Part shown: positions 1-64,000 of the stretch, piece by piece
How positions within the stretch are numbered: the stretch's first letter is position 1
Layout: each line of letters starts with the position of its first letter
Origin: a phage
Direction: 5' to 3' (one strand)
NCBI GenBank assembly: GCA_020241865.1
Contig: GCA_020241865.1_4709.1
DNA length: 64,000 nt
Notes under the pieces: model-generated
What the model was told of the DNA's origin: nothing
Seen by the model: the letters and a program-made list of their open reading frames with translations, nothing else
The model's database searches: none
Made by a program: the position numbers and the translations under genes

Positions 1-1837
1 TCGAACCGAGACGAACGGCGATTTTATTTAGTGGTTTGATTGGGTCACTGTTGATTGTCTGGATAAAATGGATGGTGTAACTGCTCAATGTCTTAAGCAG
101 CTGCAGCATTCCGTATTGAATATCCTTAAGACTGGTGACATCTTCCAAATCCTGGCCGGTGGCCTTTGTGAAGATATCGAGAGCCAGAATACCCGCCTCT
201 TCTTGACTGATTGCGTCAAGCTCCCAATCCATCGATAAGAACCATTCCTTGTAAAGCTGTCCAATACCGAAGTCGACACCAACATCCATGTAGAAGTTTT
301 CAACGATTGCTTCAGCCATGCCTCGAGCTTGATAATGTTCTTGGAGCTGATACATGAACTGATGGCGACGCCAGCCCTGGTAAATCTCGGTAACGGCGCT
401 CAGAAACTCTTCAGTACTGACGACAGCACGCAGCGTCACTTGCTTATCCAAACACCACCAGATCAGTTTATCGGGAATGATAGCAGGATCGGTAATGCTA
501 CGGAGATGGTCGAATGTCGGTAGCGTTAACACCCTGACGTGGTTAGCATGGATCTTAGGTACTTCAATCAGCGTCATGCCCATCGAATAGTTCAGCAAAT
601 ACAAGAACAGCTTGTATGCATCTTTCATCGACATCGTCATGGTATCACCCGTCACCGGGTTGGTTGTCGTTAACCGTGACTGATACATGCCTATCGCGCT
701 AAGATGAATCCATTCGTTCAGCAGGAAATCATACTTAGGATACAGTTCACTGTCTGTAAGGTCTTCGGCTTCACTTTCCAACACCTTGGTCGTTAAGGTA
801 TTGTTGTCATGCATCGACATCTTCTCTATCGTGCGGTTAAGCTCGGTATAATACTCCGCTTCGTTATCCCGCGCTAAAGGGAACTGTTGCTGCATCACGG
901 TGGTGACCTTACGTCTTACCGTGCCATTACCGACGATCTCTTGAAGGTTAAGCGGTTTACGCTCCATGTAAACAGCAGGTTTTAACGTCTGGGGTATCTC
1001 GGAAGCGTCTTGTTTGATCGAGAACGCACCGATTGGAATTCCACGATCGGTTAATACCTTTTGAATGAGCTTATCGTAGTTTTCCGTTCTGCCCATGTTT
1101 CTTTCAACGTAAGCGATGTTACGATAGAACCAGAGCATTTGGGATTCGGTCATGTATCGCTTGAATCGATCGAGACCTTGATGGCTTGCCAGATAACTCC
1201 AGATATGGAAGCTATGGGCATAATGGGTATGACAGTTTTCCCAACGAATACCTTTTATCATCTCAGGTATTTGTGTGAATAGGATGGCGTATAGCGCAGG
1301 CCAATGAAGCATATCGACGCTCTCGTATGCCGGATGTTCCCAGCGTCTGAAGTAATCGTCGATTTCTTGCTGTAAACGTGGAATAAGATTGGCCTCGCGT
1401 GACTCAACCTCTTGTGTATCGTACCAGAGAATCTCATGATTGCGTGCCGCAATTGCTTTCTCGATATCGATGGGGTTAAGGATACCCAAGATCAACATAC
1501 GTTGTTCCGGGTACCGCGCAATTAAACGATTGAAATAATCTCCACCATACGCGTACTCCCTTGCCGTCATGCGATGCCGTAACATGTTTTCCTTAGTGAA
1601 CTCGATCTCTTCGAGCGTATCCAGGGAATTTACGGTCATCATTGTCTGACAAGGATGATACTCGCCAGCGAGATTCATGTAGTATAACCACGTGCGTGGG
1701 TCGTCCCCGACGGCCATCTGGTAGACTTCGGAAACCTTGAGGTTTAACCGTTCTGCCGTGATGTCGCTTTTAATAATCAGGGTGTCCGTTAGACGCTGCA
1801 CGCTTTCCGAATAAAGCTGATAGTCAGTGTTGGACAC
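1..1837 (-). CDS. hypothetical large protein, partial (3' part lies beyond window start; >600 codons in window)
   Basis: Stop-free minus-strand frame from 1837 down to position 1 (absent from ORF track because no stop inside window); GTG at 1837 with GGAGGA 6 nt upstream, alternative ATG at 1717; no P-loop or other motif recognised. Confidence 0.6.
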   Translation of the reverse strand, partial: MSNTDYQLYSESVQRLTDTLIIKSDITAERLNLKVSEVYQMAVGDDPRTWLYYMNLAGEYHPCQTMMTVNSLDTLEEIEFTKENMLRHRMTAREYAYGGDYFNRLIARYPEQRMLILGILNPIDIEKAIAARNHEILWYDTQEVESREANLIPRLQQEIDDYFRRWEHPAYESVDMLHWPALYAILFTQIPEMIKGIRWENCHTHYAHSFHIWSYLASHQGLDRFKRYMTESQMLWFYRNIAYVERNMGRTENYDKLIQKVLTDRGIPIGAFSIKQDASEIPQTLKPAVYMERKPLNLQEIVGNGTVRRKVTTVMQQQFPLARDNEAEYYTELNRTIEKMSMHDNNTLTTKVLESEAEDLTDSELYPKYDFLLNEWIHLSAIGMYQSRLTTTNPVTGDTMTMSMKDAYKLFLYLLNYSMGMTLIEVPKIHANHVRVLTLPTFDHLRSITDPAIIPDKLIWWCLDKQVTLRAVVSTEEFLSAVTEIYQGWRRHQFMYQLQEHYQARGMAEAIVENFYMDVGVDFGIGQLYKEWFLSMDWELDAISQEEAGILALDIFTKATGQDLEDVTSLKDIQYGMLQLLKTLSSYTIHFIQTINSDPIKPLNKIAVRLGS

Positions 1838-1864
1838 GATCGGTCCTCCAAGGAGCCAGTGTAA

Positions 1865-4774
1865 ATGAACGATATAAATAAAGGGCGCGTCGCCCTCGAA
1901 CGTCAAATGAGCAATAATGACGTTGCGAAGGCACTCATGAACAAATTTGTCGCTCCTGCTCCGCAGTCACGTCTTTATAATACACGTGATGCGGAAGGAG
2001 CGAACGGTCGTTTCGGGTTAGTTGTTCCCGACCAAATGACGATGAACACGGTTACGCGTGCGACCGCGACAAACATCGAGGATAATAAAAACATCCTCGA
2101 GCTGTTCCCTGAACTTAAACGCGTGATGCAGATCTATGTTGCCGCGTTGACGAACCCTAACGATCTTAAGACGGTCGAGATGTTTATCGACAGCGAAGAT
2201 TTCCCCGGCAGAGTCGCAGAAATCGTTCAGCCGATGATCGATACCATCGACACGCATTTTAAGAATATCTATAAAATAAAGACGCTTATCCCTCGTATCA
2301 TCGAAGACGTCTTCTTTATCAAGGGCAGTTATAACTTCGTTGTTCTGCCGGAAAGCACGCTCGACCGCGCCATTAATGGTAACGGTCAACTGAAACTTGA
2401 AGAATACGGATTTAAAGACAACCATTTTGCAAGTTGGGGGCTTCTAGGTAACGACAGTCGCAAACGCCACGAAAATCAATTACCTGCGACGGTTTCGATG
2501 GAAGATTATTTCTCGGGTGTTAATGAAACCATACCGTACGATCCTGTTGTTCGCATAGACAGCATCAAGTTTACCAATACCCTGCTTCGCGATAAGGACG
2601 GTAAATTCATTGAAGCGAAGATCGATATTCCGGATATGGTTACGGTTGTCGATAACCCAGACATCCTCCGCATGCCTATTCTGCATCAACGTCGAGCAGC
2701 GACAGCAGTGCAGCGTGCGTTACGCGCAAACACGTTAGGAGGTAGTGGTTTGGTAACGCTGTCAGGCGATCCGACCCTAACCGCTAACCGACGTGAGCTG
2801 TCGCAAGAACAGGTTAACGAGATCTGGAATAAGCTCAACATCCAGCGCCACACCAAGGTATCGCCCGTTTACGCGCTGGCAACCCCAGATACGCTTGATC
2901 GTCAAAGCGTTGGCCATCCTGGCGTGATGCATGTACCACCTGAGGCATTAGAACCCGTACATGCGCCCGGTGATCCTGAGAACCATATCGGGTATTTGGT
3001 TCAGTTGGATGAGTTTGGTTATCCAGTACGTTTGGTTGAAGATGCGGCGTATTACAAGCAGTTGGAAGGTCGGTTGTCGAAGATCACCGCAGATATCGCA
3101 GGTACGTCAAGCAACGGCATGGCGAGCGAGATGATTGGTGCAGCCAAGAACATGATCCAAGGTACGTCATGTAATCAGGTAGACATGTCGGCCTTCGTAT
3201 CATCGTACGAATCGCTGATGCAACGTTACATTGTCGAACGTATCGTTAACGGTTATCTTGGCAGTGCGGTGGAGATCGGTGCGACATCATCGTTTTATCT
3301 GTCGATGCTTGCTCGTAGCCTCGCTCACAAGCAGACCCGTGTTTTGTTTATTCCTCGAGAGATGGTGACTTACATCGCCTATGAATACAACAAATACGGT
3401 ATCGGTCGTTCGCTGCTTGAAAGTACGAAGATGATCTCATCGCAACGAGCCATGCTCATGGTTCAAGAACTGATGGCGAAAATCAAAAGTTCGTTGAACT
3501 ATACGACGCTAAGCGTAATGCTTGAAGACACCGACAGAAACCCGGTCGATACCGTCGAACAAGCACTGCATAGTTTCGCTCGTGTCTACCAGTCTGGTTT
3601 CCCGTTGGGTGAAACTAACCCGATGGATATCATCAACGCGTACGAACGAAGCTCGATTCGATTGAAGGTTGAGGGGAATAACCCACGCTTCCCGAAATTG
3701 AATACAGACGTCAGTGTTGAGCAGCGTAACTATCAGTCTCCTGATAATGAGCTGATGGATCGTTACCGTCGTGACCATTTCATGGGCTTGGGTGTGTCTC
3801 CGGAGATTATCGATACTTCCTACCAATCTGAATTCGCAGCTTCTGTGATTACAGCTAACGCGATGCAAGAGAAACAGTTCACGGTTTGTCGTGAGGTGAT
3901 CACGAATGGGTTATCGGACCACATCAAGAAATATACGGCATACAGTCCCGTGTTGTTGACGTCGTTACGAAACACGGTTCGTGCGAACATGTCTAAGCTT
4001 TCCCAGGCACAATTGAAGCAGCTTTTTGGTAGCGATTTCGAAAACGGTGTTATCCGTAACGTTAACGCCTATCAGGAGATTGACGACCAATCAGCAACAA
4101 TGGATCTGGATTACACTAAACCAGAAGTCCAGGAAGTTATTGCCGATGCTTATGTGTCCATGTTCTTAAACAGTCTGCGTGTGCGTTTACCGGATAGCAA
4201 TGCTCGTCGCCTTGAAGATCAGGTACGTGAATATAATCAGTACAAGGAAGCGATTACTGCGCAACTTGATGATTATTTAACGCCTGATTACGTCATGGGT
4301 CTGGGTGGGGTTGATGAAACAACGCTGCAGATGATCCGCGCATGCATTATTGGTACCGCGATGCGTACATGGGCAAAAGAGAATAACTTCAATCAGGAGC
4401 TGGCTGATCTCTTCAGTCTTGACGATAAGAAGAATGCCGTGCAAGATTGGAAACGTATGTCCATGGAACATATTGAAGTCATGGGTAAATGCATGGGTGA
4501 TTTTGCATTGTATATTCAGAATCTGACGAAGAAGATTGAAGAGAAGATGGGAGCTCAAGCACAGGACGGTAGCGTTTCATCTGATGGTTCGTGGTCATCC
4601 GATTCAAGTAGCGATACCGGTTCTTCTGATGACTTCGGTGGCGGTGACGATTTCGGAGATACCGATTTCGATACCGAAACGATGGAGGAAACCTCAACAG
4701 AAGAAACAACCACATCTGAGGAAACGACGACCGACACAACGTCAGAAGACGACACTTCAGGTGGCGTTGTCTAA
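1865..4774 (+). CDS. large hypothetical protein (969 aa) with acidic S/T/D/E-rich C-terminal tail; virion-protein candidate
   Basis: ORF track; ATG 1865 with AAGGAG about 9 nt upstream; only short antisense ORFs inside; C-terminal about 70 aa low complexity. Confidence 0.85.
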   Translation: MNDINKGRVALERQMSNNDVAKALMNKFVAPAPQSRLYNTRDAEGANGRFGLVVPDQMTMNTVTRATATNIEDNKNILELFPELKRVMQIYVAALTNPNDLKTVEMFIDSEDFPGRVAEIVQPMIDTIDTHFKNIYKIKTLIPRIIEDVFFIKGSYNFVVLPESTLDRAINGNGQLKLEEYGFKDNHFASWGLLGNDSRKRHENQLPATVSMEDYFSGVNETIPYDPVVRIDSIKFTNTLLRDKDGKFIEAKIDIPDMVTVVDNPDILRMPILHQRRAATAVQRALRANTLGGSGLVTLSGDPTLTANRRELSQEQVNEIWNKLNIQRHTKVSPVYALATPDTLDRQSVGHPGVMHVPPEALEPVHAPGDPENHIGYLVQLDEFGYPVRLVEDAAYYKQLEGRLSKITADIAGTSSNGMASEMIGAAKNMIQGTSCNQVDMSAFVSSYESLMQRYIVERIVNGYLGSAVEIGATSSFYLSMLARSLAHKQTRVLFIPREMVTYIAYEYNKYGIGRSLLESTKMISSQRAMLMVQELMAKIKSSLNYTTLSVMLEDTDRNPVDTVEQALHSFARVYQSGFPLGETNPMDIINAYERSSIRLKVEGNNPRFPKLNTDVSVEQRNYQSPDNELMDRYRRDHFMGLGVSPEIIDTSYQSEFAASVITANAMQEKQFTVCREVITNGLSDHIKKYTAYSPVLLTSLRNTVRANMSKLSQAQLKQLFGSDFENGVIRNVNAYQEIDDQSATMDLDYTKPEVQEVIADAYVSMFLNSLRVRLPDSNARRLEDQVREYNQYKEAITAQLDDYLTPDYVMGLGGVDETTLQMIRACIIGTAMRTWAKENNFNQELADLFSLDDKKNAVQDWKRMSMEHIEVMGKCMGDFALYIQNLTKKIEEKMGAQAQDGSVSSDGSWSSDSSSDTGSSDDFGGGDDFGDTDFDTETMEETSTEETTTSEETTTDTTSEDDTSGGVV

Positions 4775-4807
4775 ACGGATGTAAAAAAAAAAATAACACA
4801 TAGTTAA

Positions 4808-4842
4808 CCTTCTCCCCAACCCGATGAGGGAAGGGGAGAAGG
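4808..4842. terminator. GC-rich stem-loop CCTTCTCCCC/GGGGAGAAGG (family member) between convergent genes
   Basis: Perfect 10-bp inverted repeat around CCC-GATGA-GGG inner hairpin; A11 tract 4783-4793 just upstream. Confidence 0.6.
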
Positions 4843-4862
4843 GCTATGCGCTATTTAATTTA

Positions 4863-5135
4863 TTACGAGGTTAACCACGATTCAATTGTGGTGAGTTTGC
4901 TTCTCAGTACGCGCCAACTAGGGTGTGGTGGGATCACAGCGCCTTTGTCGATTACGGTTAGCTGAACCTGGTACTTCTGTTGCATACGCGCTACCGTGTC
5001 GCTTATCGAGAGGAAAAGCTGGTAACGTTCATATGCCGTCAGTTCACTGTCCTGTTGAACTGCGTTGGCCGCTAACGTAATTTCGCGTAAGTCCTTTGCA
5101 TCCACAGAGACGGTAATGAGTTTATATTGACTCAT
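4863..5135 (-). CDS. small hypothetical protein (90 aa)
   Basis: ORF track; ATG 5135 with AAGGA upstream; sits between stem-loop 4808-4842 and next gene. Confidence 0.6.
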   Translation of the reverse strand: MSQYKLITVSVDAKDLREITLAANAVQQDSELTAYERYQLFLSISDTVARMQQKYQVQLTVIDKGAVIPPHPSWRVLRSKLTTIESWLTS

Positions 5136-5196
5136 ACGGTTTCCTTATCAACTAGGGTATTGCAAATACAATACCCACCGTCGGACGATAAGTTAA

Positions 5197-7755
5197 TTAC
5201 TGCTCTTCACGTTCCAGCAGATACTCGGAAGCGGTAATACCGTTTACCGTACGTACTGCTTTCAGACGAGTATCATCGCTCAGAATTACAGTAACAGATT
5301 GCAGACCTTTTACTTTGGTTTCGAAGGTCTTGAACACCTGATCCAGCATACGAGCAATGCTTGGGTTGGTTGCAGCTGATGCGTGGGTGTAACCGCTTTG
5401 GTTCAGCTTCAGAATCTTGGCGTTGGTCGGTACGCGAACAACAACATGCGGACGCATCGCGAATACGCTGTGATTAAACCAGTAAGCATCGTTGCTATCT
5501 TCGTCGGTAACGATGTCTGGATTAACACGCATATCCTCGACAGCCGCATCCGCCAAACGACGTTCGATTTCGTCAGCATCCAGAGAGCCATCTTTCTCCA
5601 GTTCTGCACGATACTCACTCATGGCAACCAGATGACGTTCACGATTCGCTGCGGATTTTTCGTGAGCGGCTTTCAGGTAGTCATGCATGTTGTACAGTTC
5701 TGCCATGGAAAGACGAATGTTCCACTGACCTTCGCCGTCACGATTGCAGTAGAGACACTTCAGCATGTTGACCCAGGTATAGTAGCAATTGGAGAATTCA
5801 TCTTCAATGAACTTCTGGTCCATTTTAAGATCGTGAATCAGCCAACCGGACAGTTCTCCGATATCATCAACGAAGCTAGAGATGGTGGTTTCAGAGAAGT
5901 TCTTCGGTACGATACGTTTGATCAGCTTATTGACGTCTTTGGTCATGCTATCGTTCAGGAAATGCCAGATACGCAGAGGAATGACATCTCGATACTGTTG
6001 CATGATCTGACGATAAGCTTTGATATCGTCGCTACGACCTTTATCAATAGACAACGCATCCAGGAATTCATGGATTGCATCCAGCTCTTTGTCGGTATAG
6101 GTTCCCAGATAGGAATTGACCGTAGCCAGGAATGCTAATGCGTCGTTTTGGTTGACGTCGGTGTTGGTCTGCTGAATGATCGCTACTGAAGCTTTGGTTT
6201 CAGCATCCTCAACGCTTGACGCTGCGATCGCATCGGTGACGGTAAACAGTTTCATTTCGCGCTGCTCACCGACAACGATTGGCTCACGCTGAACCGGCTT
6301 GTTAAGACTAACGCGAACGACTTCTGCTTGCGCGATACGATCCAGTTTTGCCATTTCCTGCTCTGCCATACGACGAGCGGTTGGATCTGATTCAAGTTCG
6401 ATGTATTCCACTTCTTCCTCCGTGAGGGATGTAATGTCAACAATGGTTTCATGAAGAATTCCGTTTTCGTCGATACGTGCTCGACGAGCGAAGTGCCTGA
6501 AGTCATACAACGTCGGCCAACGACTATTAGGTGCGTAGTCTTTGGCTTTCAGACGCATCTGCATAAATTCTTCATGTTGAACAACACGACCGTAACGCTT
6601 AGCATCTTCGGTCGCATCAATTGGATTAACGGTCTTTGTTGCCGTAGCGGAACGAGCCGTACGAACCGGTTCCGGTTTCACCTGCGTCGGTTCAGGTTGA
6701 ACGGGTTTCTGCTGTCCAGCCTTAACATGCCATTCTGGCTCTTCGTACTGTTCAGCAAATTGCTCAGCCGCTGCAAAGATATCGTTGATACCACCAATAT
6801 CTCCTTCAGGATTTGTCGAGTAAATCCGTGGTTGTGGTGCCTCGTAACGCGGCGCTGTAGCAGCAGGTGCGTCATCAACGATAGGATCGTCATCACCAAC
6901 ATCATACAAACGGTTGAACGCACAATCCTTCGAATCAATGTACGATGGCGCTTGTGGTTGGACAACCGTCGGCCGAGGTTGTGCGCCGTATCCTGGTGTT
7001 GTTGGAGCCATGCCGCGCATAACTGCCGGACTAGGTTGGTATTGCGGTTGCGGATAGGTTCCACCATACATGGCGTACGCAGGCTGTTGTGGTTGACCAT
7101 ACCCGCTGCTAACCATCGCACTTGCTTGCGGCCCACGATAAGTCATCCCCATCTGCATCACCTGCTGCTTCAAACCACGTGACTTCTGAGCGATTTGCGC
7201 CAGACTCCCGCTTTTATTCAGCTGCGTGTACTTATTCGCGGCTTCCGGGTTAATGCGTGATAATTCAATCGCGCGATAATATTCCGGGTACTGATTCGGT
7301 TCAAAGAGCCACGTTACAAGATGATACAGCGCAACTGTACTCACGGCAGCAGAGACGATCTGGTCATCGGACGCGTTCTGTGGCATCGGGTTGATGTAAG
7401 AGAATACGTTCCAACAACAGTCTTCAACAAGCGATTCCATCATCATATCGTTATTGGTATAACGTGCGACGAACTCGGTTTGTATTTTGTCTTGCTGAGC
7501 GAAGTCTTTCAGGACATTAAAGATGGCTTGACGGATTTTGACGATCGTCGCTTCTTGGGTGATGAAGTTATAGTTCTGCTGATATGAGGGTTGTTGGTAT
7601 TGTGGTGGTTGATAGGCGTTATTCGGGTATGCGCCGTACGGCGATTGCTGATACTGTTGCTGGCGAACCTGTTCAGCCGCATAATTAACCGTGCTCGTAT
7701 AAGGGTTTTCGCTATAACCCATTTGTTGATACATGTTGTTACTGCCATTATACAT
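5197..7755 (-). CDS. hypothetical protein (852 aa) with Q/Y/P-rich low-complexity N-terminus and internal segment
   Basis: ORF track; ATG 7755 with AAAGGA upstream; long stop-free antisense frames suggest codon bias. Confidence 0.85.
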   Translation of the reverse strand: MYNGSNNMYQQMGYSENPYTSTVNYAAEQVRQQQYQQSPYGAYPNNAYQPPQYQQPSYQQNYNFITQEATIVKIRQAIFNVLKDFAQQDKIQTEFVARYTNNDMMMESLVEDCCWNVFSYINPMPQNASDDQIVSAAVSTVALYHLVTWLFEPNQYPEYYRAIELSRINPEAANKYTQLNKSGSLAQIAQKSRGLKQQVMQMGMTYRGPQASAMVSSGYGQPQQPAYAMYGGTYPQPQYQPSPAVMRGMAPTTPGYGAQPRPTVVQPQAPSYIDSKDCAFNRLYDVGDDDPIVDDAPAATAPRYEAPQPRIYSTNPEGDIGGINDIFAAAEQFAEQYEEPEWHVKAGQQKPVQPEPTQVKPEPVRTARSATATKTVNPIDATEDAKRYGRVVQHEEFMQMRLKAKDYAPNSRWPTLYDFRHFARRARIDENGILHETIVDITSLTEEEVEYIELESDPTARRMAEQEMAKLDRIAQAEVVRVSLNKPVQREPIVVGEQREMKLFTVTDAIAASSVEDAETKASVAIIQQTNTDVNQNDALAFLATVNSYLGTYTDKELDAIHEFLDALSIDKGRSDDIKAYRQIMQQYRDVIPLRIWHFLNDSMTKDVNKLIKRIVPKNFSETTISSFVDDIGELSGWLIHDLKMDQKFIEDEFSNCYYTWVNMLKCLYCNRDGEGQWNIRLSMAELYNMHDYLKAAHEKSAANRERHLVAMSEYRAELEKDGSLDADEIERRLADAAVEDMRVNPDIVTDEDSNDAYWFNHSVFAMRPHVVVRVPTNAKILKLNQSGYTHASAATNPSIARMLDQVFKTFETKVKGLQSVTVILSDDTRLKAVRTVNGITASEYLLEREEQ

Positions 7756-7789
7756 TTCTTACGATCCTTTTTATTTATTCGGTTATGTG

Positions 7790-9586
7790 TCAATCGATTA
7801 TGTCGTGATCGTTAATTTCTACAATTTCTTCATCGAATCGACCGACGTCTTTCTTCAAGCCTGCATTGGTTGCTGCAACGTCATTTGCAATTTGTGGGGT
7901 AATGATTAACCGACCGCGCTCATCGATAGGTGCGTACATACTGAACTTCTGACGTCCGGTTGGTTCGGAGTGTGGAAGATTCAGATAGCTTGCACAGAAC
8001 GGGATGGAACCACTAACCAAACGACTCTCGTCAGCCAATGCAGCACCGCCTGCGTTTTGGCTCTGGAGAACAACATGCGTGCTCACTTTGAACAGCATGC
8101 AATCACCCGGTGACTGAATCGATGTTGCCACTTTCTCACGTTTATCACGATTGCTCTGGATATTGAGAATCGCTTCCGTTGCAACTTGATTTCGCAACGC
8201 CTTCTGTACATCGCGATTGGTCATCTCTTTACGGTTGTTCTGTCGTTTACCACGTTCTGTGGTTTTAAGATGGAACCCCAGTTTAAAGATGCTCTTACGC
8301 ACATCCTCCATGACATATTCCAACACCATCAATTCCTTACCGAACATCGTCGTGGTATCAACACGACTCATTTCGATAGTAACATTGTCAATCAGATAGG
8401 CCATAAATTCATAGAAGTCGTCGCAAGGAATATTTTCCTGTTTGAACTTCTTCTGCTGAATTTCGTCAACGTAAAGATCGAGACTGTCGATGTGGTGGTT
8501 TACATCACGCAACAAACGCGCATCCGCATTGTTGTTATTAAAGATAATCAAACCGAGTAATGTACGCCAATGGTCTGGCGCATTCGCGAACTCTTCAACC
8601 GGATAGTCTTCCGGAAAACGATCGTAATAACGGTCGATGAGATACAAGAATGCACCGACAAGGCCAAGAACAATACGTTCCGTGCCTCCACGTCTTACTG
8701 CAATTTGAATATCAGGATGTTTGTAACGTACAGCGCTAGCGCTACGGCTTTTACCGCTTTTGCTGATACTAAAACCTTTAGGAATAACCCCCATGGTGCG
8801 ATAGATTACCCATTGGTCACGCGGAAAATCACGTTCAGCAAGGTTCCGTCCGGTTACGGCTTCGACACCTGCAAAACGTCGGAAACACTCACCCACCCCG
8901 TACTTCGCAAAGAGATAGTGACCCAGTGTGGTTACGCTGGTGTGGTTGATGTTGTCACCGTTCACTTTACTTTGTTTGGTAAGATGATAGATTTGTGACC
9001 AGGGTAATGACAGGTAATGACGATAATCGATACCGGTCGGTGTATCATTGCTCAGGAACTGATACGGTGTACGTTTAACCGTGATTTTGTCACGCGGAAG
9101 CATGATGAACGCCATGTCTTTCGTGTAACTGATTACCGGGTCAGCGAGCACTGCACTGAGAATGAAGTTCGCACCACGTAGACGCATTTTACCACCCTGA
9201 CCTACCGCGGGTAATAGGAGAGGATGTCGGATAATGCAGTAGTCCTTTCCGGGTTCACGACGGTCACCTGATTCCATCGCTCCGTACCAGCGGAATTCTA
9301 GCATCACCATAAACACATCGGATGGCGCAAGGTCGAAGGTCAGCTTACCGCTATCCTTCCCTTTGGTTTTCTTTCCTCCGCTTAAGTAGTGGAACTGTTC
9401 GCGGGCCATACAGCGACGCAGGCCATGATACACCAGATCCTTAGGTAAACTATCTTTGCTGTTCCGCCAAAGACGATCAACATAGGACTCAACATCTTGC
9501 ATCTTATCGACGACGATGTTGCGTGCTATCTTCTCGTTCATCTTCGGTGCAAGCCCAGCGACAGCTTTGCAGAATCTAGGATCCAT
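7790..9586 (-). CDS. hypothetical protein (about 598 aa)
   Basis: ORF track 7790-9589 starts at GTG; ATG at 9586 has AAAGGAG 6 nt upstream. Confidence 0.85.
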   Translation of the reverse strand: MDPRFCKAVAGLAPKMNEKIARNIVVDKMQDVESYVDRLWRNSKDSLPKDLVYHGLRRCMAREQFHYLSGGKKTKGKDSGKLTFDLAPSDVFMVMLEFRWYGAMESGDRREPGKDYCIIRHPLLLPAVGQGGKMRLRGANFILSAVLADPVISYTKDMAFIMLPRDKITVKRTPYQFLSNDTPTGIDYRHYLSLPWSQIYHLTKQSKVNGDNINHTSVTTLGHYLFAKYGVGECFRRFAGVEAVTGRNLAERDFPRDQWVIYRTMGVIPKGFSISKSGKSRSASAVRYKHPDIQIAVRRGGTERIVLGLVGAFLYLIDRYYDRFPEDYPVEEFANAPDHWRTLLGLIIFNNNNADARLLRDVNHHIDSLDLYVDEIQQKKFKQENIPCDDFYEFMAYLIDNVTIEMSRVDTTTMFGKELMVLEYVMEDVRKSIFKLGFHLKTTERGKRQNNRKEMTNRDVQKALRNQVATEAILNIQSNRDKREKVATSIQSPGDCMLFKVSTHVVLQSQNAGGAALADESRLVSGSIPFCASYLNLPHSEPTGRQKFSMYAPIDERGRLIITPQIANDVAATNAGLKKDVGRFDEEIVEINDHDIID

Positions 9587-9625
9587 CACACACTCCTTTC
9601 AGAAAGTTGCTTAAGCAGATTAAAG

Positions 9626-11062
9626 TTACTTTTTCGATGACGCTTTCTCAAGAATCTTGAAAAAGGTCATACCTATACCGACAACGGCCGCGGTTATGCT
9701 CGCAGCGGCTTTCCAAACATCGACGTTACGTTGACGTCGCGCTTCTTCCGCTTCACGTTGTCTTTTTGCCTCTTCATCACGTCGACGTATCTCAGCAGCA
9801 AACTCGTCGTGCTTACGTTTGGATTCTTCGTCTCGACGACGAAGTTCAGCGACGAATTCTTCATGTTTGCGTTTAGCCTCGTCATCACGACGTTTTAAAT
9901 CAGCTTGATAATCTTCGTGTATTTGTCTACGTAGATCATCTTGACGTTTCATTTCGGCTTGGTGTTGTTCCATCCTACGTTTTTGTTCGTCTTTAAGCTG
10001 ATCGAGTTCGGCTTTATGTTGTTCATCACGCAGCTTTGCGTCGGCGCGATGCGCCTCATGCATCTGTGCGATAACTGCCTTGTGTTCATCCGCCATACGT
10101 CGCATTTCAGCCATCACCCCTTTAAGGGTTTCTTCTGATGCCTTACGTTCGTAGCTACGTTGGTCGAAATCATTTTTGTAGGCTTCTTTTTGGATGGGGT
10201 CGCGCCAATGCAATGCCGATTCACGCGTCGGAAAAACATTGTACTTCCACATCTCTTTTTCCAAATCTTCGACCGGTACGAAGATGGAGTCATTATTCCC
10301 GAAGGTAACCAACATACCTGGCGCGCCTGCTCCATTCGTTGGTTTTATTTCGAACGCTTTCCCCAGCACGTTAACCCATAAGCTATACGGATTATGAAAG
10401 TCGGGCGGCGTCCAATGGATAGTGAGTTGCGTTCCGAGAATCCGGAAACCCTCTGTTTTTCCCGTCAAGCTCCGCGCGCACGTTGCGATGTAGGGGTGAT
10501 CAATCCCTTTCGTAACGTGGTCTGCGCTTTTGTATTCTCCTTTAACTTTTACGATTGCCACGTTGATTTGCGCGACATAAGCAGGTTGATTAAAGTTCAG
10601 CGTGTTGAGGTCAATTTGACATATTTCATCCAGCGTATCGTACCAGTCTTGCTGGTCTAATAGACGCGGCATTTTCTCTGTGTTAACAATACGACGGATA
10701 TGCGGTTTCCTTATCGCGTAACCTGTGCCGTTTTTAACACGGAGTATATCCCGACGTCTACCCGCGTAGACGAAGTTTCTGAATGCACCATTCGCATTAG
10801 ATACGTCATGGCTGTCAACTATTACAGGACTACGAAATTTTGAACGTCGTACGATCCTGAATGTATTGCCGTCCTCAACCCTACCAGGAATGTACTGGAA
10901 CATATTGTCGGAGGTGATAACCAACACGGTATGGCCAGATTCATTAATACATGCCCATCCTAATTCCAGGTCATATAACGGTTCAGCATAACCGTCAATG
11001 CGATAAGCGTGCGTACCATCCCACGGTTCGAACGCGGTATCACATATTGGCATGGAGGGCAT
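9626..11062 (-). CDS. tail-anchored membrane protein candidate: globular N-domain, charged repeat helix, C-terminal hydrophobic segment
   Basis: ORF track (track start 11068 is TTG; ATG 11062 has GGAGG 7 nt upstream); in-frame repeats RRRDEE-x-KRKH-x-EF; hydrophobic stretch AAASITAAVVGIGMTFF near C-terminus. Confidence 0.8.
   Translation of the reverse strand: MPSMPICDTAFEPWDGTHAYRIDGYAEPLYDLELGWACINESGHTVLVITSDNMFQYIPGRVEDGNTFRIVRRSKFRSPVIVDSHDVSNANGAFRNFVYAGRRRDILRVKNGTGYAIRKPHIRRIVNTEKMPRLLDQQDWYDTLDEICQIDLNTLNFNQPAYVAQINVAIVKVKGEYKSADHVTKGIDHPYIATCARSLTGKTEGFRILGTQLTIHWTPPDFHNPYSLWVNVLGKAFEIKPTNGAGAPGMLVTFGNNDSIFVPVEDLEKEMWKYNVFPTRESALHWRDPIQKEAYKNDFDQRSYERKASEETLKGVMAEMRRMADEHKAVIAQMHEAHRADAKLRDEQHKAELDQLKDEQKRRMEQHQAEMKRQDDLRRQIHEDYQADLKRRDDEAKRKHEEFVAELRRRDEESKRKHDEFAAEIRRRDEEAKRQREAEEARRQRNVDVWKAAASITAAVVGIGMTFFKILEKASSKK
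9775..9915 (-). repeat. in-frame tandem repeats inside CDS 9626-11062 encoding charged helix repeats
   Basis: Repeated DNA units visible at about 9780-9900 translating to KRRDDEAKRKHEEFVAELRRRDEESKRKHDEFAAEIRRRDEEAKRQ. Confidence 0.7.
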
Positions 11063-11211
11063 CGTCAACCTCCATCTGATTGAAAACTATCACGCATAAT
11101 ACATTTCCCTTTTCTTGTTCTTATCGAGCCGACAGCCGACGGTTTCAGCATCGTTCCTAGCGCGAGAACGACCTTACGTGTTGTCTATGCCTTATTCATC
11201 GCAGGCGTCTG

Positions 11212-11236
11212 TCACCTAGGTAATGTAAGCGTCAAA
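11212..11236 (-). promoter_or_regulatory. conserved promoter-like motif copy 3 (minus strand TACATTACCTAGGTGA)
   Basis: Shares CACCTAGGTAATGTA core with motifs at 19381-19416 and 57405-57437; lies in 330-bp intergenic region upstream of gene 9626-11062. Confidence 0.4.
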
Positions 11237-11270
11237 TTTTTTCTATTCGCAACAATAAACGGCATAGAAA

Positions 11271-11300
11271 CCTCCCCCAACCCTTACGGGCTGAGGGAGG
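11271..11300 (-). terminator. GC-rich stem-loop, family member in inverted orientation (CCTCCC...GGGAGG around CCC-TTAC-GGG)
   Basis: Inverted repeat read from sequence; downstream of stop of gene 11400-13622 on minus strand. Confidence 0.5.
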
Positions 11301-11399
11301 CTGACTTATGTATCACGGTGCCGGATGAATGTCCGGTGCAATGAAACCATCCGCAACGTTGTCGTCAAGAATATCGTCCAACGAAGCAGCTACGGTAGT

Positions 11400-13622
11400 T
11401 CAGTTAGTCTGAACAGGCAGCTTGATGTTTTCAGTGTAGACCTTACGCAGGTTCACAACGTTAATCAGACCCAGCAGCGGGCAGTTGTTAACGAAGCGGC
11501 AGCGCGGCTGAACCATGGTTTCTTTAGAAACCTGACCGTTACGGGTAACCTGAGCAACAGATACCAGTTCCGGTACATACAGGAACATACCGAAGGTCAG
11601 CGGATCCGGAGAACCCTGGATACCACGAGACAGGGTCACGAAGATCTTATCGCGCAGCATGACGTTCGGGTTATCTACAACCACGAAGTTGAAGCTTACA
11701 CCAACGGTGCGGAAATCACCATCGGTCTGCAGGAACTGCGGGATGTAGTTGTCAGTTGCTACTACGCAACGCGGTTTCTCATCAGCGTTGGAAGACAGCA
11801 GCTGCAGAGCTGGCTGATAACCAGACTCGGAGTACATGCGGTATGCCATCTCACGAATCACGTTCATGATCGCAGCAGACACTTCAGCACGACGTTCTGC
11901 AGTGGTGGTACCCTGAACAGATTTCTCCAGGTCCAGATTGATTTCTTCGAACCACGGACGGATCAGGTAACGACCGAAACCTTCGATCTGGATGTCGCCG
12001 AACTGACGGAAGCGAGAGGTCGCAACCGCTTTCAGTGCGTCTTTGTAGCTGAACAGTTTCTCAACCATCAGGTTGTCGAAACGTGCGTTAGCAGCTTGGA
12101 TCAGAACGTCCAGGTCAGCAGCGTTTTCTTCCCAATCCAGCGGACGAGGAATGGAGAACGGAGCCAGCAGGCCGATTGCGTAACGTTCTTGCTTCATGTT
12201 GAAGTCAAGGTGCTTACCGCGCTCACGACGGTTGCTGTTGTTACGGCGGATACGCAGTTCGTAACCAACCAGTTTGAAGCTCAGGTCTTCAGCCAGTTGT
12301 TTGAACTCTTCGCTCTTACGCGGTTGTTCGATGTTGTCCTGATCAACCAGGCGATACAGTTCAGCGTTAGCGCCGTTAACACGCAGACCGGCTTTCTCTA
12401 CGTTGGAAGAACCGTAAACTTCGATCGCCAGCTGAGCAGCAGATTTCGCATCGATGATGTCCTGCAGCGCTTCAGCTTTCGCGCCTTTAACGTCTTTGGT
12501 GTTCTCATCAACGAAGATGGAGTGGGTGTCGAACGCCAGGGTCATTTTGCGGAAGTCGCCTTCCAGGGATTTCTGGAAACCGTTGGTGATCAGACCAGAT
12601 ACGTCGAACGGTACGTAAGAGGTTTTGCTGTGCTTGGTAGATTTGATTTCCACCAGGATTTTGGTCAGCGTGATCTGGGCGTCCAGCGCGTCGGTGTTGT
12701 CGCTGTAACCGTTAGCCAGGATGCTATCGTCTTCAGCAATACCGATCATGTCGATCAGTTTATCAACAGCCAGGTAAGACGTTTTGTAAGTTACGCCTTT
12801 AATTTCGATGTCGCGCGGAGCAACGATAGCTTTGTCAACGAAGTACTGTGCGTTAGCATCGTCAGCACGATAGATCGGATGCAGATCGGTCACGTCGTTG
12901 GACAGAACGTCGTTGTACATGAACGCATCCAGCAGCGGACGACGTACCCAATCAGCCGGAGTACCGTCAGCGTTACGACGCAGGTGGTTGAACACCAGCG
13001 GACGACGGAAAGATACGTCGTAACCGATCTGGTTCGGAGCCAGAACGATGGTGTTGTACAGTTCGTTACCCATGCGGCTCAGACGAGAAGCCTTCACGTT
13101 GAACACAACGGAGTACGGCATCATGTCACGCAGTTCTTTCTGGTCGTAGGACAGCTGAACCAGTTCTTCAGATTCGCAACCGCAGGAATCAGCAGCCATC
13201 ATGACGAAGTTAGAGCTGTCAACTTCACGGCCAGACGGAGTGGTGCTGATGTTCATGGAACGTGCTTGTTTAGCATATTCTACCGGGTTACCATGAGCCA
13301 GCATGATCAGTGCTGCTGCACGAGCCTGCTGTGCGTTCATGGTGAACAGCTGTTCTTCAATACGCTGCTTCTCTTCCGGAGTGGTGGTTTCGAAGCCCAG
13401 CATGGACAGAACCGGTTCTTCGGCTTTACGGATGTCGCTGCTGAAGCTCTTAACATCCATTTCGTTAACCAGTTTGTCCATGGATTTGAAATCAACCTTA
13501 GAAGCAGATTCCATAGACAGGAAGGTGTTCTCCAGACCTTTGTCTGCTGGTTTGCTACCATTAGCGGTCAGGAACTGGCGAGTGGCCGCGACCTGTTGGC
13601 TAAGAAGGGTTTTATCATTCAT
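11400..13622 (-). CDS. highly expressed virion protein, candidate major capsid protein (740 aa)
   Basis: ORF track; ATG 13622 with AAAGGA upstream; strong codon bias (CTG, CGT, GGT, GAA dominate) and a 766-aa stop-free antisense frame; size fits jumbo-phage capsid proteins; no motif-level proof. Confidence 0.85.
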   Translation of the reverse strand: MNDKTLLSQQVAATRQFLTANGSKPADKGLENTFLSMESASKVDFKSMDKLVNEMDVKSFSSDIRKAEEPVLSMLGFETTTPEEKQRIEEQLFTMNAQQARAAALIMLAHGNPVEYAKQARSMNISTTPSGREVDSSNFVMMAADSCGCESEELVQLSYDQKELRDMMPYSVVFNVKASRLSRMGNELYNTIVLAPNQIGYDVSFRRPLVFNHLRRNADGTPADWVRRPLLDAFMYNDVLSNDVTDLHPIYRADDANAQYFVDKAIVAPRDIEIKGVTYKTSYLAVDKLIDMIGIAEDDSILANGYSDNTDALDAQITLTKILVEIKSTKHSKTSYVPFDVSGLITNGFQKSLEGDFRKMTLAFDTHSIFVDENTKDVKGAKAEALQDIIDAKSAAQLAIEVYGSSNVEKAGLRVNGANAELYRLVDQDNIEQPRKSEEFKQLAEDLSFKLVGYELRIRRNNSNRRERGKHLDFNMKQERYAIGLLAPFSIPRPLDWEENAADLDVLIQAANARFDNLMVEKLFSYKDALKAVATSRFRQFGDIQIEGFGRYLIRPWFEEINLDLEKSVQGTTTAERRAEVSAAIMNVIREMAYRMYSESGYQPALQLLSSNADEKPRCVVATDNYIPQFLQTDGDFRTVGVSFNFVVVDNPNVMLRDKIFVTLSRGIQGSPDPLTFGMFLYVPELVSVAQVTRNGQVSKETMVQPRCRFVNNCPLLGLINVVNLRKVYTENIKLPVQTN

Positions 13623-13771
13623 TGAAAGTATCCTTTACAGAATTAACTTATATAAGTCGGTCGATAGACCATAGCGTACACGCGTGCATGCGCCACTATA
13701 GTATCAGTAAACACTTACCGTTATTGAGGTCGTGATACAACACTAAAAATGCCGCATAACTTTTCCCTACG

Positions 13772-14392
13772 TCATAAACGACGCAGGCGATAATGGATGG
13801 AACGATTGGTGCAATATGAACGGAACAGCGGCAATTGCGCAACTTCCGCAAGACTCATATTAATTCGCAGGTGTTCAATAACGGCGCTGTAGTTATCAGC
13901 AATACGATCGCTCAATAACTCTTCTGCCAATAAAGGAAGACAATCGACAACAATCGCGATCACATCCTCATTAACATAACGCACCCGAACACTCAACGGA
14001 CGTTTGTCTGGGCTGTAAGTTGGATCCGCCAAACGACGTTCAATATCACGCGGATAGCTCGTCAGTAAATGGTAATAACCATTGTCATAACGATTGATGT
14101 ACTCACACAGCACATCAACATTCTTCTCTGGCGGCAAACCTGTTTCGTCATAGTGATACGCAAACATACCACCAAGCAGGTTGTTAAGATGAACCGCAGG
14201 GTTCGTTTGTTCGTGTTCTTTCGTGATGAAGAAAGGCACGTTCTGGGCTGCGAAATAAAAACCTACATCATTGGGCGATAGTATGCCGAAAAGACTTTTA
14301 GGGTCTAATAACACCTGTAAGTCATCACGCGCATTTCGAATAATCGCGTGTTCTACCCAATTCGGAACGACGAGATATCGGAGTTCCTTCAT
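13772..14392 (-). CDS. hypothetical protein (206 aa)
   Basis: ORF track; ATG 14392 with AGAGG upstream; divergent from 14432 gene. Confidence 0.75.
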   Translation of the reverse strand: MKELRYLVVPNWVEHAIIRNARDDLQVLLDPKSLFGILSPNDVGFYFAAQNVPFFITKEHEQTNPAVHLNNLLGGMFAYHYDETGLPPEKNVDVLCEYINRYDNGYYHLLTSYPRDIERRLADPTYSPDKRPLSVRVRYVNEDVIAIVVDCLPLLAEELLSDRIADNYSAVIEHLRINMSLAEVAQLPLFRSYCTNRSIHYRLRRL

Positions 14393-14431
14393 TATGATTA
14401 CCTCTTTGCAAGTATCGAAAGGATTGAGTCG

Positions 14432-16042
14432 ATGGACCCAAAACAGATAGCCATTAAGATTATTACGTTACTGTTTCGTAATGCACAATTGAACCATCCC
14501 GATCCCAGTACGATCGAACATGTTAAATCCGTCTTAGATAAAGTCGAACCCCCGAAAAACCATCTCGCTACAGACGTAGATAGAGAGGTTTTCAACAACC
14601 TGATGAATACCATTCATTGGATGTTGGAACAACCATTATCGGAACCTTTCGATAAACAACAGTTGTTACAAAGGATACGTTTGGATTGCCTTGAACAAAG
14701 CAATCTTTACGAGATTCTTGCCGACGGACTGTACGATATCGAAGACGACGCTCATATCAGTAAGGTCTGTTCACTCTATTACAACGAATTACGTAATCTG
14801 ATTACCCGTCGTCGTGTTTTCGAAACCTTTAGAAACACGTACATGGATATCAGTAACGGGCGACTTGGGGATAAAGAATTTTTCGATGCAATGGCGAATC
14901 TGAAATTATCGCTAGACAGTATCGAAATGGATACCGAAAATCCCGAAGAGATGTCGTGTATGATTGACGGCTTTATCGCTGACAGCGAAGACGATATCGA
15001 GAAAGTCGAACGTATGTTCGTCAAAGCGATGGAACGTAACAGTCCTGAAGGTGGATTTGTAACCGGCTGGCAAGGCTTTAATAAAATGTTGGGGTCGGTC
15101 GGTGTTTTACGTCGCGGTACCTTAGGACTGATTGGTGCAATGCAGCACCGGAACAAGTCAGGCGTGTTGTTAAAACTGTTCACACATCTGGCATTGTACA
15201 ACAAACCCCATTTCTTTTTCCCGGAGCGAGCAAAGAAAGCATTACTGATTCATTTGTCGACAGAAAACGAAGTGGAAGAAAACACGCTTCAGATATACAA
15301 GAACATGCGAGAACAGGAAACAGGCGAATATGTCGATATTCGTAAGATTGACCCTCGCGAGGCATCACGTTATGTGTTGAAGGTGTTCAACGATGCGGGT
15401 TTCTCTGTTTGTATGCGTCGTGTTGATGGGATGAGTTATAAACAACTCGCTAATCTCATCGACCATTTCGAACGCATGGGTTATGAAGTCATGGCGTTGT
15501 TCATTGACTATCTGAAAATGTTCTCATCGGAAGGGCTGGATAGAAATGGACCGACCGGCGCATGGCTCCAAGAACTCTTCAACAAAGTCCGTAACCTCTG
15601 CAGTGTTAAACGTATTTTAGGCATGACCGTACACCAGCTGTCATCCGATGCGAAGATGCGTGCACGTGATGGCAACGATGAAGAGTTTGTTGACCAAGTC
15701 GCAGGTTTAAGTTACTGGGATGGTTGTAAAGGGATTGACCGTGAGATTGACCTTGAAGTGATTGTTGATATCGTTAAGGAACCGGGCAAACGTCAAAGCT
15801 GGCAAGTCTTTGCATTAGGGAAAGACCGTCAACCGGATAACGGTTCAACGAAACCTGAAGACAAACACTTCGCAATGCCATTCCAAACCATCGGGATGCT
15901 TCCTGATGATTACGGTAAGAAAGCAGTGTATTGCCGCAAGGTTGGCGGACAACCTGTCTCCGAGGGAGGTAAAGGTCCGTGGAACAAGTTCGATGAAAAC
16001 GCAGCACCGAGTAATGAATTACAATTTGATTTAGAATTTTAA
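14432..16042 (+). CDS. DnaB-family helicase homolog candidate with atypical P-loop (537 aa)
   Basis: Track start 14348 would overlap the divergent gene; ATG 14432 has AAAGGA 8 nt upstream. Motifs by eye: GAMQHRNKSG (Walker A with Asn in place of the second Gly), KPHFFFPERAKKALLIHLS, LFIDYLKM (Walker B/H2-like), VHQLSSD (H3-like), in DnaB-like order and spacing. Confidence 0.75.
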   Translation: MDPKQIAIKIITLLFRNAQLNHPDPSTIEHVKSVLDKVEPPKNHLATDVDREVFNNLMNTIHWMLEQPLSEPFDKQQLLQRIRLDCLEQSNLYEILADGLYDIEDDAHISKVCSLYYNELRNLITRRRVFETFRNTYMDISNGRLGDKEFFDAMANLKLSLDSIEMDTENPEEMSCMIDGFIADSEDDIEKVERMFVKAMERNSPEGGFVTGWQGFNKMLGSVGVLRRGTLGLIGAMQHRNKSGVLLKLFTHLALYNKPHFFFPERAKKALLIHLSTENEVEENTLQIYKNMREQETGEYVDIRKIDPREASRYVLKVFNDAGFSVCMRRVDGMSYKQLANLIDHFERMGYEVMALFIDYLKMFSSEGLDRNGPTGAWLQELFNKVRNLCSVKRILGMTVHQLSSDAKMRARDGNDEEFVDQVAGLSYWDGCKGIDREIDLEVIVDIVKEPGKRQSWQVFALGKDRQPDNGSTKPEDKHFAMPFQTIGMLPDDYGKKAVYCRKVGGQPVSEGGKGPWNKFDENAAPSNELQFDLEF

Positions 16043-16063
16043 ACGCAAAAAAAAAAAGATTGT

Positions 16064-16112
16064 GCGGTTCCCTCCTCCAACCCGTAAGGGAAGGAGGAGG
16101 GGTTATGACCGC
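16064..16112. terminator. GC-rich stem-loop CCCTCCTCC-AA-CCC-GTAA-GGG-AA-GGAGGAGGG with extended flanking stem GCGGT/ACCGC, between convergent genes
   Basis: Perfect inverted repeat; A11 tract 16047-16057 gives a U-tract after the hairpin for minus-strand transcripts. Confidence 0.65.
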
Positions 16113-16117
16113 TTTGA

Positions 16118-16444
16118 TTAACTTATTGTCATGAATTCATTAGGTGAAAATTTCCAGCCGTTCTCGGTGAGAAGCGTGTTGAGTTTCGCTGCAACGATAA
16201 GCCATGCGTGCATGGCTGTTACATCGTATTGGCGATTCACTCGACGTTGGTTTTCGATATTGATTTGCTCCTGTTCAGTGATGTTTGGATAAAGTGCGAT
16301 AGCGCTAGGTTTACCCAGCGCGCTAGTCATCACCGCCGTACATTCACTGATAATGTTGTTTAAGTGGTAGTTATACACCGTTCCACGCATGACGCGATGA
16401 CGGCATTCGATAATAGCGTCGTAAATGATTTCTCGAGTAATCAT
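16118..16444 (-). CDS. hypothetical protein (108 aa)
   Basis: ORF track; no clear SD, possibly coupled to upstream gene. Confidence 0.6.
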   Translation of the reverse strand: MITREIIYDAIIECRHRVMRGTVYNYHLNNIISECTAVMTSALGKPSAIALYPNITEQEQINIENQRRVNRQYDVTAMHAWLIVAAKLNTLLTENGWKFSPNEFMTIS

Positions 16445-16450
16445 GATAAT

Positions 16451-16852
16451 TTAAAACATACGGTCGTTTTTAGCACGGGCGTCCATTACCAGATCGTAGA
16501 TGCCTGCGGTTCGTAAGCACTCTTCGTAGTAACGATGTGTGCCTTCCTCAGCCATCCACGATAACCCTCGGCTATCCGCAACGATAACCAGTTTGTTATT
16601 GTTGAACGCACACACCACACGGTATGTCGCGTTGTTATTCGGATCGCGAGTGATGAGTTCATAGACGCCGTTAACAGGTTTACTGAATTCGCCGTTTAAC
16701 GGAACGAGTTCGGTAGTACCTTCAGCAAACGTTACGTTGATCGGTGATGGATCTTTAGCGATAACAGTATATTCCACATTGTGTTCTTTACTGGTCATAA
16801 TACCGAAGTAAGAACTCACAGGGGAACGCGGTACACTAAGAATATTAAACAT
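16451..16852 (-). CDS. hypothetical protein (133 aa)
   Basis: ORF track; ATG 16852 with AGAGGA upstream. Confidence 0.7.
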   Translation of the reverse strand: MFNILSVPRSPVSSYFGIMTSKEHNVEYTVIAKDPSPINVTFAEGTTELVPLNGEFSKPVNGVYELITRDPNNNATYRVVCAFNNNKLVIVADSRGLSWMAEEGTHRYYEECLRTAGIYDLVMDARAKNDRMF

Positions 16853-16922
16853 AAATGTTGTCCTCTTAATTGGATTTAGATTGTTGGGTATGTGATTGGG
16901 AAATGAAAACGTTGTTTCGGTT

Positions 16923-17492
16923 TTAGACGATGAGTGACCAGGTAGTAAGCACCCCGCTTGCGAATTCGAGCTTAAGACGTTTACCGATAAGTTGTTGCTG
17001 GATCATCTTCTCGGTGATACGTCGATCATGCTGAACCGCTTTATCAAACGCTTCTTTCGCTTCAGCTTGGTAGAAGTTCGTTTCTTCGTTTTCGTCGATC
17101 TCTTCGAGAGCATCGTCGTCGATGTCAGCAAGTTTCACTCGACCGTTTTCATCAGGTTGTTCTGCAGGTTCATTGTCATACGGCGTGTCTTTTGTTGGTG
17201 CGACACGATGTTGCAACTCGACCTGCGTTAACATGATCTCCATCTCACCATCGATAGGAATGATTTCATCGGCGCTGCCGTTTTCGGTCAACTCTCGACT
17301 TTCCAGTAATGTCGTCGTAACAGAGAACACCTCTTCAACAGGAACCTCATCATCGTCGATAGTGTTAACCGTATTGCTGGTAACTTCGGCAACGACCATC
17401 AAATCGAATGCGTGAGGATCGCCTGGCATTTTGATTCCTGGAAGTTTGTTGAGGTACCAAGGATCGAGAATCATGATTTCTGGATTGAACAT
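16923..17492 (-). CDS. hypothetical acidic protein (189 aa)
   Basis: ORF track; ATG 17492 with AAAGG upstream. Confidence 0.7.
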   Translation of the reverse strand: MFNPEIMILDPWYLNKLPGIKMPGDPHAFDLMVVAEVTSNTVNTIDDDEVPVEEVFSVTTTLLESRELTENGSADEIIPIDGEMEIMLTQVELQHRVAPTKDTPYDNEPAEQPDENGRVKLADIDDDALEEIDENEETNFYQAEAKEAFDKAVQHDRRITEKMIQQQLIGKRLKLEFASGVLTTWSLIV

Positions 17493-17567
17493 CGTTTTTA
17501 CCTTTCTATGTTAGGTGGATTGCGGATAGAAGAATCAATGCATAGACTGATTTAAGTTTGTTAAGGT

Positions 17568-18470
17568 TTACTTAGTCTTCGAGTTACAAGGACTGACATG
17601 TTGTTGTACTCGTTGAATCGTATCGTAGTACGGGTTAGATTGGTTGAACATGCTGTTGTGTGGATGATAGCCGTATGGCGCATTTTGCCTTGTTGATGAG
17701 AAACCTTGTTGAGAAGGACGATTTGAATTAACCGCGAGTACGTAGTAAACCAAATTTTGACGGTCGAACGTTCCTTCGTTTTTGAAGGTGTCGGCGTAGG
17801 TGTTTATCGCTGGAGCGAGTCTATCACCATCGGCGGTAATAATTGTACCGTCTGGGTAAACTTCACGAACGACGCACCATGTTCCGATAAGAACGTCTTT
17901 GGGCGGCGTATTGCCGTATCCGGTTGTAACGGTAAGGTAAGTATCGAACCCTTCAGAACAACAAGGATGACGATAGATAGGTCCTGTCATTTCCGTTCTA
18001 TCGGTATCGTCGCATTTCTCTATCGAGAGCGATGGTGTGTCGGTTTTGAAATTGTCAAATTCTTTCTTTAAGTCGATTACAGGTTCTTTCGTATAGTACT
18101 TCTTGATTGCTTTGACGTAAAGATCAGGAACGGTTGTCAGCATTCCGTTATACCTGATTCTCAGGTTTTCGAGTAATCCAAAGATACTCGCGCATGCTTG
18201 TTCGCGAGGTTTTGTAAGATAAGAGATCCCCCCAGGAACGCTGGGATCTTTGAGAAAGAAGATTGCGTTATTGTCGTTGTGCAGTGCGTTGAAGAAAACG
18301 ATTGATTCGATATATACGGAGCATAGGCTGTCGTTGGCGTCGTCAGATAACACCCAGATGCACTCATCGGTCGTCTTGTTTAAAAGTTCTGTTTTGTCCA
18401 CCAAACGTTGTTTCATTGCGAGGAAATGTGCCTGTTGTTCAGCGGATAATTCACGATAAATAGTGGTCAT
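17568..18470 (-). CDS. hypothetical protein, tandem paralog of 18556-19329 (about 300 aa)
   Basis: Track ORF 17568-18548 trimmed to ATG 18470 (AAGGAG 6 nt upstream); shares IY-HP-C...YL-T-G and REVYPDG-I motifs with neighbour. Confidence 0.8.
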   Translation of the reverse strand: MTTIYRELSAEQQAHFLAMKQRLVDKTELLNKTTDECIWVLSDDANDSLCSVYIESIVFFNALHNDNNAIFFLKDPSVPGGISYLTKPREQACASIFGLLENLRIRYNGMLTTVPDLYVKAIKKYYTKEPVIDLKKEFDNFKTDTPSLSIEKCDDTDRTEMTGPIYRHPCCSEGFDTYLTVTTGYGNTPPKDVLIGTWCVVREVYPDGTIITADGDRLAPAINTYADTFKNEGTFDRQNLVYYVLAVNSNRPSQQGFSSTRQNAPYGYHPHNSMFNQSNPYYDTIQRVQQHVSPCNSKTK

Positions 18471-18517
18471 GTTGAGCTCCTTGATTACGATAAGGATGAT
18501 TGCGGTTTTGTGATGCT

Positions 18518-18546
18518 GGTAGGGCCCTAAACAAAGGAGCCCTACC
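18518..18546 (-). terminator. stem-loop GGTAGGGC/GCCCTACC between tandem paralogs
   Basis: 8-bp inverted repeat with 13-nt loop in the spacer between stop 18556 and start 18470. Confidence 0.5.
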
Positions 18547-18555
18547 AATATTGGG

Positions 18556-19329
18556 TTACTCAGGATCGGCGTAGAAATGGTGAGGATAGCCGGAGTACGA
18601 TCCCGCGTTACCGGCTATGGATTCTTTCTGGGAATCGACGACGAGCGCATAGAACTGTCGGGAATTTGTTAGCGTTGAGAAATAAGCGGAAAGGACTTTT
18701 TCATTCAACGCATCGCAAGGTAGACAGGTGCGACCGCAAAACGTCACGATACGGCCGTCGGGATAGATCTCACGAATCATTCTCCACTCACCGATATCCA
18801 CTGGTGATGGCGCTGCTACACCACCTGTTATCGTTAAGTAACGATCGTACGTGGTATGGCATTCAGGATGAATATAGATCGGCTTGTTCGTTTCGACAGG
18901 TTCCGAAGTATCTCGACGACTAAGAAGCTCAACGACTTCAAGATAAATCGTTGGTAGATCGCGGAGAATACCGGTGCTACGACGTTTCTTTGTGATTCGC
19001 GGACGAATCTCGTTGAGAGCGTATTCGAGCTTACGTTCAGCTTCGTACGCATCGAGTTTTATCAGGCGACCCGGTTCATCGGAATGATCCTGAGTTACGT
19101 AAACGAAATACGCGTTGCCTTTTGCAGCGTGAAAGATTCGAGCGACCTTAAATGTTTCTACGGTACGATACCCAAGGCGCGATTGATTTTCCACAGGAGA
19201 AAATATCCAATGTCGTCCTTCGTCCGCCTCAACAATTTCGTTGAAACTATCCGTTTGTTCTGGGACCTGGTAGTCAGCCATTAATGTATCAAGAGCGTCG
19301 TCAGCCAGTTTGATGTAAATATCTGTCAT
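18556..19329 (-). CDS. hypothetical protein, tandem paralog of 17568-18470 (about 258 aa)
   Basis: Track ORF runs to 19542 through the intergenic stem-loop and promoter-like motif; ATG 19329 has GAGGA upstream and begins MTDIYIKL, matching MTTIYREL of the paralog. Confidence 0.8.
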   Translation of the reverse strand: MTDIYIKLADDALDTLMADYQVPEQTDSFNEIVEADEGRHWIFSPVENQSRLGYRTVETFKVARIFHAAKGNAYFVYVTQDHSDEPGRLIKLDAYEAERKLEYALNEIRPRITKKRRSTGILRDLPTIYLEVVELLSRRDTSEPVETNKPIYIHPECHTTYDRYLTITGGVAAPSPVDIGEWRMIREIYPDGRIVTFCGRTCLPCDALNEKVLSAYFSTLTNSRQFYALVVDSQKESIAGNAGSYSGYPHHFYADPE

Positions 19330-19380
19330 GTTTGTATCCTCGGCTATTAAGAGAAATTTACAGTGATAACAGTAACCGTT

Positions 19381-19416
19381 GTTATCACCTAGGTAATATA
19401 GTCGCGAAATAAACTG
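19381..19416 (-). promoter_or_regulatory. conserved promoter-like motif copy 1 (minus strand CAGTTTATTTCGCGACTATATTACCTAGGTGATAAC)
   Basis: Near-identical 33-nt copy at 57405-57437; contains TATATTAC; about 50 nt upstream of ATG 19329 and just downstream of stem-loop 19434-19465; adjacent inverted repeat TGATAACA-N8-TGTTATCA at 19364-19387. Confidence 0.5.
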
Positions 19417-19433
19417 GGTTAGACAGTATATGA

Positions 19434-19465
19434 CCCTCTCCCAACCCGTAAGGGAAGGGAGAGGG
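19434..19465 (-). terminator. GC-rich stem-loop CCCTCTCCC-AA-CCC-GTAA-GGG-AA-GGGAGAGGG (family member)
   Basis: Perfect inverted repeat starting 5 nt after stop of gene 19470-20837. Confidence 0.65.
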
Positions 19466-19469
19466 AATA

Positions 19470-20837
19470 TTAAACGGTTGGACGAACAGTATTGTCTTTT
19501 TCTGGTGCAATCCATAACGTGACTGTACCATGGCATGTCCACTGCGGTTCACGCACAGAAGAACCTGCCATTGTAACAGCGCAATCGGTACGCATGATAA
19601 CCCCGTATGCTTCGCAGAGATTGTTATCCTGCATCCACACAACTTTAGCGGGCATGCCAGGATACAACAAATCCATGTTTGCGTATTCCCACACCAACTG
19701 CATCGTTCTACCGCGTAATCCGGCAGTATTGCTTAATTCACGCCATCGGTTATCGGTTACGCGTCCCATCCCTTTCGCCACTTTCACGTTATCGCTACGT
19801 TCTTCAGTTACGTACTCGCTAACGTTTACGGTACGACTGATGATCGTATCACCCCCTTTTGATAATGTCATTCCCTGACTCATCTGACTTGCCGAAACAA
19901 AACGCCCACCCGCATTACCTAACAACGAAGCCGCGTTATTGATGTCGCTTACCGACGCCCCTCTCGTACACGCAATTTCCACGTATTTGTCACGATTGAT
20001 CCAGGTCTTGTCCATGCCCGGAAACATATCGGCAGGATAGTTGTAAAAGATCGCCGTGCGCCGACCGTCAGAGAAACGGGTTTCGTCGTATAAGGGGTAG
20101 ATATACAGATACGGGGATTGATAATAACAACCGACGTCAGCTGAATAAATACCGACCTGGTTCTGTATTTTATCTACGAGATCCATCGCATTGGTACCGT
20201 GTGGAAGAATAAGCAACTTGAATGGGTTGTCGTTATTCGGTGCAACAATATCCACACCCTGCATTTTGAATCCGGTGTCAGCTTCAACCGCAGAAAGTAT
20301 CTTGCTGAATTCAAGTCGCAGTACATCCAGCACTTTCGACCCAGTATAGTTCTCACCGGTTTCTGATTGCATGAAGCTTTCAAGAACAGGATCGAACAGT
20401 TGAAATTGAAGATCGACCATTTGTTCGTAGTCTTTCTTCGAAGAATCGGTTGCGGTACGTTCGTCGGTAGCGGACATACGACTGTCTACGGTTGTTAAAC
20501 AAACCGCTCGGTAGACGTAAGCTTGTGCGGCATCGTCTACGGTTTGGCGTTGTCCGCGCATCAGGCTGTACGCCTGCACGATGATGCGCATTTTAAGTTG
20601 TTGTTGGTACGGTAGAATGTATTTTCCGTAACTGCCGGGCGGGAACTTTACAGAGATATAGAGTTCATCTCCAGCGTTACGTTCATAGTCTCGATACGTG
20701 TGGACTTGAGTCACTAAAGGAACAGACACCGTCATTGACGGCGTGATTAATTCCGCGGTGACTTTATACGCAACAGCAACTGCTTCCTGCGCAAATGTAC
20801 CGATATACCGTCCTAACGGCGTCTGTTTGTAATCCAT
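19470..20837 (-). CDS. hypothetical protein (455 aa)
   Basis: ORF track; ATG 20837. Confidence 0.85.
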   Translation of the reverse strand: MDYKQTPLGRYIGTFAQEAVAVAYKVTAELITPSMTVSVPLVTQVHTYRDYERNAGDELYISVKFPPGSYGKYILPYQQQLKMRIIVQAYSLMRGQRQTVDDAAQAYVYRAVCLTTVDSRMSATDERTATDSSKKDYEQMVDLQFQLFDPVLESFMQSETGENYTGSKVLDVLRLEFSKILSAVEADTGFKMQGVDIVAPNNDNPFKLLILPHGTNAMDLVDKIQNQVGIYSADVGCYYQSPYLYIYPLYDETRFSDGRRTAIFYNYPADMFPGMDKTWINRDKYVEIACTRGASVSDINNAASLLGNAGGRFVSASQMSQGMTLSKGGDTIISRTVNVSEYVTEERSDNVKVAKGMGRVTDNRWRELSNTAGLRGRTMQLVWEYANMDLLYPGMPAKVVWMQDNNLCEAYGVIMRTDCAVTMAGSSVREPQWTCHGTVTLWIAPEKDNTVRPTV

Positions 20838-20839
20838 GT

Positions 20840-21445
20840 TTAACGACCCCGTTGCTGTTGTTGAATGATGAATTCTTCGATCTTCGTACCACGGAATTCG
20901 CTGTGACGAACCGCTTGCAGTTGCTCTTCAACGGTTGGGCCTGCATTGAGACCACCACGACGTGCGCGGTTGATGCCGATTTTACGGCGCTGACCGATTT
21001 CACGTAAACGTGAAGATAATCCGCTCATTTCGGTTGGGTCTTTAATGCGACCGCGTGCAACGTTCCACAGACCACCCATGAACTCTTCGAGGATACGGCT
21101 GGCTTCGAGAGACGGTACGCGCGCGTTAGGGTCGTTTTCGAGATTGTATTTAACGTATTCCGTATGTTCCAGAAGAAGCATGAACATCTTCATGGCGTTC
21201 ACGTCAGGATTTGCAATACGCATAGGAACACCACGAGAATGTTTTTCAGCAGCCTGCGGTACGGTAAGCTGTGCGGGCACCTCTTCGTTCATGGCCATAT
21301 CGTCGATTTCTGCAACCCCTGAAGAGTAGACGCCGCTGACCTCATTGGTGTAATTGTCCACCATGAATTTACGGGGAATCCAGAATTCGAATTTACGTTC
21401 AAATAGACGTTTGGTTGGGGTATCTTTAACGTGTTGTAGACTCAT
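20840..21445 (-). CDS. hypothetical protein (201 aa)
   Basis: ORF track; ATG 21445 with AGGAG upstream; ATGA overlap with upstream gene stop. Confidence 0.8.
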   Translation of the reverse strand: MSLQHVKDTPTKRLFERKFEFWIPRKFMVDNYTNEVSGVYSSGVAEIDDMAMNEEVPAQLTVPQAAEKHSRGVPMRIANPDVNAMKMFMLLLEHTEYVKYNLENDPNARVPSLEASRILEEFMGGLWNVARGRIKDPTEMSGLSSRLREIGQRRKIGINRARRGGLNAGPTVEEQLQAVRHSEFRGTKIEEFIIQQQQRGR

Positions 21446-22758
21446 GGTTCAATAGCTCCTGCTCGTAACAGCATAATAACGAACGGTGTGAAATAATAAC
21501 GATCCAGCGGAGAAAGCAACGGTAATGCGTCAACCATCTGTTTCAGTGCTGGATGACTGATTGCTTTCTCATCGACCATATCACGTACCATACTCTCAAT
21601 GATTGTCATTGGGGCTTGATTGCGATAGAAAGCCTCTGTGAAAACATAGTACGGATCGTCCGCTACAGATGGAAACAACGGAACGCCGTCATACTCCATC
21701 GATGTAAGGTTGGTCACCAACGGATTTGTCGGTGGTGTGTTTTCAGGTACAGCCAACTCTTTACCTACGTCTTCACCGAGCGACGTGGTCGCAGGCCACA
21801 TACAGAACCGCGCACCACTAAAACGAATCCCACCTGCAGCCGGGTACTGATAGAAACGCTTTGTTGACAACAGTGTGAATTTCACCGTCAACCGCGCCTC
21901 GTCTTCCCGACGTCCGTCCATTACCCATTCAAAGACAGAAATCGCATTCGCTTCCTGGCTGTCGTCTACGTTAAGACGTCCGAAGTTCCATGAAGGTTTT
22001 CCTTCAAGCGACGACCATAATTTCGTAAACGCGTTAACACACCAGGGATCGTAGGTTGCCGCATCCTGACCAGGAACAAGTAATGTGTTTAATTCACGGC
22101 TGTAGAATTCATGGTAGTACGCGTGACAAAGTCCCAGCGCACGACGGAGATAATCATACTTACGATTGTATTTCTCCGTTGCCATTACGGGATGTTTTCC
22201 GTGCTTTAACTGGTCTTGGTCGTACAGCGTATCCTCAACGATTTTCGCTTCCAGTTCGATAAGCTGTTTTTCGTCAAGAATACGCTGGAAGGAAATATCG
22301 CATTCGTAAGCCGGTGCTAAGCTAATGTTCTTCGGCGTGATTCGGGTGATCGTGTACACCGCGATACGATGATCGAGACCGGAGATTAACAGCATGTTAC
22401 CTAAAAGAGGAACCGATACCGCCGGAAGTATACACGTACCCTCGGATTGAAAACGTGCGGTCCCGTTGTCGTACGACGGCGTCAATGACGACATTAACTT
22501 GATAGGGTAATGTCTGATGCGACGGTACTGCTGTTCAGCGATGTCTCGGTTAGCTTGAAAACTGCTTTGTTCATCATCGCGACCGAGAATCTGTTCGTAA
22601 TAATCACATTCTACGGAATAACCGGATGCGTAATTCACTAACCCGATTTGACTATTGTATTGCTCATCCACCACCGCAGAACGATAAACATCGTCGCGAG
22701 CCTTCGCGGGTTGTTGGGGGTTGATGGTGGGTTTCGCGGGCTTCTTAGCGAGCGCCAT
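21442..22758 (-). CDS. hypothetical protein (438 aa)
   Basis: ORF track; ATG 22758 with AGGAG upstream. Confidence 0.85.
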   Translation of the reverse strand: MALAKKPAKPTINPQQPAKARDDVYRSAVVDEQYNSQIGLVNYASGYSVECDYYEQILGRDDEQSSFQANRDIAEQQYRRIRHYPIKLMSSLTPSYDNGTARFQSEGTCILPAVSVPLLGNMLLISGLDHRIAVYTITRITPKNISLAPAYECDISFQRILDEKQLIELEAKIVEDTLYDQDQLKHGKHPVMATEKYNRKYDYLRRALGLCHAYYHEFYSRELNTLLVPGQDAATYDPWCVNAFTKLWSSLEGKPSWNFGRLNVDDSQEANAISVFEWVMDGRREDEARLTVKFTLLSTKRFYQYPAAGGIRFSGARFCMWPATTSLGEDVGKELAVPENTPPTNPLVTNLTSMEYDGVPLFPSVADDPYYVFTEAFYRNQAPMTIIESMVRDMVDEKAISHPALKQMVDALPLLSPLDRYYFTPFVIMLLRAGAIEP

Positions 22759-24310
22759 AGCGTTTCACTCCTACGATGGTACCGACAAGAATTCTCGGTA
22801 CGAATAAACTACGATGTTTGAACCACGAAGCGGTTGTTGGGATACGTTTGATGGCTTCGATAAGCCCGATTAGCGTATAGCACCCCCGACTGTTCTTCTT
22901 AGGCCAGTACTTTTTATCTAGACCTAATACTGCAAACAGCTCATCCACCAGATTGGGATAACAACACAACGCTTCAAGTGTTTCAACCTGTAACTGACTT
23001 AAATCTAACAGTATCGCCAGACGAACGTGGTAATCACTCCGTAAGTCTAACGGATCTTTCGCTTCAAGATCGCCAACGTCGGTTAATGTCCACGCGTCTC
23101 TTGCGTAGCGGTATTTGCCCTTCCAAACCTCAAGGAAAAAAGGAGACTGGTAATGACATTTTGACCATTCTGGGTACTCACGGAACCACCGAACAAGATC
23201 GGGATGGAATTCACCTTCTTCGGCTAACGAGTCCAACGTCACCAACAGGTTAGGTTGTTCAGGATCGATGGCAAGCAGCGCGGTGAAAAGCGTGCTTGAT
23301 GGAAGTTCGGTTTCCACACTTGATGGCGGTAGCCATTCATCCAGATCAGGATACCGATACGCTTGAATCGACGCACCCTGCTCGGGCAAGAACGAATCAC
23401 GAAGAATGTCCTGATACTGCACCACCATACCACCACGACGCGCACGGGATTTATCACGCACCGAAAGGCTCGGTTTGTAAAGGTACTCTTCGGGGAGTAT
23501 CTGTTGGTGTACTTGAACAGGATACCGTGCTACGATATGTGTTGGCGTGTCGTACGTGTAACGGTAAGAGAAGGTTGCGTTGTACGAAGAACTGTTCTCA
23601 TTCTTCTCTGGCTTCGGAGCGTCGGTGAAATCAAATTGACCAGAGATCTCTTCTTGCATTTCCCTGATAACCAATTTAACGCTCTTACCGTCACCTGCAA
23701 CTGTCGTCATGGTGGTTGCGCGGTTGTCGAACCCGTCTCTAAGGTATTCGCTGAACTTATCCCCGTAACCCGCTATTGCTTCTCGGTGTGTGTGGATAAC
23801 TTTTAACAACATGAGAAACTGTGTTGGGATCGCATAGCTGTATTCAGCGCTAAGAAAGGCGGCGACATGCTGACTTGTGAGCAACCGTTTCATGTCGTAC
23901 CACCAACGTTCGGCAGTGACCTGATCTTCGAACCGTTTGGTGATCTGCATGGTTGCAACCATCGTACTGTAAACAGGTACTAACGATACGCCAAGGTTAC
24001 GGTCTTCAAATACGGGAAGACTGTTTCGTTTGTAAACGGTATCGTACATAGAGGCCTGTTCTTCAGGGACAATGTTAAGCTCAATTTGGATAAACCCGTC
24101 AGCAGGCCCCTTTACATCCTGATCAACAACTTGCGGCGGTTGCTCGTTCGCAGCACTCATTTTAGCGTGAAGAGCTTCCCCTCGAAAAAGAATGTTCTCC
24201 CGACTATAATCCCACCCGCAAAGCTCGCTGATCTGCCGTAACACCGCGATTGCAACCGGACGTGTTACCGTCGCGTATACGTCATTGATTTTTCGATCAA
24301 GTTTAGGCAT
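22745..24310 (-). CDS. hypothetical protein (about 521 aa)
   Basis: Track start 24337 is GTG; ATG 24310 has GAGGA 9 nt upstream and overlaps upstream stop by 8 nt. Confidence 0.8.
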   Translation of the reverse strand: MPKLDRKINDVYATVTRPVAIAVLRQISELCGWDYSRENILFRGEALHAKMSAANEQPPQVVDQDVKGPADGFIQIELNIVPEEQASMYDTVYKRNSLPVFEDRNLGVSLVPVYSTMVATMQITKRFEDQVTAERWWYDMKRLLTSQHVAAFLSAEYSYAIPTQFLMLLKVIHTHREAIAGYGDKFSEYLRDGFDNRATTMTTVAGDGKSVKLVIREMQEEISGQFDFTDAPKPEKNENSSSYNATFSYRYTYDTPTHIVARYPVQVHQQILPEEYLYKPSLSVRDKSRARRGGMVVQYQDILRDSFLPEQGASIQAYRYPDLDEWLPPSSVETELPSSTLFTALLAIDPEQPNLLVTLDSLAEEGEFHPDLVRWFREYPEWSKCHYQSPFFLEVWKGKYRYARDAWTLTDVGDLEAKDPLDLRSDYHVRLAILLDLSQLQVETLEALCCYPNLVDELFAVLGLDKKYWPKKNSRGCYTLIGLIEAIKRIPTTASWFKHRSLFVPRILVGTIVGVKRYGAR

Positions 24311-24686
24311 CGATGTCGTCCTCGCTAATTTCCTCACCTCCTTGTTGTCGATATCCGGTATAATGAATCAGACTGCTCTGTAGAAGCTCTTTAACGAGCC
24401 CTAGACGCGTTTTATCTGTTTCATTGGACGTTTCCATTAATGTTTCTATTTCGTTGTTTAAAACAGCGTATAGCGCTTCTAACGGCAATCCTTGGATGAT
24501 TGGTTTGATGGTACCTTCCGGTAGTGCCGCAACAGGAATCTGCACGACGGTTTCGTGTGCGGTATGTGGGTTGATACGGCAAATATACATACCGGGTACT
24601 GAATGTCGCGGGCACGCCGCTACCAAGCATGTCTGTTGCTGCGCACCGTTAAGTGCGAGTGAAAGAAATTTTGCTTCACGTGTCAT
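24303..24686 (-). CDS. hypothetical protein (127 aa)
   Basis: ORF track; ATG 24686. Confidence 0.7.
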   Translation of the reverse strand: MTREAKFLSLALNGAQQQTCLVAACPRHSVPGMYICRINPHTAHETVVQIPVAALPEGTIKPIIQGLPLEALYAVLNNEIETLMETSNETDKTRLGLVKELLQSSLIHYTGYRQQGGEEISEDDIDA

Positions 24687-24731
24687 CGCAGATTCCTGTT
24701 TGAAAGATAAGATATCACATGATGGTCGACA

Positions 24732-24768
24732 GCATAAAGCCCACCCCGAAGGGCGGGCTGTTTATGCG
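24732..24768 (-). terminator. stem-loop GCATAAAGCCCACCCC-GAA-GGGCGGGCTGTTTATGC (looser family relative)
   Basis: Imperfect inverted repeat whose CATAAA/TTTATG flanks also pair; between stop 24775 and start 24686. Confidence 0.5.
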
Positions 24769-24774
24769 TACGGA

Positions 24775-27700
24775 TTACTTGTAGGCACCGCAATGGGCTT
24801 TGATGAGGAAAAGCACCGCTTGCATCGGTTTATTGAACTGTTGCCATAACGTCAATGCCGGATGGAACAACCAATCTTCCAGGCCGAGAACAATACCGTA
24901 GTTAACGACATTATTAACATCGTTCTCAACGTTGAGTTCGCTATCCAGGAATTTATCGATTGAACGCAGGGTCTGCATGGCGTTGTCAGCAATAAGCCAA
25001 GCTTCATGTGCTTCACGAGCCGCACGCAGCACTGCCTCCAGTTCGCTGATAGTAGCTACCGGTAATTCCTCACTGGTGAGGTCGTCAGAAACCGTAAACT
25101 GGCGATTGATACCGGTGTAGATCCACTGCATCAGTTTCGCTGCTTCCTCGTTCGGGTTGTTACGCGTTGTCGCATAAGTCGCGCTCACCTTCACGATGTG
25201 CGTTTCACCAAGATACGCTTTGGACCCAACACCTTTACGATCGCTGTCTTTCCACGGTTGTACGGTAGCGACCATGAGCTTATCCCATTTCTGAATAGGA
25301 ATACGCTTCAGACCAACAACCGATCCAGCGGATGTTTCGGACTGGTTGCTCTTCCGCACGTCGCTGAGCTCACGATCGATCGCAACGATTAATTCACGCG
25401 TCATGTTACCAAGCATTTTGATTTCACCCAACGCAGCGATGAGCTTCTTCACATCGGTAACAGGTTCACCACCGATGGTAAGATGACGGATGAAACGTTT
25501 CAGAATAATCCGTTCTGCTGCTGGGTTACCGCGACGCGCTTTGGCCAGCGCTTGCTGTGTTTCGGCGAACAGCTTATCCCATGGAGCCGTAGCGGCGGTA
25601 TAGTAACGATGGTTGGTTTCAATCCAGTTACCGATACGGTTAACCGCGCTCTTAACGGTATCCATGAATCCTTCCATCGCAATTTCGGTAGCTTCGACGT
25701 TACCCTGGAAGTTATCGGGACCGATCTCGCGTGCCGCTACCAGAATACCTTCCACCGCGCTCACCGCGTGGCGACCGATAGCCAGATTTCGCTGCGCTTC
25801 TTCAGCACGCTCAACGAATTCCACCACCGCAGGATTATCAACGATTTCCGCCTCGGCAACAACACGTGTACCGGCATCGCCTTCCAGTGTTTCGATGGTG
25901 ACAACAGGATCGTTTTCACCAGCAACATCCTGGTATTCTTCCTGTTTGAGATCGCCGTTATCAGCCGCTGCGACAGCGGTGAGTATACGAACGGTAACAT
26001 CGCCGAGTTCTTTTGCAGCGAATCCGTAAACGGTGCATGCGGTCGTTGCAAAGTTCATCAGGGTACGTGTGCGCTGCGTGACGTAGCGTGCGCCCGATTC
26101 GTTTTCCACTTTGTCCAGATCGCGGAGTAACTGCTCAGCCGTCTCCTGAAGTTGAGTAACTGCTTTCAGGAGGTCTTCGTCAAACAGTTTCGTTGCCGCA
26201 CCGATCAGCATTTCAACGCTAACGTTGGACGGCACAGCATCATCCTGTTGTTTCATGGCGCTAAGTTCGTCACGGAACTCACGAATGCCGTTTAACGCAT
26301 CGTCGATAGAATATCCGAACGCTTTCACGCCCGCCATTCCAAGAGCTGCTTTCATTTCAGCTGGATGCTGAACTTGCTCGCCTTCCTTGCTGTTCTTTAA
26401 CTCATCGAAATATTTCTTCGACGCGTCCGCAATACGTTTACTGTCTTTAACCGCATTTACGATCTTATCGACAGATTTCGAGTCGTTTGCGAGCAGCGTA
26501 TCCAGTTTATTCCACTCAACGTCAACCTTCTTGGTGTCGCTCGGCGGAGGAAGCAGTTTCATCACTGGTGCTGTGCGTTGTTCTTTGGTCAGCTTGTCGG
26601 CCTTCTCTTCGATTTTTTTCTTATTAACACCAAAGAGATTTTTCAAACGCGCCACGAGGGCTTTTAAGAACTTCGCGACCGCTTCGTAAACCGATTTCAG
26701 AATCTGTTTAAAGCGACCCGGCTGCTTTTCCCCGTCTTCCAGATTGAGATCGCTGTTCAGTGCGACATCAAGCTGTTTGTACGATTCCATGATGTATTCG
26801 TCTTTGATTTCAGGACGAATCTCGAAGCTTTCCATCGGACCTTCAGCCGGACGGAATTCCATTTTCAGTTCGCCTTGCAGGGTAGGGTCGACAATGGCGA
26901 TCGCTTCACCCTGACCATCAGCGTTAAAGCGTTCAGCGTAACGAGTACGGCGAACAATAACACTCTTATCCCCATCAAGACGACGTACCACCATGGTGCC
27001 AGGAATGTACGGTTGTTCTGTTTCAATGACGGTTACATCTGTTTCACCCTCACCGAGAATAACAGATGCACGCTGTTCAACAACAGGAACATCTAATACA
27101 CCACGGGCTTCCAGCTCTTGATGAATTTCGAACGACTCTTGTTTCAGATCTTCATCTTCTTCGTTTTCGTCGTCTTCATCATCGTCACCTTTGGTGTTTT
27201 CATCACCCTTGGTGGTTGTGTCGTCGGTGGCACCAGCGTCAGCGTCGGTGTTAGCAGGTTCTTCGGACGCAGGTTCGGTGGTGTTGTCCTCCGTGGACGA
27301 CCCGTCAGTGTTATCGACATCAACATCACCTTGCAGTTCTGTTTCCTGAGCAACTGCTTCGGCTTTCTGCTCGCCGGTATTACCATCATTAGCGTCGACA
27401 ACAGGTTGTTCGTCAGCGACGGTATCTTCAACCTTTTCTACTTTCTCCACGACACGTTTAATCACGGTGACTTTGATGGGTTCTTCCGTTGTTTTGGTTT
27501 CTGGCGTCACCTCGGTTGCCGCAGCCGCTGTTTCAGCAACAGGTTCTGCTTTTTCCGGTTCGACGACATTACCTTTAACACCTTCGGTGGTTTCTGCAGG
27601 TTGCGCTGCCTGTTCGATTTGCGCCGGATTGGTTGGATCGATGGCGTTAGCCGCATCCTGAATCTTGTTCTTCAGGTTGTCGCGGTCAGCGTTAACGGTC

Positions 27701-28152
27701 GGGTCGTTGGTCACTTTCGGTGCCGGTGTTTCGGTCGGTGCGTTTGCCGGATACGGGTTCTTCGGCTCTTCGCCAGGTGCGGTCGGTACCGCGATCAGAA
27801 CGAACGGTTGAACATCGTTACCGTCTTCCATGGTTACGCCACCGTTGCTCGGTGTGAAACGAATTCGTAAACTACCATCAATAGGACGGGTCACAATAAC
27901 AGCACGTACGACATCCTCACCGTTCTCATCCGTGCTACGAATCACACGAACAGCGTCATCAACGGTAGCCCCTTCCTCGAGCGTATCTGATTCGATCGTC
28001 GCTTCGATGCTGTCTGGCCGTGCCGCTGTAGGTAATGCGATCACTTGCTCTTCTTTATCAGTAGAAAGCGTTGCTTTGACTTCGATAGGTGTATCGCCGC
28101 TTTCCAGGTTAAGATGCGACTTACGCATCAGATCAGCTAACGATTTTTTCAT
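24775..28152 (-). CDS. large virion-internal protein candidate (1125 aa) with acidic low-complexity central region; C-terminal part shares the EGF-x-IW motif of the paralog family
   Basis: ORF track; ATG 28152 with AGAGGA upstream; motif MEGFMDTVKSAVNRIGNWI. Confidence 0.85.
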   Translation of the reverse strand: MKKSLADLMRKSHLNLESGDTPIEVKATLSTDKEEQVIALPTAARPDSIEATIESDTLEEGATVDDAVRVIRSTDENGEDVVRAVIVTRPIDGSLRIRFTPSNGGVTMEDGNDVQPFVLIAVPTAPGEEPKNPYPANAPTETPAPKVTNDPTVNADRDNLKNKIQDAANAIDPTNPAQIEQAAQPAETTEGVKGNVVEPEKAEPVAETAAAATEVTPETKTTEEPIKVTVIKRVVEKVEKVEDTVADEQPVVDANDGNTGEQKAEAVAQETELQGDVDVDNTDGSSTEDNTTEPASEEPANTDADAGATDDTTTKGDENTKGDDDEDDENEEDEDLKQESFEIHQELEARGVLDVPVVEQRASVILGEGETDVTVIETEQPYIPGTMVVRRLDGDKSVIVRRTRYAERFNADGQGEAIAIVDPTLQGELKMEFRPAEGPMESFEIRPEIKDEYIMESYKQLDVALNSDLNLEDGEKQPGRFKQILKSVYEAVAKFLKALVARLKNLFGVNKKKIEEKADKLTKEQRTAPVMKLLPPPSDTKKVDVEWNKLDTLLANDSKSVDKIVNAVKDSKRIADASKKYFDELKNSKEGEQVQHPAEMKAALGMAGVKAFGYSIDDALNGIREFRDELSAMKQQDDAVPSNVSVEMLIGAATKLFDEDLLKAVTQLQETAEQLLRDLDKVENESGARYVTQRTRTLMNFATTACTVYGFAAKELGDVTVRILTAVAAADNGDLKQEEYQDVAGENDPVVTIETLEGDAGTRVVAEAEIVDNPAVVEFVERAEEAQRNLAIGRHAVSAVEGILVAAREIGPDNFQGNVEATEIAMEGFMDTVKSAVNRIGNWIETNHRYYTAATAPWDKLFAETQQALAKARRGNPAAERIILKRFIRHLTIGGEPVTDVKKLIAALGEIKMLGNMTRELIVAIDRELSDVRKSNQSETSAGSVVGLKRIPIQKWDKLMVATVQPWKDSDRKGVGSKAYLGETHIVKVSATYATTRNNPNEEAAKLMQWIYTGINRQFTVSDDLTSEELPVATISELEAVLRAAREAHEAWLIADNAMQTLRSIDKFLDSELNVENDVNNVVNYGIVLGLEDWLFHPALTLWQQFNKPMQAVLFLIKAHCGAYK

Positions 28153-28167
28153 AAAGCGTTATTCCTC

Positions 28168-29274
28168 TTAAAAGTAATATTTCAGCGCCTCGCGAGAGAC
28201 ATCAAGCATAGCCGCTGTTGAATTCGTAAAGAACTCGGCATAGCCCACAAGCGGCACCTTGATCCACGCGGTATACGCTGTAAGGTATCGAGAAAGGGCT
28301 ACCATAGCATCATCAGAAGCAGTAGTAACTGACAACTGACCTTGTTGACGATAAACGTCGTTAAGTTTTGCTTGTAGATTCCCTGCGATTTCGAGTAACT
28401 CGTTGGCGTACTTTTTACGATGGTAACTAACCAGTAAATCAACACCCGTATTTACCGACTCGAGTAGCACACCAACTTGTTCTAATGTTGGCATTGTAAC
28501 CACCATATCCCGTTCAACTGACGGTACATCCTGGACTTCAAACCGTGCGGATTGAATGGTGAGGGACTGTTGAATTGAACCAGAACCTGAAGCGGTAACC
28601 TGATCGAGTCGTAGCGTACGGTTACCCAGTAACGTTACATTGACGAGTCTCGATTCGTTCAGCGTGCTGTAGACTTTATGCAATAACGTATACGCGTCAC
28701 GGTTAATCACATCGATTAATGCGGTATCCGTCTGTTTTAAGATAATGTCGAGCGCTCTATCTAACGTATTAGCGAACTGCTTGAAATCATCACGGAACGA
28801 CGAAGACAAGAGATATTCAGCGATTGCCAAATTCTGTTTGTATAACGTATTCCCAGTTGTGAAGTCGAATCCAAAACTGTTCCCATACCGTAGGTGCGGT
28901 GCCAGCGTTGACGAAGCTTCGAAGCTTTGCGCGATGGGTTTACGACCAACGGCTTTTGTGTAGTGACGGCGGATGTTGCTGAGTTCGAGCTGTAGTGCGC
29001 GACTACGATCGATAAACCGGGCGATAAACGCAGTGATGTTCCGCAACGTTGTCCAGATCGCATCGATGATGGCTTTGATGATTTTCATCGCAAGCTGATT
29101 GTACGATTCCATCGTGAGGAGATCAGCACTTTCTGTGGTATAACCGGTTGCCGGAATACCGCCTGCTTGCTGATAAATAAGCTGGTGAATTTGTCGTTGC
29201 GTTGCTGTCTCTGGCACAGGTAATGTTTTTAACAAGCTTAACGCTTGAATCTGTCCGTCATAGGTCTGCAGCAT
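28168..29274 (-). CDS. hypothetical protein, probable paralog-family member (about 368 aa)
   Basis: Track ORF 28168-29316 trimmed to ATG 29274 (GAGGA upstream, 17-nt overlap with upstream stop). Confidence 0.8.
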   Translation of the reverse strand: MLQTYDGQIQALSLLKTLPVPETATQRQIHQLIYQQAGGIPATGYTTESADLLTMESYNQLAMKIIKAIIDAIWTTLRNITAFIARFIDRSRALQLELSNIRRHYTKAVGRKPIAQSFEASSTLAPHLRYGNSFGFDFTTGNTLYKQNLAIAEYLLSSSFRDDFKQFANTLDRALDIILKQTDTALIDVINRDAYTLLHKVYSTLNESRLVNVTLLGNRTLRLDQVTASGSGSIQQSLTIQSARFEVQDVPSVERDMVVTMPTLEQVGVLLESVNTGVDLLVSYHRKKYANELLEIAGNLQAKLNDVYRQQGQLSVTTASDDAMVALSRYLTAYTAWIKVPLVGYAEFFTNSTAAMLDVSREALKYYF

Positions 29275-30559
29275 TGCTGGTTTCCTCAAGTTCGAGATGC
29301 GCGTCAAGATAATCATTAAGACCGTCGATGACGTCGCAGACAGTTAACAGGAATCGGGCAAAAGCAACCGCCTGGAAGCCGACGACGTTACGCGCGATAC
29401 CCACACGTTGAACGATAGCGGATGCGGTGGTATCGTCGTTGTCCATCTGTTGTAGTAAACGCTCGTAAGGTTGAATCCATTCGTCCTGGTCGGCAAGGCC
29501 TGCTTCAAGACAACGTTTAAATTCCAACTGTCGTAGCGTAGACCATAATGTACTTAATGCGTTGATGATTGTATTGGTTCCGTCGATAACGTCGTTCAAC
29601 GGTAAGAAACGGAATCCGTCTTTTGCTGATTGGAACGGTGCAGCCTCCCACACAACGCTGAATTGTGTTCCTGTTGCGTCTTCGATGTTGTGTAATTTAA
29701 GGTAGGAAGCACCAACAGGTGCGTCAACGACGATATCGTCTGTTCCGGTAGGCTTTAACGGCTTCTCGCATAACGCGTCGTTGATGACTTCGAGGATATT
29801 CTCCCAACAGGCTTCGTTTTCTGCAGCGATACCTTCTTTGTTATCCGCTGATGGTGCTTTTAGTAGCTGCATTAATAACGGATCGAGTTGACGATGCCAT
29901 GCTGCGAGGATTCCTGTGTTCGTTACGATGTTTTCTGCGGTTTGTCGTAAATCAGCAATGCTGCTTACCGCACCGCCTTTCGGATGAAGATATCGCCAGT
30001 TGTAGGGAAAGTTCTCCCAGAATGCGTTATCTTCATCGACGTCGTATTCGGAAATAGTTTTCAACGCAGCCGCTTTCTTTAATAACGGCTTCACCTGACG
30101 AACGAATCGACGATAACAACGATTGCAGATATCGATCGCGTAGCGGTATAATTCGTTCATGTAAAGCCATAACGCTCGGGTTGCTTCTTTTGCGGTCTTG
30201 TCAAAACTTTCCATGTTCAAGCTCATCCCGCTGGAAGTTTCCTCTTCCAGACCCTCGATGATGTGGTTTGGATCCATTCCCATTCCGGCTGCTGCGGTCG
30301 ATGCGATATGTTTGATGGTGTTAATATCGCGTTCTTCAACTTCAGCCATGTTTGGGACGATATCCAACCTGAGTTTATTTAATGTTTGAAGGTGTTGTTC
30401 ACCTTCTTTCATCACCGTGTTTGTTTCGTCGATTGAGTGAAACTGATTCTCAATATTACTGGCATCGAGAATATTGCCAGCGATACCGAACGATTCTACA
30501 GGTTCATCATCAATCCCTTGAAACAACGATGTCATGGGTTGTTGTAACACGTTTTCCAT
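29258..30559 (-). CDS. paralog-family protein (433 aa)
   Basis: ORF track; ATG 30559 with AGGAG upstream; motifs IKHIASTAAAGMGMD and MESFDKTAKEATRALWLYM. Confidence 0.85.
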   Translation of the reverse strand: MENVLQQPMTSLFQGIDDEPVESFGIAGNILDASNIENQFHSIDETNTVMKEGEQHLQTLNKLRLDIVPNMAEVEERDINTIKHIASTAAAGMGMDPNHIIEGLEEETSSGMSLNMESFDKTAKEATRALWLYMNELYRYAIDICNRCYRRFVRQVKPLLKKAAALKTISEYDVDEDNAFWENFPYNWRYLHPKGGAVSSIADLRQTAENIVTNTGILAAWHRQLDPLLMQLLKAPSADNKEGIAAENEACWENILEVINDALCEKPLKPTGTDDIVVDAPVGASYLKLHNIEDATGTQFSVVWEAAPFQSAKDGFRFLPLNDVIDGTNTIINALSTLWSTLRQLEFKRCLEAGLADQDEWIQPYERLLQQMDNDDTTASAIVQRVGIARNVVGFQAVAFARFLLTVCDVIDGLNDYLDAHLELEETSNAADL

Positions 30560-30665
30560 TTGGGACTCCTACGTAGGAAAATCTTGGCGGGTGATCATGT
30601 CCGCCATTTACCTTCTGAACCGTTGATTCAGAAGTCAAAAGATAACCGGATACCAACGCCATAAA

Positions 30666-30697
30666 CCTTCCTCCAACCCGTAAGGGAAGGAGGAAGG
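30666..30697 (-). terminator. GC-rich stem-loop CCTTCCTCC-AA-CCC-GTAA-GGG-AA-GGAGGAAGG (family member)
   Basis: Perfect inverted repeat between stop 30708 and start 30559; arms carry a compensatory T/A change relative to other copies. Confidence 0.65.
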
Positions 30698-30707
30698 GAT
30701 ATAGTGG

Positions 30708-31997
30708 TTATGCTTTTTCGGTTACAGCGTCGAAGTATTTCGCTGCAGCAAATACAGCATCCGCATATTGGCGTATCGAAGCGCGAAGAATCTTGGTTGA
30801 CAATACAGTACTTAAGCGCGCCATTTCAGAAACCGCGCTTACATAAGGACGGATGGTTTCACGATCGGCTTCAGGCAGCTTGTCGAGCATATCACCCCAC
30901 TTCGTTTTGATTTTCATACCGTTGAGTTTAGCGGTACGCTCCACAGAACCGGCCAAAGCTTCAACCATGTGGAAATAAGAGGAGTCTATCGTACGGAACA
31001 CGTTAAGATAGGAAGTCAATGCGCCTTTCAGTTCGTTATCGTCTTTGAAAATGTTTGCGTTCTCTATCTCACCGGCCACCGTCATCTCGGCCTCAACCCG
31101 AATATTTTTCACCAACGTATAGGCTTTAATCGCATCACGTTCGTTTTCAACAGCGTCGAGACCTTGAATAACGAATTCCTTCCCACCGCTCTCTGGAAAA
31201 ACAACTTTATTCAGAGCTGATTTGATCGCCAGCAGGTATTTGTCTAAGATAGACGGAAGCAGTGTGAGGTCAGTGAGGTCTGCGACCTTTTTATTGATAT
31301 CAGCCACATGCTTAAACAGTGAATCCGTCCCGCTTGCGCTTGCAGCGAGTTGTTCGATATGCTTGCTTGCAAACACGGCATTCGCTGATTTAGCATTAGG
31401 GAACATATTGACCATATTTCCAGTGGGCTTATCCAACTGTTTGATATGGCGCTCACCTTTATTCACAGCGGTTGCGATCTTGACAATTTTGTTGTATGCA
31501 ACGACCAGGTTCTTGAACAACATCTGGAACAGTTTGAACAGTTGCTCAGCGATATTCGCAATGATTACCCAAACTGCGTATAACGCTTGTGCTGCGCGTT
31601 CTTTAAAGCCTTCCAGCACAATAGCTTGCCCTTCCACCAAACAATCGTCAGCTTGGAACATGTCTTCATCGGACATCCCCAGGTTAGCCGCTGACGTCGA
31701 AGCAATCTGACGGATAAGGGCGATGTCGCTCGCACGTGCTTCAGGGATCGTAGGTGCGATCATGTACGCGGTATCTTCCAGCGTTGCTGAGGTACGCACC
31801 GCAATTTCAGCCAGTTCGCTGGATTCATCGATTGTCTCGTCGGTACGTCGAATCACCAACTCAACTTCGTCCTCTTCGATTTCTGCGTTAGGATCGTGTT
31901 GCTCCGCTGGAGTTGCCGCAAGAAGATCTTCGGCGCTGAGCAGTGCGAGTTCGAATGCGTTTTTATTGACGTTATCAAAAAGAGAGATGCGGGCCAT
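30708..31997 (-). CDS. paralog-family protein (429 aa)
   Basis: ORF track; ATG 31997 with AAGGA upstream; motifs IRQIASTSAANLGMSD and LEGFKERAAQALYAVWVII. Confidence 0.85.
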   Translation of the reverse strand: MARISLFDNVNKNAFELALLSAEDLLAATPAEQHDPNAEIEEDEVELVIRRTDETIDESSELAEIAVRTSATLEDTAYMIAPTIPEARASDIALIRQIASTSAANLGMSDEDMFQADDCLVEGQAIVLEGFKERAAQALYAVWVIIANIAEQLFKLFQMLFKNLVVAYNKIVKIATAVNKGERHIKQLDKPTGNMVNMFPNAKSANAVFASKHIEQLAASASGTDSLFKHVADINKKVADLTDLTLLPSILDKYLLAIKSALNKVVFPESGGKEFVIQGLDAVENERDAIKAYTLVKNIRVEAEMTVAGEIENANIFKDDNELKGALTSYLNVFRTIDSSYFHMVEALAGSVERTAKLNGMKIKTKWGDMLDKLPEADRETIRPYVSAVSEMARLSTVLSTKILRASIRQYADAVFAAAKYFDAVTEKA

Positions 31998-32006
31998 GTT
32001 AGTTCC

Positions 32007-33323
32007 TTAACCTTTGGTATAAGCTTTAACGAGAGTGTTGATAAATGAGGTCAATGCACGAAGATATTGGTAAGCGAATTGGTTTTCAATACGGTTCTCT
32101 TTACCGCAAAGCAGAATCGCGCGCTTAACGAGCTTAGGATAGATCTCAACGTACGGTTGGTAGCTCGCATCAAAATTCTGCTCGTTGAAGCGTTTCATGG
32201 TAACGTATTGGATGCGTTCCATGGTACGGATTTTATTACGAGAGAAGATCTCAGAGAAAGCACGCCCACGTTTTGTTACCATCAACAGATCTTTCGCGAA
32301 CGTCAGTTGTCGAACGCTACGCAAATCGTCAGGTGTCGGTAGGACGTACGTTTCCGGGTCACTATCCCATTCAATATCTTCAACGACAATATCCAAGTCG
32401 AGGTAACGTTTAACAGCATCGATGATATTGTCTTTTGACGCATCGAATTCTTTCAAGAAGACCGCACCGTTGACATAACGGATACGTTTTCCGGAAACCG
32501 TTGGAGTGATAACGTCAGTACCTTCCACAGAACCGCGATTTTCCAGTGTCGATTTGACAGCGTTCAAGAAAGTCAGATAATCAACGGGAAGTTTTTCAAC
32601 CTTATCTAAATGGAAGTCGATGATGTTTAACCCTAACCCATCAATAACTGAATAACCGTCCGATTTAAGGAACATCTGATTGAAGGTATCAATGTTGCTT
32701 TTCAGCGCGTCTACACCACCAACGTTGTTACGGTTAGGGAAAAGTGTCCGCCACTCCGCTTTAAACGCAACTTCTTTATTTTCCTCGTATTTGCCTTTAG
32801 GCATTTGTTCGAGGTCTGCAACGGCTTTCTGAAAATTGCGCGTCTCGTCGTAAACAAGACGGGTAAGCTTCTCGAAGGCTGCTGCCAGAGTCAGGGCAAT
32901 ATCAACGATGATATCCCAGATCTTTTTCATGGCTTTTACAACGGTGTCCTTAAACCCTTCAACAACCAAAGCTTCTCCAACCTCAACACGATCGGTTGGG
33001 GTCAGCAATGCTTCGGAGGGTAGACCCAGAGCAATCGATGCGGATTCTTGAACGTTACGAACTAATGCAACGTCACTGTAGTTAGCCGATTCGATAGTCG
33101 GAGCAACATCAAAACTGATTTCCCGCAGTGCAGCAACAGCAGGGAAAGCACGATCAAGTGCATCTTCATGTTCGTCGATTGTCGCTAAACGTAATTCAAC
33201 ACCATCGGCGTCGATGACTTCAGTGGTAGGCTCCACGGCAAGCGCCTCAGCAACAATAGGATCTTTTTCAAACGCCTCAAGGCTGATATCGCCCTGGGTC
33301 GCAAATAGCGGTATGTGTACCAT
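32007..33323 (-). CDS. paralog-family protein (about 438 aa)
   Basis: Track start 33347 is TTG; ATG 33323 has GGAGA upstream; motifs VRNVQESASIALGLPS and VEGFKDTVVKAMKKIWDII. Confidence 0.85.
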   Translation of the reverse strand: MVHIPLFATQGDISLEAFEKDPIVAEALAVEPTTEVIDADGVELRLATIDEHEDALDRAFPAVAALREISFDVAPTIESANYSDVALVRNVQESASIALGLPSEALLTPTDRVEVGEALVVEGFKDTVVKAMKKIWDIIVDIALTLAAAFEKLTRLVYDETRNFQKAVADLEQMPKGKYEENKEVAFKAEWRTLFPNRNNVGGVDALKSNIDTFNQMFLKSDGYSVIDGLGLNIIDFHLDKVEKLPVDYLTFLNAVKSTLENRGSVEGTDVITPTVSGKRIRYVNGAVFLKEFDASKDNIIDAVKRYLDLDIVVEDIEWDSDPETYVLPTPDDLRSVRQLTFAKDLLMVTKRGRAFSEIFSRNKIRTMERIQYVTMKRFNEQNFDASYQPYVEIYPKLVKRAILLCGKENRIENQFAYQYLRALTSFINTLVKAYTKG

Positions 33324-33371
33324 GTGTTGTCTCCAGTAATGATTCAAAAGATAAACCTGAGCGGCATAGAA

Positions 33372-33403
33372 CCCTCTCCCAACCCGTAAGGGAAGGGAGA
33401 GGG
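33372..33403 (-). terminator. GC-rich stem-loop CCCTCTCCC-AA-CCC-GTAA-GGG-AA-GGGAGAGGG (family member)
   Basis: Perfect inverted repeat between stop 33426 and start 33323. Confidence 0.65.
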
Positions 33404-33425
33404 GATATGTCAGTTTATTAACTGA

Positions 33426-34748
33426 TTACTGCTGTGCTGCGTCAGCCGGTTTCTCAGCCGCCTGGCCGCCGTACTCTTTCAGCATTTTAGCAACGCCATC
33501 CAGGACAGCGTTACCTGCCTGAACACCGTATTTCATCAGACCGGTCTGCGGGTTCACGTAGCAGGAACGTGCGTCTTTCAGTGCAGACAGTACAGCTTGA
33601 ACACGCTGTTTTTCCTGAGCGGAAACTTCGCCTTTCTTAGACAGATCGGCTTCCATATCGTCACCGAATTTAACAGCGTCTTTGAAGCCCTGGGATTTCT
33701 TACCGATGTTGCCTTTCAGCGCCAGCAGTTTGTCGGCCAGTGCTTCAACACCGCTAACCGCAGCAGCCAGCTGATTCAGGGACAGGACGGTAGCTTCAAC
33801 TTCTTTTGCTTCGCCAGAGCGTTCCCAGGTTACTTTACCATCATTGGCTTTGAAACCCCAACCTGCCGGGCCAGCAACGTCAGCAATCGCCGGAGCGTTC
33901 AGTTTATCAGCGTACTCGGTGTGAGATTTAGCAACAACGGTACCAACGAATTTATCAGCACGATCGTCAGCAGCCTTCATTGCTTTCTCGAAGGTGTCAG
34001 CGATTTTGGTCGCGCCGGTAACCAGATCATCACCACCGATGTAACCAGAAACGCCGCTACCCAGTTTAACTTTGGTATTTTTAGCAGCGCCTTTACGCTT
34101 GGCGATCATTTCTTTCAGTTTAGCAGCACGTGCTTTCAGTTTGGTCGCGCCGTCGAAGATGCGATCCATGAACTTCACGAAGGTTTCCCAGGAAGTCTTC
34201 AGGAAGTTCTTGATGGTTGCCCACAGTTTCTGCCACCATTTTTGTTCTTCCAGGAAGATCATGTTGGTTGCATCGTAGCGGGAAGCGGAACCACCGAAGC
34301 TTTCGAAGGAAGGCATGGTTTCCGGCAGTTTGAAACCGATAGTACCACACAGACGTTTCAGATTACGCATGTGTTCTTGCGCGGTCTGTGCAGACATACC
34401 ACCGTCTTTCAGGTAGCTTTCGGTTGCAACAACGGTTTCCGTCAGTTCATCCATGGCTTCGTCCATGGCTTCTGCGGTTTCGTCGTCTTTTGCAATTTCG
34501 ATAACAACAGCATCAACCTGCTCGATATCACCACGAACTTCGATAGCCAGTTCGGTTTCAGCTGCGGTATCTTCAGCGATTTCAGCACGTTCGGTCAGTT
34601 CAGCCACAACGGTTTCATCCGCTGGTGCAGCATCAGCTGCCGGTTCTGCTTCAACGGTTGCCGCTGCATCCGGGTCGATCTCAGCAGCCAGTTGAACCAG
34701 CTGTGCGTTAGATGGATTTGCGACAAGACGATCAAAAATAGAAGGCAT
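33426..34748 (-). CDS. highly expressed paralog-family protein (440 aa), abundant virion protein candidate
   Basis: ORF track; ATG 34748 with AAAGGA upstream; strong codon bias and 390-aa stop-free antisense frame; motif SFESFGG...KLWATI. Confidence 0.85.
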   Translation of the reverse strand: MPSIFDRLVANPSNAQLVQLAAEIDPDAAATVEAEPAADAAPADETVVAELTERAEIAEDTAAETELAIEVRGDIEQVDAVVIEIAKDDETAEAMDEAMDELTETVVATESYLKDGGMSAQTAQEHMRNLKRLCGTIGFKLPETMPSFESFGGSASRYDATNMIFLEEQKWWQKLWATIKNFLKTSWETFVKFMDRIFDGATKLKARAAKLKEMIAKRKGAAKNTKVKLGSGVSGYIGGDDLVTGATKIADTFEKAMKAADDRADKFVGTVVAKSHTEYADKLNAPAIADVAGPAGWGFKANDGKVTWERSGEAKEVEATVLSLNQLAAAVSGVEALADKLLALKGNIGKKSQGFKDAVKFGDDMEADLSKKGEVSAQEKQRVQAVLSALKDARSCYVNPQTGLMKYGVQAGNAVLDGVAKMLKEYGGQAAEKPADAAQQ

Positions 34749-34791
34749 AATTTGTTTCCTTTACAATAAATTGCACATTAGCTAATGCGGC

Positions 34792-34816
34792 TTAAGTGAA
34801 CCGTCAGCTCACTTAA
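34792..34816 (-). terminator. stem-loop TTAAGTGA/TCACTTAA overlapping stop codon of gene 34813-35343
   Basis: 8-bp perfect inverted repeat with 9-nt loop, read from sequence. Confidence 0.5.
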
Positions 34817-35343
34817 AAGCCCTTAAAACCCGGTGCCATAGGTTGCCCAAACACCGCATTCAAAGTACATATGATGTCCTGGATGCCATTGTCCCAATGG
34901 AGCCAAGTACGCACCATCTCTTCGTCTGACAACGTGATATAACTCATAAGTTTACCGCTGCTTTCCAGGCGTTGGTGTGAACTTAACGACTGACGATCTG
35001 ACCAGTTATCAATCAATTGACCAGCAATCTGAACGTTCGTGTCTCGTCTACCCGTGTGAATGAACCGTAGCGTATCACGGATAAACTCCAGACTGGTGAA
35101 GTTCAGATTTGGGTTATGGCTGTTCATTTCCACCCAATCGGTGATGGGGTACATCAAACGATAAAGGGTAGAAAGAACCTGGCGTTCATATTTCCAGTCA
35201 TCGAGAGGAGTACCGTCGACCAGACGCTGATACAAACTAACAACGTCACGATCGTAGTTCTCCTGGCGTTTTACACCGTTAACCGGAAATCCGAAGAACC
35301 CGGTACCGTATAACGTTAAAGGGACGTCACGAAGTGCATTCAT
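34813..35343 (-). CDS. hypothetical protein (176 aa)
   Basis: ORF track; ATGA overlap with upstream stop. Confidence 0.75.
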   Translation of the reverse strand: MNALRDVPLTLYGTGFFGFPVNGVKRQENYDRDVVSLYQRLVDGTPLDDWKYERQVLSTLYRLMYPITDWVEMNSHNPNLNFTSLEFIRDTLRFIHTGRRDTNVQIAGQLIDNWSDRQSLSSHQRLESSGKLMSYITLSDEEMVRTWLHWDNGIQDIICTLNAVFGQPMAPGFKGF

Positions 35344-36242
35344 ACAGCCGCCTCTTCTTTTCGTTTAATATCATAACGAAGTTTCTTCAGTCGCTCTTCG
35401 TGATATTCGATCTGCTGCTGGATTTTTGGATCGTTGCCCGCATTCTGCTGTTTTTGCTTCAGTGACAAAATCCAATACTCCAACGCTTGGGCTTCTTCTT
35501 TGGCTGCTTGTAACGACGCTTCTTCACGTTCGCTGCGCCAGATGCGATAACGGTAAATAAGCGTGTTGGTCATTTGAGTGTCGGACCATGAGCCCATACG
35601 CATCGGGTCAGTATTACCCGCGTTGTACAATCCATTACCAACACCGTCTTCATCAGAAACCACAACATCCGGGATTTTATCCAACCCAGCAAGGATCTGT
35701 TGTTTCTGTCCACACAGCACCTCGGTGGCGATGGCGAAACCGTACATGTTGGCGGTCAGGTAAGCAATCTCGTTTTTGGTGAAGAACTCACCAAGTGCTT
35801 TATCACCACCTGGCATGCTTTCGCAGATGACCGTCGCACGAAGCAGCGTACGAGCGTAGCTAACGTAGAAGCCCAGGGACTCAACAAGACGTACCAGAGC
35901 GGCTTCTTTGAAACTCAGACCGTCAGCAGCAACATCGATTTCCAGGTTTTTGTTAACACGTTTAACAATTTCTGGAATCAGATCAACAGCATTACGTAGC
36001 GCTAAGTGAACGTTTTCTACCCAGCTTCCAGAGCGAACGCGGGTTAAACGCTGGTGCAGATCCTTATCAGCAAGTTTCCATAAGGCGCTTTCTCCCTTTT
36101 GGAGAAGCGAAGCGGATGTCTCGTAGTAAGGAATCGCGGTGTTGTTGATTTCGTCACGGATTGATTCAAGTGCGTCAGCAACACCGGTGCGTTTAAAAAG
36201 CGGCTTCAAACCGCGAATGAATTCTTTAAAATCGATTGCCAT
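35340..36242 (-). CDS. hypothetical protein (300 aa)
   Basis: ORF track; ATG 36242. Confidence 0.8.
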   Translation of the reverse strand: MAIDFKEFIRGLKPLFKRTGVADALESIRDEINNTAIPYYETSASLLQKGESALWKLADKDLHQRLTRVRSGSWVENVHLALRNAVDLIPEIVKRVNKNLEIDVAADGLSFKEAALVRLVESLGFYVSYARTLLRATVICESMPGGDKALGEFFTKNEIAYLTANMYGFAIATEVLCGQKQQILAGLDKIPDVVVSDEDGVGNGLYNAGNTDPMRMGSWSDTQMTNTLIYRYRIWRSEREEASLQAAKEEAQALEYWILSLKQKQQNAGNDPKIQQQIEYHEERLKKLRYDIKRKEEAAV

Positions 36243-36281
36243 GAGTGAGCACCTATGCTATTTCGAAACAGGTTGCGTATA

Positions 36282-37388
36282 TTAACGAATCTGTGGGACG
36301 TTTCCGGTACGGAGCGCCTGGAGGATCGTCAGGAGATCGGAACCCGAGGTTGACGAACTGTTGGATTTTTCCAGCTGCTTGAAGCTTACGGTGGTCCCTT
36401 GATCCAAGCTGTGGAAATAGAAGGTCACCATCTCTTCAGCTTCGTCGATGATGATCAACTGCATTGCGAGGGCTTCAGCCATGACTTTCTGACGTGTGGT
36501 ATAATCAGATAAACGACGTCCGATCTTACGCTCGATGGCTTCCTGGTTAGCCTTAGAGATGATATAGGTGGAGGCGATGGCTCCAGAAGAAGGGATCTTT
36601 GTGCTCGCTGCAGCTTTTGCGGCATTGATGCGCGCAGCATTAACAGCCTTACGGATACCCTCTTTATCCATGCGTGAGATTCGTTTGTGTTCGCGAACCA
36701 GATCGCTAAGCAGGATCATATCGCTCCAGAAAGACAGCTCACCGGCCATCATGCGATGCCAACGTGCTCGCCAGGTGTTCTGTGGGCCGCCAATCGCTAA
36801 AATCGACGCAAGCACTTCCGCTGGAGAGCTTGCAATACGCATGCTGATGTTCAACGGCATTTTCATCGTTGCCTGACCATCGGTCAGCGTCACGGTTAAG
36901 AACTTGCCGGTGACCGCGTTTGCATCTTTGTTCAGCAATTCGATCGCCGCGTCGCTGGCTCCAACATCGAGGCTATTTTTTTGTTTCCCCTGTAGGTTGA
37001 ATCCTTTGTCATCAAGGAAAACAAGGCTTTTGCTATCCGCACTTTCCAGCGCTAATTTAACGGCCTTATCCATCAGGTTAGCGTTACGGTTTGGGTTCAC
37101 ACGACCCAGCGTTTTATCGACACTGATGTTACCCACCTGCATGATGGTATTCAACGCCAGTAAATAGAACCCGGTATACATGTTTTCAGCGGTGCGCATG
37201 CAGTTGCCTAACGCATTGCGTGCGTCGCTATAATACAACTCACGTTCAAAGATCAACGGCGCGATAACGCGTGAAGGTTGTGAGAGTTCAACCAGCGAAC
37301 CTGGCTGGATAAGTTTATTAACTTCGTAGACTTTAGCGATACCTGACGCAACAACATTAACAGCGTCGGCAATTTCTGATGCTACCAT
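36282..37388 (-). CDS. hypothetical protein (368 aa)
   Basis: ORF track; ATG 37388 with AAGGA upstream. Confidence 0.8.
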   Translation of the reverse strand: MVASEIADAVNVVASGIAKVYEVNKLIQPGSLVELSQPSRVIAPLIFERELYYSDARNALGNCMRTAENMYTGFYLLALNTIMQVGNISVDKTLGRVNPNRNANLMDKAVKLALESADSKSLVFLDDKGFNLQGKQKNSLDVGASDAAIELLNKDANAVTGKFLTVTLTDGQATMKMPLNISMRIASSPAEVLASILAIGGPQNTWRARWHRMMAGELSFWSDMILLSDLVREHKRISRMDKEGIRKAVNAARINAAKAAASTKIPSSGAIASTYIISKANQEAIERKIGRRLSDYTTRQKVMAEALAMQLIIIDEAEEMVTFYFHSLDQGTTVSFKQLEKSNSSSTSGSDLLTILQALRTGNVPQIR

Positions 37389-37422
37389 ATTGAAATCCTT
37401 ATTTACAAATAAAGGAAAGAAA

Positions 37423-38628
37423 ATGTCTAATTACTACGACCAAGCTATTCAAACCATTCAGGAGAATAATGCGTCGTTAACACCCGAAGCTGTGGAGGCA
37501 GCGGGCAATGCGGTGTTATTCACTGATTCGGATTGGGCAATAGCGCGGAAGAATATTCGTACCAGTGTCGGTCAAGGGACATACGAGGACAGTATCGCCA
37601 GACGGTATCGGAATGTGTCGCCTATTCCTGGTAACAGCCCGATCCCGATTAACCGCGATCATGCCGGTATTACCTTCTTCACACGACCTAATTTACATCT
37701 TACCGACGCGAACTTAAAACGAGATCGACGTTTGTGGTCGTTACGTACGGATAACCCTAACAGTATTCAGGCTGTTGTCCGTGACTACTTGGACCCTGTG
37801 GGTGCCAGAAAGCGGAACCATCGAGGACGTGCCATCGTCGATGAGCGCAATCCATTCATAAGTATACTGACGGACAACCTGACGGATATCAGCGGTTTCA
37901 ATGACATGGAAATGCAGGTCTATCAGGGTAAACCGGGATTACGCCAAGAAACCGTTGTGATGGCTGACGGTTCAGTGGATATGTTCCAGCCTTATAACCT
38001 GAACGCGACGTTCAAGAACATCATGGGTAACCCCATCATGTTCCTTCATTATATTTGGTTGATTTACATCGCAGGCGTGCATAATGGTGAACTGACGCCA
38101 AGCCCTCAGGCCATCATCGACAATGAAATGGATTACTGGACAAGATGCTATCGTATCATCCTGGATCCGACTGGGATGTATGTTCGTTATATCTTCGCAC
38201 CGACCGCGATGTTTCCTGTCGGGTTACCGATTGGTAATATGGCTAACTACAGCATCGATAAACCCTTCACGCAAGATAACGAACGTATCACTATCCCATA
38301 CCAAGCGGTTGGTAACAACGCATTCGATGAAATTCTGAAGGATGAATTCAATCGCCTTGTCCTGATGTTCTATTACGGTGAGAACGATACCCGTACGTTC
38401 CTTGAAGATGAGGAGTTGGTACCTATCTCACCCTACGAGCGTCGAATCATGTCGTATCGTGTCGATATGTATCCATTTATTCATCCGTTGACCTCAGAGC
38501 TTCTTTGGTTCGTACCCGCTGATGATTACAACGAATTCTATCTGGATCTTGAGCCGTCGGCGTTACCACCGGATACGTTCAGTCGCGATCTTGTCCGTAC
38601 CACCATTCCGCAAAATTACGAGGGATAA
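37423..38628 (+). CDS. hypothetical protein (about 401 aa)
   Basis: Track start 37390 is TTG lying 1 nt from the divergent gene start; ATG 37423 has AAGGA 7 nt upstream. Confidence 0.8.
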   Translation: MSNYYDQAIQTIQENNASLTPEAVEAAGNAVLFTDSDWAIARKNIRTSVGQGTYEDSIARRYRNVSPIPGNSPIPINRDHAGITFFTRPNLHLTDANLKRDRRLWSLRTDNPNSIQAVVRDYLDPVGARKRNHRGRAIVDERNPFISILTDNLTDISGFNDMEMQVYQGKPGLRQETVVMADGSVDMFQPYNLNATFKNIMGNPIMFLHYIWLIYIAGVHNGELTPSPQAIIDNEMDYWTRCYRIILDPTGMYVRYIFAPTAMFPVGLPIGNMANYSIDKPFTQDNERITIPYQAVGNNAFDEILKDEFNRLVLMFYYGENDTRTFLEDEELVPISPYERRIMSYRVDMYPFIHPLTSELLWFVPADDYNEFYLDLEPSALPPDTFSRDLVRTTIPQNYEG

Positions 38629-38631
38629 TAA

Positions 38632-41625
38632 ATGAGCGTAACCAACAAAGATCTTGCTGAACAGCTCAATCGCTATATGCTTTCACCTATTGAAATGCAG
38701 GCTATTGCAAGCGATATGATCCGTTTGGCCTCTGATGGCGAGTTAACCCTGGTTGACCCCAGCTGTCCGTTTGTTTATCTGCTGGAGGTTGCAACGGCAA
38801 CGGCTGCGAACCAGAACGCGCGGGATGAGTCCCGTGTTCGCGAACTGTATCCGAAGCTTGCAACCAACTGGAGCCAGCTCTATCGTTGGATGTATGACGA
38901 GTCGTACGTCGGACGTTTCGCAATGCCGGGTAAAACGGAAATCATTTATTCGTTAGGGTATCAGGAAATCCTCGATCGCGCTGTAGAGATTCCCAACACC
39001 ATCGCCTCCGATGATTTAAGCCGTTCTTACAGCCGTAAGTTAGTGATACCACGTACGACAGCGTTTACGGTAGCCGGAATGGATTTCGGGTTACATTATC
39101 CCATCGAAATCCAAGTACAAGCGCACGACCAGATCCGCGTCGTTTATAACACCGATAACATCAGCCCATTGCAAACCTTGGAGAGTAACCAAGTTGAGTA
39201 CGGGGTTGTTCGTGTAAAAGCGGGTAAAGTGTTGGTGATGCGTATCCCGCTGTTCCAGTTTAAAACACTGGTAAAAGATGTGCCGTTTAACAGCGTTCAC
39301 GGGATGAACAGCAGTATTACCTTCGAAGATCAGTTTTACCATTGTCGTGCGTACATGTCGTCAGATAACGATACCTGGACGGAGATAGCGACAACGCACA
39401 GTCAACAGATCTACGATCCGTTAACACCAACCATCGCGTTACAAGTAGAAGGGAACAAACTTAACTGGCGTGTTCCTGAAATTTATTTGTCTCAAGGTAC
39501 GATGGATAAAAGCACCATTCGACTTGAGGTGTTGACGACGAAAGGGAAAATCAGCGTCGACCCGTCTGATTACGACGTGACCGATTGGAAAGATAACTAC
39601 ATCGATCTGTCGCCAAAAGCCGAACAGAAATACAGTGCGCCGCTAAGTGCATTCAACATTAAAGGGATTTATAGCGAAGGGGCGTTGTCGGGTGGGCGAT
39701 CCGCGTTAACGTTCGAGGAACAACGTGAACGCGTTATGGCTGGCGTGAACAAAACCAAGGTGCCGATCACGGGAACGCAGGTAGAGCTGGTGCTTCAAGA
39801 TGCGGGCTACGGGATGGTGACCACCATCGACAACGTAACCAATCGTTCGTTCCTGGCAACCCGAGATTTACCGCAATTGAGCGACAGCGTGCCGCAAGCC
39901 GGTTCGTTGATGGGGTCTTTCTATACGTCAGCTGCAGCATTGGTGAAAAGTAAGTTTGTCGCCGATAACGGCGATCGTATTACGATTAAACCTGACTGCC
40001 TGTATCGCGACAGTAACGGAAGTATCACGCTGTTGTCGGACGATGAAATTGACCGTATTAATGCGGGCAACTCCGATGCGAAGTTGAATGCGGTAAACAA
40101 CGCCATGTTGTTTTACAGTCCGTTTCATTACGTATTAGATGCGACAAGCGATTTCGACATCCACGCTTATTACCTGGATGCCCCTAAGATCGGCACGCAA
40201 GCATTCCTCGACGCGAACGAGACAATCCCGTTAACCGCTATGGTGACCGGATACCGTCTGGATCGTATCGCTGAAGGATATCGTCTAAGCCTCATTGTAG
40301 AAGGTAACGACGCATGGAAGGCGCTCGACGATAAAAACGTGCATGTGCAGCTAGGATTCAATCCGCGGGGTGAGGGCGATTATGCGACGATGTTGGCATC
40401 GCCTACAACCGATGAACAAGGTCGTCGTTTGTTCACCTTCGATATCACCACGAACTATGATTTTACACGAATCCTGGCTGATGATTCCACGGCGTATGAA
40501 CCGTATATCGCATTGACCTCTTTCTCGATGTATGAATCGACACCGCGGGCTTACTGGGCATCACTGCAGCAGTATTTGGAAATCTTCCATGTGGTGACGG
40601 ATTATGCGCCGGAAGATGTCGACGGTATTTTACACAGTGCTTCCGATAATTACCTGGTTAAGAAACTCACGCTTCAAAATGGGTATTGTTTCTACCGTGA
40701 ACGTCTCACCGCAACCTTTGGTTATGATCTGGATGGTCTTTGGATGCGTTCTCGTACGGTGGCCTCGGAGATCACGTATAAACGTTACACCGAGAACATT
40801 CCATGGGTGTATGATGAAGATATTCCAGCGACGGATGAGACCGGTTCTGTTATCATTGAGCAAGGCGATGATGGTACGTTGTCGGTTAAATATCTGCATC
40901 GTAAAGGAGATCCGAAATTAAACAGTGATGGGAGCCAAGCCTATCGTTACCTGAAAGGCGACATCATGAAAGATAATTACGGTAATCCGATCCCCGTCGA
41001 TGAACGTGAGGTTCTGCGTAACCTGGACATGTTCTTTATTGATGCATCGTATCTGTTAGCGAACGATACAGACGTGATTGAGTATCGTAATGCGATTCCT
41101 ACGCAGCTTATCGAATGGATCCAGAACGATATCGACACGTTCATGAATTTCTGTTATGAAGAAACAGAGATTTCACTGTATCCTAAACAATCGCTGGGGT
41201 ATGTGGATGTGATTGTGGAAAACGGATTGGAAACGACGCTTCCTGCTGCCCTATCGTTCAACGTAACACTGTACTTACCAGCTAAGCAATACGCTGACCT
41301 GGATTTACGTCAAGTCCTTCAAGCGATGGTGTCGAAAGTCATCAATGAATGCTTGACATCCCGTACAGTAGCTAAAGCAGAAATGATCGCGATGATTCGT
41401 GAGGAAGGAGGTGACGACATCCTGAACGTTGAAATCGATGATTTTGGACCAGGTAAGAACCTCAGTGTTTATACCGCGAAGAACGACGGTGTTCGTTGTG
41501 CGGTGAAGAAAGAGCTTTATGTGAAAGCGGATGGTATCTTGTCCGTACGTGAAGCGATCGATGTAAGTTTTGTGAAACATGCACAAAGCAACAGTTCAGC
41601 GCTAGCACAAGGCCTTCGTGTCTAA
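38632..41625 (+). CDS. large hypothetical protein (997 aa), structural-protein candidate
   Basis: ORF track; ATG 38632 three nt after upstream stop. Confidence 0.85.
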   Translation: MSVTNKDLAEQLNRYMLSPIEMQAIASDMIRLASDGELTLVDPSCPFVYLLEVATATAANQNARDESRVRELYPKLATNWSQLYRWMYDESYVGRFAMPGKTEIIYSLGYQEILDRAVEIPNTIASDDLSRSYSRKLVIPRTTAFTVAGMDFGLHYPIEIQVQAHDQIRVVYNTDNISPLQTLESNQVEYGVVRVKAGKVLVMRIPLFQFKTLVKDVPFNSVHGMNSSITFEDQFYHCRAYMSSDNDTWTEIATTHSQQIYDPLTPTIALQVEGNKLNWRVPEIYLSQGTMDKSTIRLEVLTTKGKISVDPSDYDVTDWKDNYIDLSPKAEQKYSAPLSAFNIKGIYSEGALSGGRSALTFEEQRERVMAGVNKTKVPITGTQVELVLQDAGYGMVTTIDNVTNRSFLATRDLPQLSDSVPQAGSLMGSFYTSAAALVKSKFVADNGDRITIKPDCLYRDSNGSITLLSDDEIDRINAGNSDAKLNAVNNAMLFYSPFHYVLDATSDFDIHAYYLDAPKIGTQAFLDANETIPLTAMVTGYRLDRIAEGYRLSLIVEGNDAWKALDDKNVHVQLGFNPRGEGDYATMLASPTTDEQGRRLFTFDITTNYDFTRILADDSTAYEPYIALTSFSMYESTPRAYWASLQQYLEIFHVVTDYAPEDVDGILHSASDNYLVKKLTLQNGYCFYRERLTATFGYDLDGLWMRSRTVASEITYKRYTENIPWVYDEDIPATDETGSVIIEQGDDGTLSVKYLHRKGDPKLNSDGSQAYRYLKGDIMKDNYGNPIPVDEREVLRNLDMFFIDASYLLANDTDVIEYRNAIPTQLIEWIQNDIDTFMNFCYEETEISLYPKQSLGYVDVIVENGLETTLPAALSFNVTLYLPAKQYADLDLRQVLQAMVSKVINECLTSRTVAKAEMIAMIREEGGDDILNVEIDDFGPGKNLSVYTAKNDGVRCAVKKELYVKADGILSVREAIDVSFVKHAQSNSSALAQGLRV

Positions 41626-41646
41626 AACAAAATAGCATGAGCATAA

Positions 41647-41678
41647 CCCTCCTCCAACCCGTCAGGGAAGGAGGAGGG
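41647..41678. terminator. GC-rich stem-loop CCCTCCTCC-AA-CCC-GTCA-GGG-AA-GGAGGAGGG between convergent genes
   Basis: Perfect inverted repeat between stop 41625 (plus) and stop 41688 (minus). Confidence 0.65.
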
Positions 41679-41687
41679 AATATGCTG

Positions 41688-44600
41688 TTATCTTACGTTA
41701 TTGCTGTTCTGCTGTTCGCTGAACCAACCATACACCTTGAGATCGGTACCGTATTTCAACGCGATATACGCATTCAGCGCAGCACAGAACAAAGACGCGA
41801 ATGCCCATATCAGCGAAGGATCAACATCTTCCGTTACCATTGGGAGAGTATTATCCGGTTCCCATGATGGAGAACTGTCCATGAACGTTGCGTACCATCC
41901 CCGCCGTTGTTCTTCGGTGGTAAAGTCGCTATGGGGTTCCAATGCTTCTTTTGCCAGACGTCGATATTCGAACATATGCGTTGCTAAAGCCGATGAGTTA
42001 CCAGATTCGCCTTCATAGTTCGGATCCACCGCATAACAGAGTTCTGTGGAATCTAACAAAGCAACCGCCTGTGTGATGTTGTCGGCAGTGCCTGCACCAT
42101 AGAGCTCGATAGACCGCGAAAGCTTTTCACAGAACGCATTTAACGCGGAAGGATTGGACACCTGAAGGTCAAGGCCTAATGTCCACGGATAGTTACTGAA
42201 TACGCCCGTAAACCGCGGCATAACACCCAACAGATGTTGTCCGATTACAGCACGGTTATAAACAGCCCGGTTATAGACTTGAAACGCAGCCTCCAAAGCT
42301 TGGTTATAATGACGACGAAGTTCGTCACGCGAGTTGCGGAATCTGTTTGCCGCAAGACTTGTGGCTGCGACGCTACAAACATCGTAATTGGTGGACGAGA
42401 GCACAGTTTCGTTAAGATCGAACGATTCCTGTTTCAACGATCCGCTAACCGCTGCTGCTTCGCTGTTTGCTTTATCGACAACAGTACTCAAAGCGTTGAT
42501 GTAACGTTTAGCTCGGACTTCCAGCCATTGTGCGATACCGAGAATATCCACCGCGGCTTTAGCAAGATCGCGTGCATTCACGATTTCGTTCTTCAACGCC
42601 CCTAAACCTTTATTTTCAGGCGTTGAGGCTTGTTGACGAATCATACTGTTCAACATGGTAAGCAGATTATCCAACTCATGTCCGCTGACCTTGTTGCGCG
42701 CATCGGTAATCGGCCCTTGCAGGAATTTACGACAACCGTCATTATACCGAATCAGTTTATCCACGTCGATGGATTCGTTCGTGGTTTCCTTGAACTGATT
42801 CTTTAATTCTTCACGGTAGTCGTGTATCTCGCTTGTAAGATTATCAACGGTGATACCATTGTGACCAAGAAGAACTTTACTGAAGTTGCCCTTCTCGAAC
42901 GCCAGTGCGATGTCTTCACGAATCTTAGCCAGTTTATCCTGATCTAATTCACGACCGTTTGACAGTTCTTTCACTTCAGCACTGATTATTGCTGCAACCG
43001 TTCCAAGGTTATCGGTAACCCCTTTGAACGTGCTTGACCAAACACTTCCCGCTTCAGCGTATTTTGCGATGGTCTGGATACCGACGCTATGTAACGACGC
43101 TAAACGTTTCTTCGTACCTTCGGTAAGCAATGCATCTTTAGCTCGCGTAAGTTGACTGTTATTGGCTTCCGCTTGCTGGATGGCCGCTTTCGCATTCCCG
43201 TTACGCCAGCTCTTAACCAACCAATCGACCAAACGTTTCAGGATGTTGATGGTATATTCCATCGTACGTCGTAACGTTTCCCATGCGCTTTCAGCGGTAT
43301 AGATCCCACCAACAGTGTACCCTTCCATCTTCAGCGCTTTGGTATCGGTTTGACGTGCCAACCATTCTACCGTCGCAGAACAAACGTTTACGAACGCCTC
43401 CAGGTAGTTGTAATAGGCCTCTGTTGCGGAGGTTTCGTTGAGCTTCGAATGCAGATAAAACTGTTCGTATAGCTCGTCGTCATCACCGAAGGCGTCGTAG
43501 TTCCACAGTTCGGTATCGCAGCCGGTACCACAGAAGACATCCGCCGTTGTAAACTCCTTAAGTGCTTTCGTTGCGTCGTTGGTCAGGAATTTACCTGTCT
43601 CAAGTACGTCGTCAACATTAAGTCTCGGGAGTTCGTCAGTAATTGGGTTTTCCAGCATCAACGTATTGAAGAACACGCTGTACTTGTATCCAAGCCATTT
43701 TGGATAACTGTTTTCAGATATCGTAGACGCCGGTTTGATTTTCTTGGCTTCAGCCAACGTGTCTTCTGCAACCTGATATTGGTTTTCCCCAGCTTTGATA
43801 CGTCGTAATGCTTTTTCTTCCAACTGTTTGAGTTTGGTGTGCCGTGCTTGAGCTGGAGCCTCAACCAGTTTTTGTACCGACCGCATGGCGGAAATCGCTT
43901 CTTTCAATGTGGTGATCGGCATACGAACTTTACCGTCATCGAAACTCAGCGCGCGAGCAATACGTCGACTTACAACAGGTTCGGTATGGATGTTTCTTTC
44001 TACCCACGATTTGTTTGCGTAGGTTTGCGTGATTTGCTGCTGGATCTTTTCAAGATAGCCCCAGCTTTTGGATGCTTTGCCGTCCAAAAGCGGATTAGGT
44101 CCTTTCTTATCAAAAAGCTTTTTGATAGGATCAAAGAAACCTTCTTGCACGAGATCGATACGGGTGTAACCATCAGCTGCTTCGATTTCTTCTTGGGTTT
44201 TATCCCAGAAGTCGTCGCTCTTTGCAGCAACCGCTGTATCTTTAATGTCCAGGATGATCTGACCCACCGTTTGCGCAAACAGCAAGGCCGCACGTACCGA
44301 TTGTGCGAACATCCGCTGATATTTGATTCGAACGCATTGCATCTGGGTTAGCAGATTCAGTTGCGCGATCCCATCCAAGGTGCTATCTTGAGCAAGTCCT
44401 TCAGCCTTAGCGATAACCTGTTTTACACGTTCAGCGACATCAACGTATTGCTGGCATACATCCCGCAGAATACGTGCTGCGAAGACCCCGGTACCGATAT
44501 AGTTCAACAGGTCTTTTAATGACCATTCAGACGGACAATCGGCTGGTGCGGTAGGGAGTAAGCAACCATCACCGTCCATGAATCGCTCTAATGCACTAAT

Positions 44601-45281
44601 ATCCTGATTTTCTACTCTCATGGGGATATCAGCATCAGCGGCTTGCAGATCCAGCATCTGTTGTAGGATGTTGGTATCGGTTTGCACAAGCGTCGCAAGC
44701 GCTTGGCTGTGTGCGATTATTGGTAACGCTGGTGACCATACTGCAGCAAGCTTGTCGGCGTGACGTTGAATGGCATACCCCATATCCTCGATCACATCGG
44801 GATGCTCGATAACCCCCTGAAGCGTTTGATGTAGCTCACCGAGTTGCTGAGACAGATCGACCATCATGGTGTTGAAGGTTTCGCCATCCTCTTTGTGGTT
44901 GTCCAGACGCTCAAGTTCATGTTGAAGCAATGCGACGAGCTGTCCGTTGCCTTCTTGCTTCAGCTTGCTTTCCATTAACGTAACGGCTTTATCGACGATC
45001 TGGCACGCTTCACGAAAACCGGTTGTGGAAGGAAGCTCTGTCCATAACGCCAGCGGTTTACCGTCAAGGGCTTCCGGCATCGATAACGAAAGCATAGACA
45101 GTTGTTGACGTGATACTTGCTGTTCACGGTGTAATGTTTCTTTTAACGCCAAGAGATCGTCAAGAAACGCGCCGTTAAGGGTGGTCGTACGCGGTGTTGA
45201 ATTAATACCGTCAGTTAACGATTCAAGCACCAGGAGACCGTTATCAGCTGAAGAGAGTCCCGCGGCAAGATATTTGTTCAT
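41688..45281 (-). CDS. large hypothetical protein (1197 aa)
   Basis: ORF track; ATG 45281 with ACGGAG upstream. Confidence 0.85.
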   Translation of the reverse strand: MNKYLAAGLSSADNGLLVLESLTDGINSTPRTTTLNGAFLDDLLALKETLHREQQVSRQQLSMLSLSMPEALDGKPLALWTELPSTTGFREACQIVDKAVTLMESKLKQEGNGQLVALLQHELERLDNHKEDGETFNTMMVDLSQQLGELHQTLQGVIEHPDVIEDMGYAIQRHADKLAAVWSPALPIIAHSQALATLVQTDTNILQQMLDLQAADADIPMRVENQDISALERFMDGDGCLLPTAPADCPSEWSLKDLLNYIGTGVFAARILRDVCQQYVDVAERVKQVIAKAEGLAQDSTLDGIAQLNLLTQMQCVRIKYQRMFAQSVRAALLFAQTVGQIILDIKDTAVAAKSDDFWDKTQEEIEAADGYTRIDLVQEGFFDPIKKLFDKKGPNPLLDGKASKSWGYLEKIQQQITQTYANKSWVERNIHTEPVVSRRIARALSFDDGKVRMPITTLKEAISAMRSVQKLVEAPAQARHTKLKQLEEKALRRIKAGENQYQVAEDTLAEAKKIKPASTISENSYPKWLGYKYSVFFNTLMLENPITDELPRLNVDDVLETGKFLTNDATKALKEFTTADVFCGTGCDTELWNYDAFGDDDELYEQFYLHSKLNETSATEAYYNYLEAFVNVCSATVEWLARQTDTKALKMEGYTVGGIYTAESAWETLRRTMEYTINILKRLVDWLVKSWRNGNAKAAIQQAEANNSQLTRAKDALLTEGTKKRLASLHSVGIQTIAKYAEAGSVWSSTFKGVTDNLGTVAAIISAEVKELSNGRELDQDKLAKIREDIALAFEKGNFSKVLLGHNGITVDNLTSEIHDYREELKNQFKETTNESIDVDKLIRYNDGCRKFLQGPITDARNKVSGHELDNLLTMLNSMIRQQASTPENKGLGALKNEIVNARDLAKAAVDILGIAQWLEVRAKRYINALSTVVDKANSEAAAVSGSLKQESFDLNETVLSSTNYDVCSVAATSLAANRFRNSRDELRRHYNQALEAAFQVYNRAVYNRAVIGQHLLGVMPRFTGVFSNYPWTLGLDLQVSNPSALNAFCEKLSRSIELYGAGTADNITQAVALLDSTELCYAVDPNYEGESGNSSALATHMFEYRRLAKEALEPHSDFTTEEQRRGWYATFMDSSPSWEPDNTLPMVTEDVDPSLIWAFASLFCAALNAYIALKYGTDLKVYGWFSEQQNSNNVR

Positions 45282-45296
45282 AAAACACTCCGTTGG

Positions 45297-45327
45297 CCTA
45301 GGGGAAGGTTTTCAGCCTTCCCCTAGG
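45297..45327 (-). terminator. stem-loop CCTAGGGGAAGG-TTTTCAG-CCTTCCCCTAGG
   Basis: Perfect 12-bp inverted repeat between stop 45341 and start 45281. Confidence 0.6.
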
Positions 45328-45340
45328 GTTATAAACACAA

Positions 45341-48136
45341 TTAAGCTAATTTACCGAAACCGGCTTTTTGCAGTTTCTCGTTGATGATTTTCGCTTCAGC
45401 GAAGACGTAATCGCGGTAGGCGGTCACTAACGCATCCACACGTGAACGCAAGGCTTCTTCGAAGCTATACCACGCTGCGATTTCACGAATCTGTGCGTTG
45501 ATATAATCAACGGTTGAGCGAAGCTCGGTTGCGTTTTCTTGCGGAACGGCTTTCACCTGGCGAGCAACGTCATTTAAACGGCGGAACTGTGTTTCGATTT
45601 CTTTAAACTTACTGTCGGCAAGTTTGCTGAATTCGTCACCAGAACGGGTAAATAACAGATAGCTGTTGCCGTCAAGTGCGGTCGCTAACTGCTGAAGTAC
45701 GTTGGTGTCCGGATACACAGGAGTACCGCTTTGCAGTACTTTCTCACCGAATTCCGCGAAGTCCTTCGGTGGTAAGTGTGCAGACGTTGTCAATTCGTTG
45801 AAACGGAAAGTCAGCGAATTATCATACAGCATCCGGTACGCTTCCATACCCTGTTTCATGGTACCGGCCAGGTTAGCCAGACGCGGAGCAATCTCGCCTT
45901 CTTTAGCGCGTTTCTGGTCTTCTAACGCCCCTTCGAGTTCTTTACACTGGTCGTTCAGATACACGATACGATCAGGACGTAGACGACGCATCTCACGAAG
46001 AATAGTATCCAGCTTACCTTCCTGGAAATAACCCAACGTTAAAGACGTACACGCTTGCTGAAGACGATCGAACACCGGTAAGGTTACCATCTCCTTACGG
46101 ATACCATCAACAATCGCAGAAACAGCCGAAAGTTTCTGTTCTGTAGTCAATGGAACATCAGAGGCCGACTTGCTGGGTGCACCAACAACGTTACGCATTG
46201 CGTCGGTATCCTCGGTTTTATCAACCTCTTTACGAACATGCTCATCAGGAACATAAACGTTCGCGTTACGTTTCGCCTGCTTGATGGCGTCGTTGGCCGC
46301 TTTTTCGGTGGCCGCTACGCTATCGGCACGTTTCTTCAAGAGTTCAATAATCCAGAGCAACAGACGACGAATCGCAGTGTAGGCTGTCGTGATGATGACA
46401 CCGATAACAGCCATCTTCATGATACCGAACGATTCCATGGTCGGCTCTAACGCTTGGTCTGGCATATACCGTTCACGCAGCTCCAGATAGATCTGCTCAT
46501 CTGGTTTGCTGACCTCACCACGATGCGAAGTCCGATAAATGGCTTCGTCAATCTCAACAAGATCTTTGCGTGCCTGACGGTCAGATTCTGTTAGGTAAGC
46601 ACAACCGGATACGTCGTCTTCGAAGCTTAAGAATTTGAAAAAGTCACTGACGTCGATCTTGATCTTCTTCGCTTCATTATCGACATCGATAACATCTTTT
46701 TTCTGTGCCTGATATTCCGCTTTGATGTCGTTCACCGGCTTCAACGCACGTTCTTTTAATACCTGCACGATCTGTTTCCAGTCGGCGTCACGCTCAAGAA
46801 CAAGGAAGTAATTCTTGAGTTCAAAAGCACGGTAACGCGCAACGAGTTGTTCTACCTGAATATGAGCGAGTTGCACATCCATCAGCCAACGCGACATTGC
46901 TGAGATCAAACGGCTATAAGCAAGCAATGTCTGATATGTTAGCTTCATGTGCTTTTCGTACAGCTCAATATCGCCGTCTTGAATATCAGCCGTTGGGTTC
47001 ATTTCCTTCGTTGCTTTGAAGATCTGTTCGGCCTCATTTAACGTTTGTTCGAATTTGACTTCATTAAACGTGTCAAACGGTTCAGCCAACTCCATCATTC
47101 GATCGTGAAGCTCACGAACCCAGGCTTCCTTATTGTTGCGAATAGCTGCGTCATCGTGAAGTTCAGTTTGATGTTTCTGTACCCATTCTTCGACGATATC
47201 AGCGGCGGCAACAATTCCTGTACCATCGGAAACTAACGGAACAACTCCAGCAAGTACGCCTACACACGCCGGGGTTTTCCAATAATCGTTCAAAGCGTTT
47301 CTGAATTCAACGATGGATTGTACGTTTGGTACCGTATCCAAAAACGTACTGCCGTTACGGCTCATTGTCGTTACGATATCAGCGAATTCCTTCTGCTTAG
47401 CGGTAACAAAAGGAACCAGGACCATAAGCCATTCAGCAACCGACTTCGCTTTCTCTTTCAGATTTTTGTCAGCGATTTCCTTAAGGTTTATCGCACCACC
47501 GTAACCTGCAAGCTCTTTATATACGTCGCTAAGGGTCATCTGTTTATCCAACATTTCTTTGAAACGTGGGTAATCAGCACCTAACGCATCGACAATATCG
47601 TTGATTACGTCATCAGTTGTTGCGATAAACTTCTTCGTATCAACGTTTGAATATTTCCAGACGTATCGTACTGCTTTCTTGATTCCTGCAAAGATAAACG
47701 CCCAGATACGCTTGATGAGTTCCCAGACTTTCTTCGCGCCATCGACAAACAGTTTAGAGACCTTGGCAACGAATCCTTCCTGCACCAATTCAACGCCGTT
47801 ACGTGATGGGATTTCCGTGAAGAAAGCATCCGGCAGTTGTTTCGGGAATGCGTCACCAAGACGCATACGCAGTTCCGGTACATCAGCACGAGAAATACCG
47901 CGTGTTACTAATTGTTCGTGAAGACGAACGTTTTCTTCACCAGAGGTCACGAATTCGTCAACATCGAAGGAGACCATTGTTTCCTGATCTTCGGTGGTAA
48001 CGACGCTTGAACCATCACTGGTTTGGATGTCTTCGTCAGGGAATGCCATGAGCATACCGTGACGCATTTCAACCACCCCGTAATCGGTTGCTAAACCGAA
48101 TTCGTTGTGGTCTGGGGTAATAACTGGGATACTCAT
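45341..48136 (-). CDS. large hypothetical protein (931 aa) with hydrophobic segments
   Basis: ORF track; ATG 48136 with AGGAG upstream; ATGA overlap with upstream stop. Confidence 0.85.
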   Translation of the reverse strand: MSIPVITPDHNEFGLATDYGVVEMRHGMLMAFPDEDIQTSDGSSVVTTEDQETMVSFDVDEFVTSGEENVRLHEQLVTRGISRADVPELRMRLGDAFPKQLPDAFFTEIPSRNGVELVQEGFVAKVSKLFVDGAKKVWELIKRIWAFIFAGIKKAVRYVWKYSNVDTKKFIATTDDVINDIVDALGADYPRFKEMLDKQMTLSDVYKELAGYGGAINLKEIADKNLKEKAKSVAEWLMVLVPFVTAKQKEFADIVTTMSRNGSTFLDTVPNVQSIVEFRNALNDYWKTPACVGVLAGVVPLVSDGTGIVAAADIVEEWVQKHQTELHDDAAIRNNKEAWVRELHDRMMELAEPFDTFNEVKFEQTLNEAEQIFKATKEMNPTADIQDGDIELYEKHMKLTYQTLLAYSRLISAMSRWLMDVQLAHIQVEQLVARYRAFELKNYFLVLERDADWKQIVQVLKERALKPVNDIKAEYQAQKKDVIDVDNEAKKIKIDVSDFFKFLSFEDDVSGCAYLTESDRQARKDLVEIDEAIYRTSHRGEVSKPDEQIYLELRERYMPDQALEPTMESFGIMKMAVIGVIITTAYTAIRRLLLWIIELLKKRADSVAATEKAANDAIKQAKRNANVYVPDEHVRKEVDKTEDTDAMRNVVGAPSKSASDVPLTTEQKLSAVSAIVDGIRKEMVTLPVFDRLQQACTSLTLGYFQEGKLDTILREMRRLRPDRIVYLNDQCKELEGALEDQKRAKEGEIAPRLANLAGTMKQGMEAYRMLYDNSLTFRFNELTTSAHLPPKDFAEFGEKVLQSGTPVYPDTNVLQQLATALDGNSYLLFTRSGDEFSKLADSKFKEIETQFRRLNDVARQVKAVPQENATELRSTVDYINAQIREIAAWYSFEEALRSRVDALVTAYRDYVFAEAKIINEKLQKAGFGKLA

Positions 48137-48573
48137 GCATTCTCTCCTTGCAGTGCGTTAGCGAAAGCCGTTGCGAGTTGCGCAACCAGCTTAGGATCAA
48201 CACCTTCGATAACGTCGGGCAGCCCTGCGGTTTCTTGGTCACGAACGGCGGAGGCTAATAACAGCATGGTTTCAGGTGCGGTCGGCTCATGCACCATGCG
48301 GTAACGCAGGCACCAGAAGTAGCGGGCAACGTCTAACGCATCGGCCAGCCCAATAACCAGTACCTTGTTCAGCTTATCCAGCCCTTCACGGATTTTAGGG
48401 AGATGTTCGCGAACGAAAATGCTATCTGCGGTCAGATCTTCTTTTTCAGCGAATACGGGCATGCTGTAACCAGCGATATAACCTGCGGCAATACTTAGCG
48501 CACGGGTCTGTTGTTCGGCTGGGAAATCACGTACCAGGTCTTTCAGCTGAACGGCGAAATCAGAAATATTCAT
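48133..48573 (-). CDS. hypothetical protein (146 aa)
   Basis: ORF track; ATG 48573 with AAAGGA upstream. Confidence 0.75.
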   Translation of the reverse strand: MNISDFAVQLKDLVRDFPAEQQTRALSIAAGYIAGYSMPVFAEKEDLTADSIFVREHLPKIREGLDKLNKVLVIGLADALDVARYFWCLRYRMVHEPTAPETMLLLASAVRDQETAGLPDVIEGVDPKLVAQLATAFANALQGENA

Positions 48574-48605
48574 GTTAAATTCCTTTATAGTAAAAATAGA
48601 AGAGA

Positions 48606-49916
48606 TTAGGCGATAATGGAGTCAAGAGTCGCTGCGGTTTTGAACAGATCGCTGTTCATTGTAGAAGAAAGGACTTGCTGAATTTCTTCCTGTTTAACCG
48701 CTTTACGAACCCCAGGACGAAGGATAAGCGTAACCATCTGTGAAAAGGTACGATTATTGTTCATCGCACTCAGCGTTTCATCGATTGTTTTGATGGCATC
48801 CAGCGTCATGGAACGAACATCGCTTGGGATATCACGATCTTTCAAGCGTATAATTAAATCTTGTTTGATTTTACGGAATCGTTCCATGTCGTTATCGTAA
48901 ATGCTGTATGTCGGATCTAACCAAACAGAAAGCGCGGTTACAGCGACAACAACCAACACGCCGATAGCACCAACAGAAGCTAAACCTATCGCCATCATAG
49001 AAGCTATAGTAGCATCCATGATGAAGGAGAGCCAGAACATCGTTTTGGACTTCACGGAGTCTTTGCTATAAAGCCGATACATTTTAGCAAGCCCGCTAAC
49101 GAGATACTCCCCACCGCCATGACGCGTAGCGAACTGATCAGCCATGAATTCGGAAGCAACGTCGGTATATCGTCCAGCGTTGTTTACGTTTCTTAACTGC
49201 ATCGCTCTGTTAGACACGTAAACCGTGTACCAGACACTACCGTCGTCTGAATCACTGATTTTGTCTACGTCGACGTTGGTATCCAACGTTTTGTTTAACG
49301 CTTTCGCCAGTTCGATACGTTTTACCTTATCGGTTGTCCCCAACAGTTCACGCTGTACGGTCATGATTGAGGCTTCGACACGAACCGTTTCCGACAATGT
49401 TTCAAGGAAGGTAAATGCGTGCCCGATTTCATGCAGCATTATGGCTGCTTTTTCTTCCGGAAGAAAGGGTTCTGTCGCCGTTAGCAGTTCATACGTGATG
49501 GCAGAACGAATCTTCAATTCTTCAAAAATACCGTAAACACGACCTTTTTCTAAATCGACGTAACCGACAGGTGTATCTTTAATCTTCTTAAGGAGCGTAA
49601 CACCATCAGCACCGCGCATCCATAACCGATGATAGTCTGCCAGGATTGTGTTGTTTGTCGAAATATCCGGCGGGTACACGTAGGCATTCATCCGGCCCAT
49701 TTTCACGTCGACCGAGAATTCGATGTTCAACCCCGTATAGCGTTTAACCATCTCGGTTAAACGACCGTCCTTGAAAACGTTTAAAACCTCTTTTTTATCC
49801 AGTCCCTGTTTGCTTCTGAAGAACTCGGTCATTTCCTTGAACAAGGAACCATCTTGAAACTTGATGGCCTCCATCGTTAATTCGTCATGACCATACACGC
49901 GTTGTAGTAATGACAT
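48606..49916 (-). CDS. membrane-associated zinc metallopeptidase candidate (HEXXH motif, 436 aa)
   Basis: ORF track; motif AIMLHEIGHAF at residues about 159-168 (about 49419-49433); about 40-residue hydrophobic stretch FWLSFIMDATIASMMAIGLASVGAIGVLVVVAVTALSVWL at residues about 293-332. Confidence 0.8.
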   Translation of the reverse strand: MSLLQRVYGHDELTMEAIKFQDGSLFKEMTEFFRSKQGLDKKEVLNVFKDGRLTEMVKRYTGLNIEFSVDVKMGRMNAYVYPPDISTNNTILADYHRLWMRGADGVTLLKKIKDTPVGYVDLEKGRVYGIFEELKIRSAITYELLTATEPFLPEEKAAIMLHEIGHAFTFLETLSETVRVEASIMTVQRELLGTTDKVKRIELAKALNKTLDTNVDVDKISDSDDGSVWYTVYVSNRAMQLRNVNNAGRYTDVASEFMADQFATRHGGGEYLVSGLAKMYRLYSKDSVKSKTMFWLSFIMDATIASMMAIGLASVGAIGVLVVVAVTALSVWLDPTYSIYDNDMERFRKIKQDLIIRLKDRDIPSDVRSMTLDAIKTIDETLSAMNNNRTFSQMVTLILRPGVRKAVKQEEIQQVLSSTMNSDLFKTAATLDSIIA

Positions 49917-49927
49917 TGTACACTCTC

Positions 49928-49945
49928 TAAATTTACGTAAATTTA
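49928..49945. promoter_or_regulatory. 18-bp perfect palindrome TAAATTTACGTAAATTTA in divergent intergenic region
   Basis: Read from sequence; 12 nt upstream of minus gene start 49916, in the 221-bp spacer before plus gene start 50138. Confidence 0.5.
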
Positions 49946-50137
49946 AGGGTTCATGGATCGGCTGGCCGCACCAATCACAATGTGTCCGCTGCTATGCAAC
50001 GGCATTCATAGAAATACCTTTTGACGGTAACATCACCGTTCATACCCCAAGCAATAAGAGTGGTCGGTTAAAAACAACAGAACGTGAGGATGATATAGAA
50101 AATCACCTTTTAACACTTATTACGAGTTTATCAAGCC

Positions 50138-51889
50138 ATGAGCGAACAAGAACGAAAACCTAAGAAGAAACTGCTCGGTATTCAATGTCGACACATCAGC
50201 TATAACGAAGCGAACGATGGCAGCAAGAACGACCTCATGATCGCAAAAGAGATCATGTTCTTCGATGATAATACGCAAGCGACGAACCTTCGCTTCTTCG
50301 AGAATTACAAACGTCCGTTTTGGGTGACGGTAGAGAGTAAACGTAAGAACAAATATAAAAAGGAAAGCGAGAAGCTCTCGCATGTGCGTCGCTACGATGT
50401 CCGCCAAAGCGAACTGGTTGAAAAGATCAGCTCGGTACTTTATAAAAGACGTGCTGACGATAACACCCGTTTACAGCAGCTTGCACGGAGTCCATACCTC
50501 TATGGAACGGACGTTAGCGCCAGCTGTTATTTAAAAACCCAGTACAACACAAAATGGCCGGAATACGTCGATAAATTACCCGCTTCCATTGCCTGTTTCG
50601 ATATCGAAACCGACGTTGTCCACGGACACGGTAAGATCGTTTGTATGTCTATTACAATGGGATACAATGCGATACTTTGCTATACCAAGGACTTCGTTGG
50701 TCATATTCCGAATGCCATTGAGAAAACCCATGAGAAGATTCGATATTACCTGGCCGAACGTCTGAATACCAAAGAAGATCCCCACGCATTCGAAAAATAT
50801 CAGTACGATGTTCGAATCGTAGAAAGCCCGGCACAAGCGGTCATCCAATGCATGCAGAAGGTTCACGAATGGCAGCCGGATTATCTCCTTGGCTGGAATA
50901 TCGCGTTCGATATTCCGCGCATGCTCCAGGCACTGAACGAGGAAGGGTATCGTCCCGAGGATGTTTTCTCCGATCCCCGTATACCACCTAAATATCGTAT
51001 TGCTCGCTGGGTACCACCGAAGACCGACAAGGTATCTGCTTCAGGTCGTAAAACCAACCTTACCCTTGAGCAAACCTGGCCGATGTTTTATACGATGGCT
51101 ACGTATCAGGTTATGGATGCGATGTGTGGCTATAAGTTCGTTCGTTTAGGAAGACCGGATGAAGGACGCTATTCACTCGATGCGGTGTTAGAGCGAAATA
51201 AATGCCATACGAAATTAAAAGCTATTCCTGGTACAGAGGGGTTCACGGAGCTTGCCTGGCACGAAGAGATGCAAACGAACCATCAAATCGACTACGGCGT
51301 ATATAACCTTTGGGATAACCAGGGTATTGAGGCGTTGGACCAGAAAACAAAAGACTATTCGATGACCATCCCTATCCGTTTAGCGGCGTCGGATTTGAAA
51401 GATTTCAGTTCTAACCCTAAACGTATCTGCGATAAACTTTTCTTCGTTTATCTTAACCGTGGGGAAGTCATGGGATGTACCGCTGACGACATGACCCAGG
51501 AAGAAGATAAGTGGGTTATCTCACGAGCTGGACATATCGTCACATTACCATGCGATCTCATGGCTGACAACGGCATTCATCTCTTCTGGGATATGCCGAA
51601 CCTGAGAAGTTATATCCGTCTATTCGTTGCAGACCTTGACATTAGCAGTTCATACCCGAATGGGCAGATCCTGTTGAATCTATCCAGAGCGTGTGTTTTT
51701 CGCGAGCTCTCACGCATTGAGGGCGTCTCTGACTATCAATTCAGGAAGTTAGGTATCAACTTTATTACCGGAGGTAAAACGAACGCTGTAGACTTCTGTA
51801 GAATCGTTTATAAAGCACCATCGATGTTTGAACTTTTAGAACATTTCGATGCAACGCGTCCAAAAGAGGAAGCGCGGACCATCGAATGA
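50138..51889 (+). CDS. family-B DNA polymerase N-terminal fragment (3'-5' exonuclease domain plus motif A), 583 aa
   Basis: Motifs by eye in canonical order: Exo I CFDIETD (about residue 155), Exo II WNIAFDIP (about 258), Exo III Y-x3-D (YQVMD about 323 or YSLDAV about 345), motif-A-like DLDISSSYPNG (about 499); no motif B (K-x3-NS-x-YG) or motif C (YGDTDS) before stop. Confidence 0.8.
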   Translation: MSEQERKPKKKLLGIQCRHISYNEANDGSKNDLMIAKEIMFFDDNTQATNLRFFENYKRPFWVTVESKRKNKYKKESEKLSHVRRYDVRQSELVEKISSVLYKRRADDNTRLQQLARSPYLYGTDVSASCYLKTQYNTKWPEYVDKLPASIACFDIETDVVHGHGKIVCMSITMGYNAILCYTKDFVGHIPNAIEKTHEKIRYYLAERLNTKEDPHAFEKYQYDVRIVESPAQAVIQCMQKVHEWQPDYLLGWNIAFDIPRMLQALNEEGYRPEDVFSDPRIPPKYRIARWVPPKTDKVSASGRKTNLTLEQTWPMFYTMATYQVMDAMCGYKFVRLGRPDEGRYSLDAVLERNKCHTKLKAIPGTEGFTELAWHEEMQTNHQIDYGVYNLWDNQGIEALDQKTKDYSMTIPIRLAASDLKDFSSNPKRICDKLFFVYLNRGEVMGCTADDMTQEEDKWVISRAGHIVTLPCDLMADNGIHLFWDMPNLRSYIRLFVADLDISSSYPNGQILLNLSRACVFRELSRIEGVSDYQFRKLGINFITGGKTNAVDFCRIVYKAPSMFELLEHFDATRPKEEARTIE

Positions 51890-51936
51890 TTCAAGTAGGT
51901 TGATCCTCGCTTAACAAAAAAGAAAACACATGCGAA

Positions 51937-51969
51937 GCCCCTCCCCCTGGCGGAAGCCGGAGGGAGGGG
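51937..51969. terminator. GC-rich stem-loop CCCCTCCC...GGGAGGGG between convergent genes
   Basis: Imperfect inverted repeat between stop 51889 (plus) and stop 51976 (minus). Confidence 0.55.
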
Positions 51970-51975
51970 TGAGGT

Positions 51976-52461
51976 TTATGCGCGTTCGTTACCAACCGTT
52001 ACTTTGTAGTCAGCGTCGGTTAAGAAAATAGACAGGAATCCATGTTCTTTGCAAATCTTACTAAGGATGTCAGCAATGATTTCGTTGATCATCGGCTTGT
52101 TTGCAAGGGCATAGATGTACCCGGGTGTAAAAGAAAGTGCGTGATTGATCATAGGCTCATGAGAAGCCAAGATAAGGATCACGTGATGCTTCCCATCGTC
52201 GGTAACGACCGCTTGCGTAGACACGAAGAAATCAGTGAAGCAGCAGCGATCACAGGCTTTAGGTATATACAAGTCACCCAGAGCTTCGTCACGTGCTTTT
52301 ACGTGTGTTTCAGGGGTGATGCTGCTAAGTTGATCTTCAGCGAGATCCAAGACATCCTCAATCGTTTTAAGAATAGCGTTGCGGAAATCCTCACGGTAGA
52401 ATGGGATGATATCACGATCGTTCATGTAATCGCCGGATTCGATAGTAAAGTTGATGTTCAT
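51976..52461 (-). CDS. small hypothetical protein (161 aa), small-gene island
   Basis: ORF track; ATG 52461 with AGGAG upstream. Confidence 0.75.
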   Translation of the reverse strand: MNINFTIESGDYMNDRDIIPFYREDFRNAILKTIEDVLDLAEDQLSSITPETHVKARDEALGDLYIPKACDRCCFTDFFVSTQAVVTDDGKHHVILILASHEPMINHALSFTPGYIYALANKPMINEIIADILSKICKEHGFLSIFLTDADYKVTVGNERA

Positions 52462-52531
52462 TGAATGCTCCTAGTGGTTATGTCGATTGATCGATGTATT
52501 GATTTATGTTTGAAGGTGTTGTTCACCTTCG

Positions 52532-52996
52532 TTAGATATCGTCATCCGTGGTGCCGTAGGACATATGCTGAATTAATTTTCTCGGCTCGATGAAAATACG
52601 ACATGTGATAAACACATCGGGATCGTATTGCTCCACGCAACGTCCGAAGGTTTGTTTTGCGGCTTGGCGCATCGATGTTATTTCCTGATCGTTCATCGCA
52701 TTATCGAATTCGATGTTGATCGCGATTTTATCGGGAAATAAATAGATAAAGTAATCGCCGCTGATACCACCATCATCAAAGTGACGTTCATTGTAGCACT
52801 GGACGAGCTTACCTTCACGTTCTTTCTGATACCACCCAAGGATACTATTAAGACCTCTGTCCACGCATTCGAATGCTTGAGTAATAACATCCTCAACGAC
52901 GGATGCAGGCGTGGGACCATTGAATAGACGATCTAAGCGCTTTTTCATCGATTTGGTTTTCTCGTTCATGATTTCTTTTCCTGTTATAATCGGCAT
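52532..52996 (-). CDS. small hypothetical protein (154 aa), small-gene island
   Basis: ORF track; ATG 52996 lies 4 nt after the 3' arm of stem-loop 53001-53030, which supplies the only SD-like sequence (GGGGAAGGG). Confidence 0.75.
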   Translation of the reverse strand: MPIITGKEIMNEKTKSMKKRLDRLFNGPTPASVVEDVITQAFECVDRGLNSILGWYQKEREGKLVQCYNERHFDDGGISGDYFIYLFPDKIAINIEFDNAMNDQEITSMRQAAKQTFGRCVEQYDPDVFITCRIFIEPRKLIQHMSYGTTDDDI

Positions 52997-53000
52997 ACAA

Positions 53001-53030
53001 CCCTTCCCCGGCCTGATGGCTAGGGAAGGG
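53001..53030 (-). terminator. GC-rich stem-loop CCCTTCCC...GGGAAGGG (family relative) overlapping the ribosome-binding site of gene 52532-52996
   Basis: Inverted repeat between stop 53045 and start 52996. Confidence 0.55.
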
Positions 53031-53044
53031 GCTATGCTACGTTG

Positions 53045-53443
53045 TTATGCTTCGCAATCAGCTGAAGGCGTCGCGCCTTTCTTACCAGCGATACGCCAAA
53101 TCCGACACGCTGGGTAATGGTTAACCTCTAGAGAGCAAGGAATGTTATATTTCTCTTCCAGCGCATAAAGACATTTCGTTAGCTGCTCCAGCGCGTTCTC
53201 GTCGTGTCGTAACGCGTGGTGGCCTAATCGATGTTGGTCGTTCTTTATATACGCCTCGAAGAGAACATGTTGGCGATGTACGCTGACGTTTACAGCCTCG
53301 AGTATAGCTTGGTCGAGCATACGACTAAAGCACATCAACGAGTCAGATACGTTTTCTCGCTTAACCAGATCGATCATGGCGGGAATATACGAATGGTCGA
53401 TGTTATCGATGACCGCTTTAGCGACGGAATCAGCAACGTTCAT
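53045..53443 (-). CDS. small hypothetical protein (132 aa), tandem paralog of 53481-53876
   Basis: ORF track; shared motifs KAVxDNIDH, MIDxxK, EEKYNIP-SLEVN. Confidence 0.8.
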   Translation of the reverse strand: MNVADSVAKAVIDNIDHSYIPAMIDLVKRENVSDSLMCFSRMLDQAILEAVNVSVHRQHVLFEAYIKNDQHRLGHHALRHDENALEQLTKCLYALEEKYNIPCSLEVNHYPACRIWRIAGKKGATPSADCEA

Positions 53444-53480
53444 CTTTTTTAATCCCTAGTTTGTTATTGATCACGTATAT

Positions 53481-53876
53481 TTACTCTTTGACGTCAGTTG
53501 TCGTTTCGACATGCTTCTCACTACTGACGTACCAGAGCAGGTACGCTGGGAAAAGATTGACCTCTAAGCTAAATGGGATATTGTATTTCTCTTCCATTTT
53601 ACAGAGATGTTCTTTAAGTAAATTTCTCGCGTCTCTGTCACCACGAACAGAGTGCCAGTCTAGTTCTTTGTTCTCCTTTACCAGGACCTCTACGATGATA
53701 CGTTGCTCGTGAACCTCGGTTTTCACAGTGAAAAGTAAATCGCTGCTATCCAAACGGGTAAAACGAATGTATGAACCAGGTGTTTTTTCTTGTTTAATAA
53801 TATCGATCATGGTAGAAATGCGCGGATGATCGATGTTGTCGTTAACAGCTTTAACGATGGATTCTACAATGCTCAT
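53481..53876 (-). CDS. small hypothetical protein (131 aa), tandem paralog of 53045-53443
   Basis: ORF track; ATG 53876 with AAGGA upstream. Confidence 0.8.
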   Translation of the reverse strand: MSIVESIVKAVNDNIDHPRISTMIDIIKQEKTPGSYIRFTRLDSSDLLFTVKTEVHEQRIIVEVLVKENKELDWHSVRGDRDARNLLKEHLCKMEEKYNIPFSLEVNLFPAYLLWYVSSEKHVETTTDVKE

Positions 53877-53908
53877 TTTTTATCCTTAATGTTATCGATT
53901 TGGAAATA

Positions 53909-54676
53909 TTACTTATTTTTGCTTTCTTTATAGACAGTTGTTACCCACGATGGGAAAGCCGGATGGAAACAGAGCGTGAACGTAACTGTCGTATCGTATT
54001 TAAACGCACAGTTCACTAACCGGGTATCTAACGTTTTCCTTAATCCGTCATCATCGTTATCGATGATGGTCATATCTCTTAATATCCCAAGCACGTTAAC
54101 GCCATCGGGTGTCTGGGTTACGACAAGTCGTCGTAATGGCCCGCATGTATAGTCACGTACAAATCCTTTCTTCGGGTCCGATACCCTGTTTAACGCATCG
54201 TGATTTTTGATGAATTCATCGGCGATACAATAGGTTTGCTCCCTTGCTTTATCGGGATCGTATTCTGCTAATAGTTCCTTCGTGTCGAATGTTATCGCGT
54301 TATTAGCATTCGATTCAGAAGGGAAACATAAAACTAAACGAACAGGGTATTCATATTGATCTGTTCTCGTTTCGAAAGCATTAGCTAAACACGGCTTGTA
54401 TGCCTTTGCGTCGACATTGTCCAAACACGGATGCAATAATGCGTGAATAACGGCACCATCGTCAGTTAAACCGAATTCCAGAAATTGTGTTTCATCGACA
54501 TCCGTGACGGTTTTCTGAAGATACGCTTTACCGTTAACGATATCGGTATCCCACATATCGTCGTTTAACGATTCTTCAAACTTATCGAATATATGGTTTA
54601 CGAAATTGATGAGTTCATCAATACGACACTGTTGGTTGAATTCGATTAATCGTTGAACTTTATCTCTGATAGACAT
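53909..54676 (-). CDS. hypothetical protein (255 aa), small-gene island
   Basis: ORF track; ATG 54676 with AAGGAG upstream. Confidence 0.8.
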   Translation of the reverse strand: MSIRDKVQRLIEFNQQCRIDELINFVNHIFDKFEESLNDDMWDTDIVNGKAYLQKTVTDVDETQFLEFGLTDDGAVIHALLHPCLDNVDAKAYKPCLANAFETRTDQYEYPVRLVLCFPSESNANNAITFDTKELLAEYDPDKAREQTYCIADEFIKNHDALNRVSDPKKGFVRDYTCGPLRRLVVTQTPDGVNVLGILRDMTIIDNDDDGLRKTLDTRLVNCAFKYDTTVTFTLCFHPAFPSWVTTVYKESKNK

Positions 54677-54678
54677 GA

Positions 54679-55143
54679 TTACTCCTTAGTTCCTTCTTCG
54701 TTGGACGTATATTCCACATAGTGGAATTCACGGCCGTCGATAAACTTGAGTGCTACTGTAATAGGGAAATCACACGGCATAGCGGATTTCGTAAATGCGT
54801 TATCAGCAACATCAGATAACCGACGTATGGTATTCTCCCCTTTTGCTATGAATGGGAATTTAATGTTAATAAGGATACGGTGTTTGTAAATAGTAAAGAC
54901 GACAGTGCTGTCGAAATGTACCCCAGTTAAAGTCATTGTTGGGATACGTTTTACAACGGAGAAATGTGTCCCGTCAATATCGCTACTTCCCACTGACCAT
55001 TCATCGGAATTGCGTAGACTTTTCTTGAGGATATCAACGCTTTGCGTGACCACCTCAGCAACTTGTACGACGTACGTGTCTTTATGCATGTCGAAAAGTT
55101 CGTTGACGTTAGATTTGAATGAATAAACCGTTGCCATTATCAT
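54679..55143 (-). CDS. small hypothetical protein (154 aa), small-gene island
   Basis: ORF track; ATG 55143 overlaps upstream stop (ATGA); alternative ATG 55137 has better SD spacing. Confidence 0.75.
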   Translation of the reverse strand: MIMATVYSFKSNVNELFDMHKDTYVVQVAEVVTQSVDILKKSLRNSDEWSVGSSDIDGTHFSVVKRIPTMTLTGVHFDSTVVFTIYKHRILINIKFPFIAKGENTIRRLSDVADNAFTKSAMPCDFPITVALKFIDGREFHYVEYTSNEEGTKE

Positions 55144-55598
55144 ACCTCTTTTTTCATCTTCATCGGAACAGCGAGTGCTGCACTCGCTGTTCCATTATCC
55201 GGCTCATATTCCAATGTAACGAGATTGCAGCCGTCCGATAATTCATAATCGATCGCTAGGGGGAACGAGATACCGTGCGACTTTATGCATTTACCAAATG
55301 TCTCGTTGGCTGTATACATTAGAAGTTGCTTTGCGGCAAGCCCGTTTACGCTGAAAGGTAATTGTGCTGTCGCAGCGATACGATTATTGTAAACTCTGAT
55401 ATCGGTGATATCTACAATCGTAGCATTGCCGTGTTGTGTTGATGGAACGGATAGGTTGTAGAAGTAAGGTTCGGAGTCGGAATCGGGCTCGTTAAATAAT
55501 TCCCAGCACCCGTCCTCCTGCAATCTTACTTCGAGTATTTCAAAGCTTTTAATTATCGATTCTACCAGCTGCTCACCGTAAGAATCCCATGTCGTCAT
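55140..55598 (-). CDS. small hypothetical protein (152 aa), small-gene island
   Basis: ORF track; ATG 55598. Confidence 0.75.
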   Translation of the reverse strand: MTTWDSYGEQLVESIIKSFEILEVRLQEDGCWELFNEPDSDSEPYFYNLSVPSTQHGNATIVDITDIRVYNNRIAATAQLPFSVNGLAAKQLLMYTANETFGKCIKSHGISFPLAIDYELSDGCNLVTLEYEPDNGTASAALAVPMKMKKEV

Positions 55599-55669
55599 TT
55601 TTTAACACCTTCGACACCTTTTAACCGATACGTGTCCCATCTAACAAGGGACACGATATCGTTGATTAA

Positions 55670-56164
55670 TTACTCTTCTGTGTTTTCATTGTCAGGATCG
55701 TAGTGGAATTCGAACAGCCCTGAACCGTCGTGTCCGTTGATTGTTAGTATAACGGGCATATCGAATCCTCGGACACGCGAATGAAAACATTGTGCTAATT
55801 TTAGTTTGGCGTATGCCGCTACTTCATTGACAGCAATACACGATTCACCTGTTATACTCAGTATAACGTCGATACTAACAATGTTGTCGTGCAACGCAAA
55901 ACGCCAGCGATCGATACGATTATTATCTTTATCGGTTGTCTCGTTTACGAGATAGACTTTATCGTCAACCGACAAAGCGGGACTCCAGCAACGATCGTTT
56001 ATTAAATTCGCCTGGAGTTTTAGTATCGTCTGATCGATAATATCCCAACACGTAACCAGCGTGGTGTCAGGCACTGAGTAGAGAAGGGCGTGCACTTTAT
56101 CCTTTATTTTAAGTGCTTCCGCAGGACGTCCGCAAATACCATGCATTTCGACTTTCTTATTCAT
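55670..56164 (-). CDS. small hypothetical protein (about 164 aa), small-gene island
   Basis: Track start 56170 is GTG; ATG at 56164. Confidence 0.7.
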   Translation of the reverse strand: MNKKVEMHGICGRPAEALKIKDKVHALLYSVPDTTLVTCWDIIDQTILKLQANLINDRCWSPALSVDDKVYLVNETTDKDNNRIDRWRFALHDNIVSIDVILSITGESCIAVNEVAAYAKLKLAQCFHSRVRGFDMPVILTINGHDGSGLFEFHYDPDNENTEE

Positions 56165-56208
56165 ATTCACTTCTTTCTTAATCTAAATGTTAGTTGGGGG
56201 TGGGATGC

Positions 56209-56811
56209 TTACATGCTTTCTAGCATATTGACGATCATGGAACCCATACCGAAACTCGGTCTCTCACCGATATACTCAGCAAGCTGGCGATGGACGTCTT
56301 TTGGATTTCCTTCTTCACCGTCAGCATCGATGTAGACTGAAAAAGAAACCGAATCGGAATCCACGCTGATAACCAGACGACGTTCATTGCGTTCCTTGAG
56401 CGTGTCGACGATAGATGCTTTCAGTACCGGGATCGCATTCATCGCGTGCAAGATATCTCCATCGGGTTTCGGCAGATCGATCTTTTCTTTCAGGTCGATA
56501 TTGATGTTGGTTACAATTGGGTTGAGGTCGACCTTGACGTAATCGTTAGGGTACATGCGAATAATCGCACGATCGATATCTGAACCGTAAAAGTCAACAC
56601 GTGGCTTTAACACTTCTTTGTTTGGATCCATGTTTTCATCCATACCCGCCTGCAAGAAACGTTCTACGTTATCCAGTTCACGATAAACTAACGCTTCGAT
56701 TTCTTTCAGATAGTTGGCTGCGGTTTCATGTTCTTTACGCAGCTCGTCTTTAAGGAGCTGTACGGTGGTTTCACTGGAACGAATGCTGTTCGCGAATTGG
56801 GTAATTGACAT
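56209..56811 (-). CDS. hypothetical protein (about 200 aa), small-gene island
   Basis: Track start 56841 is TTG; ATG 56811 has AAGGA 8 nt upstream. Confidence 0.75.
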   Translation of the reverse strand: MSITQFANSIRSSETTVQLLKDELRKEHETAANYLKEIEALVYRELDNVERFLQAGMDENMDPNKEVLKPRVDFYGSDIDRAIIRMYPNDYVKVDLNPIVTNINIDLKEKIDLPKPDGDILHAMNAIPVLKASIVDTLKERNERRLVISVDSDSVSFSVYIDADGEEGNPKDVHRQLAEYIGERPSFGMGSMIVNMLESM

Positions 56812-56858
56812 ATCGAATTCCTTAAATTCTCTTGAGTTCAATTAATGATGAAAAGCTG

Positions 56859-56887
56859 TAAAAAAAAAAGGTGGGGCGAACCCCACC
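56859..56887 (-). terminator. intrinsic terminator: stem GGTGGGG-CGAA-CCCCACC followed by T10 on minus strand
   Basis: Perfect 7-bp stem with 4-nt loop and A10 tract on plus strand (U-tract on minus transcript), 26 nt after stop of gene 56913-57338. Confidence 0.75.
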
Positions 56888-56912
56888 AAAACGTCAGACA
56901 CACGCGGGAAAA

Positions 56913-57338
56913 TTAATTCAGTGATGCATATAAGGCATAACGACTGTAGATCTCAACCGCCGGTCCGTTATGCGTTAACAGACCGTCTCGGCTGTAATAC
57001 TGGAAAAATGAATAACGTTTGTCGAAGTGATAAACAAAAGCAATGTCTTTGCCGTCAAAACCTGTGATGCGTGGTCTGTTTTTATCTAGCAATGCTTTGA
57101 CTTTTAACAGTGTTGCCGCACGTGCTTTAACGTTAGGGATCAAGCCATCACAATCGATATAAACAGTGTAACCTGTTTCAGATGTTGCGACGGTCGTATT
57201 GCGATTGACGCGGAAGATTTTTGTTTCGTATGTACTATCTTCAAGAATTGGGTTTTGTTTTTCGTATTTTCGTTTACGCAGAAATTCTACAACGGTGATA
57301 TAGTTAGCGGTAATATGCCCGGTTATAGCTTGTAACAT
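56913..57338 (-). CDS. small hypothetical protein (141 aa) downstream of promoter-like motif copy 2
   Basis: ORF track; ATG 57338 with AAAGGA upstream. Confidence 0.8.
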   Translation of the reverse strand: MLQAITGHITANYITVVEFLRKRKYEKQNPILEDSTYETKIFRVNRNTTVATSETGYTVYIDCDGLIPNVKARAATLLKVKALLDKNRPRITGFDGKDIAFVYHFDKRYSFFQYYSRDGLLTHNGPAVEIYSRYALYASLN

Positions 57339-57404
57339 CTTGACATCCTTTTATATTGGATTGGTTGCAATTGTCTTAAATAGATGATAAGATATTTTGC
57401 TCTT

Positions 57405-57437
57405 ATCACTAAGGTAATGTAGTCGCGAAATAAACTG
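57405..57437 (-). promoter_or_regulatory. conserved promoter-like motif copy 2 (minus strand CAGTTTATTTCGCGACTACATTACCTTAGTGAT)
   Basis: Near-identical to 19381-19416; adjacent inverted repeat TGATAAGA-N8-TCTTATCA at 57385-57408; about 67 nt upstream of ATG 57338. Confidence 0.5.
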
Positions 57438-57467
57438 CGTTAACACGAAATAAAAAACAGCATAGAA

Positions 57468-57507
57468 CCCTCCTCCCACATCCTTCAAGAGGACGGTGGG
57501 AAGAGGG
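57468..57507 (-). terminator. GC-rich stem-loop CCCTCCTCCC...GGGAAGAGGG (family member, enlarged loop)
   Basis: Inverted repeat with one mismatch, 6 nt after stop of gene 57513-57914. Confidence 0.55.
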
Positions 57508-57512
57508 AGAGA

Positions 57513-57914
57513 TTAAATGTCGTGGACGGCAATGCCGTTTAACCAGCAATACAGCTTAACGCGACAGGAATACCGCTTCGTTGCGGCAACCATTTCATCG
57601 CGTAAACGCTGGTATATTTCATCCTGGTGTTCACGATCAATGGGGTAATCAGCCCAACATTCGATCATGACGTCACCATTCGTCAGAATCGTCGTACGCA
57701 TCCTGTCCTGGATACGGCGGTCTTTCCCGGCATTAGGGAAATACATTCCTTCAGTACGAATAAGGTCGCCGCAAGGCATGACTAACCATTCGTTCGTTTT
57801 GCCGGTATTCTTATAATCCATTACAGCTTGCATTGCGGTGTCAACGCTAAAAGAAACATAATTCCAAACGGATGTCCAACGATAGATTGCGGGTTGTTCG
57901 AGTGTTTCGTTCAT
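57513..57914 (-). CDS. small hypothetical protein (133 aa)
   Basis: ORF track; ATG 57914 with AGGAAAAG upstream. Confidence 0.8.
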   Translation of the reverse strand: MNETLEQPAIYRWTSVWNYVSFSVDTAMQAVMDYKNTGKTNEWLVMPCGDLIRTEGMYFPNAGKDRRIQDRMRTTILTNGDVMIECWADYPIDREHQDEIYQRLRDEMVAATKRYSCRVKLYCWLNGIAVHDI

Positions 57915-57968
57915 GGAGTGCTTTTCCTATTTTTATTTTCTGCACAGGATAAATTCAACGGCATAAAG

Positions 57969-58000
57969 CCCTTCCCTGCCCTTATATGGGGCGGGAAGAG
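57969..58000 (-). terminator. GC-rich stem-loop CCCTTCCC...GGGAAGAG (family relative) with CATAAA/TTTATG flanks
   Basis: Imperfect inverted repeat in 214-bp spacer between stop 58129 and start 57914. Confidence 0.5.
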
Positions 58001-58128
58001 TTTATGACCGCAATGAGAATCTCTCACGACAAGCTCACGACGATTATCGCATCACCCCGCGAGTGAGGGAGATCAGGATCACCTCCTACGTCGTAACGAC
58101 AGTAATCCCGTTAACGTCGCCTTAGGCA

Positions 58129-58755
58129 TTATGCGAAGCGACGCATGTAACCTGCCAGATAGTTACGTGTATCGAAGTAAGCAATTTCAGGAATTGCGAT
58201 ATTAAGGTCGATAGCACGGATTTCAACCTGGCGACGGCTTTCATCATAGATCGCATCCATCAGACGCAGTACTGTCAGGAAAGCCATGCGGGTATGGTAG
58301 TCCAGCGGCATGTTATCGATGCCACGATACAGATAACGGTTTGCATTAAATGCTCCTTCGCTGTTATCTTTCCAGATCTTCAGAATATCAGCAAAGGCGG
58401 TGCGGAAAACCTCAGGATTATCCACATCCAGTAACGCACGGAAGGCAGACATTAAAGACCGCTGATGGCGGATCAACGACTGCGGTGTTTGCGGCATGGT
58501 CGGACCCATTTCTTCCGCATATTTCTGGAACGGGGCAACCAGGGTTGCGGCACGAGAAGCCACGATAGAAACAGCAGGCGATTCTTTCACCGCTGGTTTC
58601 GCAGGCTTTTCTTCAACAACGGTTTCCTTCTTCTCAACAGCGACCGTTTCCGGCTGTGCTACAACATCACCAACCGGAGCATCTGCAACGGTGGTTTCTA
58701 CCGCAGTAATCTCCTCGTCCATTTTTGCAGAACGTTGGTCTTTATTCTTGCTCAT
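58129..58755 (-). CDS. highly expressed small protein (208 aa) with charged, proline/valine-rich N-terminal segment
   Basis: ORF track; ATG 58755 with AAAGGA upstream; host-like codon choice and two stop-free antisense frames. Confidence 0.85.
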   Translation of the reverse strand: MSKNKDQRSAKMDEEITAVETTVADAPVGDVVAQPETVAVEKKETVVEEKPAKPAVKESPAVSIVASRAATLVAPFQKYAEEMGPTMPQTPQSLIRHQRSLMSAFRALLDVDNPEVFRTAFADILKIWKDNSEGAFNANRYLYRGIDNMPLDYHTRMAFLTVLRLMDAIYDESRRQVEIRAIDLNIAIPEIAYFDTRNYLAGYMRRFA

Positions 58756-58780
58756 GTTTATTTCCTTTCATTTAACAAGG

Positions 58781-60082
58781 TTAACTAATATAAAGTTCGG
58801 GATCGTAAGGCGCTAACGATACACTGGCGTTATGCATTGCTTTCATCATAGTGTTCATGAAAACGTTGTTTACACCGGTGATCTCTGCCCCGATCGCGTC
58901 TGGGGTTGGAGCCATCGCGTTACCGCAACAGGTAGCACAGTATTCCAGTGGGCCTGCTTTACAACGTTGAGGATCACGTAACTTGATGGTCTGTCCTTCC
59001 AAGGAAGCAAGTAATTCAGCATCAATAAGTTTAAGCGCTGCGCCGTCGATCATGTAACGGCCGACAAGCAGCTTATCTTTGATATGATCGCGGTTTACCG
59101 TGAACAGAATATGTTCGTGGGTACCACAGTCGTCCATCGTGATTTTAAGGTTCTGTGTCGCACGTTGTGATTCTTTCGCCGTCTGTCCCGCTAAAGCGGT
59201 CAGTGCGCCACGTGAGAACGAACCTGCACGTGCGCTGTTGTTGTACTCCGCCCAATGGTCGACACGCATCCCTTCAGCCAGGCTGTGTGTGATAACGTTA
59301 CGTTTACCAGGGTCAACGAAGTCGGCTTCAACCCCCATCATGATGTGCGTTTTCTTTCGAGTATTACCGAAACTCTTACCGGGGTTAATATAGAACCCTT
59401 CCGATTCATCACCCTTAAAGGATTCCTTATCCATTTTGGTCAGCGTGGCTTCGAGTTTGATCAGTTCTTCAGGCGTGAACTTACCTTCCTCTTGTAAGCG
59501 TGCTAACTCTTTATCGCGATAGGCAATAATATCATCATCGACCGTTAACGCTTTATCACTCATTGATGGAACAATTAAACGGTTGATAGCGGTTAACGCA
59601 CTAATATTGTTGGTGAATTTCTTCACTTCGCTTGCGTACAACGGACCAATTGGACGTTCGTTAGGATCGGGTATTCCCTCTTCAGGATCGTCAGCGACGC
59701 GTGGCGCAATCAGTGACTCCAGTGTACCGCTGGTCAACCGTCCTGCCTGGTATTCAATCTGAATACCGAAAGCATCATAAAGGACGTACATATTGAACAA
59801 CGCTTCACCGAAGGTTGTGGTGGTTGTATTCTTAACCGACGGTAGATCACCAGGTGCAAGCTCCAATGGCTCCCAGAAACTCAACAGGGGTTTTGTTGGC
59901 TCGGTTTCCCATTGGTGTTCTTCACCGTCGATGGTAACCGTAACGACGTTACCTTGACGACGTAATTTAGGCTGATACTTCTCAGCGCCGCCTTCCGTAA
60001 AAGCAAATGCGTCGTTAATCCATTCAAGATAACGGTAGTGCCCTTCACGCATCGCGTAAAGGAAATATTCACGAGGTGTCAT
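58781..60082 (-). CDS. hypothetical protein (433 aa)
   Basis: ORF track; ATG 60082 with AAGGAG upstream. Confidence 0.85.
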   Translation of the reverse strand: MTPREYFLYAMREGHYRYLEWINDAFAFTEGGAEKYQPKLRRQGNVVTVTIDGEEHQWETEPTKPLLSFWEPLELAPGDLPSVKNTTTTTFGEALFNMYVLYDAFGIQIEYQAGRLTSGTLESLIAPRVADDPEEGIPDPNERPIGPLYASEVKKFTNNISALTAINRLIVPSMSDKALTVDDDIIAYRDKELARLQEEGKFTPEELIKLEATLTKMDKESFKGDESEGFYINPGKSFGNTRKKTHIMMGVEADFVDPGKRNVITHSLAEGMRVDHWAEYNNSARAGSFSRGALTALAGQTAKESQRATQNLKITMDDCGTHEHILFTVNRDHIKDKLLVGRYMIDGAALKLIDAELLASLEGQTIKLRDPQRCKAGPLEYCATCCGNAMAPTPDAIGAEITGVNNVFMNTMMKAMHNASVSLAPYDPELYIS

Positions 60083-60095
60083 GTAACAACTCCTT

Positions 60096-60968
60096 TTAAA
60101 CCCGGGTCAGGTCACCGTGACATGAAACGAACTCTGATAACGCTCGGGTTGCTTCTTTGGATTCTTCAGCCATCGGGAAGTTTGCGGTAATAAGTTCTCG
60201 TAAGACAGGGACGAGTTCATTATCTTCGAGATCGGAAGCTAAGGCGAATGCAATCAGTTCTTGGGTGTATGCATACGGTTGCTGACGTAATGCAGTAAGC
60301 TGATCCCGACACTGCGACATTAGCAGGTCCAGTGGAACCGCTATCGTACCCCCTTCATCAATATACTGGCTGAACACTGGTGGGAACGCATCGCTGATGA
60401 CACGAATACGTCGACGAATATGATCCGGAATCTGGACGTTTTCTTCATCGACGACGTTTTCGCTATCTTTCTCCAGCTTCTTGGTCAGTACCTCTTGAAT
60501 GCGTGGAAGTAAGCTTGAATGCACGAAACCGATTAATGGGGTTACGTTAACAGCATCGACACCGTAAATATAATGCGCGCATTCCGCTAGCGCTTCAGCT
60601 GCGGTGTAGTCTTCATCTTCAACGATAGCGAGTAGAAAAGCGGTATCGTCGTGTGTTTCCAGGTCTAATAACGTAGACGCTAGCGCATGAAGATATTTCA
60701 GGCTATCCAGAGTTAGCTGCCCTTCGTTAATTCGGATCCCGAAGGCAAGCAATTGTTGTTTATAAAGTTCGATACATCCGTTTGTTAAAATGATGTCTAA
60801 TTCGTTTAAATCGTATTGTTCCCCAGCACCTGACAACATCGTACTGCAGAACGTTTCCAGTTGTTCACATTTAAAATCTTGGTATAAACGATGTATGCAG
60901 TGCTGTAACAGCGTACGCCTTGTTTCAGGGATCTTACCTTCTAACAAAGCCAAGACGGAATCAATCAT
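60096..60968 (-). CDS. hypothetical protein (about 290 aa)
   Basis: Track start 60974 is GTG; ATG 60968 has GGAG 5 nt upstream. Confidence 0.8.
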   Translation of the reverse strand: MIDSVLALLEGKIPETRRTLLQHCIHRLYQDFKCEQLETFCSTMLSGAGEQYDLNELDIILTNGCIELYKQQLLAFGIRINEGQLTLDSLKYLHALASTLLDLETHDDTAFLLAIVEDEDYTAAEALAECAHYIYGVDAVNVTPLIGFVHSSLLPRIQEVLTKKLEKDSENVVDEENVQIPDHIRRRIRVISDAFPPVFSQYIDEGGTIAVPLDLLMSQCRDQLTALRQQPYAYTQELIAFALASDLEDNELVPVLRELITANFPMAEESKEATRALSEFVSCHGDLTRV

Positions 60969-61064
60969 ATCCACTCCGATGCGGTAAATGTCTACTAGCT
61001 CTCATAATCTATTGAAGAAACTACCAGCTTACGCCAACTTAGATTAATCAGGAGTAACCATCCC

Positions 61065-61538
61065 ATGCCAGTTTCATCCAAACCAAGAAAAAAATCTGTA
61101 GGAAACCCTAAAGCTCAGGAAACAACAGCAATTCGTTGGGACGAGTTACGTGAACCTATCGAAAACTGCGAATTGTTATTAGGTACCCTGGGTGCAGCTA
61201 TTTACCAAGCGACGCAACCCTGTCGTTTACGATTAACCCAAAACAAACGTGATGAGTTCGTTGCGTTATCAACAAGCACGAATAAAGATCTGACCGAACT
61301 TCAAACCGAGTTGACGACGATCAAGAACTCCATCACGCCGATGTACGGTAAAGAAGTTGATGAACAAAGTATTCTGTTACAGTACAACTACGGGATGTCG
61401 TTAATGAACATCCTGGAACGCGCATCCGATATTCTGCGTCCTGACGTTGCACGCCTAAGCCAGCTGCGTGTCGAAGGGATGGAGAACCAGATCCGATTCG
61501 CTAACAGTGTTAAATCTCAAGGAGCCACCGAAGCATGA
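61065..61538 (+). CDS. hypothetical protein (157 aa), first gene of plus-strand operon
   Basis: ORF track; ATG 61065 with AGGAG upstream; stop overlaps next start (ATGA). Confidence 0.8.
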   Translation: MPVSSKPRKKSVGNPKAQETTAIRWDELREPIENCELLLGTLGAAIYQATQPCRLRLTQNKRDEFVALSTSTNKDLTELQTELTTIKNSITPMYGKEVDEQSILLQYNYGMSLMNILERASDILRPDVARLSQLRVEGMENQIRFANSVKSQGATEA

Positions 61539-63199
61539 GCGAACAAGAAAAAGAAGTCGTGACGAATCAGGAAGCCGTTGAGCGTTCAGAGTCGTCCGTT
61601 GAAACAACGATTCCGGCAAGTTCCGAGCCTGTTGGTTCCACACAGCAGGAAAGTAAAGACGAAGTAGTGGCTCCAGAAGCAACCCGTGAAGAAGAACCAT
61701 CACATCCACCGCTGGTCGATTTCTCGAAGGCAACGATACGTTTCCAATGCGAAGACATTCGTCCTAAGAGTCCGAAGAAAACAAAACGTCAGCCGTTGGT
61801 GTTACCGCTGTATTCTCCACGTGTGCAGACAACGTATTACCGGGAATACATCAACGAAGCAATGGATACCGTGCAAGCCATTGTCGCTCAACGCGGTAAA
61901 CCGACAGACGAACAATTTGATAAATTCAGTAAAGCGGTGGTGCAATCGGTTGCTGATGGACAATATCATCCGCGTGGCCCAGCTCACGATCGCGCCTTGG
62001 AACGTAAGGGCAGTCAGTGGACTAACGTACCCGTAGACTCATCGGGTGTTGGTCGCGTTATTCCTGGCATTCCACAACCGAACCGTATCCCTGATGATGT
62101 CGAAGCGCCGCTGACAGGAACCGATGCGATCTATTTTGCCATCCGTAATACGAAATCAGGTGCGCCTGCGGTAATGCCGTTATGGCATAGCGGTATTAAG
62201 CTGCAGTTTAATCCGCCGTCAAATGAACGTGTTGCAATTATGCACGAACGTATTGCACGCGATAAAATCCTGGGTGGACGTGATAGTACCGGTTTCCTGT
62301 TTTCAGCAACCTCGATTATCACCATGAAGCACGCTATCGAATTAGCATTAGAATGCTGCTACATGGCCAACGTACCGAACCTGGATATCCAGCGTTTGAA
62401 AGACATTATTCCGGTTACCGATGTTCCAGCGTTATTGCTGAACGTGCTGGTAACCATGTACCCGTACGGATATCCTTACGTACAGACCTGCTATCAGAAT
62501 CCAGAAACCTGCGACTATCGTGTTGAAGATACCGTAAGCTTTGCGAAACTCTATCAAGTTGACAACAGCGCGATAACCAAACGTATGCGACAGATCATGA
62601 CCGAAGGTCCGGTCATGACGGATGAACTTTTGCGTGAGTATGCAAACGAACTGGGTGAAACAAACTCCCGTACGCTGGATCTGTCCGACAACGGTTCTGT
62701 TATCATTGAACTTGAAGTACCGAAGATTTCACGTCAGATCGCCATGGGCGAACGCTGGTTAAGCGATACCCTGGAAGATCTGCGTGATATTCTATCGCGT
62801 CCGTCAATGACCGAAGAAGAGCGTGATCGTGTTATTCGTGAACGTCAGTTCTATAGCTGGATGCGTCAGTATGATGCGTGGATCAAATCGATGCACGTGT
62901 CAGTAAACGGTACCATGCGTCGTGTAAGCGATGCAGATACGGCAACGGTATTAGCACAGCTGTCACGAGACAGCGACCTTCGTGAACGTTATATTGACGG
63001 GTTGATGCAATTCATCGGTGATTCGACGATTGCGCTCGCAGCGATGCCTGCCTGGAAATGTCCGAAATGTAATGCCGATATTGCTGACAATCTGCGTGAC
63101 CAGAAATACTACGATCTGATTGCTTTGGATGTACCCCAGCTTTTTTTTACCCTAAACTCCGTCCAATCTCTTCAGGAGGGGATGGACGCGGTATTCTAA
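61535..63199 (+). CDS. hypothetical protein (554 aa) with C-terminal CPKC zinc-ribbon-like motif
   Basis: ORF track; ATG 61535 with AAGGAG about 10 nt upstream. Confidence 0.85.
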   Translation: MSEQEKEVVTNQEAVERSESSVETTIPASSEPVGSTQQESKDEVVAPEATREEEPSHPPLVDFSKATIRFQCEDIRPKSPKKTKRQPLVLPLYSPRVQTTYYREYINEAMDTVQAIVAQRGKPTDEQFDKFSKAVVQSVADGQYHPRGPAHDRALERKGSQWTNVPVDSSGVGRVIPGIPQPNRIPDDVEAPLTGTDAIYFAIRNTKSGAPAVMPLWHSGIKLQFNPPSNERVAIMHERIARDKILGGRDSTGFLFSATSIITMKHAIELALECCYMANVPNLDIQRLKDIIPVTDVPALLLNVLVTMYPYGYPYVQTCYQNPETCDYRVEDTVSFAKLYQVDNSAITKRMRQIMTEGPVMTDELLREYANELGETNSRTLDLSDNGSVIIELEVPKISRQIAMGERWLSDTLEDLRDILSRPSMTEEERDRVIRERQFYSWMRQYDAWIKSMHVSVNGTMRRVSDADTATVLAQLSRDSDLRERYIDGLMQFIGDSTIALAAMPAWKCPKCNADIADNLRDQKYYDLIALDVPQLFFTLNSVQSLQEGMDAVF

Positions 63200-63261
63200 T
63201 CGATCCGCGATACGGGTTACATGACGGACAACTTGTTCGTAATGATGAAAAAATCTGGGAA

Positions 63262-63621
63262 TTGCTGTTAGCGCGTAAAGGCGATGGTGGCATGAAGCTG
63301 AACATCGAAATGGGTATTGCGTACGATACCATGTTTGGCTTGTACGATCGTGTTAACGACTGGACGCCGTTGAAATGGGTGGCTCAGCACCCCGCTGAAG
63401 ATCCCTGGGACAGATTGGGGATTAAACCCTTAATCGAAGATTATGTCCGATTCGGTATTAAAGAGTTCATGACGTTGGATGCGTTTTTACAAGCACCGTA
63501 TCCTTACGCGCAAATGGTACTCAAAATCGCACAAGACGAACTGCGGAAACGTAGTGCGGTACTGGACGACGATGAGGACAAGTTACGACGAGAAGAAGAA
63601 CGTTTACGAAACGGAAAATAA
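63262..63621 (+). CDS. hypothetical protein (119 aa; start uncertain, alternative ATG 63292)
   Basis: ORF track start is TTG; stop 1 nt before next ATG. Confidence 0.55.
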   Translation: MLLARKGDGGMKLNIEMGIAYDTMFGLYDRVNDWTPLKWVAQHPAEDPWDRLGIKPLIEDYVRFGIKEFMTLDAFLQAPYPYAQMVLKIAQDELRKRSAVLDDDEDKLRREEERLRNGK

Positions 63622-63622
63622 A

Positions 63623-64000
63623 ATGGCGAGATTTACCAGTTTGATTGGGTTGGATATTTGGGAAACACCGGCTGACGTTCGGGTTATTCCTGTTAACACC
63701 GTCGGTGTGATGGGACGTGGTCTTGCCAAACAGGCAGCCGATCGTGTACCCGGTCTTCTTGAAGCGTACCGTAAGCAATGTCAAGATGGGTTTAAGGTGG
63801 GCGAAGTCGTGTCGTATCAACACGGTGATAACGATCAACTCACCTACGTGTTGTTTCCATCAAAATCGGATTGGCGTGAAAGAACACGACGCGAGTATAT
63901 CGTTAACGGTTTACTGGCGTTAAAAGCATGGTTACTGGAGCTTCAGTTCGAAAGAGACGGCTTCTCATATCGGCGTCCGGCTGAACCGCTGATCGTTGCA
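63623..64000 (+). CDS. macrodomain protein candidate (TARG1/DarG-like ADP-ribose-binding or -removing fold), partial, runs off window end
   Basis: Stop-free frame from ATG 63623 to window end (not in ORF track); translated start MARFTSLIGLDIWETPADVRVIPVNTVGVMGRGLAKQAADRVPGL has the N-x-V-G-x-M-G-x-G-[IL]-A signature I associate with TARG1/DarG-type macrodomains. Confidence 0.6.
   Translation, partial: MARFTSLIGLDIWETPADVRVIPVNTVGVMGRGLAKQAADRVPGLLEAYRKQCQDGFKVGEVVSYQHGDNDQLTYVLFPSKSDWRERTRREYIVNGLLALKAWLLELQFERDGFSYRRPAEPLIVA

Follow-up and report, generated by a model that had tools for sequence, protein, structure and literature searches.

A probable N-terminal subunit of a split family-B DNA polymerase in a Goslar-like jumbo phage, with motif A at a group I intron homing site

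Introduction

The DNA polymerase of phiKZ-like phages was described as separate polypeptides in 2011 (PMC3201878) and again in 2021 (PMC7824862), and the name "split subunit DNA polymerase" has been used for it (PMC5105663). In PhiKZ, the two chains, DNAP-N and DNAP-C, form a stable 1:1 B-family polymerase, for which a preprint reports a cryo-EM structure at 2.1 Å (Basu et al., bioRxiv Oct 2026, PMC13648687). A two-piece polymerase is common to all nucleus-forming jumbo phages, and this arrangement has already been described. The split polymerase as such is thus known. Here we report on one gene of this kind, found in a 64-kb stretch of phage DNA (hereafter, the window, meaning the whole stretch analysed), and on how the catalytic motifs are distributed between its product and the partner protein.

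Identity and conservation of the 583-residue protein

The gene at 50138..51889 on the plus strand starts with ATG, has no intron and encodes 583 residues. The window phage is closely related to Escherichia phage Goslar (Chimalliviridae), and the gene shows 96% nucleotide identity to Goslar gp068. A first-pass annotation had described it as a family-B polymerase truncated after motif A. "Truncated" is a misnomer and 583 residues is the normal length of the family, because the protein matches PHROG 3011 from end to end (profile positions 5-570 of 576, E 7.8e-178) and its homologues typically have 555-600 residues. The family is matched by 1630 cluster representatives at E values up to 0.001, the best-scoring of which mostly fall at about 555-600 residues, and about 290 jumbo-phage records in a phage genome collection carry the gene. 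Among the best 120 of 210 homologues, most are of similar length, and a subset of about 480-500 residues ends at the motif A site. Homologues in EL and phiKZ-like phages share 29-39% identity across more than 95% of the length (tblastn). An identical protein occurs in 37 blocks of public assemblies. Compared with the spliced Goslar product, there are 3 amino acid changes and 82 nucleotide changes, which indicates purifying selection on the gene.

The relationship to PolB is detectable with family profiles and not with single-sequence searches. A direct Pfam scan of the protein gave DNA_pol_B_exo1 alone, below threshold (E 0.008), and phmmer of the single sequence against the PDB gave nothing other than a spurious intein match (E 0.43). 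The profile of the family, in contrast, matched RB69 gp43 at E 4.7e-7 in hmmsearch and was colinear through residues 404-431. In hhalign, it matched T4/RB69-type gp43 with probabilities of 97.4% and 97.9%, residues 129-528 falling on gp43 90-438. An AF2 model of the protein alone has a pLDDT of 85.7, and the top 20 PDB matches of this model in Foldseek are all RB69 gp43, with E values down to 3e-13 and about 450-470 aligned columns. Very likely, the protein is the N-terminal subunit in a family-B replicase that nucleus-forming jumbo phages (Chimalliviridae, phiKZ-like) build from two polypeptides, and corresponds to PhiKZ DNAP-N.

Exonuclease motifs and motif A

All three motifs of a DEDDy 3'-5' exonuclease (DxE, Nx2-3FD and Yx3D) are present in the protein in this order and are followed by motif A, as the first-pass annotation had recognized. 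Conservation was counted in a 54-sequence family alignment, and the coordinates below are on the plus strand. Exo I is CFDIETD at residues 153-159 (50594..50614), in which the catalytic D155 and E157 are invariant (54/54); hhalign places it on the gp43 Exo I "fdievt". Exo II is WNIAFDIP at residues 253-260 (50894..50917), with W253, N254 and D258 invariant in all 54 sequences, and both hmmsearch and hhalign align it to GWNvesFDiP of gp43 in the region of D222. Exo III, YNLWD at residues 389-393 (51302..51316), is aligned to gp43 YNIIDV (Y323/D327), and its Y389 and D393 do not vary among the 54 sequences. That these motifs belong to PolB, which had been left to a proper alignment, is borne out by the colinear hhalign match at 97.9%.

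Motif A is DLDISSSYPNG at residues 499-509 (51632..51664). Its D499, D501, Y506 and P507 are invariant (54/54), and so is N514 further on. The best hhalign match is one continuous alignment that passes through motif A, in which D501-ISSS-Y506-P507 is aligned to RB69 D411-LTSL-Y416-P417. By this alignment, D501 would correspond to the metal ligand D411, Y506 to the steric gate Y416, and P507 to P417. Around this motif, VADLDISSSYPN is paired with a 12-residue stretch of gp43, and the family consensus NISKETT is paired with NISPETI. The motif A stretch alone scores 1.8 bits in hmmsearch, and its support comes from the colinearity, the invariance and the hhalign alignment. In the AF2 model of the protein alone, pLDDT falls below 50 at residues 495-515, so that the model gives no three-dimensional placement of motif A. 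Judged by the alignments, the segment is a true PolB motif A.

The protein ends 84 residues beyond D499 and 82 beyond D501, close to the 85 or so noted at first. The alignment to gp43 stops earlier, at residue 524-528, which equals gp43 434-438. The C-terminal tail of residues ~529-583 (51722..51886, plus strand) has no counterpart in RB69-type gp43, and helices are modelled in it by AF2 at 532-557, 563-573 and 576-581. This tail may contribute to the contact surface with the C-terminal subunit.

A group I intron homing site in motif A

A group I intron of 1762 nt, which carries the HNH/NUMOD1 endonuclease gp069, splits the Goslar gene between codons D499 and L500, and the predicted splice junction reads VAD|LDISS. 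In the Goslar reference annotation, gp068 has only 499 residues, and neither the intron nor exon 2 is marked. In the window, the allele is uninterrupted and has no intron, and the flanking genes are the same as in Goslar. The empty homing site lies between positions 51634 and 51635 on the plus strand, between the same two codons, and many synonymous differences are present at this site in the window allele. The group I introns insert exactly at the motif A codons, and group I introns typically target catalytic-site sequences (PMC2988022). The two alleles, with and without the intron, form a clean natural system in which intron homing into a catalytic motif can be studied. An intein or intron at the break point itself had been raised by the first-pass annotation, and none was found at the end of the reading frame; the Goslar intron sits inside motif A. 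The Rfam search of the window returned nothing, no intein domain was matched by Pfam in the protein, and the intein match in the PDB is noise.

The partner subunit with motifs B and C

Neither the 583-residue protein nor the 64-kb window contains motif B (Kx3NSxYG) or motif C (DTDS). Their reported absence from the window held in two further searches: the polymerase subunits of EL and Goslar, used together with their homologues as tblastn queries, gave nothing better than E ~0.06, and the patterns [GS]DTDS and K...NS.[YS]G had 0 matches in its six frames. A complementary fragment with both motifs is encoded in Goslar by gp244 (717 residues), which matches Pfam PF20286 divDNApol at E 1e-203 and whose gene lies about 95 kb from the counterpart of the gene studied here. 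Its motif B is KLDNNSLSG and its motif C is SDTDS. A divDNApol gene is also present on each of the three Goslar-like IMG/VR contigs with the N-terminal gene. In the phage collection, the counts by genus are identical for the two genes (Pseudomonas 81/81, Erwinia 62/62, Salmonella 24/24, and others). From Goslar, at 96% nucleotide identity, and the other Goslar-like contigs, the partner gene is expected in the window phage's own genome, outside the window.

In the partner family, R122, K126, K152, N156, G160 and S404-D-T-D-S408 are invariant in all 60 sequences. Proteins of this family have a start and a conserved N-terminal extension of their own, and in the AF2 model a long helical insert (residues ~174-395) separates motif B from motif C. 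With hhalign against one gp43 sequence, the motif C region alone was matched, with 38% probability. The fingers and motif B were placed with a 24-sequence gp43 profile and by hmmsearch against the PDB, and the family maps to RB69 438-505, 553-570 and 706-758. On yeast Pol delta (7kc0_A, 1097 residues), the match begins at chain residue 637. We take the motif A aspartate of Pol delta to be D608, and residue 637 would thus be just past motif A.

A predicted composite active site

The two proteins tile RB69-type gp43 without overlap, the N-terminal one reaching ~434-438 and the partner starting from ~438-451. By these alignments, the fission point would lie inside the palm, about 25 residues past the motif A aspartate and at RB69 gp43 434-438. 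With the fission inside the palm, the active site should therefore be composite. The N-terminal subunit would contribute the N-terminal domain of PolB, a proofreading exonuclease (3'-5', DEDDy type) and the first segment of the palm, in which motif A holds the metal-binding D501 and the steric-gate Y506. The gp244-type partner would complete the palm and bring in the fingers, with R122/K126 and the motif B residues K152/N156/G160. Motif C (D405/D407) would also come from it, together with the KxY element and the thumb. Both chains are predicted to assemble 1:1, by orthology with PhiKZ, and to build the polymerase active site jointly. In this scheme, an ancestral single gene would have been cut about 25 residues beyond the motif A aspartate, and the lineage-specific tails flanking the cut probably hold the halves together.

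We regard as likely the combined proposal that D501/Y506 of the "exonuclease" chain and motifs B and C of its partner make up a composite active site, and that the motif A codons are a recurrent group I homing site with a tract of synonymous divergence, at which intron-plus and intron-minus alleles circulate in Goslar-like E. coli phages. A composite active site of this kind would contradict the published placing of both catalytic aspartates (EL D229/D398) in the C-terminal subunit, and the alignments suggest that the 2011 assignment of the motif A aspartate to that subunit was wrong. If so, neither chain should be able to polymerise alone, which matters for expressing or engineering the enzyme. 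The PhiKZ cryo-EM structure has probably settled the question of the composite site already, which would leave little that is new.

Alternative explanations

The protein could instead be a stand-alone exonuclease, with the C-terminal protein as a complete polymerase and DLDxxxxYP as a non-catalytic vestige. Kazlauskas and Venclovas placed both active-site aspartates, EL D229 and D398, in the polymerase polypeptide and took the protein of the present type for a 3'-5' exonuclease (PMC3201878). Iyer et al. likewise describe a stand-alone exonuclease whose gene lies elsewhere (PMC7824862), and the motif A segment has low confidence in the AF2 model of the protein alone. However, the column of EL D229, earlier proposed as the motif A aspartate of the partner, holds D in just 35 of 60 sequences (P in 17, N in 5). 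Its position beyond motif B does not fit the order expected of motif A, and in the AF2 model it falls between helices. No invariant acidic residue is present upstream of the fingers in the partner family, whereas D501, Y506 and P507 are invariant in the N-terminal family and aligned to RB69 D411, Y416 and P417. The tiling of gp43, with its junction after motif A, argues in the same direction, and so does the insertion of group I introns at the motif A codons, as is typical of catalytic-site sequences (PMC2988022). An independent exonuclease is improbable on this evidence, and the N-terminal subunit of a two-chain polymerase is the preferred reading.

The first-pass annotation had left the choice between a split and a defective gene. 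Motifs B and C are indeed missing from the protein and the window, as would be expected of a functionless pseudogene or a remnant of a full-length PolB. On the other side, the same length and architecture recur across the 1630 representatives and ~290 phage genomes, the catalytic residues are invariant, few of the nucleotide changes relative to Goslar alter the protein, and the identical protein recurs in the 37 assembly blocks. The pseudogene reading is already refuted by these conservation data and retains practically no probability; the split gene stands, with its partner gp244 in Goslar and on the three IMG/VR contigs. Hardly more credible is a single-chain polymerase made by a split intein, trans-splicing or recoding. 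Split inteins and introns are known in other phage PolB genes, e.g. MIJ3, and the Goslar intron is in this very gene, but the intein match is noise, Pfam gives a weak Exo domain only and Rfam nothing in the window. Moreover, a hairpin and a convergent gene come after the normal stop of the reading frame, the partner starts independently with a conserved N-terminal extension, and a preprint reports a two-chain 1:1 complex for PhiKZ (PMC13648687). A fused "Rosetta stone" form was not seen among the 150 best of the 1630 family representatives. P0354 (894 residues), the sole long outlier, has a C-terminal extension without Pfam match or similarity to the polymerase subunit and is not a fusion. The two-chain polymerase remains the preferred reading here as well.

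Downstream region

Downstream of the gene, the stem-loop and the convergent gene of the first-pass annotation were both located. A GC-rich hairpin at 51938..51969 lies between the stop codon of the polymerase gene and a convergent reading frame at 51976..52461 (minus strand, from the ORF list). It consists of the inverted repeat CCCCTCCCCCTGGC / GCCGGAGGGAGGGG, whose 14-nt arms are 86% complementary and enclose a 4-nt loop; no strand is assigned to it. It was found by an inverted-repeat search and was not called by a simple terminator scan, as it has no T-run. The hairpin is likely a bidirectional terminator. Pfam scans of 25 large reading frames in the window detected no RNase H/clamp-like Rhc partner.

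Comparison with known systems

The name of the gene product should be N-terminal subunit of a split B-family replicase, neither truncated polymerase nor bare exonuclease. The importance of this is mainly in annotation, and the established picture of chimallivirus replication is unchanged. PhiKZ DNAP-N/DNAP-C and EL gp051 with gp021 have the same protein and the same partner family (PF20286), in which two distant genes give one polymerase. The window phage belongs to another genus (Goslarvirus-like, with an E. coli host), and nothing functional sets its enzyme apart from those of PhiKZ and EL on present evidence. The difference from the 2011 account of EL concerns motif A, which was put in the C-terminal chain there and falls in the N-terminal chain by the alignments here.

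The first-pass annotation had drawn a parallel to the split PolB genes of T4-related phages, and the two-subunit polymerase holds, but the kind of split is not the same. The 43A/43B polymerases of Aeromonas phages 44RR and 25 and Acinetobacter phage Ac42 are also PolB in two polypeptides, with the Exo motifs and motif A in the first and motifs B and C in the second, and the halves of phage 25 gp43 co-purify and are active (PMC2988022). In 44RR, 43A maps to gp43 5-511 and 43B to 521-902, and the genes are 49 nt apart. The 43A/43B split is thus between gp43 511 and 521, at the fingers tip between helices N and P, and in adjacent genes. The split of the window type, in contrast, is at ~434-438 inside the palm, with genes about 95 kb apart in Goslar and sequences highly divergent from gp43.

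RB69/T4 gp43 shares with the protein the N-terminal and exonuclease fold, Exo I-III, motif A and the NIS(K/P)ET segment. It is a single chain of about 900 residues and differs from the chimallivirus enzyme, in which a long helical insert separates motif B from motif C and additional tails are present where the chain is split. Outside phages, the archaeal PolB of Methanothermobacter thermautotrophicus is also naturally split into two gene products. Its split is further downstream, with motifs A and B in the large subunit and motif C in the small one, and arose independently in an unrelated lineage.

The polymerase ORF and its length

An ORF with an ATG start and 583 codons occupies 50138-51889 (+) of the window. 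Its translation carries Exo I (CFDIETD, residues 153-159), Exo II (WNIAFDIP, residues 253-260), Exo III (YNLWD, residues 389-393) and motif A (DLDISSSYPNG, residues 499-509), in the order read by the first-pass annotation, and the key residues are invariant in an alignment of 54 homologues of 33-66% identity (D155, E157, W253, N254, D258, Y389, D393, D499, D501, Y506, P507, N514 and E523). The stop codon indeed comes shortly after motif A, 84 residues past D499, and a GC-rich hairpin with 14-nt arms (51938-51969) lies between it and an ORF converging from the 3′ side (51976-52461), just as had been noticed. Motifs B and C were said to be missing from the window, and this also held: tblastn with the EL and Goslar polymerase subunits and their homologues detected no partner gene in the 64 kb (best E ~0.06), and a six-frame search of the window for motif B and motif C patterns found 0.

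Directly downstream, six small to medium ORFs of 131-255 aa lie at 51976-55143 (-), none with a PHROG match. Judging by their translations (MNVADSVAKAVIDNIDH... and MSIVESIVKAVNDNIDH...), the neighbors 53045-53443 and 53481-53876 (-) seem to be paralogues. The window also encodes, at 14348-16042 (+) and ~34 kb before the polymerase ORF on its upstream side, the replicative helicase typical of phiKZ-like phages, a divergent DnaB-like protein (PF20307 divDNAB, E 1.6e-120).

The ORF is 96% identical to the DNA of Goslar, a nucleus-forming jumbo phage of Escherichia, and the neighboring genes match as well. PHROG 3011 ("DNA polymerase") covers its product end to end (profile 5-570 of 576, E 7.8e-178). 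A homologue over >95% of the ORF is encoded in ~290 jumbo-phage records, and an exhaustive profile search returned 1630 cluster representatives, 612 of them with E <1e-30; the best-scoring ones are mostly ~555-600 aa long. The identical 583-aa sequence was found in 37 public-assembly blocks, contigs of 238-239 kb among them, and the 82 nucleotide differences from the Goslar gene leave only 3 amino-acid differences. Therefore, the N-terminal subunit is of normal, constrained length at 583 aa, with no truncation and no decay, and the option of a truncated gene or pseudogene raised at first is dropped. The ORF encodes a known and unremarkable protein, the N-terminal subunit of the split family B DNA polymerase (PolB) of chimalliviruses.

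Two proteins aligned to one polymerase

A Pfam scan of the ORF alone gave a weak exonuclease-domain match. The ORF family profile aligned with RB69 gp43, a single-chain PolB, in three colinear pieces (E 4.7e-7), and in the third the family consensus "rahvaDLDvsssYPngeavlNiskettv" lies opposite gp43 residues 404-431. By hhalign, ORF residues 129-528 were placed on residues 90-438 of RB69-type gp43 in a single continuous alignment (97.4% probability, E 1.4e-11; 97.9% and E 4.6e-13 with a 24-sequence gp43 profile). D501 is thereby paired with the metal ligand D411, Y506 with the steric gate Y416, and P507 with P417. The AlphaFold2 model of the ORF (pLDDT 85.7) is confident at residues 1-460, and its top PDB matches are RB69 gp43, with E down to 3e-13. 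The motif A stretch, residues 495-515, has low confidence in this model of the isolated chain, which would be consistent with its being the missing strand of a sheet in the partner.

In Goslar, both gp068, its copy of the ORF, and gp244 are labeled "DNA polymerase" in RefSeq. The second of these (717 aa, 174314-176467) is encoded ~95 kb from gp068, matches Pfam PF20286 "Divergent Family B DNA polymerase" (divDNApol) with E 1.4e-203, and contains KLDNNSLSG as motif B and SDTDS as motif C. Invariant in 60 homologues are R122, K126, K152, N156, G160, S404-D405-T406-D407-S408, K469, E471, K484, Y486, E494, K506 and G507. On RB69 gp43, residues 79-145 of the partner family profile align with 438-505 (R122/K126 paired with R482/K486), 145-162 with 553-570, which is motif B, and 480-532 with 706-758. 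Against yeast Pol delta (7kc0_A, 1097 aa), the profile match begins at chain residue 637, just after motif A, whose aspartate is D608. The AlphaFold2 model of gp244 (pLDDT 91.2) has RB69 and T4 gp43 as its best matches. Both genes occur on 3 of 3 Goslar-like IMG/VR contigs, and in the phage collection both have the same count in each genus (e.g., Pseudomonas 81/81, Erwinia 62/62, Salmonella 24/24, Vibrio 23/23).

On Goslar-like contigs, the gene directly upstream of divDNApol encodes a small SH3-fold protein (PF20287 SH3DP; 5290-5703 in L012 and L013), with the genes for chimallin and PhuZ tubulin close by. These surroundings match the conserved neighborhood described by Iyer et al. (2021).

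A probable composite active site

Aligned to RB69 gp43, a check proposed at the outset, the N-terminal protein covers the chain up to ~434-438 and the C-terminal protein from ~438-451 on, without overlap. Together, the two proteins tile one ancestral PolB, and the cut lies within the palm, ~25 residues past the motif A aspartate and ahead of the fingers. In 2011, the motif A aspartate of the C-terminal subunit was assigned to D229 of EL gp021, the phage EL polymerase subunit (PMC3201878). This residue (gene at 12490-14592 of the EL stretch L003) corresponds to position 221 of Goslar gp244, which follows motif B and falls between helices in the AlphaFold2 model. It is not conserved: among 60 family members, the column has 35 D, 17 P and 5 N. 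No invariant acidic residue upstream of the fingers was found in the 60-sequence alignment of the C-terminal subunit. The best-supported reading is a composite polymerase active site, to which the ORF product would contribute motif A and the partner motifs B and C. Neither chain alone should polymerize.

An exonuclease acting on its own, with motif A as a vestige, would agree with earlier views of the domains. The conservation data and the tiling of gp43 contradict this, and we regard it as very improbable. A pseudogene is excluded by conservation across the family. The halves might also be joined post-translationally or at the RNA level. Against this, no intein was detected by the Pfam scan of the ORF or the PDB search, the Rfam scan of the window found nothing, the ORF has an ordinary stop followed by a hairpin, and a two-chain complex is reported for PhiKZ (PMC13648687).

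A group I intron in motif A of the Goslar copy

An intein or intron at the break had also been considered; none was found in the window, and a group I intron lies inside motif A of Goslar's copy. A 1762-nt insertion is located exactly between codons D499 and L500 of gp068 (NC_048170 81187-82948; 7498-9259 of the Goslar stretch L001), and because of it gp068 is annotated as 499 aa. It is followed by a second exon of 84 codons, absent from the RefSeq annotation, so that splicing gives a protein of 583 aa. With 44.7 bits (E 1.3e-9), slightly below the gathering score of 50, the insertion is matched by RF00028, the group I intron model of Rfam, and it encodes the HNH/NUMOD1 endonuclease gp069. The window allele is intron-less at the corresponding site, 51634|51635. 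Within 120 nt around this point (51578-51697, ORF nt 1441-1560) fall 30 of the 82 allele differences, all 30 synonymous. The cluster has the appearance of a co-conversion tract or of divergence at the homing site; such divergence possibly gives resistance to the endonuclease.

The called products of several metagenomic homologues of ~480-510 aa end with "...HVAD" or "...HVADLD" (P0041, P0055, P0062, P0076, P0079, P0085, P0090, P0094 and P0096). These ends suggest that introns have repeatedly targeted the motif A codons in the family, with at least two insertion points in other chimalliviruses, in keeping with what is known of homing endonucleases, which favor catalytic-site sequences (PMC2988022). 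Such targeting would indirectly support the importance of motif A. In phiKZ-like and 201phi2-1-like Pseudomonas phages, the tblastn match to the ORF is in two pieces, and its span exceeds the coding length by ~150-400 nt, which hints at small insertions or introns there too.

Comparison with known split polymerases

Kazlauskas and Venclovas (2011) described a divergent PolB in phiKZ-like phages, with exonuclease and polymerase on separate chains (PMC3201878), Thomas et al. (2016) wrote of the "split subunit DNA polymerase" of phiKZ (PMC5105663), and Iyer et al. (2021) used the split polymerase to define group 1 of the jumbo phages (PMC7824862). According to a preprint dated 1 October 2026, DNAP-N and DNAP-C of PhiKZ associate stably in a 1:1 ratio to form the core polymerase, which was solved at 2.1 Å, is homologous to B-family polymerases and is assisted by Rhc, a clamp-like/RNase H protein (PMC13648687). 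With both genes co-occurring and a two-chain enzyme published, the first-pass hypothesis of a split PolB with its C-terminal part elsewhere was therefore right, and is already established for the chimallivirus family. What the present analysis adds is the naming of the subunits, the overlooked intron and exon of Goslar, and the argument for motif A on the N-terminal subunit.

T4-related phages, cited at first as precedent, also have a split PolB, but this enzyme family was split independently in the two cases. For Aeromonas phage 44RR, residues 5-511 of gp43 are covered by 43A (498 aa) and residues 521-902 by 43B (391 aa). The T4-like split is thus at the fingertip, whereas that of chimalliviruses is ~75 residues further upstream, within the palm. 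The 44RR genes are adjacent, 49 nt apart, whereas the chimallivirus genes are far apart. In phage 25, the two halves are active and co-purify (PMC2988022).

Follow-up and report, generated by a model that had tools for sequence, protein, structure and literature searches.

Eleven consecutive genes lie on the minus strand between positions 51,976 and 57,914 of the window, by which we mean the whole 64,000-nucleotide stretch of phage DNA that was analysed. All of these open reading frames are present where they were predicted; they are named W1 to W11 here in order of increasing coordinate. Judged from its sequence, the source phage is a Goslarvirus, a nucleus-forming jumbo phage (chimallivirus) of E. 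coli, Salmonella and Shigella: nucleotide identity to Goslar is 91.6%, covering 64% of the region, and the Goslar orthologs of the island proteins are 67-100% identical. The lack of a recognised motif holds as well, since no match of W1-W10 in Pfam, PHROGs, NCBIfam or PADLOC reached a curated threshold, and profile comparisons of W11, which covered Pfam and PHROGs only, gave no family match.

The core of the locus is an array of seven related genes, W8 to W2, falling into two families, A and B. The family A members are W8 (55670..56170; 164-166 aa; gp73 type, 79% identical to Goslar gp73; family HMM E 2e-56), W7 (55140..55598; 152 aa; 29% identical to gp72, E 1.6e-13; HMM E 6.5e-33), W6 (54679..55143; 154 aa; gp72 type, 67% identical) and W2 (52532..52996; 154 aa; gp71 type, 73% identical; HMM E 3.8e-51 after iteration). 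The start of W8 is better placed at the ATG used by its relatives (55670-56164, 164 aa). W7 is missing from Goslar and optional in relatives, and its stop overlaps the start of W6 (ATGA). W6 exists in the genus as at least two divergent alleles, one type sharing about 98-100% identity with W6 and another 81-87% with gp72. Family B comprises W4 (53481..53876; 131 aa) and W3 (53045..53443; 132 aa), both missing from Goslar. They are tandem paralogs, as had been proposed, with 39% identity over 129 aa (E 1e-29) and the motifs KAVxDNIDH and EEKYNIPxSLEVN common to both. Between W6 and W4 lies W5 (53909..54676; 255 aa), also missing from Goslar. Its residues 1-134 match the family A HMM (E 1e-33), which matches again, weakly, at 210-240; residues 208-252 (KY..F.PA..W) match the family B HMM with an i-E of 0.024. 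From these profile matches, W5 appears to be an A-B fusion, with a family A domain followed by a family-B-like C-terminal domain.

The original prediction also proposed an older family of five genes. Four of them (52532, 54679, 55140 and 55670) are indeed homologous by HMM and jackhmmer, and the N-terminal half of W5 joins them, so that W2, the W5 N-domain, W6, W7 and W8 are linked by BLAST, HMM and jackhmmer; the fifth, W1 (51976), has no detectable similarity to families A and B (hhalign P 0.15). Families A and B are connected by reciprocal weak HMM cross-hits, by hhalign (P 0.002) and by predicted structure. The AlphaFold models of W6 (family A; pLDDT 82, pTM 0.75) and W3 (family B; pLDDT 83, pTM 0.79; topology aa-bbb-a-bb) have a common alpha/beta fold. 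Goslar gp73, itself a family A protein, is the top and single significant BFVD match for both models, and for W3 the match has E 1.1e-6, probability 1.0 and TMq 0.55. Against PDB and viral structures, neither model gave a convincing match beyond gp73, and comparison with known anti-defence proteins, as suggested with the original prediction, revealed no inhibitor that the island proteins resemble in sequence or fold. On these models and weak profile scores, W2-W8 can be regarded as one superfamily of small acidic alpha/beta proteins.

The array is flanked by conserved singletons. W10 (56913..57338; 141 aa, pI 9.4; dN/dS 0.11) and W9 (56209..56811; 200 aa from ATG; dN/dS 0.09) precede it and are 99% and 95.5% identical to gp75 and gp74, respectively. 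For W9, the ATG at 56811, where relatives start, is a better start codon than the TTG at 56841. W1 (51976..52461; 161 aa, pI 4.7) follows the array and is 100% identical to gp70. All three are 92-100% conserved in most genomes. The most upstream gene, W11 (57513..57914; 133 aa), is 98% identical to gp76.

The promoter-like motif predicted in the island is real: GTTTATTTCGCGACTACATTACCTTAGTGATA (57404..57435, minus strand) matches the chimallivirus early (virion RNA polymerase) promoter consensus, having the TTT-N-TAYATTAC-N4-GTG architecture of the predicted early promoters of 201phi2-1, OBP, EL and phiKZ (PMC7058600 Table 2). Three copies occur in the 64 kb (57404-57435, 19383-19414 and ~11205-11230) against 0 expected by chance, and all three sit at the 5' edge of blocks corresponding to Goslar early-class blocks. 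In Goslar's own sequence the motif is located at two of the three junctions (gp41|gp40 and upstream of gp75), but the same pattern was not found at the gp48|gp47 junction. The motif keeps this position in related genomes, roughly 92 nt ahead of gp75/W10; over 17 related loci its distance upstream of the ATG spans about 89-145 nt.

Seven hairpins between genes are more stable than those of shuffled sequence (z -3.0 to -5.2), in agreement with the stem-loops said to punctuate the island. The hairpin directly downstream of W11 (57468..57507, minus strand; MFE -29.1 kcal/mol, z -4.95) is followed by a T-rich stretch; lying between W11, of the late class, and the early promoter, it probably terminates the late unit upstream. 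Others on the same strand lie between W8 and W7 (55626..55661; MFE -20.8 kcal/mol, z -4.44), between W3 and W2 (52997..53035; MFE -23.6 kcal/mol, z -3.98) and downstream of W2, where a short one is found (52512..52530; MFE -9.9 kcal/mol, z -4.64). The 3' arm of the W3-W2 hairpin stops one base short of the W2 ATG and carries a Shine-Dalgarno-like GAAGGG. A GC-rich hairpin, with no strand assigned (51938..51969; MFE -27.7 kcal/mol, z -3.05), separates W1 from the convergent DNA polymerase gene, which ends at 51889 on the plus strand, and probably terminates transcription from both sides, marking the 3' end of the early unit. The predicted canonical intrinsic terminator is also present (GGTGGGGTTCGCCCCACC plus T10, 56860..56887, minus strand; hairpin 56870-56887, z -3.04), and the Goslar annotation marks the matching hairpin as a terminator. 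The early transcript shows no visible stop at this site, because Goslar reads per nt are no lower downstream of it and read density is roughly even from gp75 through gp70 (bioRxiv 10.1101/2023.09.20.558163). With density holding across this site and just one early promoter, the genes do not look separately terminated, contrary to what had been suggested. The read counts suggest that polymerase may read through the internal terminator; alternatively, a second, unrecognised promoter may lie beyond it.

In Goslar, gp70-gp75 belong to the nucleus-independent early class, with log2FC of ChmA knockdown versus control of +1.0 to +1.3 (gp75, +1.05 to +1.17; gp74, +1.06 to +1.09; gp70, +1.0 to +1.2), values that come from another phage at 30 min after infection in a knockdown and are not direct 5-min measurements per gene (Sup. 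Table 2, bioRxiv 10.1101/2023.09.20.558163). The surrounding genes gp51-69 and gp76-93 are nucleus-dependent (log2FC -3 to -7), including gp76 (-4.5 to -6.1), the capsid decorator gp77 and the vRNAP subunit gp78 (bioRxiv 10.1101/2023.09.20.558163). Because gp70-gp75 are nucleus-independent and gp76 is nucleus-dependent, the early unit runs from W10, its first gene, to W1, its last. The island of eleven genes thus stands as ten in one early unit, and W11 is a separate, nucleus-dependent (middle/late) gene that groups with the capsid-decorator and vRNAP genes. The predicted early expression applies to the orthologs of W1, W2, W6, W8, W9 and W10, six of the ten unit genes, and not to W11; for W3, W4, W5 and W7, which have no Goslar ortholog, early timing is inferred from position.

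The superfamily appears, by sequence searches, to be restricted to Goslarviruses and to this locus. No further A/B member was found by HMM elsewhere in the 64-kb window, and a HMMER scan of 1.84 billion representatives gave 15 matches, among which the contigs read were Goslarvirus loci or short fragments, with two long repetitive proteins that look spurious. Family B forms 29 clusters, all on contigs that agree with Goslarvirus genomes in their enterobacterial sources and in size. Among 50,697 phage records, W10 has homologs in Goslar only, and none of W1-W10 has a homolog in any other record of this collection, other chimalliviruses included. When the locus is mapped across about 18 genomes, each has 3-9 A/B genes, distributed over nine slots that lie between the conserved genes gp74 and gp70; the gp73-, gp72- and gp71-type slots are almost always filled, and relatives also carry truncated forms (a 143-aa W5, and 117-aa and 54-aa ORFs).

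We favour, with moderate confidence, the view that 51976-57435 is one Goslarvirus early unit with a diversifying paralog core whose products may engage host factors. The injected virion RNA polymerase would start at the early promoter and transcribe W10, W9, the array W8-W2 and W1 up to the hairpin shared with the DNA polymerase gene. Because this transcription needs no phage nucleus, the proteins would be made in the host cytoplasm from the vesicle stage onwards. The array would have expanded through tandem duplication and gene fusion, and would turn over from one related phage to the next as genes are gained, lost or replaced by other alleles, hence the 3-9 copies. Its paralogs may be protein-binding modules that share a conserved hydrophobic scaffold but differ in their surfaces, each engaging a different host factor (a defence or a host-range determinant) in the exposed early phase. 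Because the unit is early-transcribed and has a genus-specific paralog core varying from 3 to 9 copies, its genes are reasonable candidates for host-takeover or anti-defence factors. The island as originally described is confirmed. Its interpretation is supported in part, namely for early expression and for genes that are small, lineage-specific, partly paralogous and fast-diversifying; an anti-defence or host-takeover function is putative.

An alternative, which we consider unlikely, is that these are diversified internal proteins that enter with the DNA instead of being produced early in the cytoplasm, comparable to the products of T4 IP loci or to the PF12699 inner-body paralogs. The island adjoins the capsid-decorator and vRNAP genes, and LC-MS/MS of purified Goslar virions gave about 166 copies per virion of gp70 and about 8 of gp74, near the vRNAP subunit level (Table S4, bioRxiv 10.64898/2026.04.21.720040); the mass of W1 (18,204 Da) agrees with the virion protein. 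Other early-class products, gp158 and gp214, are abundant in virions too. But the non-structural proteins chimallin and PhuZ reach 126-171 copies in the same preparations, so abundance alone is no proof of packaging (bioRxiv 10.64898/2026.04.21.720040). Three proteins (gp72, gp73 and gp75) were seen by one peptide each at 0.4-0.5 copies, and gp71 at 3.7, values like those of the non-virion enzymes nvRNAP, ligase and RNase H; W11 ortholog gp76 was at ~2.6 (bioRxiv 10.64898/2026.04.21.720040). The peptides of gp71, gp72 and gp73 show that these are real proteins, and their background copy numbers disfavour packaging of family A. The island proteins also have no PF12699 domain and their transcripts are early-class, whereas the known packaged gp53-58 are nucleus-dependent. 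Presence in virions, which together with late expression had been named as evidence against an early anti-defence role, thus applies to gp70 and gp74 and not to family A (0.4-3.7 copies). Given how abundant the ortholog of W1 is in virion preparations, one product or more may work as a packaged protein instead of as one newly made in the cytoplasm.

It is similarly improbable, in our assessment, that the array is largely dispensable, a recombination hotspot filled with neutral or decaying duplicates and hitch-hiking cassettes that do nothing specific to the host. The presence/absence polymorphism, the truncated forms and the restriction to one genus would fit such an origin, as would the relaxed constraint: dN/dS is 0.21-0.41 for the A/B genes (0.35 for W6), whereas gp74 and gp75 have 0.09-0.11 and the neighbouring structural genes 0.01-0.13, so that the array experiences purifying selection 2-4 times weaker than its neighbours do. 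Nevertheless these values do indicate purifying selection, and gene-wide positive selection was not found (omega below 1). The ORFs are intact in many genomes, and 572 indexed blocks of the assembly collection contain the exact W3 protein; the genes give both transcripts and peptides, the folds of W6 and W3 are predicted confidently, and three slots are almost always filled. A role in the early programme of the phage itself (such as in vesicle-stage or nucleus assembly, in handling mRNA or in import licensing) would agree with co-expression with the early class, including the chimallin and nvRNAP genes, and with the conservation of W9, W10 and W1, but we doubt it, as copy number and alleles differ among close relatives with the same core machinery and no other chimallivirus in the phage collection carries the genes, which places them outside the chimallivirus core set.

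The host-directed early unit that we favour has counterparts in several known systems. Like the early operons of phiKZ, 201phi2-1, OBP, EL and N1M2, it has the TTT-N-TA(T/C)ATTAC-N4-GTG promoter architecture and small lineage-specific ORFans transcribed without need of the phage nucleus, but its gene content is unrelated and it holds an amplified paralog family. The PF12699 inner-body operon (phiKZ gp92-97, Goslar gp53-58) is likewise a tandem array of structurally related paralogs in the same phage lineage; its products, however, are large, nucleus-dependent (log2FC -3.7 to -5.2) and packaged at 50-2150 copies, whereas the island proteins are early-class, of 130-255 aa and without PF12699. 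Anti-CRISPR and anti-restriction islands and poxvirus-type multigene families ("genomic accordions") encode small acidic proteins that are clustered, copy-variable, under relaxed constraint and early, features all found in the island, although its proteins do not resemble known inhibitors; no Aca-like HTH regulator is associated with it. T4 IPs are packaged via an N-terminal capsid-targeting sequence and then injected, unlike family A, which is at background in virions and in which no shared targeting peptide was identified. The T4-like hyperplastic early regions and IP loci hold small strain-variable genes between conserved modules, subject to gain, loss and allele replacement, and presumably fit the phage to the individual hosts and defences it meets; the island is also such a variable small-gene block between conserved modules, and may be adaptive in the same way.

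Goslar, the type member of Goslarvirus, is a nucleus-forming jumbo phage of the Chimalliviridae. The stretch 51900-58100 matches Escherichia phage vB_EcoM_Goslar at 91.6% identity across 64% of its length, and the flanking genes agree with the assignment of the window to this genus: the RNA polymerase beta-like subunit gp78 (58781-60082, 433 aa; phrog_2962, E 6e-106), the capsid decorator gp77 (58129-58755; structure PDB 11fg, E 1e-126) and a DNA polymerase (50138-51889, plus strand; phrog_3011). The Goslar virion paper lists gp78 as one of the five subunits of the virion RNA polymerase (vRNAP). All eleven predicted minus-strand ORFs were found, from W1 (51976-52461) to W11 (57513-57914), with gene calls in relatives and Goslar placing the start of W8 at 56164 (164 aa) and that of W9 at the ATG at 56811 (200 aa). 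Their Goslar orthologs are gp70 for W1 (100% identity), gp71 for W2 (73%), gp72 for W6 (67%), gp73 for W8 (79%), gp74 for W9 (95.5%), gp75 for W10 (99%) and gp76 for W11 (98%), while protein comparison found no Goslar counterparts of W3, W4, W5 and W7. A 140-aa ORF antisense to W1 (52042-52464, plus strand), listed mechanically and without support as a gene, was treated as spurious. Many contigs of 235-260 kb, from metagenomes and from assemblies of E. coli, Salmonella and Shigella, carry island proteins that are identical or nearly so, which fits the reported growth of the genus to 237 genomes, drawn from assemblies of the same three hosts (PMC12768965).

The window has an unbroken 583-aa allele of the DNA polymerase gene, whereas in Goslar and most relatives the gene carries an insertion of ~1.76 kb after codon 499 (3974-5732 in the related locus L001). 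Within this insertion lie the gene for the HNH/NUMOD1 endonuclease gp69 and the core of a group I intron (Rfam RF00028, 44.7 bits, E 1.5e-9, slightly below the gathering score). Because exon 2 (residues 499-583, 98.8% identity) lies beyond it at L001 5733-5987, the Goslar gp68 annotation of 499 aa represents exon 1 alone.

The island is served by a single conserved early promoter. The promoter-like motif predicted at 57405-57437 was located at 57404-57435 (TTTCGCGACTACATTACCTTAGTG), directly upstream of the first gene of the early unit, and its form GTTTATTTCGCGACTACATTACCTTAGTGATA shares the architecture of chimallivirus early promoters, with a TATATTAC-type core, TTT upstream and GTG downstream. 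The predicted early promoters compared were those of 201phi2-1 (TTTRARR_BTATATTACDWHDGTG), OBP (...TTTYARRYAKATATTATYWWADTG) and phiKZ (TATATTAC) (PMC7058600 Table 2). In 17 related loci the motif is kept 89-145 nt upstream of the start of gp75/W10, as the sole copy in 14-20 kb. Three copies are present in the window, all on the minus strand (11205-11230, 19383-19414 and 57404-57435), with none expected by chance; the other two precede the counterparts of gp40 and gp47, the heads of the early-class blocks gp40-gp37 and gp47-gp44. In Goslar itself this pattern locates the motif at the gp41/gp40 junction and upstream of gp75; at the gp48/gp47 junction it gave no match. As a marker of early units, the motif looks usable throughout Goslarvirus.

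Expression of the orthologs was read from Goslar RNA-seq at 30 min, in which knockdown of ChmA (chimallin), halting infection at the early vesicle without a nucleus, was compared with a control (Sup. Table 2, bioRxiv 10.1101/2023.09.20.558163; genes are named HOV27_gp0NN in the supplementary tables). The response is sharply bimodal: gp70-gp75 show log2FC of +1.0 to +1.3 and belong to the class of chimallin and other nucleus-independent genes, whereas gp51-gp69 and gp76-gp93 lie between -3 and -7 (gp76 at -4.5 to -6.1). For 164 of 171 genes, the authors report, the knockdown transcriptome agrees with that at 5 min (bioRxiv 10.1101/2023.09.20.558163). These published data strongly support nucleus-independent transcription of the island's orthologs, for gp70-gp75 only. 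The early expression foreseen for the whole island therefore holds, via these orthologs, for W1, W2, W6, W8, W9 and W10, but not for W11, whose ortholog gp76 is nucleus-dependent. Early timing of W3, W4, W5 and W7 is likely from their position inside the unit.

The boundary between late gp76 and early gp75 coincides exactly with the motif. Since, in addition, reads do not drop past the internal terminator and a loose-pattern search within the island found no further early promoter, we take W10 to W1 to be a single early unit, ending at a GC-rich hairpin (51938-51969) that lies between W1 and the convergent DNA polymerase gene and is common to both. W11 had been counted as an island member and has to be removed from it: it is part of the nucleus-dependent unit that precedes the early one and closes with a hairpin at 57468-57507 (minus strand). 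The canonical terminator that had been proposed within the island does exist as a hairpin (56870-56887) followed by T10, and is annotated in Goslar, but a visible stop of transcription is missing. Goslar reads per nt are ~0.9 for gp75 against 1.05-1.3 for gp74 to gp70, and with no fall in density after gp75 the terminator (56860-56887, minus strand) does not visibly halt transcription. Read-through by the phage polymerase would account for this, as would an unrecognised promoter downstream of the terminator.

The stem-loops described between the genes were borne out, as seven intergenic hairpins fold better than shuffled controls (z -3.0 to -5.2). The 3' arm of the hairpin in the W3/W2 gap (52997-53035, minus strand) stops one base short of the W2 ATG and includes a Shine-Dalgarno-like GAAGGG; if formed, this hairpin would sequester the W2 ribosome-binding site and could exert translational control. 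Across the window, a recurrent hairpin family (e.g., CTCTCCCTTCCCTTACGGGTTGGGAGAG) is seen at gene ends, often with GGTT(C)TATGC after it, at 4809-4841, 16072-16099, 19436-19463, 33374-33401 and 41649-41676 (all minus strand). Related stems, C/T-rich and then G/A-rich, are those at 51938-51969, 52997-53035, 57468-57507 and 57960-58009. TATG is the motif of the promoters used by the non-virion RNA polymerase (nvRNAP) of phiKZ. The recurrent hairpins may be a putative terminator, or terminator-promoter module, of the phage's own.

The genes W8 to W2 form an array built from two protein families. W3 and W4 (family B) are tandem paralogs as predicted, with 39% identity (E 1e-29) and the quoted motifs present. 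W6, W7, W8 and their Goslar orthologs (family A) are linked by BLAST at E 1e-3 to 1e-13, and the initial five-member family A HMM also picks up W2 (E 2.8e-6) and the N-terminal half of W5 (E 2.4e-4); upon iteration E-values reach 1e-20 to 1e-64 and the search converges at 170 sequences. The suggestion of an older diversified family is thereby upheld for the genes at 52532, 54679, 55140 and 55670 (W2, W6, W7 and W8), but not for that at 51976 (W1), which has no profile similarity to it. On sequence profiles alone, W1, W9, W10 and W11 gave hhalign P of 0.05-0.57 against family A and 0.26-0.6 against family B, and profile-profile comparison among these four yielded nothing significant, W9-W10 (P 0.01) being a hint only. 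The array proteins are all acidic, mildly to strongly (pI 4.4-6.0); W10, outside the array, is basic (pI 9.4).

Between families A and B the sequence signal is weak, with HMM cross-matches in both directions (E 0.006-0.1) and a weak collinear hhalign alignment over 75 columns (P 0.002). Structures predicted with AlphaFold2 from alignments of paralogs and orthologs share a fold. The W6 model (pLDDT 82, pTM 0.75) has the topology aa-bbbb-a-bb, with helices 9-18 and 21-43, four strands, helix 103-120 and two strands, and the W3 model (pLDDT 83, pTM 0.79) has aa-bbb-a-bb, in which a first helix pair is followed by strands and helix 82-99. In BFVD the sole significant match of either model is the family A protein Goslar gp73 (E 6e-10 for W6; E 1.1e-6, probability 1.0, TMq 0.55 for W3). 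In W5, residues 1-134 make up a full family A domain by HMM, and the C-terminus (208-252) matches the family B profile via a KY..F.PA..W segment. From the common match to gp73, the hhalign and HMM cross-matches and the two W5 domain matches, we conclude that W2-W8 probably constitute one superfamily and that W5 is a putative fusion of an A unit with a B unit. Family A has hydrophobic or aromatic residues at its invariant positions (L43, W49, A113 and Y145); these are likely scaffold positions, and most variation would be expected elsewhere. A PD-(D/E)XK nuclease, raised by Foldseek matches to UL24/ORF20 and exonuclease VIII-like proteins, was rejected because these have low TM (0.25-0.3) and E >1e-3, the catalytic D...(D/E)XK is absent and the invariant residues are hydrophobic or aromatic.

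The superfamily with its common predicted fold is, on strong support, specific to the genus. W1-W10 matched no family at threshold in Pfam, PHROGs, NCBIfam or PADLOC, nor did W11 in Pfam or PHROGs, and sub-threshold matches in these scans (Invasin_D4, Schlafen GTPase-like domain, SIR2 and LplB) were dismissed as noise. The family A profile, run with HMMER over all 1.84 billion representative proteins, retrieved 15; two, long and repetitive with many short matched stretches, were regarded as spurious, and those with contigs read were Goslarvirus island genes or lay on short contigs, several being short fragments. A word-indexed search of 5.8 billion proteins gave orthologs only (73-100% identity), and family B gave 29 clusters from the same kinds of contigs. 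By tblastn, W3, W1, W9 and W10 found Goslar alone or nothing among 50,697 phage records; the island had no megablast match in complete E. coli genomes or in plasmids, a scan of genome contigs with W9 gave no relative, and a PDB sequence search gave none for family A, W1, W9 or W10. Comparison with known anti-defence folds (Acr, Ocr/ArdA DNA mimics, anti-CBASS, anti-Thoeris and others), the check proposed for the original prediction of an anti-defence cluster, revealed no similarity in sequence or fold.

The locus was mapped in ~18 Goslarvirus genomes; six of these loci were fetched by exact W3 match, so that the conservation of W3 is overstated. Its frame is constant: gp77, gp76, an optional 151-/163-aa gene, gp75, gp74, the array, gp70 (usually) and the DNA polymerase. 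Within it the array has nine slots, all matched by the family HMMs, which are in order of the gp73 type, the W7 type, the gp72/W6 type (with at least two divergent alleles), the W5 type (of which a truncated 143-aa form also occurs), the W4 type, the W3 type, the gp71/W2 type, a 166-169-aa type and a 142-167-aa type. Three slots are filled in Goslar, seven in the window and nine in the loci L006 and L020. Tandem duplication, fusion and turnover of the array are strongly supported. The optional gene, between gp76 and the early promoter on the late-class side (L010 6449-6904, L018 8192-8647 and a 163-aa ORF in L012), matches no island family. W1 was considered as an alternative cassette to the 169-aa and 148-aa genes of relatives, and this was rejected since L011 and L016 carry both. 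Elsewhere in the window, just downstream of the second early-promoter copy, lies a pair of paralogs of ~326 aa each (17568-18548 and 18556 to ~19340, minus strand; 26% identity over ~280 aa, E 1e-17). Goslar lacks this pair and has only the 62-aa gp47 at that place; in this second early block, too, paralogs have expanded and gene content varies.

As for function, synthesis of the products would take place in the cytoplasm, at a stage when the phage DNA has not yet left the early infection vesicle. The array has the pattern expected of protein-binding modules aimed at variable host targets, and this pattern favours a putative host-range or anti-defence role, which we hold tentatively as one possibility among several. 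Nucleus-forming jumbo phages escape DNA-targeting immunity, which raises the question of how they handle protein- or RNA-sensing defences in the first minutes of infection. A more specific and rather doubtful proposal is that the A/B array is an accordion-like repertoire of putative early cytoplasmic effectors. Every paralog would then have its own target in Enterobacteriaceae to neutralise or decoy, be it a defence that senses protein or RNA or a barrier to host range; no other kinds of defence can reach a phage whose DNA is shielded by vesicle and nucleus.

Three rival explanations have to be weighed against this. The proteins might belong to the phage's own early machinery; their orthologs share the expression class of chimallin, and the array differs in content from phage to phage. 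They might instead be packaged, and detection in virions had been named as evidence against an early anti-defence role. Copy numbers per virion, estimated by quantitative LC-MS/MS of purified Goslar virions (Table S4, bioRxiv 10.64898/2026.04.21.720040), bear on this in part: gp70 is at ~166 copies (4 peptides, 37 spectra), its tabulated mass of 18,203.7 Da equalling the computed W1 mass of 18,204 Da, and gp74 is at ~8, gp71 at 3.7 and gp76 at 2.6. gp72 (0.54), gp75 (0.48) and gp73 (0.40) are background, since each has a single peptide and a level alongside those of nvRNAP subunits and replication enzymes. Abundance alone does not prove packaging, as the non-virion proteins chimallin (~126 copies) and PhuZ (~171) are abundant in the same preparation (bioRxiv 10.64898/2026.04.21.720040), and so are the early-class gp158 and gp214 (~900). 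On balance, the proteins of family A are probably not components of the virion, and W1, perhaps also W9, may be virion-associated. Lastly, the array genes might be dispensable duplicates, but their pairwise dN/dS of 0.21-0.41 is well below 1, which argues that they are functional, with protein-level evolution 2-4 times faster than elsewhere (0.09-0.11 for gp74 and gp75, 0.17 for gp70, and 0.01-0.13 for gp66, gp77, gp78 and gp79). Selection on the array is, on strong support, purifying but relaxed, and pairwise dN/dS gave no gene-wide positive selection on its genes.

If the array does hold early effectors against host defences, its copy-number and allele turnover would trace an arms race against E. 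coli, Salmonella and Shigella, and E. coli chimalliviruses would have their first defined anti-defence gene family, one with a previously unseen fold. If the proteins are dispensable, the locus is still a clear case of phage gene-family birth, fusion and turnover. In either case it offers a bounded candidate set: one early promoter and a genus-specific paralog family of 3-9 copies. Because the phages were assembled together with host genomes, the defence repertoire of a host can be correlated directly with the paralog content of its phage; for Goslar, knockdown and microscopy methods already work. The promoter motif, in marking early-class blocks, also aids annotation of the rest of the genome.

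Strain-variable clusters of small early ORFans under a phage-specific early promoter are a well-known kind of locus, found likewise in phiKZ-like phages and in the hyperplastic regions of T4-type phages. Set against these, the present locus is a good bounded candidate list for experiments and not a surprise. What is new are the exact limits of the unit, with W11 excluded, the A-B fusion and the 3-9 copy polymorphism, together with the probable union of seven genes in one superfamily, whose predicted fold has no match in the PDB or among viral proteins outside the genus.

Follow-up and report, generated by a model that had tools for sequence, protein, structure and literature searches.

The closest described counterparts of the element reported here are the transcription terminators of phage phiKZ, for which the motif 5'-BCCYCCCCHWWDGGGRRGGBYTTATKYYGT-3', a stem-loop followed by TTAT, was derived from 61 terminator regions that had been recovered by ONT-cappable-seq and predicted to be intrinsic by ARNold (Putzeys et al. 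2024, PMC10914365). The terminators of phage 201phi2-1 feature a strongly similar motif (termed 'motif A'), motif-bearing terminators of both phages caused termination in vivo in two-reporter assays, and regulatory elements were found to hold their positions relative to homologous genes (PMC11512511). TATG, a sequence that neither of these two terminator-motif papers mentions (PMC10914365, PMC11512511), is known from initiation: it is the late-promoter consensus of phiKZ and is necessary for initiation by the phiKZ nvRNAP, with the G serving as the start site (+1), and substitution at any of its positions strongly lowers transcription, while TATG alone is insufficient for a promoter, which also calls for determinants further downstream (PMC4666361). 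The beta-like subunit binds TATG on the non-template strand (PMC12809450). In nucleus-forming phages, moreover, transcription is spatially uncoupled from translation (PMC12908238).

The window analysed here is the whole stretch of 64,000 nucleotides of the phage contig GCA_020241865.1_4709.1 (assembly GCA_020241865.1). Positions 51900-53053 are 91% identical to Escherichia phage vB_EcoM_Goslar and the ORF at 11400-13622(-) encodes a PhiKZ-type major capsid protein (PF25620, E = 5e-218); by this similarity the window is that of a nucleus-forming jumbo phage like Goslar, which is itself a Goslarvirus. The stem-loop of interest is located on the minus strand at 53001-53030 within a co-directional gene array, with seven genes upstream of it as far as a canonical terminator (56887-56870) and two downstream of it as far as another hairpin (51938-51969). 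Pfam searches returned no match for either of the two genes flanking the hairpin. The features of the locus are:

53045-53443, minus strand: upstream gene, 132 aa, no known family
53032-53037, minus strand: 5' flank GCATAG, one half of the symmetrical CATA..hairpin..TATG arrangement of the family described below
53001-53030, minus strand: hairpin, with 5' arm CCCTTCCC+T at 53030-53022 and 3' arm G+GGGAAGGG at 53009-53001
52990-53000, minus strand: 3' tail TTGTATGCCGA, with TATG at 52997-52994; counterpart of the phiKZ YTTATKYYGT tail
52975-52984, minus strand: Shine-Dalgarno (SD) region ACAGGAAAAG, with AGGA at 52982-52979, 9 nt before an ATG; likely the real SD
52532-52969, minus strand: downstream gene with its corrected start, 145 aa (MNEKTKSMKK...), homologue of Goslar_00071

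Read on the minus strand from 53030 to 53001, the sequence folds into a stem-loop whose 9-bp stem is separated by a 1x1 mismatch from a 3-bp apical helix that carries a tetraloop, in the order GCATAG-CCCTTCCC-T-A-GCC-ATCA-GGC-C-G-GGGAAGGG-TTGT-ATG. The main stem pairs CCCTTCCC (53030-53023) with GGGAAGGG (53008-53001) and is extended by a T53022.G53009 wobble, followed by the A53021xC53010 mismatch and by the apical helix GCC/GGC (53020-53018 with 53013-53011) that closes the loop ATCA (53017-53014). RNAfold predicted -28.4 kcal/mol for 66 nt (z = -4.66), with an equally good fold in 1 of 200 shuffles, and the pattern CCCTTCCC-N3-30-GGGAAGGG occurred once in the window versus 0.00 expected occurrences. 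The hairpin begins 14 nt past the TAA stop codon (53047-53045) of gene 53045-53443, and 4 nt (TTGT) past the stem end the longest ORF, 52532-52996, opens with an ATG (52996-52994). Coordinates, pairing, RNAfold and the arm-pattern count all agree with the initial annotation that there is a hairpin at this place and that it ends 4 nt before an ATG. When folded per strand, the hairpin is equally stable on both (-24.4 versus -25.3 kcal/mol), so that the functional strand, and RNA versus DNA, is not readable from this copy alone; an argument from G.U strand asymmetry was discarded for this copy because wobble and mismatch merely trade places on the other strand. The 5' flank GCATAG (53032-53037, minus strand) mirrors the 3' TATGC, and the outer GCAUA/UAUGC helix that RNAfold drew from the window sequence was rejected, as it is not retained among relatives. 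An Rfam search of 51800-58100 at E <= 1 gave no match at the hairpin.

For comparison with relatives we aligned the intergenic region of 14 loci, taken from the DNA of diverse homologues of the downstream gene; a viral-contig search yielded Goslar and one other genome, and the wider set was obtained through exact-protein look-ups. The hairpin is present in 14/14 of these loci and nearly invariant. Ten distinct orthologous sequences share 10 of 13 invariant stem pairs, 93% of the cells being paired, and the few changes keep or improve pairing: in L009 the wobble and the mismatch become U-A and A-U, and in L010 an extra G lengthens the stem. The stem varies so little that these orthologues gave no covariation signal, the shuffles equalling the observed values. 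Among the 14 relatives the tail keeps the form TAT(G/A)YYGA, and hairpin, tail, leader and downstream gene are linked across them while the upstream gene differs, with three different upstream gene ends adjoining the orthologous hairpin. Megablast-level similarity to Goslar ends just upstream of the hairpin. We conclude that the hairpin is under selection.

On the upstream side, 53045-53443 and 53481-53876 are paralogues with a common EEKYNIP.SLEVN motif. Some of the relatives L008 and L011-L014 possess a single called gene of such size directly upstream of the orthologous hairpin, and in these the sequence adjoining the hairpin resembles the 3' end of 53481-53876, a pattern that indicates gene gain or loss by recombination at the hairpin boundary. 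On the downstream side, a smaller hairpin at 52505-52531(-), CGAAGGTG-AACAA-CACCTTC and then AAACATAAATC, directly follows the stop codon (52532) of the downstream gene; it has neither the pyrimidine and purine arms nor the TATG tail of the family. Past the end of the array, the DNA polymerase-region ORF 50138-51889(+) (compared with L001, region 477-3256, and with loci L005-L013) differs among relatives, its length being 583 aa in the window, 499 aa in Goslar and, with DUF7941, 760 aa in L005 and in L008. In Goslar, L006, L007 and L011-L013 an HNH/NUMOD1 homing-endonuclease gene lies between this ORF and the array; the window is without it and has 87 nt and a family hairpin in its place.

The initial annotation had taken the ATG at 52996 as the start of the downstream gene and the purine-rich 3' arm of the hairpin as the only SD-like sequence available to it. 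A second in-frame ATG is located at 52969-52967, separated from the first by 27 nt, and the two behave differently among relatives. The first is ATA in 8/14 related loci, TATG being kept in 6/14; a 1-nt deletion (L002 and L004) or a 4-nt insertion (L005-L007) falls between the two ATGs; and each of the five substitutions relative to Goslar in the intervening 27 nt changes an amino acid (5/5). The second ATG, on the other hand, is invariant in 14/14 loci together with AGGAA(A/C)AG 9 nt upstream. The Goslar orthologue Goslar_00071 is annotated from this second ATG, and 65 of 68 database homologues begin there as well (144-151 aa, with one truncated entry of 114 aa; MN/MT/MS-x-K), while one database entry (P0031, 158 aa) is called from the equivalent of the first. 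The SD AGGAAAAG is situated outside the hairpin, about 20 nt downstream of the stem, and in a 131-nt fold the hairpin persists while both the MFE and the centroid structure leave the SD region unpaired; from the stem end to the start codon at 52969 there are 32 nt. The ATA in relatives and the frame-breaking indels thus place the start of the downstream gene at 52969, not 52996, and the purine arm is not its SD. The alignment shows the 27 nt between the ATGs to be non-coding, and ATG 52996 belongs to a recurrent hairpin tail and is not a start codon. The gene start at ATG 52996, the purine arm as sole SD-like sequence and the gating of translation by that arm were therefore not borne out by the alignment, as the indels break the frame to the conserved start at 52969 and a conserved, unpaired AGGAA(A/C)AG precedes that start.

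A sliding fold scan of the whole window revealed that the hairpin is one of many. At least 12 hairpins pair a pyrimidine 5' arm with a purine 3' arm between CATA...TATG flanks; in the very stable members (-24 to -30 kcal/mol) the 5' arm consists of pyrimidines only and the 3' arm of purines only. Copies that stand out from the scan are:

4808-4842: very stable member
11265-11308: very stable member
16070-16101: very stable member
19434-19465: very stable member
30666-30697: very stable member
33372-33403, minus strand: very stable member, representative of the core form, CCCTCTCCC-TT-CCC-TTAC-GGG-TT-GGGAGAGGG then TTCTATGCCG
41647-41678: very stable member
51938-51969, minus strand: very stable member and the nearest one, between the convergent genes 51976-52461(-) and 50138-51889(+); closes the gene array
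57467-57510: very stable member
57959-58002 (57954-58002 in the model search below), minus strand: looser copy whose tail GGGCTTTATGCCGT matches the phiKZ tail motif without a mismatch
24731-24766: shorter GC-rich hairpin with the family tail, arms not strictly pyrimidine/purine

The commonest form is Y9-TT-CCC-TTAC-GGG-TT-R9, of which 51938-51969 (a long Y/R stem with apical GGC/GCC) and 53001-53030 represent a variant in which one wobble and a 1x1 mismatch are combined with a 3-bp GC helix and a tetraloop. Perfect Y-arm/R-arm hairpins of at least 7 bp number eight in the window versus 0.075 expected from Markov-1 simulations. All family members are intergenic, mostly 5-35 nt past a stop codon or between convergent genes. 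Across six members we observed compensatory C-G to U-A exchanges in 6 of 12 stem pairs with 100% pairing, a signal that 0 of 500 shuffles matched (one of the six sequences had lost one loop base and its outermost pair to manual trimming). Moreover, 11265-11308 folds to -30.0 kcal/mol on the minus strand versus -18.5 kcal/mol on the plus strand owing to G.U pairs, and the better sense-strand fold of such members points to RNA.

As CATA precedes the family hairpins and TATG follows them, either strand reads hairpin and then TATG. A TATG within 11 nt 3' of the stem was found in 12 of 16 flanks versus a background of 2% (P about 6e-18), the tails being TTCTATGCCG, TTTCTATGCCGT, TTTATGGCGT and CTTTATGCCGT, and TTGTATGCCGA at the 53001-53030 hairpin. 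The G of TATG is positioned 5-9 nt (mostly 6-7) past the last stem pair, in the window and in phiKZ alike, and the tail ATG at other copies soon meets a stop, as in MPLRFIF* after 33368.

Several other sequence features accompany the family. At 16069-16112, at 41641-41684(-) and at other copies, the purine arms (GGAGGAGGG, GGAGGAAGG) and an ATG 3-7 nt further on mimic SD-start modules; this mimicry, present at every family copy, can mislead gene callers and readers beyond 53001-53030. Minus-strand runs of T11 (A11 in plus-strand reading) at 4776-4790 and 16046-16058 lie about 15 nt from the family hairpins 4808-4842 and 16070-16101 at two convergent-gene junctions, and on the plus strand these A11 runs directly follow the stops of 1865-4774 and 14348-16042. 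The sequence TTTCGCGACTAYATTACCT is present in two exact copies, 19391-19409(-) and 57412-57430(-), versus 0.03 expected; each of the two sits some 35-45 nt past a family hairpin and ahead of a gene on the minus strand, and a weaker copy lies near 11216-11236(-). The sequence resembles the AT-rich TATATTAC and TTACC cores of phiKZ early and middle promoters and is a candidate phage promoter in a terminator-then-promoter layout.

We then compared the hairpin with the terminators of phiKZ. Scanning 200 kb of phiKZ with the motif at no more than 3 mismatches gave 18 instances, many with a CATA 5' flank. The arms of instance 108011 (GCCTTCCC-TCAG-GGGAAGGC-TTTATGTCGT) are essentially those of the 53001-53030 hairpin, and the instance after the capsid gene reads cataGGCCCTCCC-TTCG-GGGAGGGC-TTTATGTTGT. 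At our locus, CCCTTCCC/GGGAAGGG are arms of the CCYCCCC/GGGRRGG type of phiKZ terminators, the tail AGGGTTGTATGCCGA (52990-53004, minus strand) deviates from RRGGBYTTATKYYGT by 2 mismatches, and the hairpin is intergenic and close behind a stop codon, that of 53045-53443. The 4-nt loop (HWWD) is the exception: it is replaced by an apical region of 14 nt, TA-GCC-ATCA-GGC-CG, that contains its own 3-bp helix. Other copies in the window also have an apical extension, which argues that the insert is a lineage variant of the motif. Allowing up to 2 mismatches, the tail motif matched ten family-type hairpin 3' ends, including that of 53001-53030 and, exactly, 57958-57972(-). The total over the whole window (14 versus 9.9 expected) is no enrichment by itself, and the significance lies in the placement of the matches at hairpin ends.

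A covariance model (R1) that was built from the 18 phiKZ instances only and run unfiltered over the window (128 kb searched) ranked the 53001-53030 hairpin (52986-53038, minus strand) fourth with 14.7 bits (E = 0.21), a modest score owing to the 14-nt apical insert in place of a tetraloop. About 11 of the 15 matches with E < 10 fell on family hairpins, among them:

57954-58002, minus strand: best match, 23.5 bits, E = 6e-4
24725-24766, minus strand: match with E = 4e-3
41639-41692, plus strand: match with E = 0.14

Hairpin 11265-11308(-) is located about 97 nt past the stop of the major capsid gene and a phiKZ motif instance (120602(+) in L015) about 91 nt past gp120. The terminator position is thus shared by a phage of E. 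coli and one of Pseudomonas. The fallback of the initial annotation, a terminator for the upstream gene, is thus the part that gains from the comparison, since arms, 3' tail and post-stop position fit the phiKZ-type terminator family. A standard terminator scan did not list 53001-53030, whose tail TTGTATGC has 4 T in 8 nt versus the at least 5 required. The orthologous hairpin is unannotated in the Goslar record, though a canonical T-tract terminator nearby is annotated. In the papers examined, those with Goslar RNA data gave no information on this locus, and transcript-end data for Goslar-like phages were not found.

On the basis of its structure, its conservation, the corrected start of the downstream gene and its agreement with the family in arm composition, tail sequence and location, we favor with a probability of roughly 0.7 the reading that 53001-53030 is a phiKZ-type factor-independent terminator or attenuator after 53045-53443, and that the downstream gene is expressed from 52969 with its own SD. 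Termination itself we infer for this locus from the mapped 3' ends and the reporter assays in phiKZ and 201phi2-1. The phage multisubunit RNA polymerase would transcribe the minus strand out of 53045-53443, the nascent RNA would fold its C/U-rich and G/A-rich arms into the hairpin and the transcript would end, fully or partly, a few nucleotides later inside the conserved UUGUAUG tail. Partial termination would make the element an attenuator within the co-directional array, and the 3'-end hairpin may also protect the upstream message. With only 32 nt from the stem to the next start, the downstream gene needs read-through or initiation in the tail; ribosomes would use the unstructured SD AGGAAAAG to read it from 52969, and the hairpin would not gate its translation. 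The separation of transcription from translation in nucleus-forming phages makes unfolding by coupling unavailable and fits a reliance on strong intrinsic signals.

A more speculative proposal, against which we would put the odds, is that the TATG of the tail might be the nvRNAP initiator, used either as a pause/release signal that replaces the U-tract or as a site of immediate re-initiation. The G would be placed roughly at the expected site of catalysis at the moment of hairpin formation, and the register would be that of promoters, with TAT at -3 to -1 and G at +1 in the pocket of the beta-like subunit. Re-initiation would couple the end of one unit to the start of the next, and the symmetrical CATA..TATG flanks would let each element work in both directions.

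Other explanations account for parts of these data. If the purine arm were indeed the SD for a start at 52996, translation would depend on unfolding by coupling, a helicase or temperature; the ATG is in frame in the window with GGGAAGGG 4 nt upstream and P0031 is called from its equivalent, but ATA in 8/14 relatives, the 1-nt deletion and the 4-nt insertion between the ATGs, the amino-acid changes caused by 5/5 substitutions and the invariant second ATG with AGGAA(A/C)AG, at which 65/68 homologues begin, all argue against it. The succession of purine arm, a few nucleotides and ATG also recurs at family hairpins where the frame stops early (MPLRFIF* after 33368), and coupling-based unfolding is unavailable in nucleus-forming phages (PMC12908238), so that we hold occlusion of an SD to be highly improbable. 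An element that combines a terminator with a promoter, the tail TATG acting as nvRNAP initiator with restart at G52994 and a 25-nt leader, is another proposal. It would explain why family hairpins show so strong an association with TATG on either strand and why the unit of hairpin, tail, leader and gene is intact while the upstream gene varies among relatives, it is in keeping with the requirement for TATG and the role of its G at phiKZ nvRNAP start sites (PMC4666361) and with the binding of non-template TATG by the beta-like subunit (PMC12809450), and the 32 nt upstream of the start codon offer no other fitting motif of promoter type. However, 8/14 relatives have TATA and not TATG, when substitutions in TATG strongly reduce transcription in phiKZ; TATG alone is insufficient for promoter activity (PMC4666361); the known late promoter P119L is without an upstream hairpin; and conservation runs past TATG (TATGYYGT), as in the terminator motif. 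We therefore consider a promoter in the tail unlikely.

The very stable stem at a gene boundary, together with the missing U-tract at 53001-53030, could alternatively reflect an RNA processing or stability element that blocks 3' exonucleases or marks an endonuclease cut and thereby gives the messages differing half-lives, and the mapped 3' ends of phiKZ alone cannot separate termination from trimming to a hairpin. The phiKZ and 201phi2-1 motif elements nevertheless terminated in the two-reporter assays (PMC11512511), and a block to exonucleases needs no conserved sequence-specific tail, which makes such a role quite improbable. A site for RNase III was also considered and rejected, the 9+3 bp stem being too short for a classical site. 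An element acting at the level of DNA, whether a palindromic recombination hotspot or module boundary or a protein-binding palindrome, would agree with the end of near-level homology to Goslar just upstream of the hairpin, with the three upstream gene ends that adjoin the same hairpin in relatives and with a palindrome that is symmetrical on both strands. Yet the arms differ in sequence within the family and keep pairing, evidence in favor of a folded nucleic acid and against a protein site of defined sequence; some members fold far better on the sense strand (11265-11308, -30.0 versus -18.5 kcal/mol); and any recombination at repeated terminators would be a by-product that does not compete with termination as a function. 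We give this last possibility hardly any credence.

Read as a terminator or attenuator of the phiKZ type, the hairpin would be a routine transcription-unit boundary and not a translational switch. The phiKZ terminator design would then reach the Goslar-like phages of E. coli and Salmonella in an elaborated form (Y arm, R arm and TATG tail) that was missed by standard terminator finders and by the Goslar annotation, and that could be used to delimit transcription units in the Chimalliviridae, phages that are unable to rely on transcription-translation coupling. The possible link between terminator tail and TATG, which would join terminators to the initiator of the phage polymerase, is in our opinion the only part worth follow-up.

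A comparison with known regulatory hairpins sets the element apart from most of them. The PeSL (promoter-early stem-loop) cassettes of T4-type phages, reportedly described by Arbiol and colleagues in 2010, are similar in that an intergenic stem-loop is repeated next to transcription signals, small variable genes and mosaic boundaries, but sequence, polymerase system and element order all differ from those of the 53001-53030 family. SD-sequestering operators and RNA thermometers (ROSE, fourU) likewise bury a purine SD-like strand in a stem beside an AUG; at 53001-53030, by contrast, that AUG is not the conserved start, the real SD lies unpaired beyond the stem, and the stem, at about -24 kcal/mol, greatly exceeds in stability those of thermometers, which melt near 37-42 C. 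With canonical intrinsic terminators the element shares a stable GC-rich hairpin past a stop codon and a presumed release a few nucleotides after the stem, whereas it is without a U-tract (UUGUAUGC) and has a sequence-specific tail instead. The canonical copy in the window, 56887-56870, reads GGTGGGG..CCCCACC followed by T10, a polarity opposite to that of 53001-53030, where the pyrimidines come first.

The terminators of phiKZ and 201phi2-1 are much closer. Those of phiKZ, a Pseudomonas phage, have mapped 3' ends; the phage type in the window has E. coli or Salmonella as host, and its element is predicted from sequence. The loop of phiKZ terminators is a simple one of 4 nt, in place of which 53001-53030 has a 14-nt insert with an extra 3-bp helix and a tetraloop; most copies in the window differ from phiKZ in having a TT/TT internal loop and CCC-TTAC-GGG, and the tail TTGTATGCCGA is 2 mismatches away from the phiKZ motif. 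Common to all of them are a C- or pyrimidine-rich 5' arm and a G- or purine-rich 3' arm, a TTAT(G)YYG-type tail right after the stem, CATA as 5' flank, a location shortly past stop codons, and many copies per genome, some of them bidirectional between convergent genes. By these features the hairpin at 53001-53030 is an unannotated member of the known phiKZ-like terminator hairpins, in a lineage-specific form.

What the first reader, a model, noticed from the sequence alone, without database searches (positions are those of the whole stretch)
63623..64000. TARG1/DarG-like macrodomain at the end of a tightly coupled plus-strand operon: candidate anti-ADP-ribosylation counter-defence
The ORF from 63623 has no stop inside the window, so it is absent from the ORF track. 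It begins MARFTSLIGLDIWETPADVRVIPVNTVGVMGRGLAKQAADRVPGLLEAYRK. The segment N-T-V-G-V-M-G-R-G-L-A matches the glycine-rich ADP-ribose-binding loop of TARG1/DarG-type macrodomains (pattern M-G-x-G-I-A), not the GGGG loop of MacroD-type. Macrodomains of this type remove ADP-ribose from proteins and nucleic acids, and DarG neutralises the DNA-ADP-ribosylating toxin DarT of the DarTG anti-phage system. A phage copy is therefore a plausible eraser of host ADP-ribosylation defences, or a regulator of a phage ADP-ribosyltransferase. It is the last of four coupled plus-strand genes (61065, 61535, 63262, 63623; stop/start overlaps or 1-nt gaps) transcribed away from the minus-strand block.
Basis: partly seen in the sequence, partly recalled or inferred. 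Interest (0 to 1): 0.75.

Follow-up and report, generated by a model that had tools for sequence, protein, structure and literature searches.

The report
Known phage anti-DarT macrodomain (AdfM)

Summary
In detail: an ORF starts at 63623 and runs off the window, with exactly the quoted translation. The window comes from a close relative of E. coli jumbo phage Goslar (96.9% nt identity). The ORF is the 96%-identical ortholog of Goslar gp83 (169 aa; the window holds 126). It matches DarG models (E about 1e-22, macrodomain part only). A structure model of a 98%-identical full-length homolog is closest to the DarG macrodomains 5M3E and 5M3I, then TARG1. It keeps the catalytic Asn25 and Lys81.

This family was published in April 2026 as AdfM (PMC13309987). 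PhiKZ gp104 removes DarT2 ADP-ribose from DNA, neutralises DarT2 and protects phiKZ and PhiPA3 from DarTG2. Goslar gp83 appears in that paper's alignment but was not tested. The 554-aa neighbour shows no ADP-ribosyltransferase fold.

By-product: the 554-aa gene (phiKZ gp77 family) carries a T8 run (63141-63148). The -1 frame is open from there through the "119-aa ORF" to 63621. The same T5-T9 run and homologous -1 extension occur in nearly all of about 50 chimallivirus loci. This suggests a conserved -1 recoding event that I found neither annotated nor published.

The parts
63623..64000 (+). adfM (anti-DarT factor macro), first 126 of about 169 codons; cut off by the window end
   Evidence: ortholog of Goslar gp83, which is named as AdfM in PMC13309987
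63695..63727 (+). ADP-ribose-binding loop N25-TVGVMGRGL-A35. Asn25 (63695-63697) corresponds to T. aquaticus DarG N22 and PhiKZ AdfM N23
   Evidence: Alignments. The N23A mutation reduces PhiKZ AdfM activity
63863..63865 (+). Codon for Lys81 in the FPSK motif. It corresponds to the catalytic Lys of DarG (K80), TARG1 (K84) and PhiKZ AdfM (K78)
   Evidence: Invariant column; aligned to FPTK in 5M31 and 5M3I; active-site residues as named in the paper's Figure 1C legend
63148..63621 (+). Reading frame -1 relative to the 554-aa gene, open from the T-run to a TAA stop (157 codons). It contains the '119-aa ORF' listed from TTG 63262 (Goslar gp082, phrog_12109). Its stop lies 1 nt before the adfM ATG
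63141..63148 (+). T8 run read as CTT TTT TTT ACC. It forms the slippery heptamer T_TTT_TTT in phase with the 554-aa frame and is the proposed -1 recoding site
   Evidence: The 24 nt around it are identical in a relative whose proteins are only about 53-55% identical
61535..63199 (+). 554-aa protein of the phiKZ gp77 family (Goslar gp081, phrog_4585). Function unknown; has C-terminal CxxC motifs; no ADP-ribosyltransferase fold detected
61065..61538 (+). 157-aa protein in the position of phiKZ gp78 (Goslar gp080). It overlaps the next gene by 4 nt (ATGA)
   Evidence: conserved synteny
60975..61064 (.). Divergent intergenic region between the minus-strand block and the plus-strand block. The minus-strand block holds homologs of phiKZ gp79 and the virion RNA polymerase beta subunit

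Best explanation
The ORF encodes the N-terminal 126 residues of AdfM, the single-domain DarG2-like macrodomain of nucleus-forming jumbo phages (Chimalliviridae).

Shown for orthologs: the host toxin DarT2 ADP-ribosylates thymine in TNTC motifs of single-stranded phage DNA. AdfM hydrolyses that ADP-ribose and is imported into the phage nucleus. There it keeps the replicating genome free of the modification, so replication and packaging can proceed.

Inferred for this phage: the protein does the same against E. coli DarTG2 systems, using Asn25 and Lys81 in the ADP-ribose pocket. Unlike bacterial DarG, it has no DarT-binding domain, so it acts only as an eraser and not by sequestering the toxin.
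For: - **Source.** The window is 96.9% identical in DNA to phage Goslar, and the ORF is 96% identical in protein to gp83.
- **Profile matches.** The full-length Goslar ortholog passes the Pfam Macro threshold (24.5 vs 22 bits). It matches DarG models over the macrodomain only (model positions 7-146 of 338).
- **Solved structures.** The top PDB sequence hits are DarG macrodomains (5M31 at 7e-15, 5M3I at 1e-12).
- **Structure model.** An AF2 model of a 98%-identical 169-aa homolog has pLDDT 84.5. Foldseek ranks 5M3E, 5M31, 5M3I and 7OMU first (E 1e-12 to 2e-9), then TARG1.
- **Relation to the tested protein.** Pairwise BLASTP to PhiKZ gp104 gives 37% identity, E 7e-22, aligned from residue 1.
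- **Catalytic residues.** Asn25 is nearly invariant and Lys81 invariant in an alignment that includes TARG1.
- **Published experiments (PMC13309987).**
  - PhiKZ AdfM removes DarT2-made ADP-ribose from an oligonucleotide, and N23A weakens this.
  - It fully rescues DarT2 toxicity in E. coli.
  - AdfM-deleted phiKZ and PhiPA3 lose 3-6 logs of titre on DarTG2 hosts.
  - Phage DNA is more ADP-ribosylated without AdfM.
  - GFP fusions localise to the phage nucleus.
  - Goslar gp83 is in their Figure 1B alignment.
- **Host.** E. coli carries DarTG systems (EPEC; abstract of PMC7003065).
Against: - Neither Goslar gp83 nor this phage's protein has been assayed; it is only 32-37% identical to the tested PhiKZ enzyme.
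- The window lacks the last 43 or so residues. These include the second phosphate-binding loop, so completeness rests on the Goslar ortholog.
- In the Goslar lineage that loop reads VGSGCGNIG and is followed by an insertion absent from DarG and PhiKZ AdfM. It is the lowest-confidence part of the model (pLDDT below 50 at residues 134-139), so substrate range could differ.
- Nuclear import in Goslar-like phages is untested.
Confidence: 0.87

Rival explanations
1. It is a general housekeeping macrodomain of the Poa1p or YmdB kind. It would hydrolyse ADP-ribose-1''-phosphate or O-acetyl-ADP-ribose, or remove ADP-ribose from proteins, and would not be a DNA de-ADP-ribosylase.
For: RefSeq labels Goslar gp83 as Macro_Poa1p_like. 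Homologs in other phage records are called 'phosphatase' or 'Appr-1-p processing'. Poa1p structures appear in the fold search at E about 1e-6.
Against: DarG macrodomains score about six orders of magnitude better than Poa1p in the fold search, and they are the only strong sequence matches. The 37%-identical PhiKZ ortholog acts on DarT2-modified DNA and is required specifically on DarTG2 hosts.
Confidence: 0.05
2. It is an antidote or regulator for an ADP-ribosyltransferase encoded by the phage itself, for example the 554-aa upstream protein.
For: Only co-directional linkage supports this. An AdfM homolog follows the gp77-family gene in about half of the surveyed loci.
Confidence: 0.02
3. It erases a different nucleic-acid ADP-ribosylation made by E. 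coli defences, such as an RNA or guanine modification or another DarT-like toxin, rather than or in addition to DarT2 thymine marks.
For: The Goslar lineage has a divergent second loop with an insertion. Identity to the tested PhiKZ enzyme is only about 35%. Reversible RNA ADP-ribosylation systems exist (titles and abstracts).
Against: The paper's introduction says guanine (DarT1) marks are reversed by NADAR domains, and that DarG2-type macrodomains act on thymine-linked ADP-ribose. The catalytic Asn and Lys and the overall fold match DarG2.
Confidence: 0.06

Closest known systems
AdfM (anti-DarT factor macro): PhiKZ gp104, PhiPA3 gp108, Asesino gp217, Goslar gp83 (Morgan et al., Cell Rep 2026, PMC13309987)
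   Same: It is the same family. The ORF is 96% identical to Goslar gp83 and 37% identical to PhiKZ gp104, aligned from residue 1. It is single-domain, about 160-170 aa, keeps the catalytic Asn and Lys, and is encoded by a chimallivirus.
   Different: This lineage's protein is untested. Its second loop (VGSGCGNIG plus an insertion) differs from PhiKZ (LGCANGGLD). The gene sits directly after the gp78-gp77 block rather than near gp103-gp105 as in phiKZ.
DarG2 antitoxin macrodomain (T. aquaticus 5M3E/5M31, M. tuberculosis 5M3I; NCBIfam NF048014)
   Same: It is the closest fold and sequence match. It shares the NTVGVMGxG loop, the FP[ST]K catalytic lysine and, by inference, the chemistry of thymine-linked ADP-ribose hydrolysis.
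   Different: It has no C-terminal DarT-binding domain (81 bits against the 250-bit equivalog cut-off) and no adjacent darT. It is phage-encoded and, in orthologs, imported into the phage nucleus.
Human TARG1 (C6orf130; 4J5S)
   Same: It belongs to the same macrodomain subclass, with the M-G-x-G-[IVL]-A loop and an aligned catalytic Lys (K84 to K81). It is the second-best structural group.
   Different: Identity is only 17-21%. TARG1 Asp125 is not conserved (Gly in the Goslar ortholog). The biological context is different.
AdfB, the NADAR-domain anti-DarT1 factor of T4-like phages (as described in PMC13309987)
   Same: It follows the same strategy: a phage-encoded eraser of DarT-made DNA ADP-ribosylation.
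   Different: The fold is unrelated (NADAR), and it is specific for guanine marks made by DarT1.
Programmed -1 frameshifts of the dnaX and phage tail-chaperone G/GT type (for the upstream gene pair; from general knowledge and PMC5009743)
   Same: A slippery homopolymeric heptamer lies near the end of an ORF. It would yield a short product and a C-terminally extended product from one mRNA.
   Different: The run here is U-rich (T_TTT_TTT/C/A) and lies in a non-structural gene of unknown function. No conserved downstream stem-loop was found, and the mechanism (ribosomal or transcriptional slippage) is undetermined.

Membership tests
AdfM (chimallivirus anti-DarT factor macro) | Sequence homology to the experimentally characterised PhiKZ gp104 | tested here: met
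   BLASTP gives 37% identity over 107 aa, E 7e-22, aligned from residue 1. The ORF is 96% identical to Goslar gp83, which the authors list as AdfM.
AdfM (chimallivirus anti-DarT factor macro) | Macrodomain fold closest to DarG2 | tested here: met
   The AF2 model has pLDDT 84.5. The top Foldseek hits are 5M3E, 5M31, 5M3I and 7OMU. DarG HMMs give E about 1e-22. The model is of a 98%-identical full-length homolog, because the window copy is truncated.
AdfM (chimallivirus anti-DarT factor macro) | Active-site Asn and Lys (PhiKZ N23/K78; T. aquaticus DarG N22/K80) | tested here: met
   Asn25 and Lys81 align with them; Lys81 is invariant and Asn25 nearly invariant. Both codons lie inside the window.
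AdfM (chimallivirus anti-DarT factor macro) | Encoded by a nucleus-forming (chimallin-encoding) jumbo phage | tested here: met
   The window is 96.9% identical to Goslar. The neighbours are orthologs of phiKZ gp77-gp80, including a virion RNA polymerase subunit.
AdfM (chimallivirus anti-DarT factor macro) | Removes DarT2-made ADP-ribose from DNA, neutralises DarT2, protects the phage from DarTG2, and localises to the phage nucleus | not testable with these tools
   Shown only for PhiKZ, PhiPA3 and Asesino orthologs in PMC13309987.
DarG antitoxin of a DarTG toxin-antitoxin system (NF048014 equivalog) | C-terminal DarT-binding domain; full-length score above the equivalog cut-off | tested here: not met
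   The score is 81.3 bits against a cut-off of 250. Only model positions 7-146 of 338 match, and the ortholog ends at residue 169.
DarG antitoxin of a DarTG toxin-antitoxin system (NF048014 equivalog) | Adjacent darT toxin gene | tested here: not met
   The six neighbouring proteins scanned have no DarT or ART Pfam hit. The genes upstream are phiKZ gp76.4-, gp77- and gp78-type. In Goslar the gene downstream is a convergent hypothetical protein following a terminator.
TARG1-type macrodomain | Catalytic Lys-Asp dyad (K84/D125) | tested here: not met
   The Lys is conserved (K81), but the residue aligned with D125 is Gly in the Goslar ortholog and in the other phage and DarG-like sequences. That region lies beyond the window.
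Programmed -1 frameshift / slippage site (upstream gene pair) | Slippery heptamer X_XXY_YYZ in phase with the upstream frame | tested here: met
   The window has T_TTT_TTT. A perfect in-phase heptamer is present in 39 of 47 loci examined. The remaining 8 have G_TTT_TT[TC].
Programmed -1 frameshift / slippage site (upstream gene pair) | The -1 frame is open from the site and encodes a conserved peptide, including upstream of any possible start codon | tested here: met
   The -1 frame is open for 153-183 codons, against 10-22 in the zero frame. Conserved blocks lie before the first NTG, which is at codon 87 in phiKZ and 102-103 in L033, L034 and L036. phrog_12109 matches phiKZ 'intergenic' translation at E 9e-24.
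Programmed -1 frameshift / slippage site (upstream gene pair) | Downstream stimulatory RNA structure | tested here: inconclusive
   Mean z is -0.29 over 29 loci. The window's own hairpin gives z -1.23 with dinucleotide shuffles. Many known sites lack one, and transcriptional slippage needs none.
Programmed -1 frameshift / slippage site (upstream gene pair) | A trans-frame protein product is actually made | not testable with these tools
   This needs mass spectrometry, western blotting or a reporter assay.

The most novel reading that the evidence does not exclude
The '119-aa ORF' just upstream of adfM is not a free-standing gene. It is the C-terminal part of a trans-frame product of about 695 aa from the phiKZ-gp77-family gene. 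That product would be made by a -1 shift, either ribosomal or by RNA-polymerase slippage, at a T-run conserved throughout Chimalliviridae and so far neither annotated nor reported.

In about half of the lineages the adfM start codon overlaps or abuts the stop of this recoded frame. AdfM translation may therefore be partly coupled to the recoding event; this last step is speculative.
Probability: 0.5. Interest if true: 0.6.

Novelty: already known. Interest (0 to 1): 0.25.

Why it matters
For the finding as given, this window adds one more, untested, E. coli-phage ortholog of a counter-defence protein characterised in 2026. It is useful for annotation. The RefSeq start of Goslar gp83 is probably 17 codons too long, and 'phosphatase' or 'cysteine-type peptidase' labels on homologs are misleading. 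It does not change what is known.

The by-product could matter more. If the T-run is a real recoding site, a gene conserved across the nucleus-forming phage family makes two proteins from one message. Dozens of genome annotations would then split it wrongly or leave up to about 100 codons unannotated. It would also be an example of recoding in phages that transcribe with their own RNA polymerases inside a nucleus-like compartment.

Tried and rejected
- **RefSeq upstream start (window 63572).** Rejected. Relative L003 has in-frame stops before its ATG, and PhiKZ and PhiPA3 orthologs align from residue 1.
- **My early inference that the adfM/gp77 adjacency is peculiar to Goslar.** It was drawn from phiKZ alone and was wrong. 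A tblastn survey found AdfM directly downstream in about 24 of 49 loci.
- **Downstream frameshift-stimulating hairpin.** Not conserved. The window's hairpin is not significant with dinucleotide shuffles. My first z of -2.45 came from mononucleotide shuffles.
- **In-frame fusion of the two parts.** None found among 1.84 billion representative proteins; all 20 hits are 92-158 aa.
- **Pfam on the -1 extension.** No hit.
- **Independent initiation of the 119-aa ORF.** Judged unlikely. The first NTG varies from codon 10 to 103 after the run, one locus has no ATG, and conserved blocks precede it.
- **Homopolymer sequencing error as the cause of the split.** Rejected. The split is the same in about 50 independent assemblies with T5 to T9 runs. 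Only RTH11, with T7 where T8 would fit, looks like a possible miscall.
- **Literature searches for a reported frameshift.** Nothing found, but the library is incomplete.
- Two sandbox scripts failed because loci fetched in one turn are stored in a single file; I worked around this.

Full report
**1. Observation**

From ATG 63623 the plus-strand frame is open to the last base of the window. The ORF list confirms the layout around it:
- A minus-strand block ends at 60974.
- Plus-strand ORFs lie at 61065-61538, 61535-63199 and 63262-63621.
- The open frame from 63623 follows.

The third is not. There are 62 nt between the stop at 63199 and the TTG at 63262.

**2. Source and full-length gene**

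Megablast places the last 3 kb of the window on Escherichia phage vB_EcoM_Goslar at 96.9% identity. [quoted passage not shown] The ORF is 96% identical in protein to Goslar gp83, which RefSeq annotates as 'macro domain-containing protein'.

The missing tail carries the second glycine-rich loop (IPPVGSGCGNIGYG).

RefSeq starts gp83 51 nt upstream. I consider that an over-extension for two reasons:
- A relative whose AdfM is 55% identical (L003) has stop codons in frame directly before its ATG.
- The PhiKZ and PhiPA3 orthologs align from residue 1, MA-F.

**3. What kind of macrodomain**
- **Pfam.** The fragment alone is just under the Macro threshold (19.4 vs 22 bits). The full Goslar protein passes (24.5 bits).
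- **DarG models.** These are far more specific: NCBIfam NF048014 gives E 7.5e-23 and PADLOC DarG 3.4e-22. They cover only the macrodomain part (positions 7-146 of 338) and score 81 bits against an equivalog cut-off of 250. This is a DarG-like macrodomain without the DarT-binding domain.
- **PDB by sequence.** The best hits are the T. aquaticus and M. tuberculosis DarG macrodomains.
- **Fold.** An AlphaFold2 model of a 98%-identical 169-aa homolog has pLDDT 84.5 and pTM 0.81. Foldseek ranks 5M3E, 5M31, 5M3I and the DarTG fusion 7OMU first, then TARG1, and Poa1p and viral macrodomains well below.
- **Catalytic residues.** In a multiple alignment Lys81 (FPSK) is invariant, including against TARG1 K84, and Asn25 is nearly invariant. 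TARG1 Asp125 is not conserved.

**4. Already known**

A literature search found Morgan et al., Cell Reports 2026 (PMC13309987). They name this chimallivirus macrodomain AdfM and report the following:
- PhiKZ gp104 removes DarT2-made ADP-ribose from a TNTC oligonucleotide, and N23A weakens this.
- It fully rescues DarT2 toxicity in E. coli.
- It is needed by phiKZ and PhiPA3 on DarTG2 hosts, with 3-6 log titre losses without it.
- It lowers ADP-ribosylation of phage DNA.
- It localises to the phage nucleus.

Goslar gp83 (YP_009820768.1) is in their Figure 1B alignment but was not assayed. The window protein is 37% identical to PhiKZ gp104 (E 7e-22). Its Asn25 and Lys81 match PhiKZ N23 and K78.

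Two things remain inferred for this phage: the activity itself, and whether the divergent second loop of the Goslar lineage changes substrate range.

**5.

The 554-aa upstream protein is the ortholog of phiKZ gp077 and is conserved in 158 phage records. The tests for an ADP-ribosyltransferase were negative:
- It has no Pfam hit and no PDB sequence hit, even with a profile.
- No ART is annotated in the Goslar region matching the window.

The 'regulator of a phage ART' alternative therefore has no support.

The gene block itself is real and widespread. The order vRNAP beta, gp79-like | gp78-like, gp77-like, small ORF is shared by phiKZ, 201phi2-1 and Xanthomonas phage RTH11. An AdfM homolog follows it directly in about 24 of 49 loci surveyed, though not in the phiKZ, PhiPA3 or 201phi2-1 lineages. 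Where AdfM is present, its start is usually coupled to the preceding stop:
- an ATGA-type 4-nt overlap in 9 of 23 loci;
- -1 to +4 nt in 10 more;
- 13-25 nt with a Shine-Dalgarno-like sequence in 3.

**6. By-product: a probable conserved recoding site**

While checking the 62-nt gap I saw that the frame of the '119-aa ORF' is open back to 63100. I also saw that the 554-aa gene contains C-TTTTTTTT-A at 63140-63149, read as CTT TTT TTT ACC. That is the slippery heptamer T_TTT_TTT in phase.

*Conservation at the site.* A relative whose proteins here are only about 53-55% identical has the identical 24 nt CAGCTTTTTTTTACCCTAAACTCC. It also shows amino-acid conservation in the -1 frame across the 'intergenic' DNA.

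*phiKZ.* phiKZ has ACT TTT TTT ACT. Its -1 frame is open through the 218-nt gap into PHIKZ076.4. 201phi2-1 and RTH11 are similar.

*Survey.* I examined 44 IMG/VR loci plus isolates.
- Every complete locus has a T5-T9 run 25-61 nt before the zero-frame stop.
- After the run, the zero frame stays open for 10-22 codons and the -1 frame for 153-183.
- The single outlier is RTH11, where T7 stands where T8 would fit.
- An in-phase perfect heptamer is present in 39 of 47 loci. The rest have G_TTT_TT[TC].

*Evidence against independent initiation.*
- The first ATG, GTG or TTG in the -1 frame lies anywhere from codon 10 to 103 after the run, and one locus has no ATG.
- The 41 distinct -1 peptides nevertheless align as one family, with conserved blocks (FFYP, GHV..P.FGL, aY...yGi.dH, PL.lv..pkEd). 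The first two blocks precede the first possible start in several lineages.
- phrog_12109 matches the phiKZ -1 translation over residues 27-163 (E 9e-24). That includes about 60 residues of unannotated DNA.

*Chance and specificity.*
- I used each gene's own -1-frame stop density as background. The open stretch up to the first NTG then has a summed log10 probability of about -39 over 23 lineages. This treats the lineages as independent, so it is rough.
- In the whole 64-kb window only 7 T>=7 runs exist on either strand. Only this one joins a long upstream ORF to a long -1 frame.

*Negative or neutral results.*
- There is no conserved downstream hairpin.
- No in-frame fusion exists in 1.84 billion representative proteins.
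- None of seven published records annotates a joined CDS.
- No paper in the searchable library mentions it.

*Reading.* I read this as a -1 recoding event. The mechanism is undetermined: ribosomal frameshifting, or RNA-polymerase slippage adding one U. It would give a 554-aa product and a product of about 695 aa (538 + 157). The function of both is unknown. phiKZ gp077 is listed as an early-expressed hypothetical protein and is not mentioned in the 2026 phiKZ virion atlas.

**7. Verdict**

The finding is real and correctly interpreted, but already explained in the literature. Novelty is 'already known' and interest is low. The recoding site upstream is the item worth follow-up.

Noticed in passing
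window 63141-63148 (T8 run) with 61535-63199 and 63148-63621: The 554-aa gene (phiKZ gp77 family) and the following '119-aa ORF' look like one recoded gene. A slippery T_TTT_TTT heptamer sits 49 nt before the stop, and the -1 frame is open for 157 codons from it. The same T5-T9 run and a homologous -1 extension occur in essentially all of about 50 chimallivirus loci, including phiKZ, 201phi2-1, PhiPA3, Deimos-Minion, Eowyn and RSL2. Conserved residues lie upstream of any start codon. It is not annotated in 7 records checked, and I found no paper on it.
   Followed up: yes
window 63619-63625; loci L003-L044: The adfM start codon abuts or overlaps the stop of the -1-frame ORF: 1 nt apart here, an ATGA-type overlap in 9 of 23 loci, and -1 to +4 nt in 10 more. 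An AdfM homolog follows the gp77 block in about half of the surveyed chimallivirus loci, but not in phiKZ-like phages. AdfM translation could be coupled to the upstream, possibly recoded, frame; this is untested.
   Followed up: partly
window 63572-63622; Goslar NC_048170 92868-92918: RefSeq starts Goslar gp83 17 codons upstream of the conserved ATG, inside the preceding ORF. Comparative evidence favours the shorter 169-aa protein.
   Followed up: yes
L005 (Xanthomonas phage RTH11, OQ790161) about 3678-3684: RTH11 has T7 where T8 would keep the standard arrangement. As deposited, the zero frame runs on for 69 codons of Arg-rich sequence, and the long extension lies in the +1 frame. This is either a homopolymer miscall or a lineage with a different slip requirement.
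   Followed up: partly
window 58129-58755 (-): This 208-aa ORF (phrog_18957) is the ortholog of Goslar gp77, identified as an outer capsid decorator protein in a 2026 Goslar cryo-EM preprint (10.64898/2026.04.21.720040). Note the numbering clash with phiKZ gp77, which is a different protein.
   Followed up: partly
window 54679-57914 (-): There is a run of small minus-strand ORFs of 130-210 aa upstream of the capsid decorator gene. Two adjacent ones (54679-55143 and 55140-55598) looked similar in size and composition and may be paralogs. I did not examine them.
   Followed up: no
window 4783-4793, 16047-16057, 56860-56869 (minus strand): Long T10-T11 runs, read on the minus strand, lie in short open stretches. 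They are probably intergenic, perhaps terminator tails or promoter-proximal tracts. I only listed them as controls.
   Followed up: no
phage records (e.g. PQ015378 RVTF4, NC_023610 PhiEaH1): AdfM homologs carry inconsistent product names in public records: 'cysteine-type peptidase', 'phosphatase', 'Appr-1-P processing domain', and most often 'hypothetical protein'.
   Followed up: no
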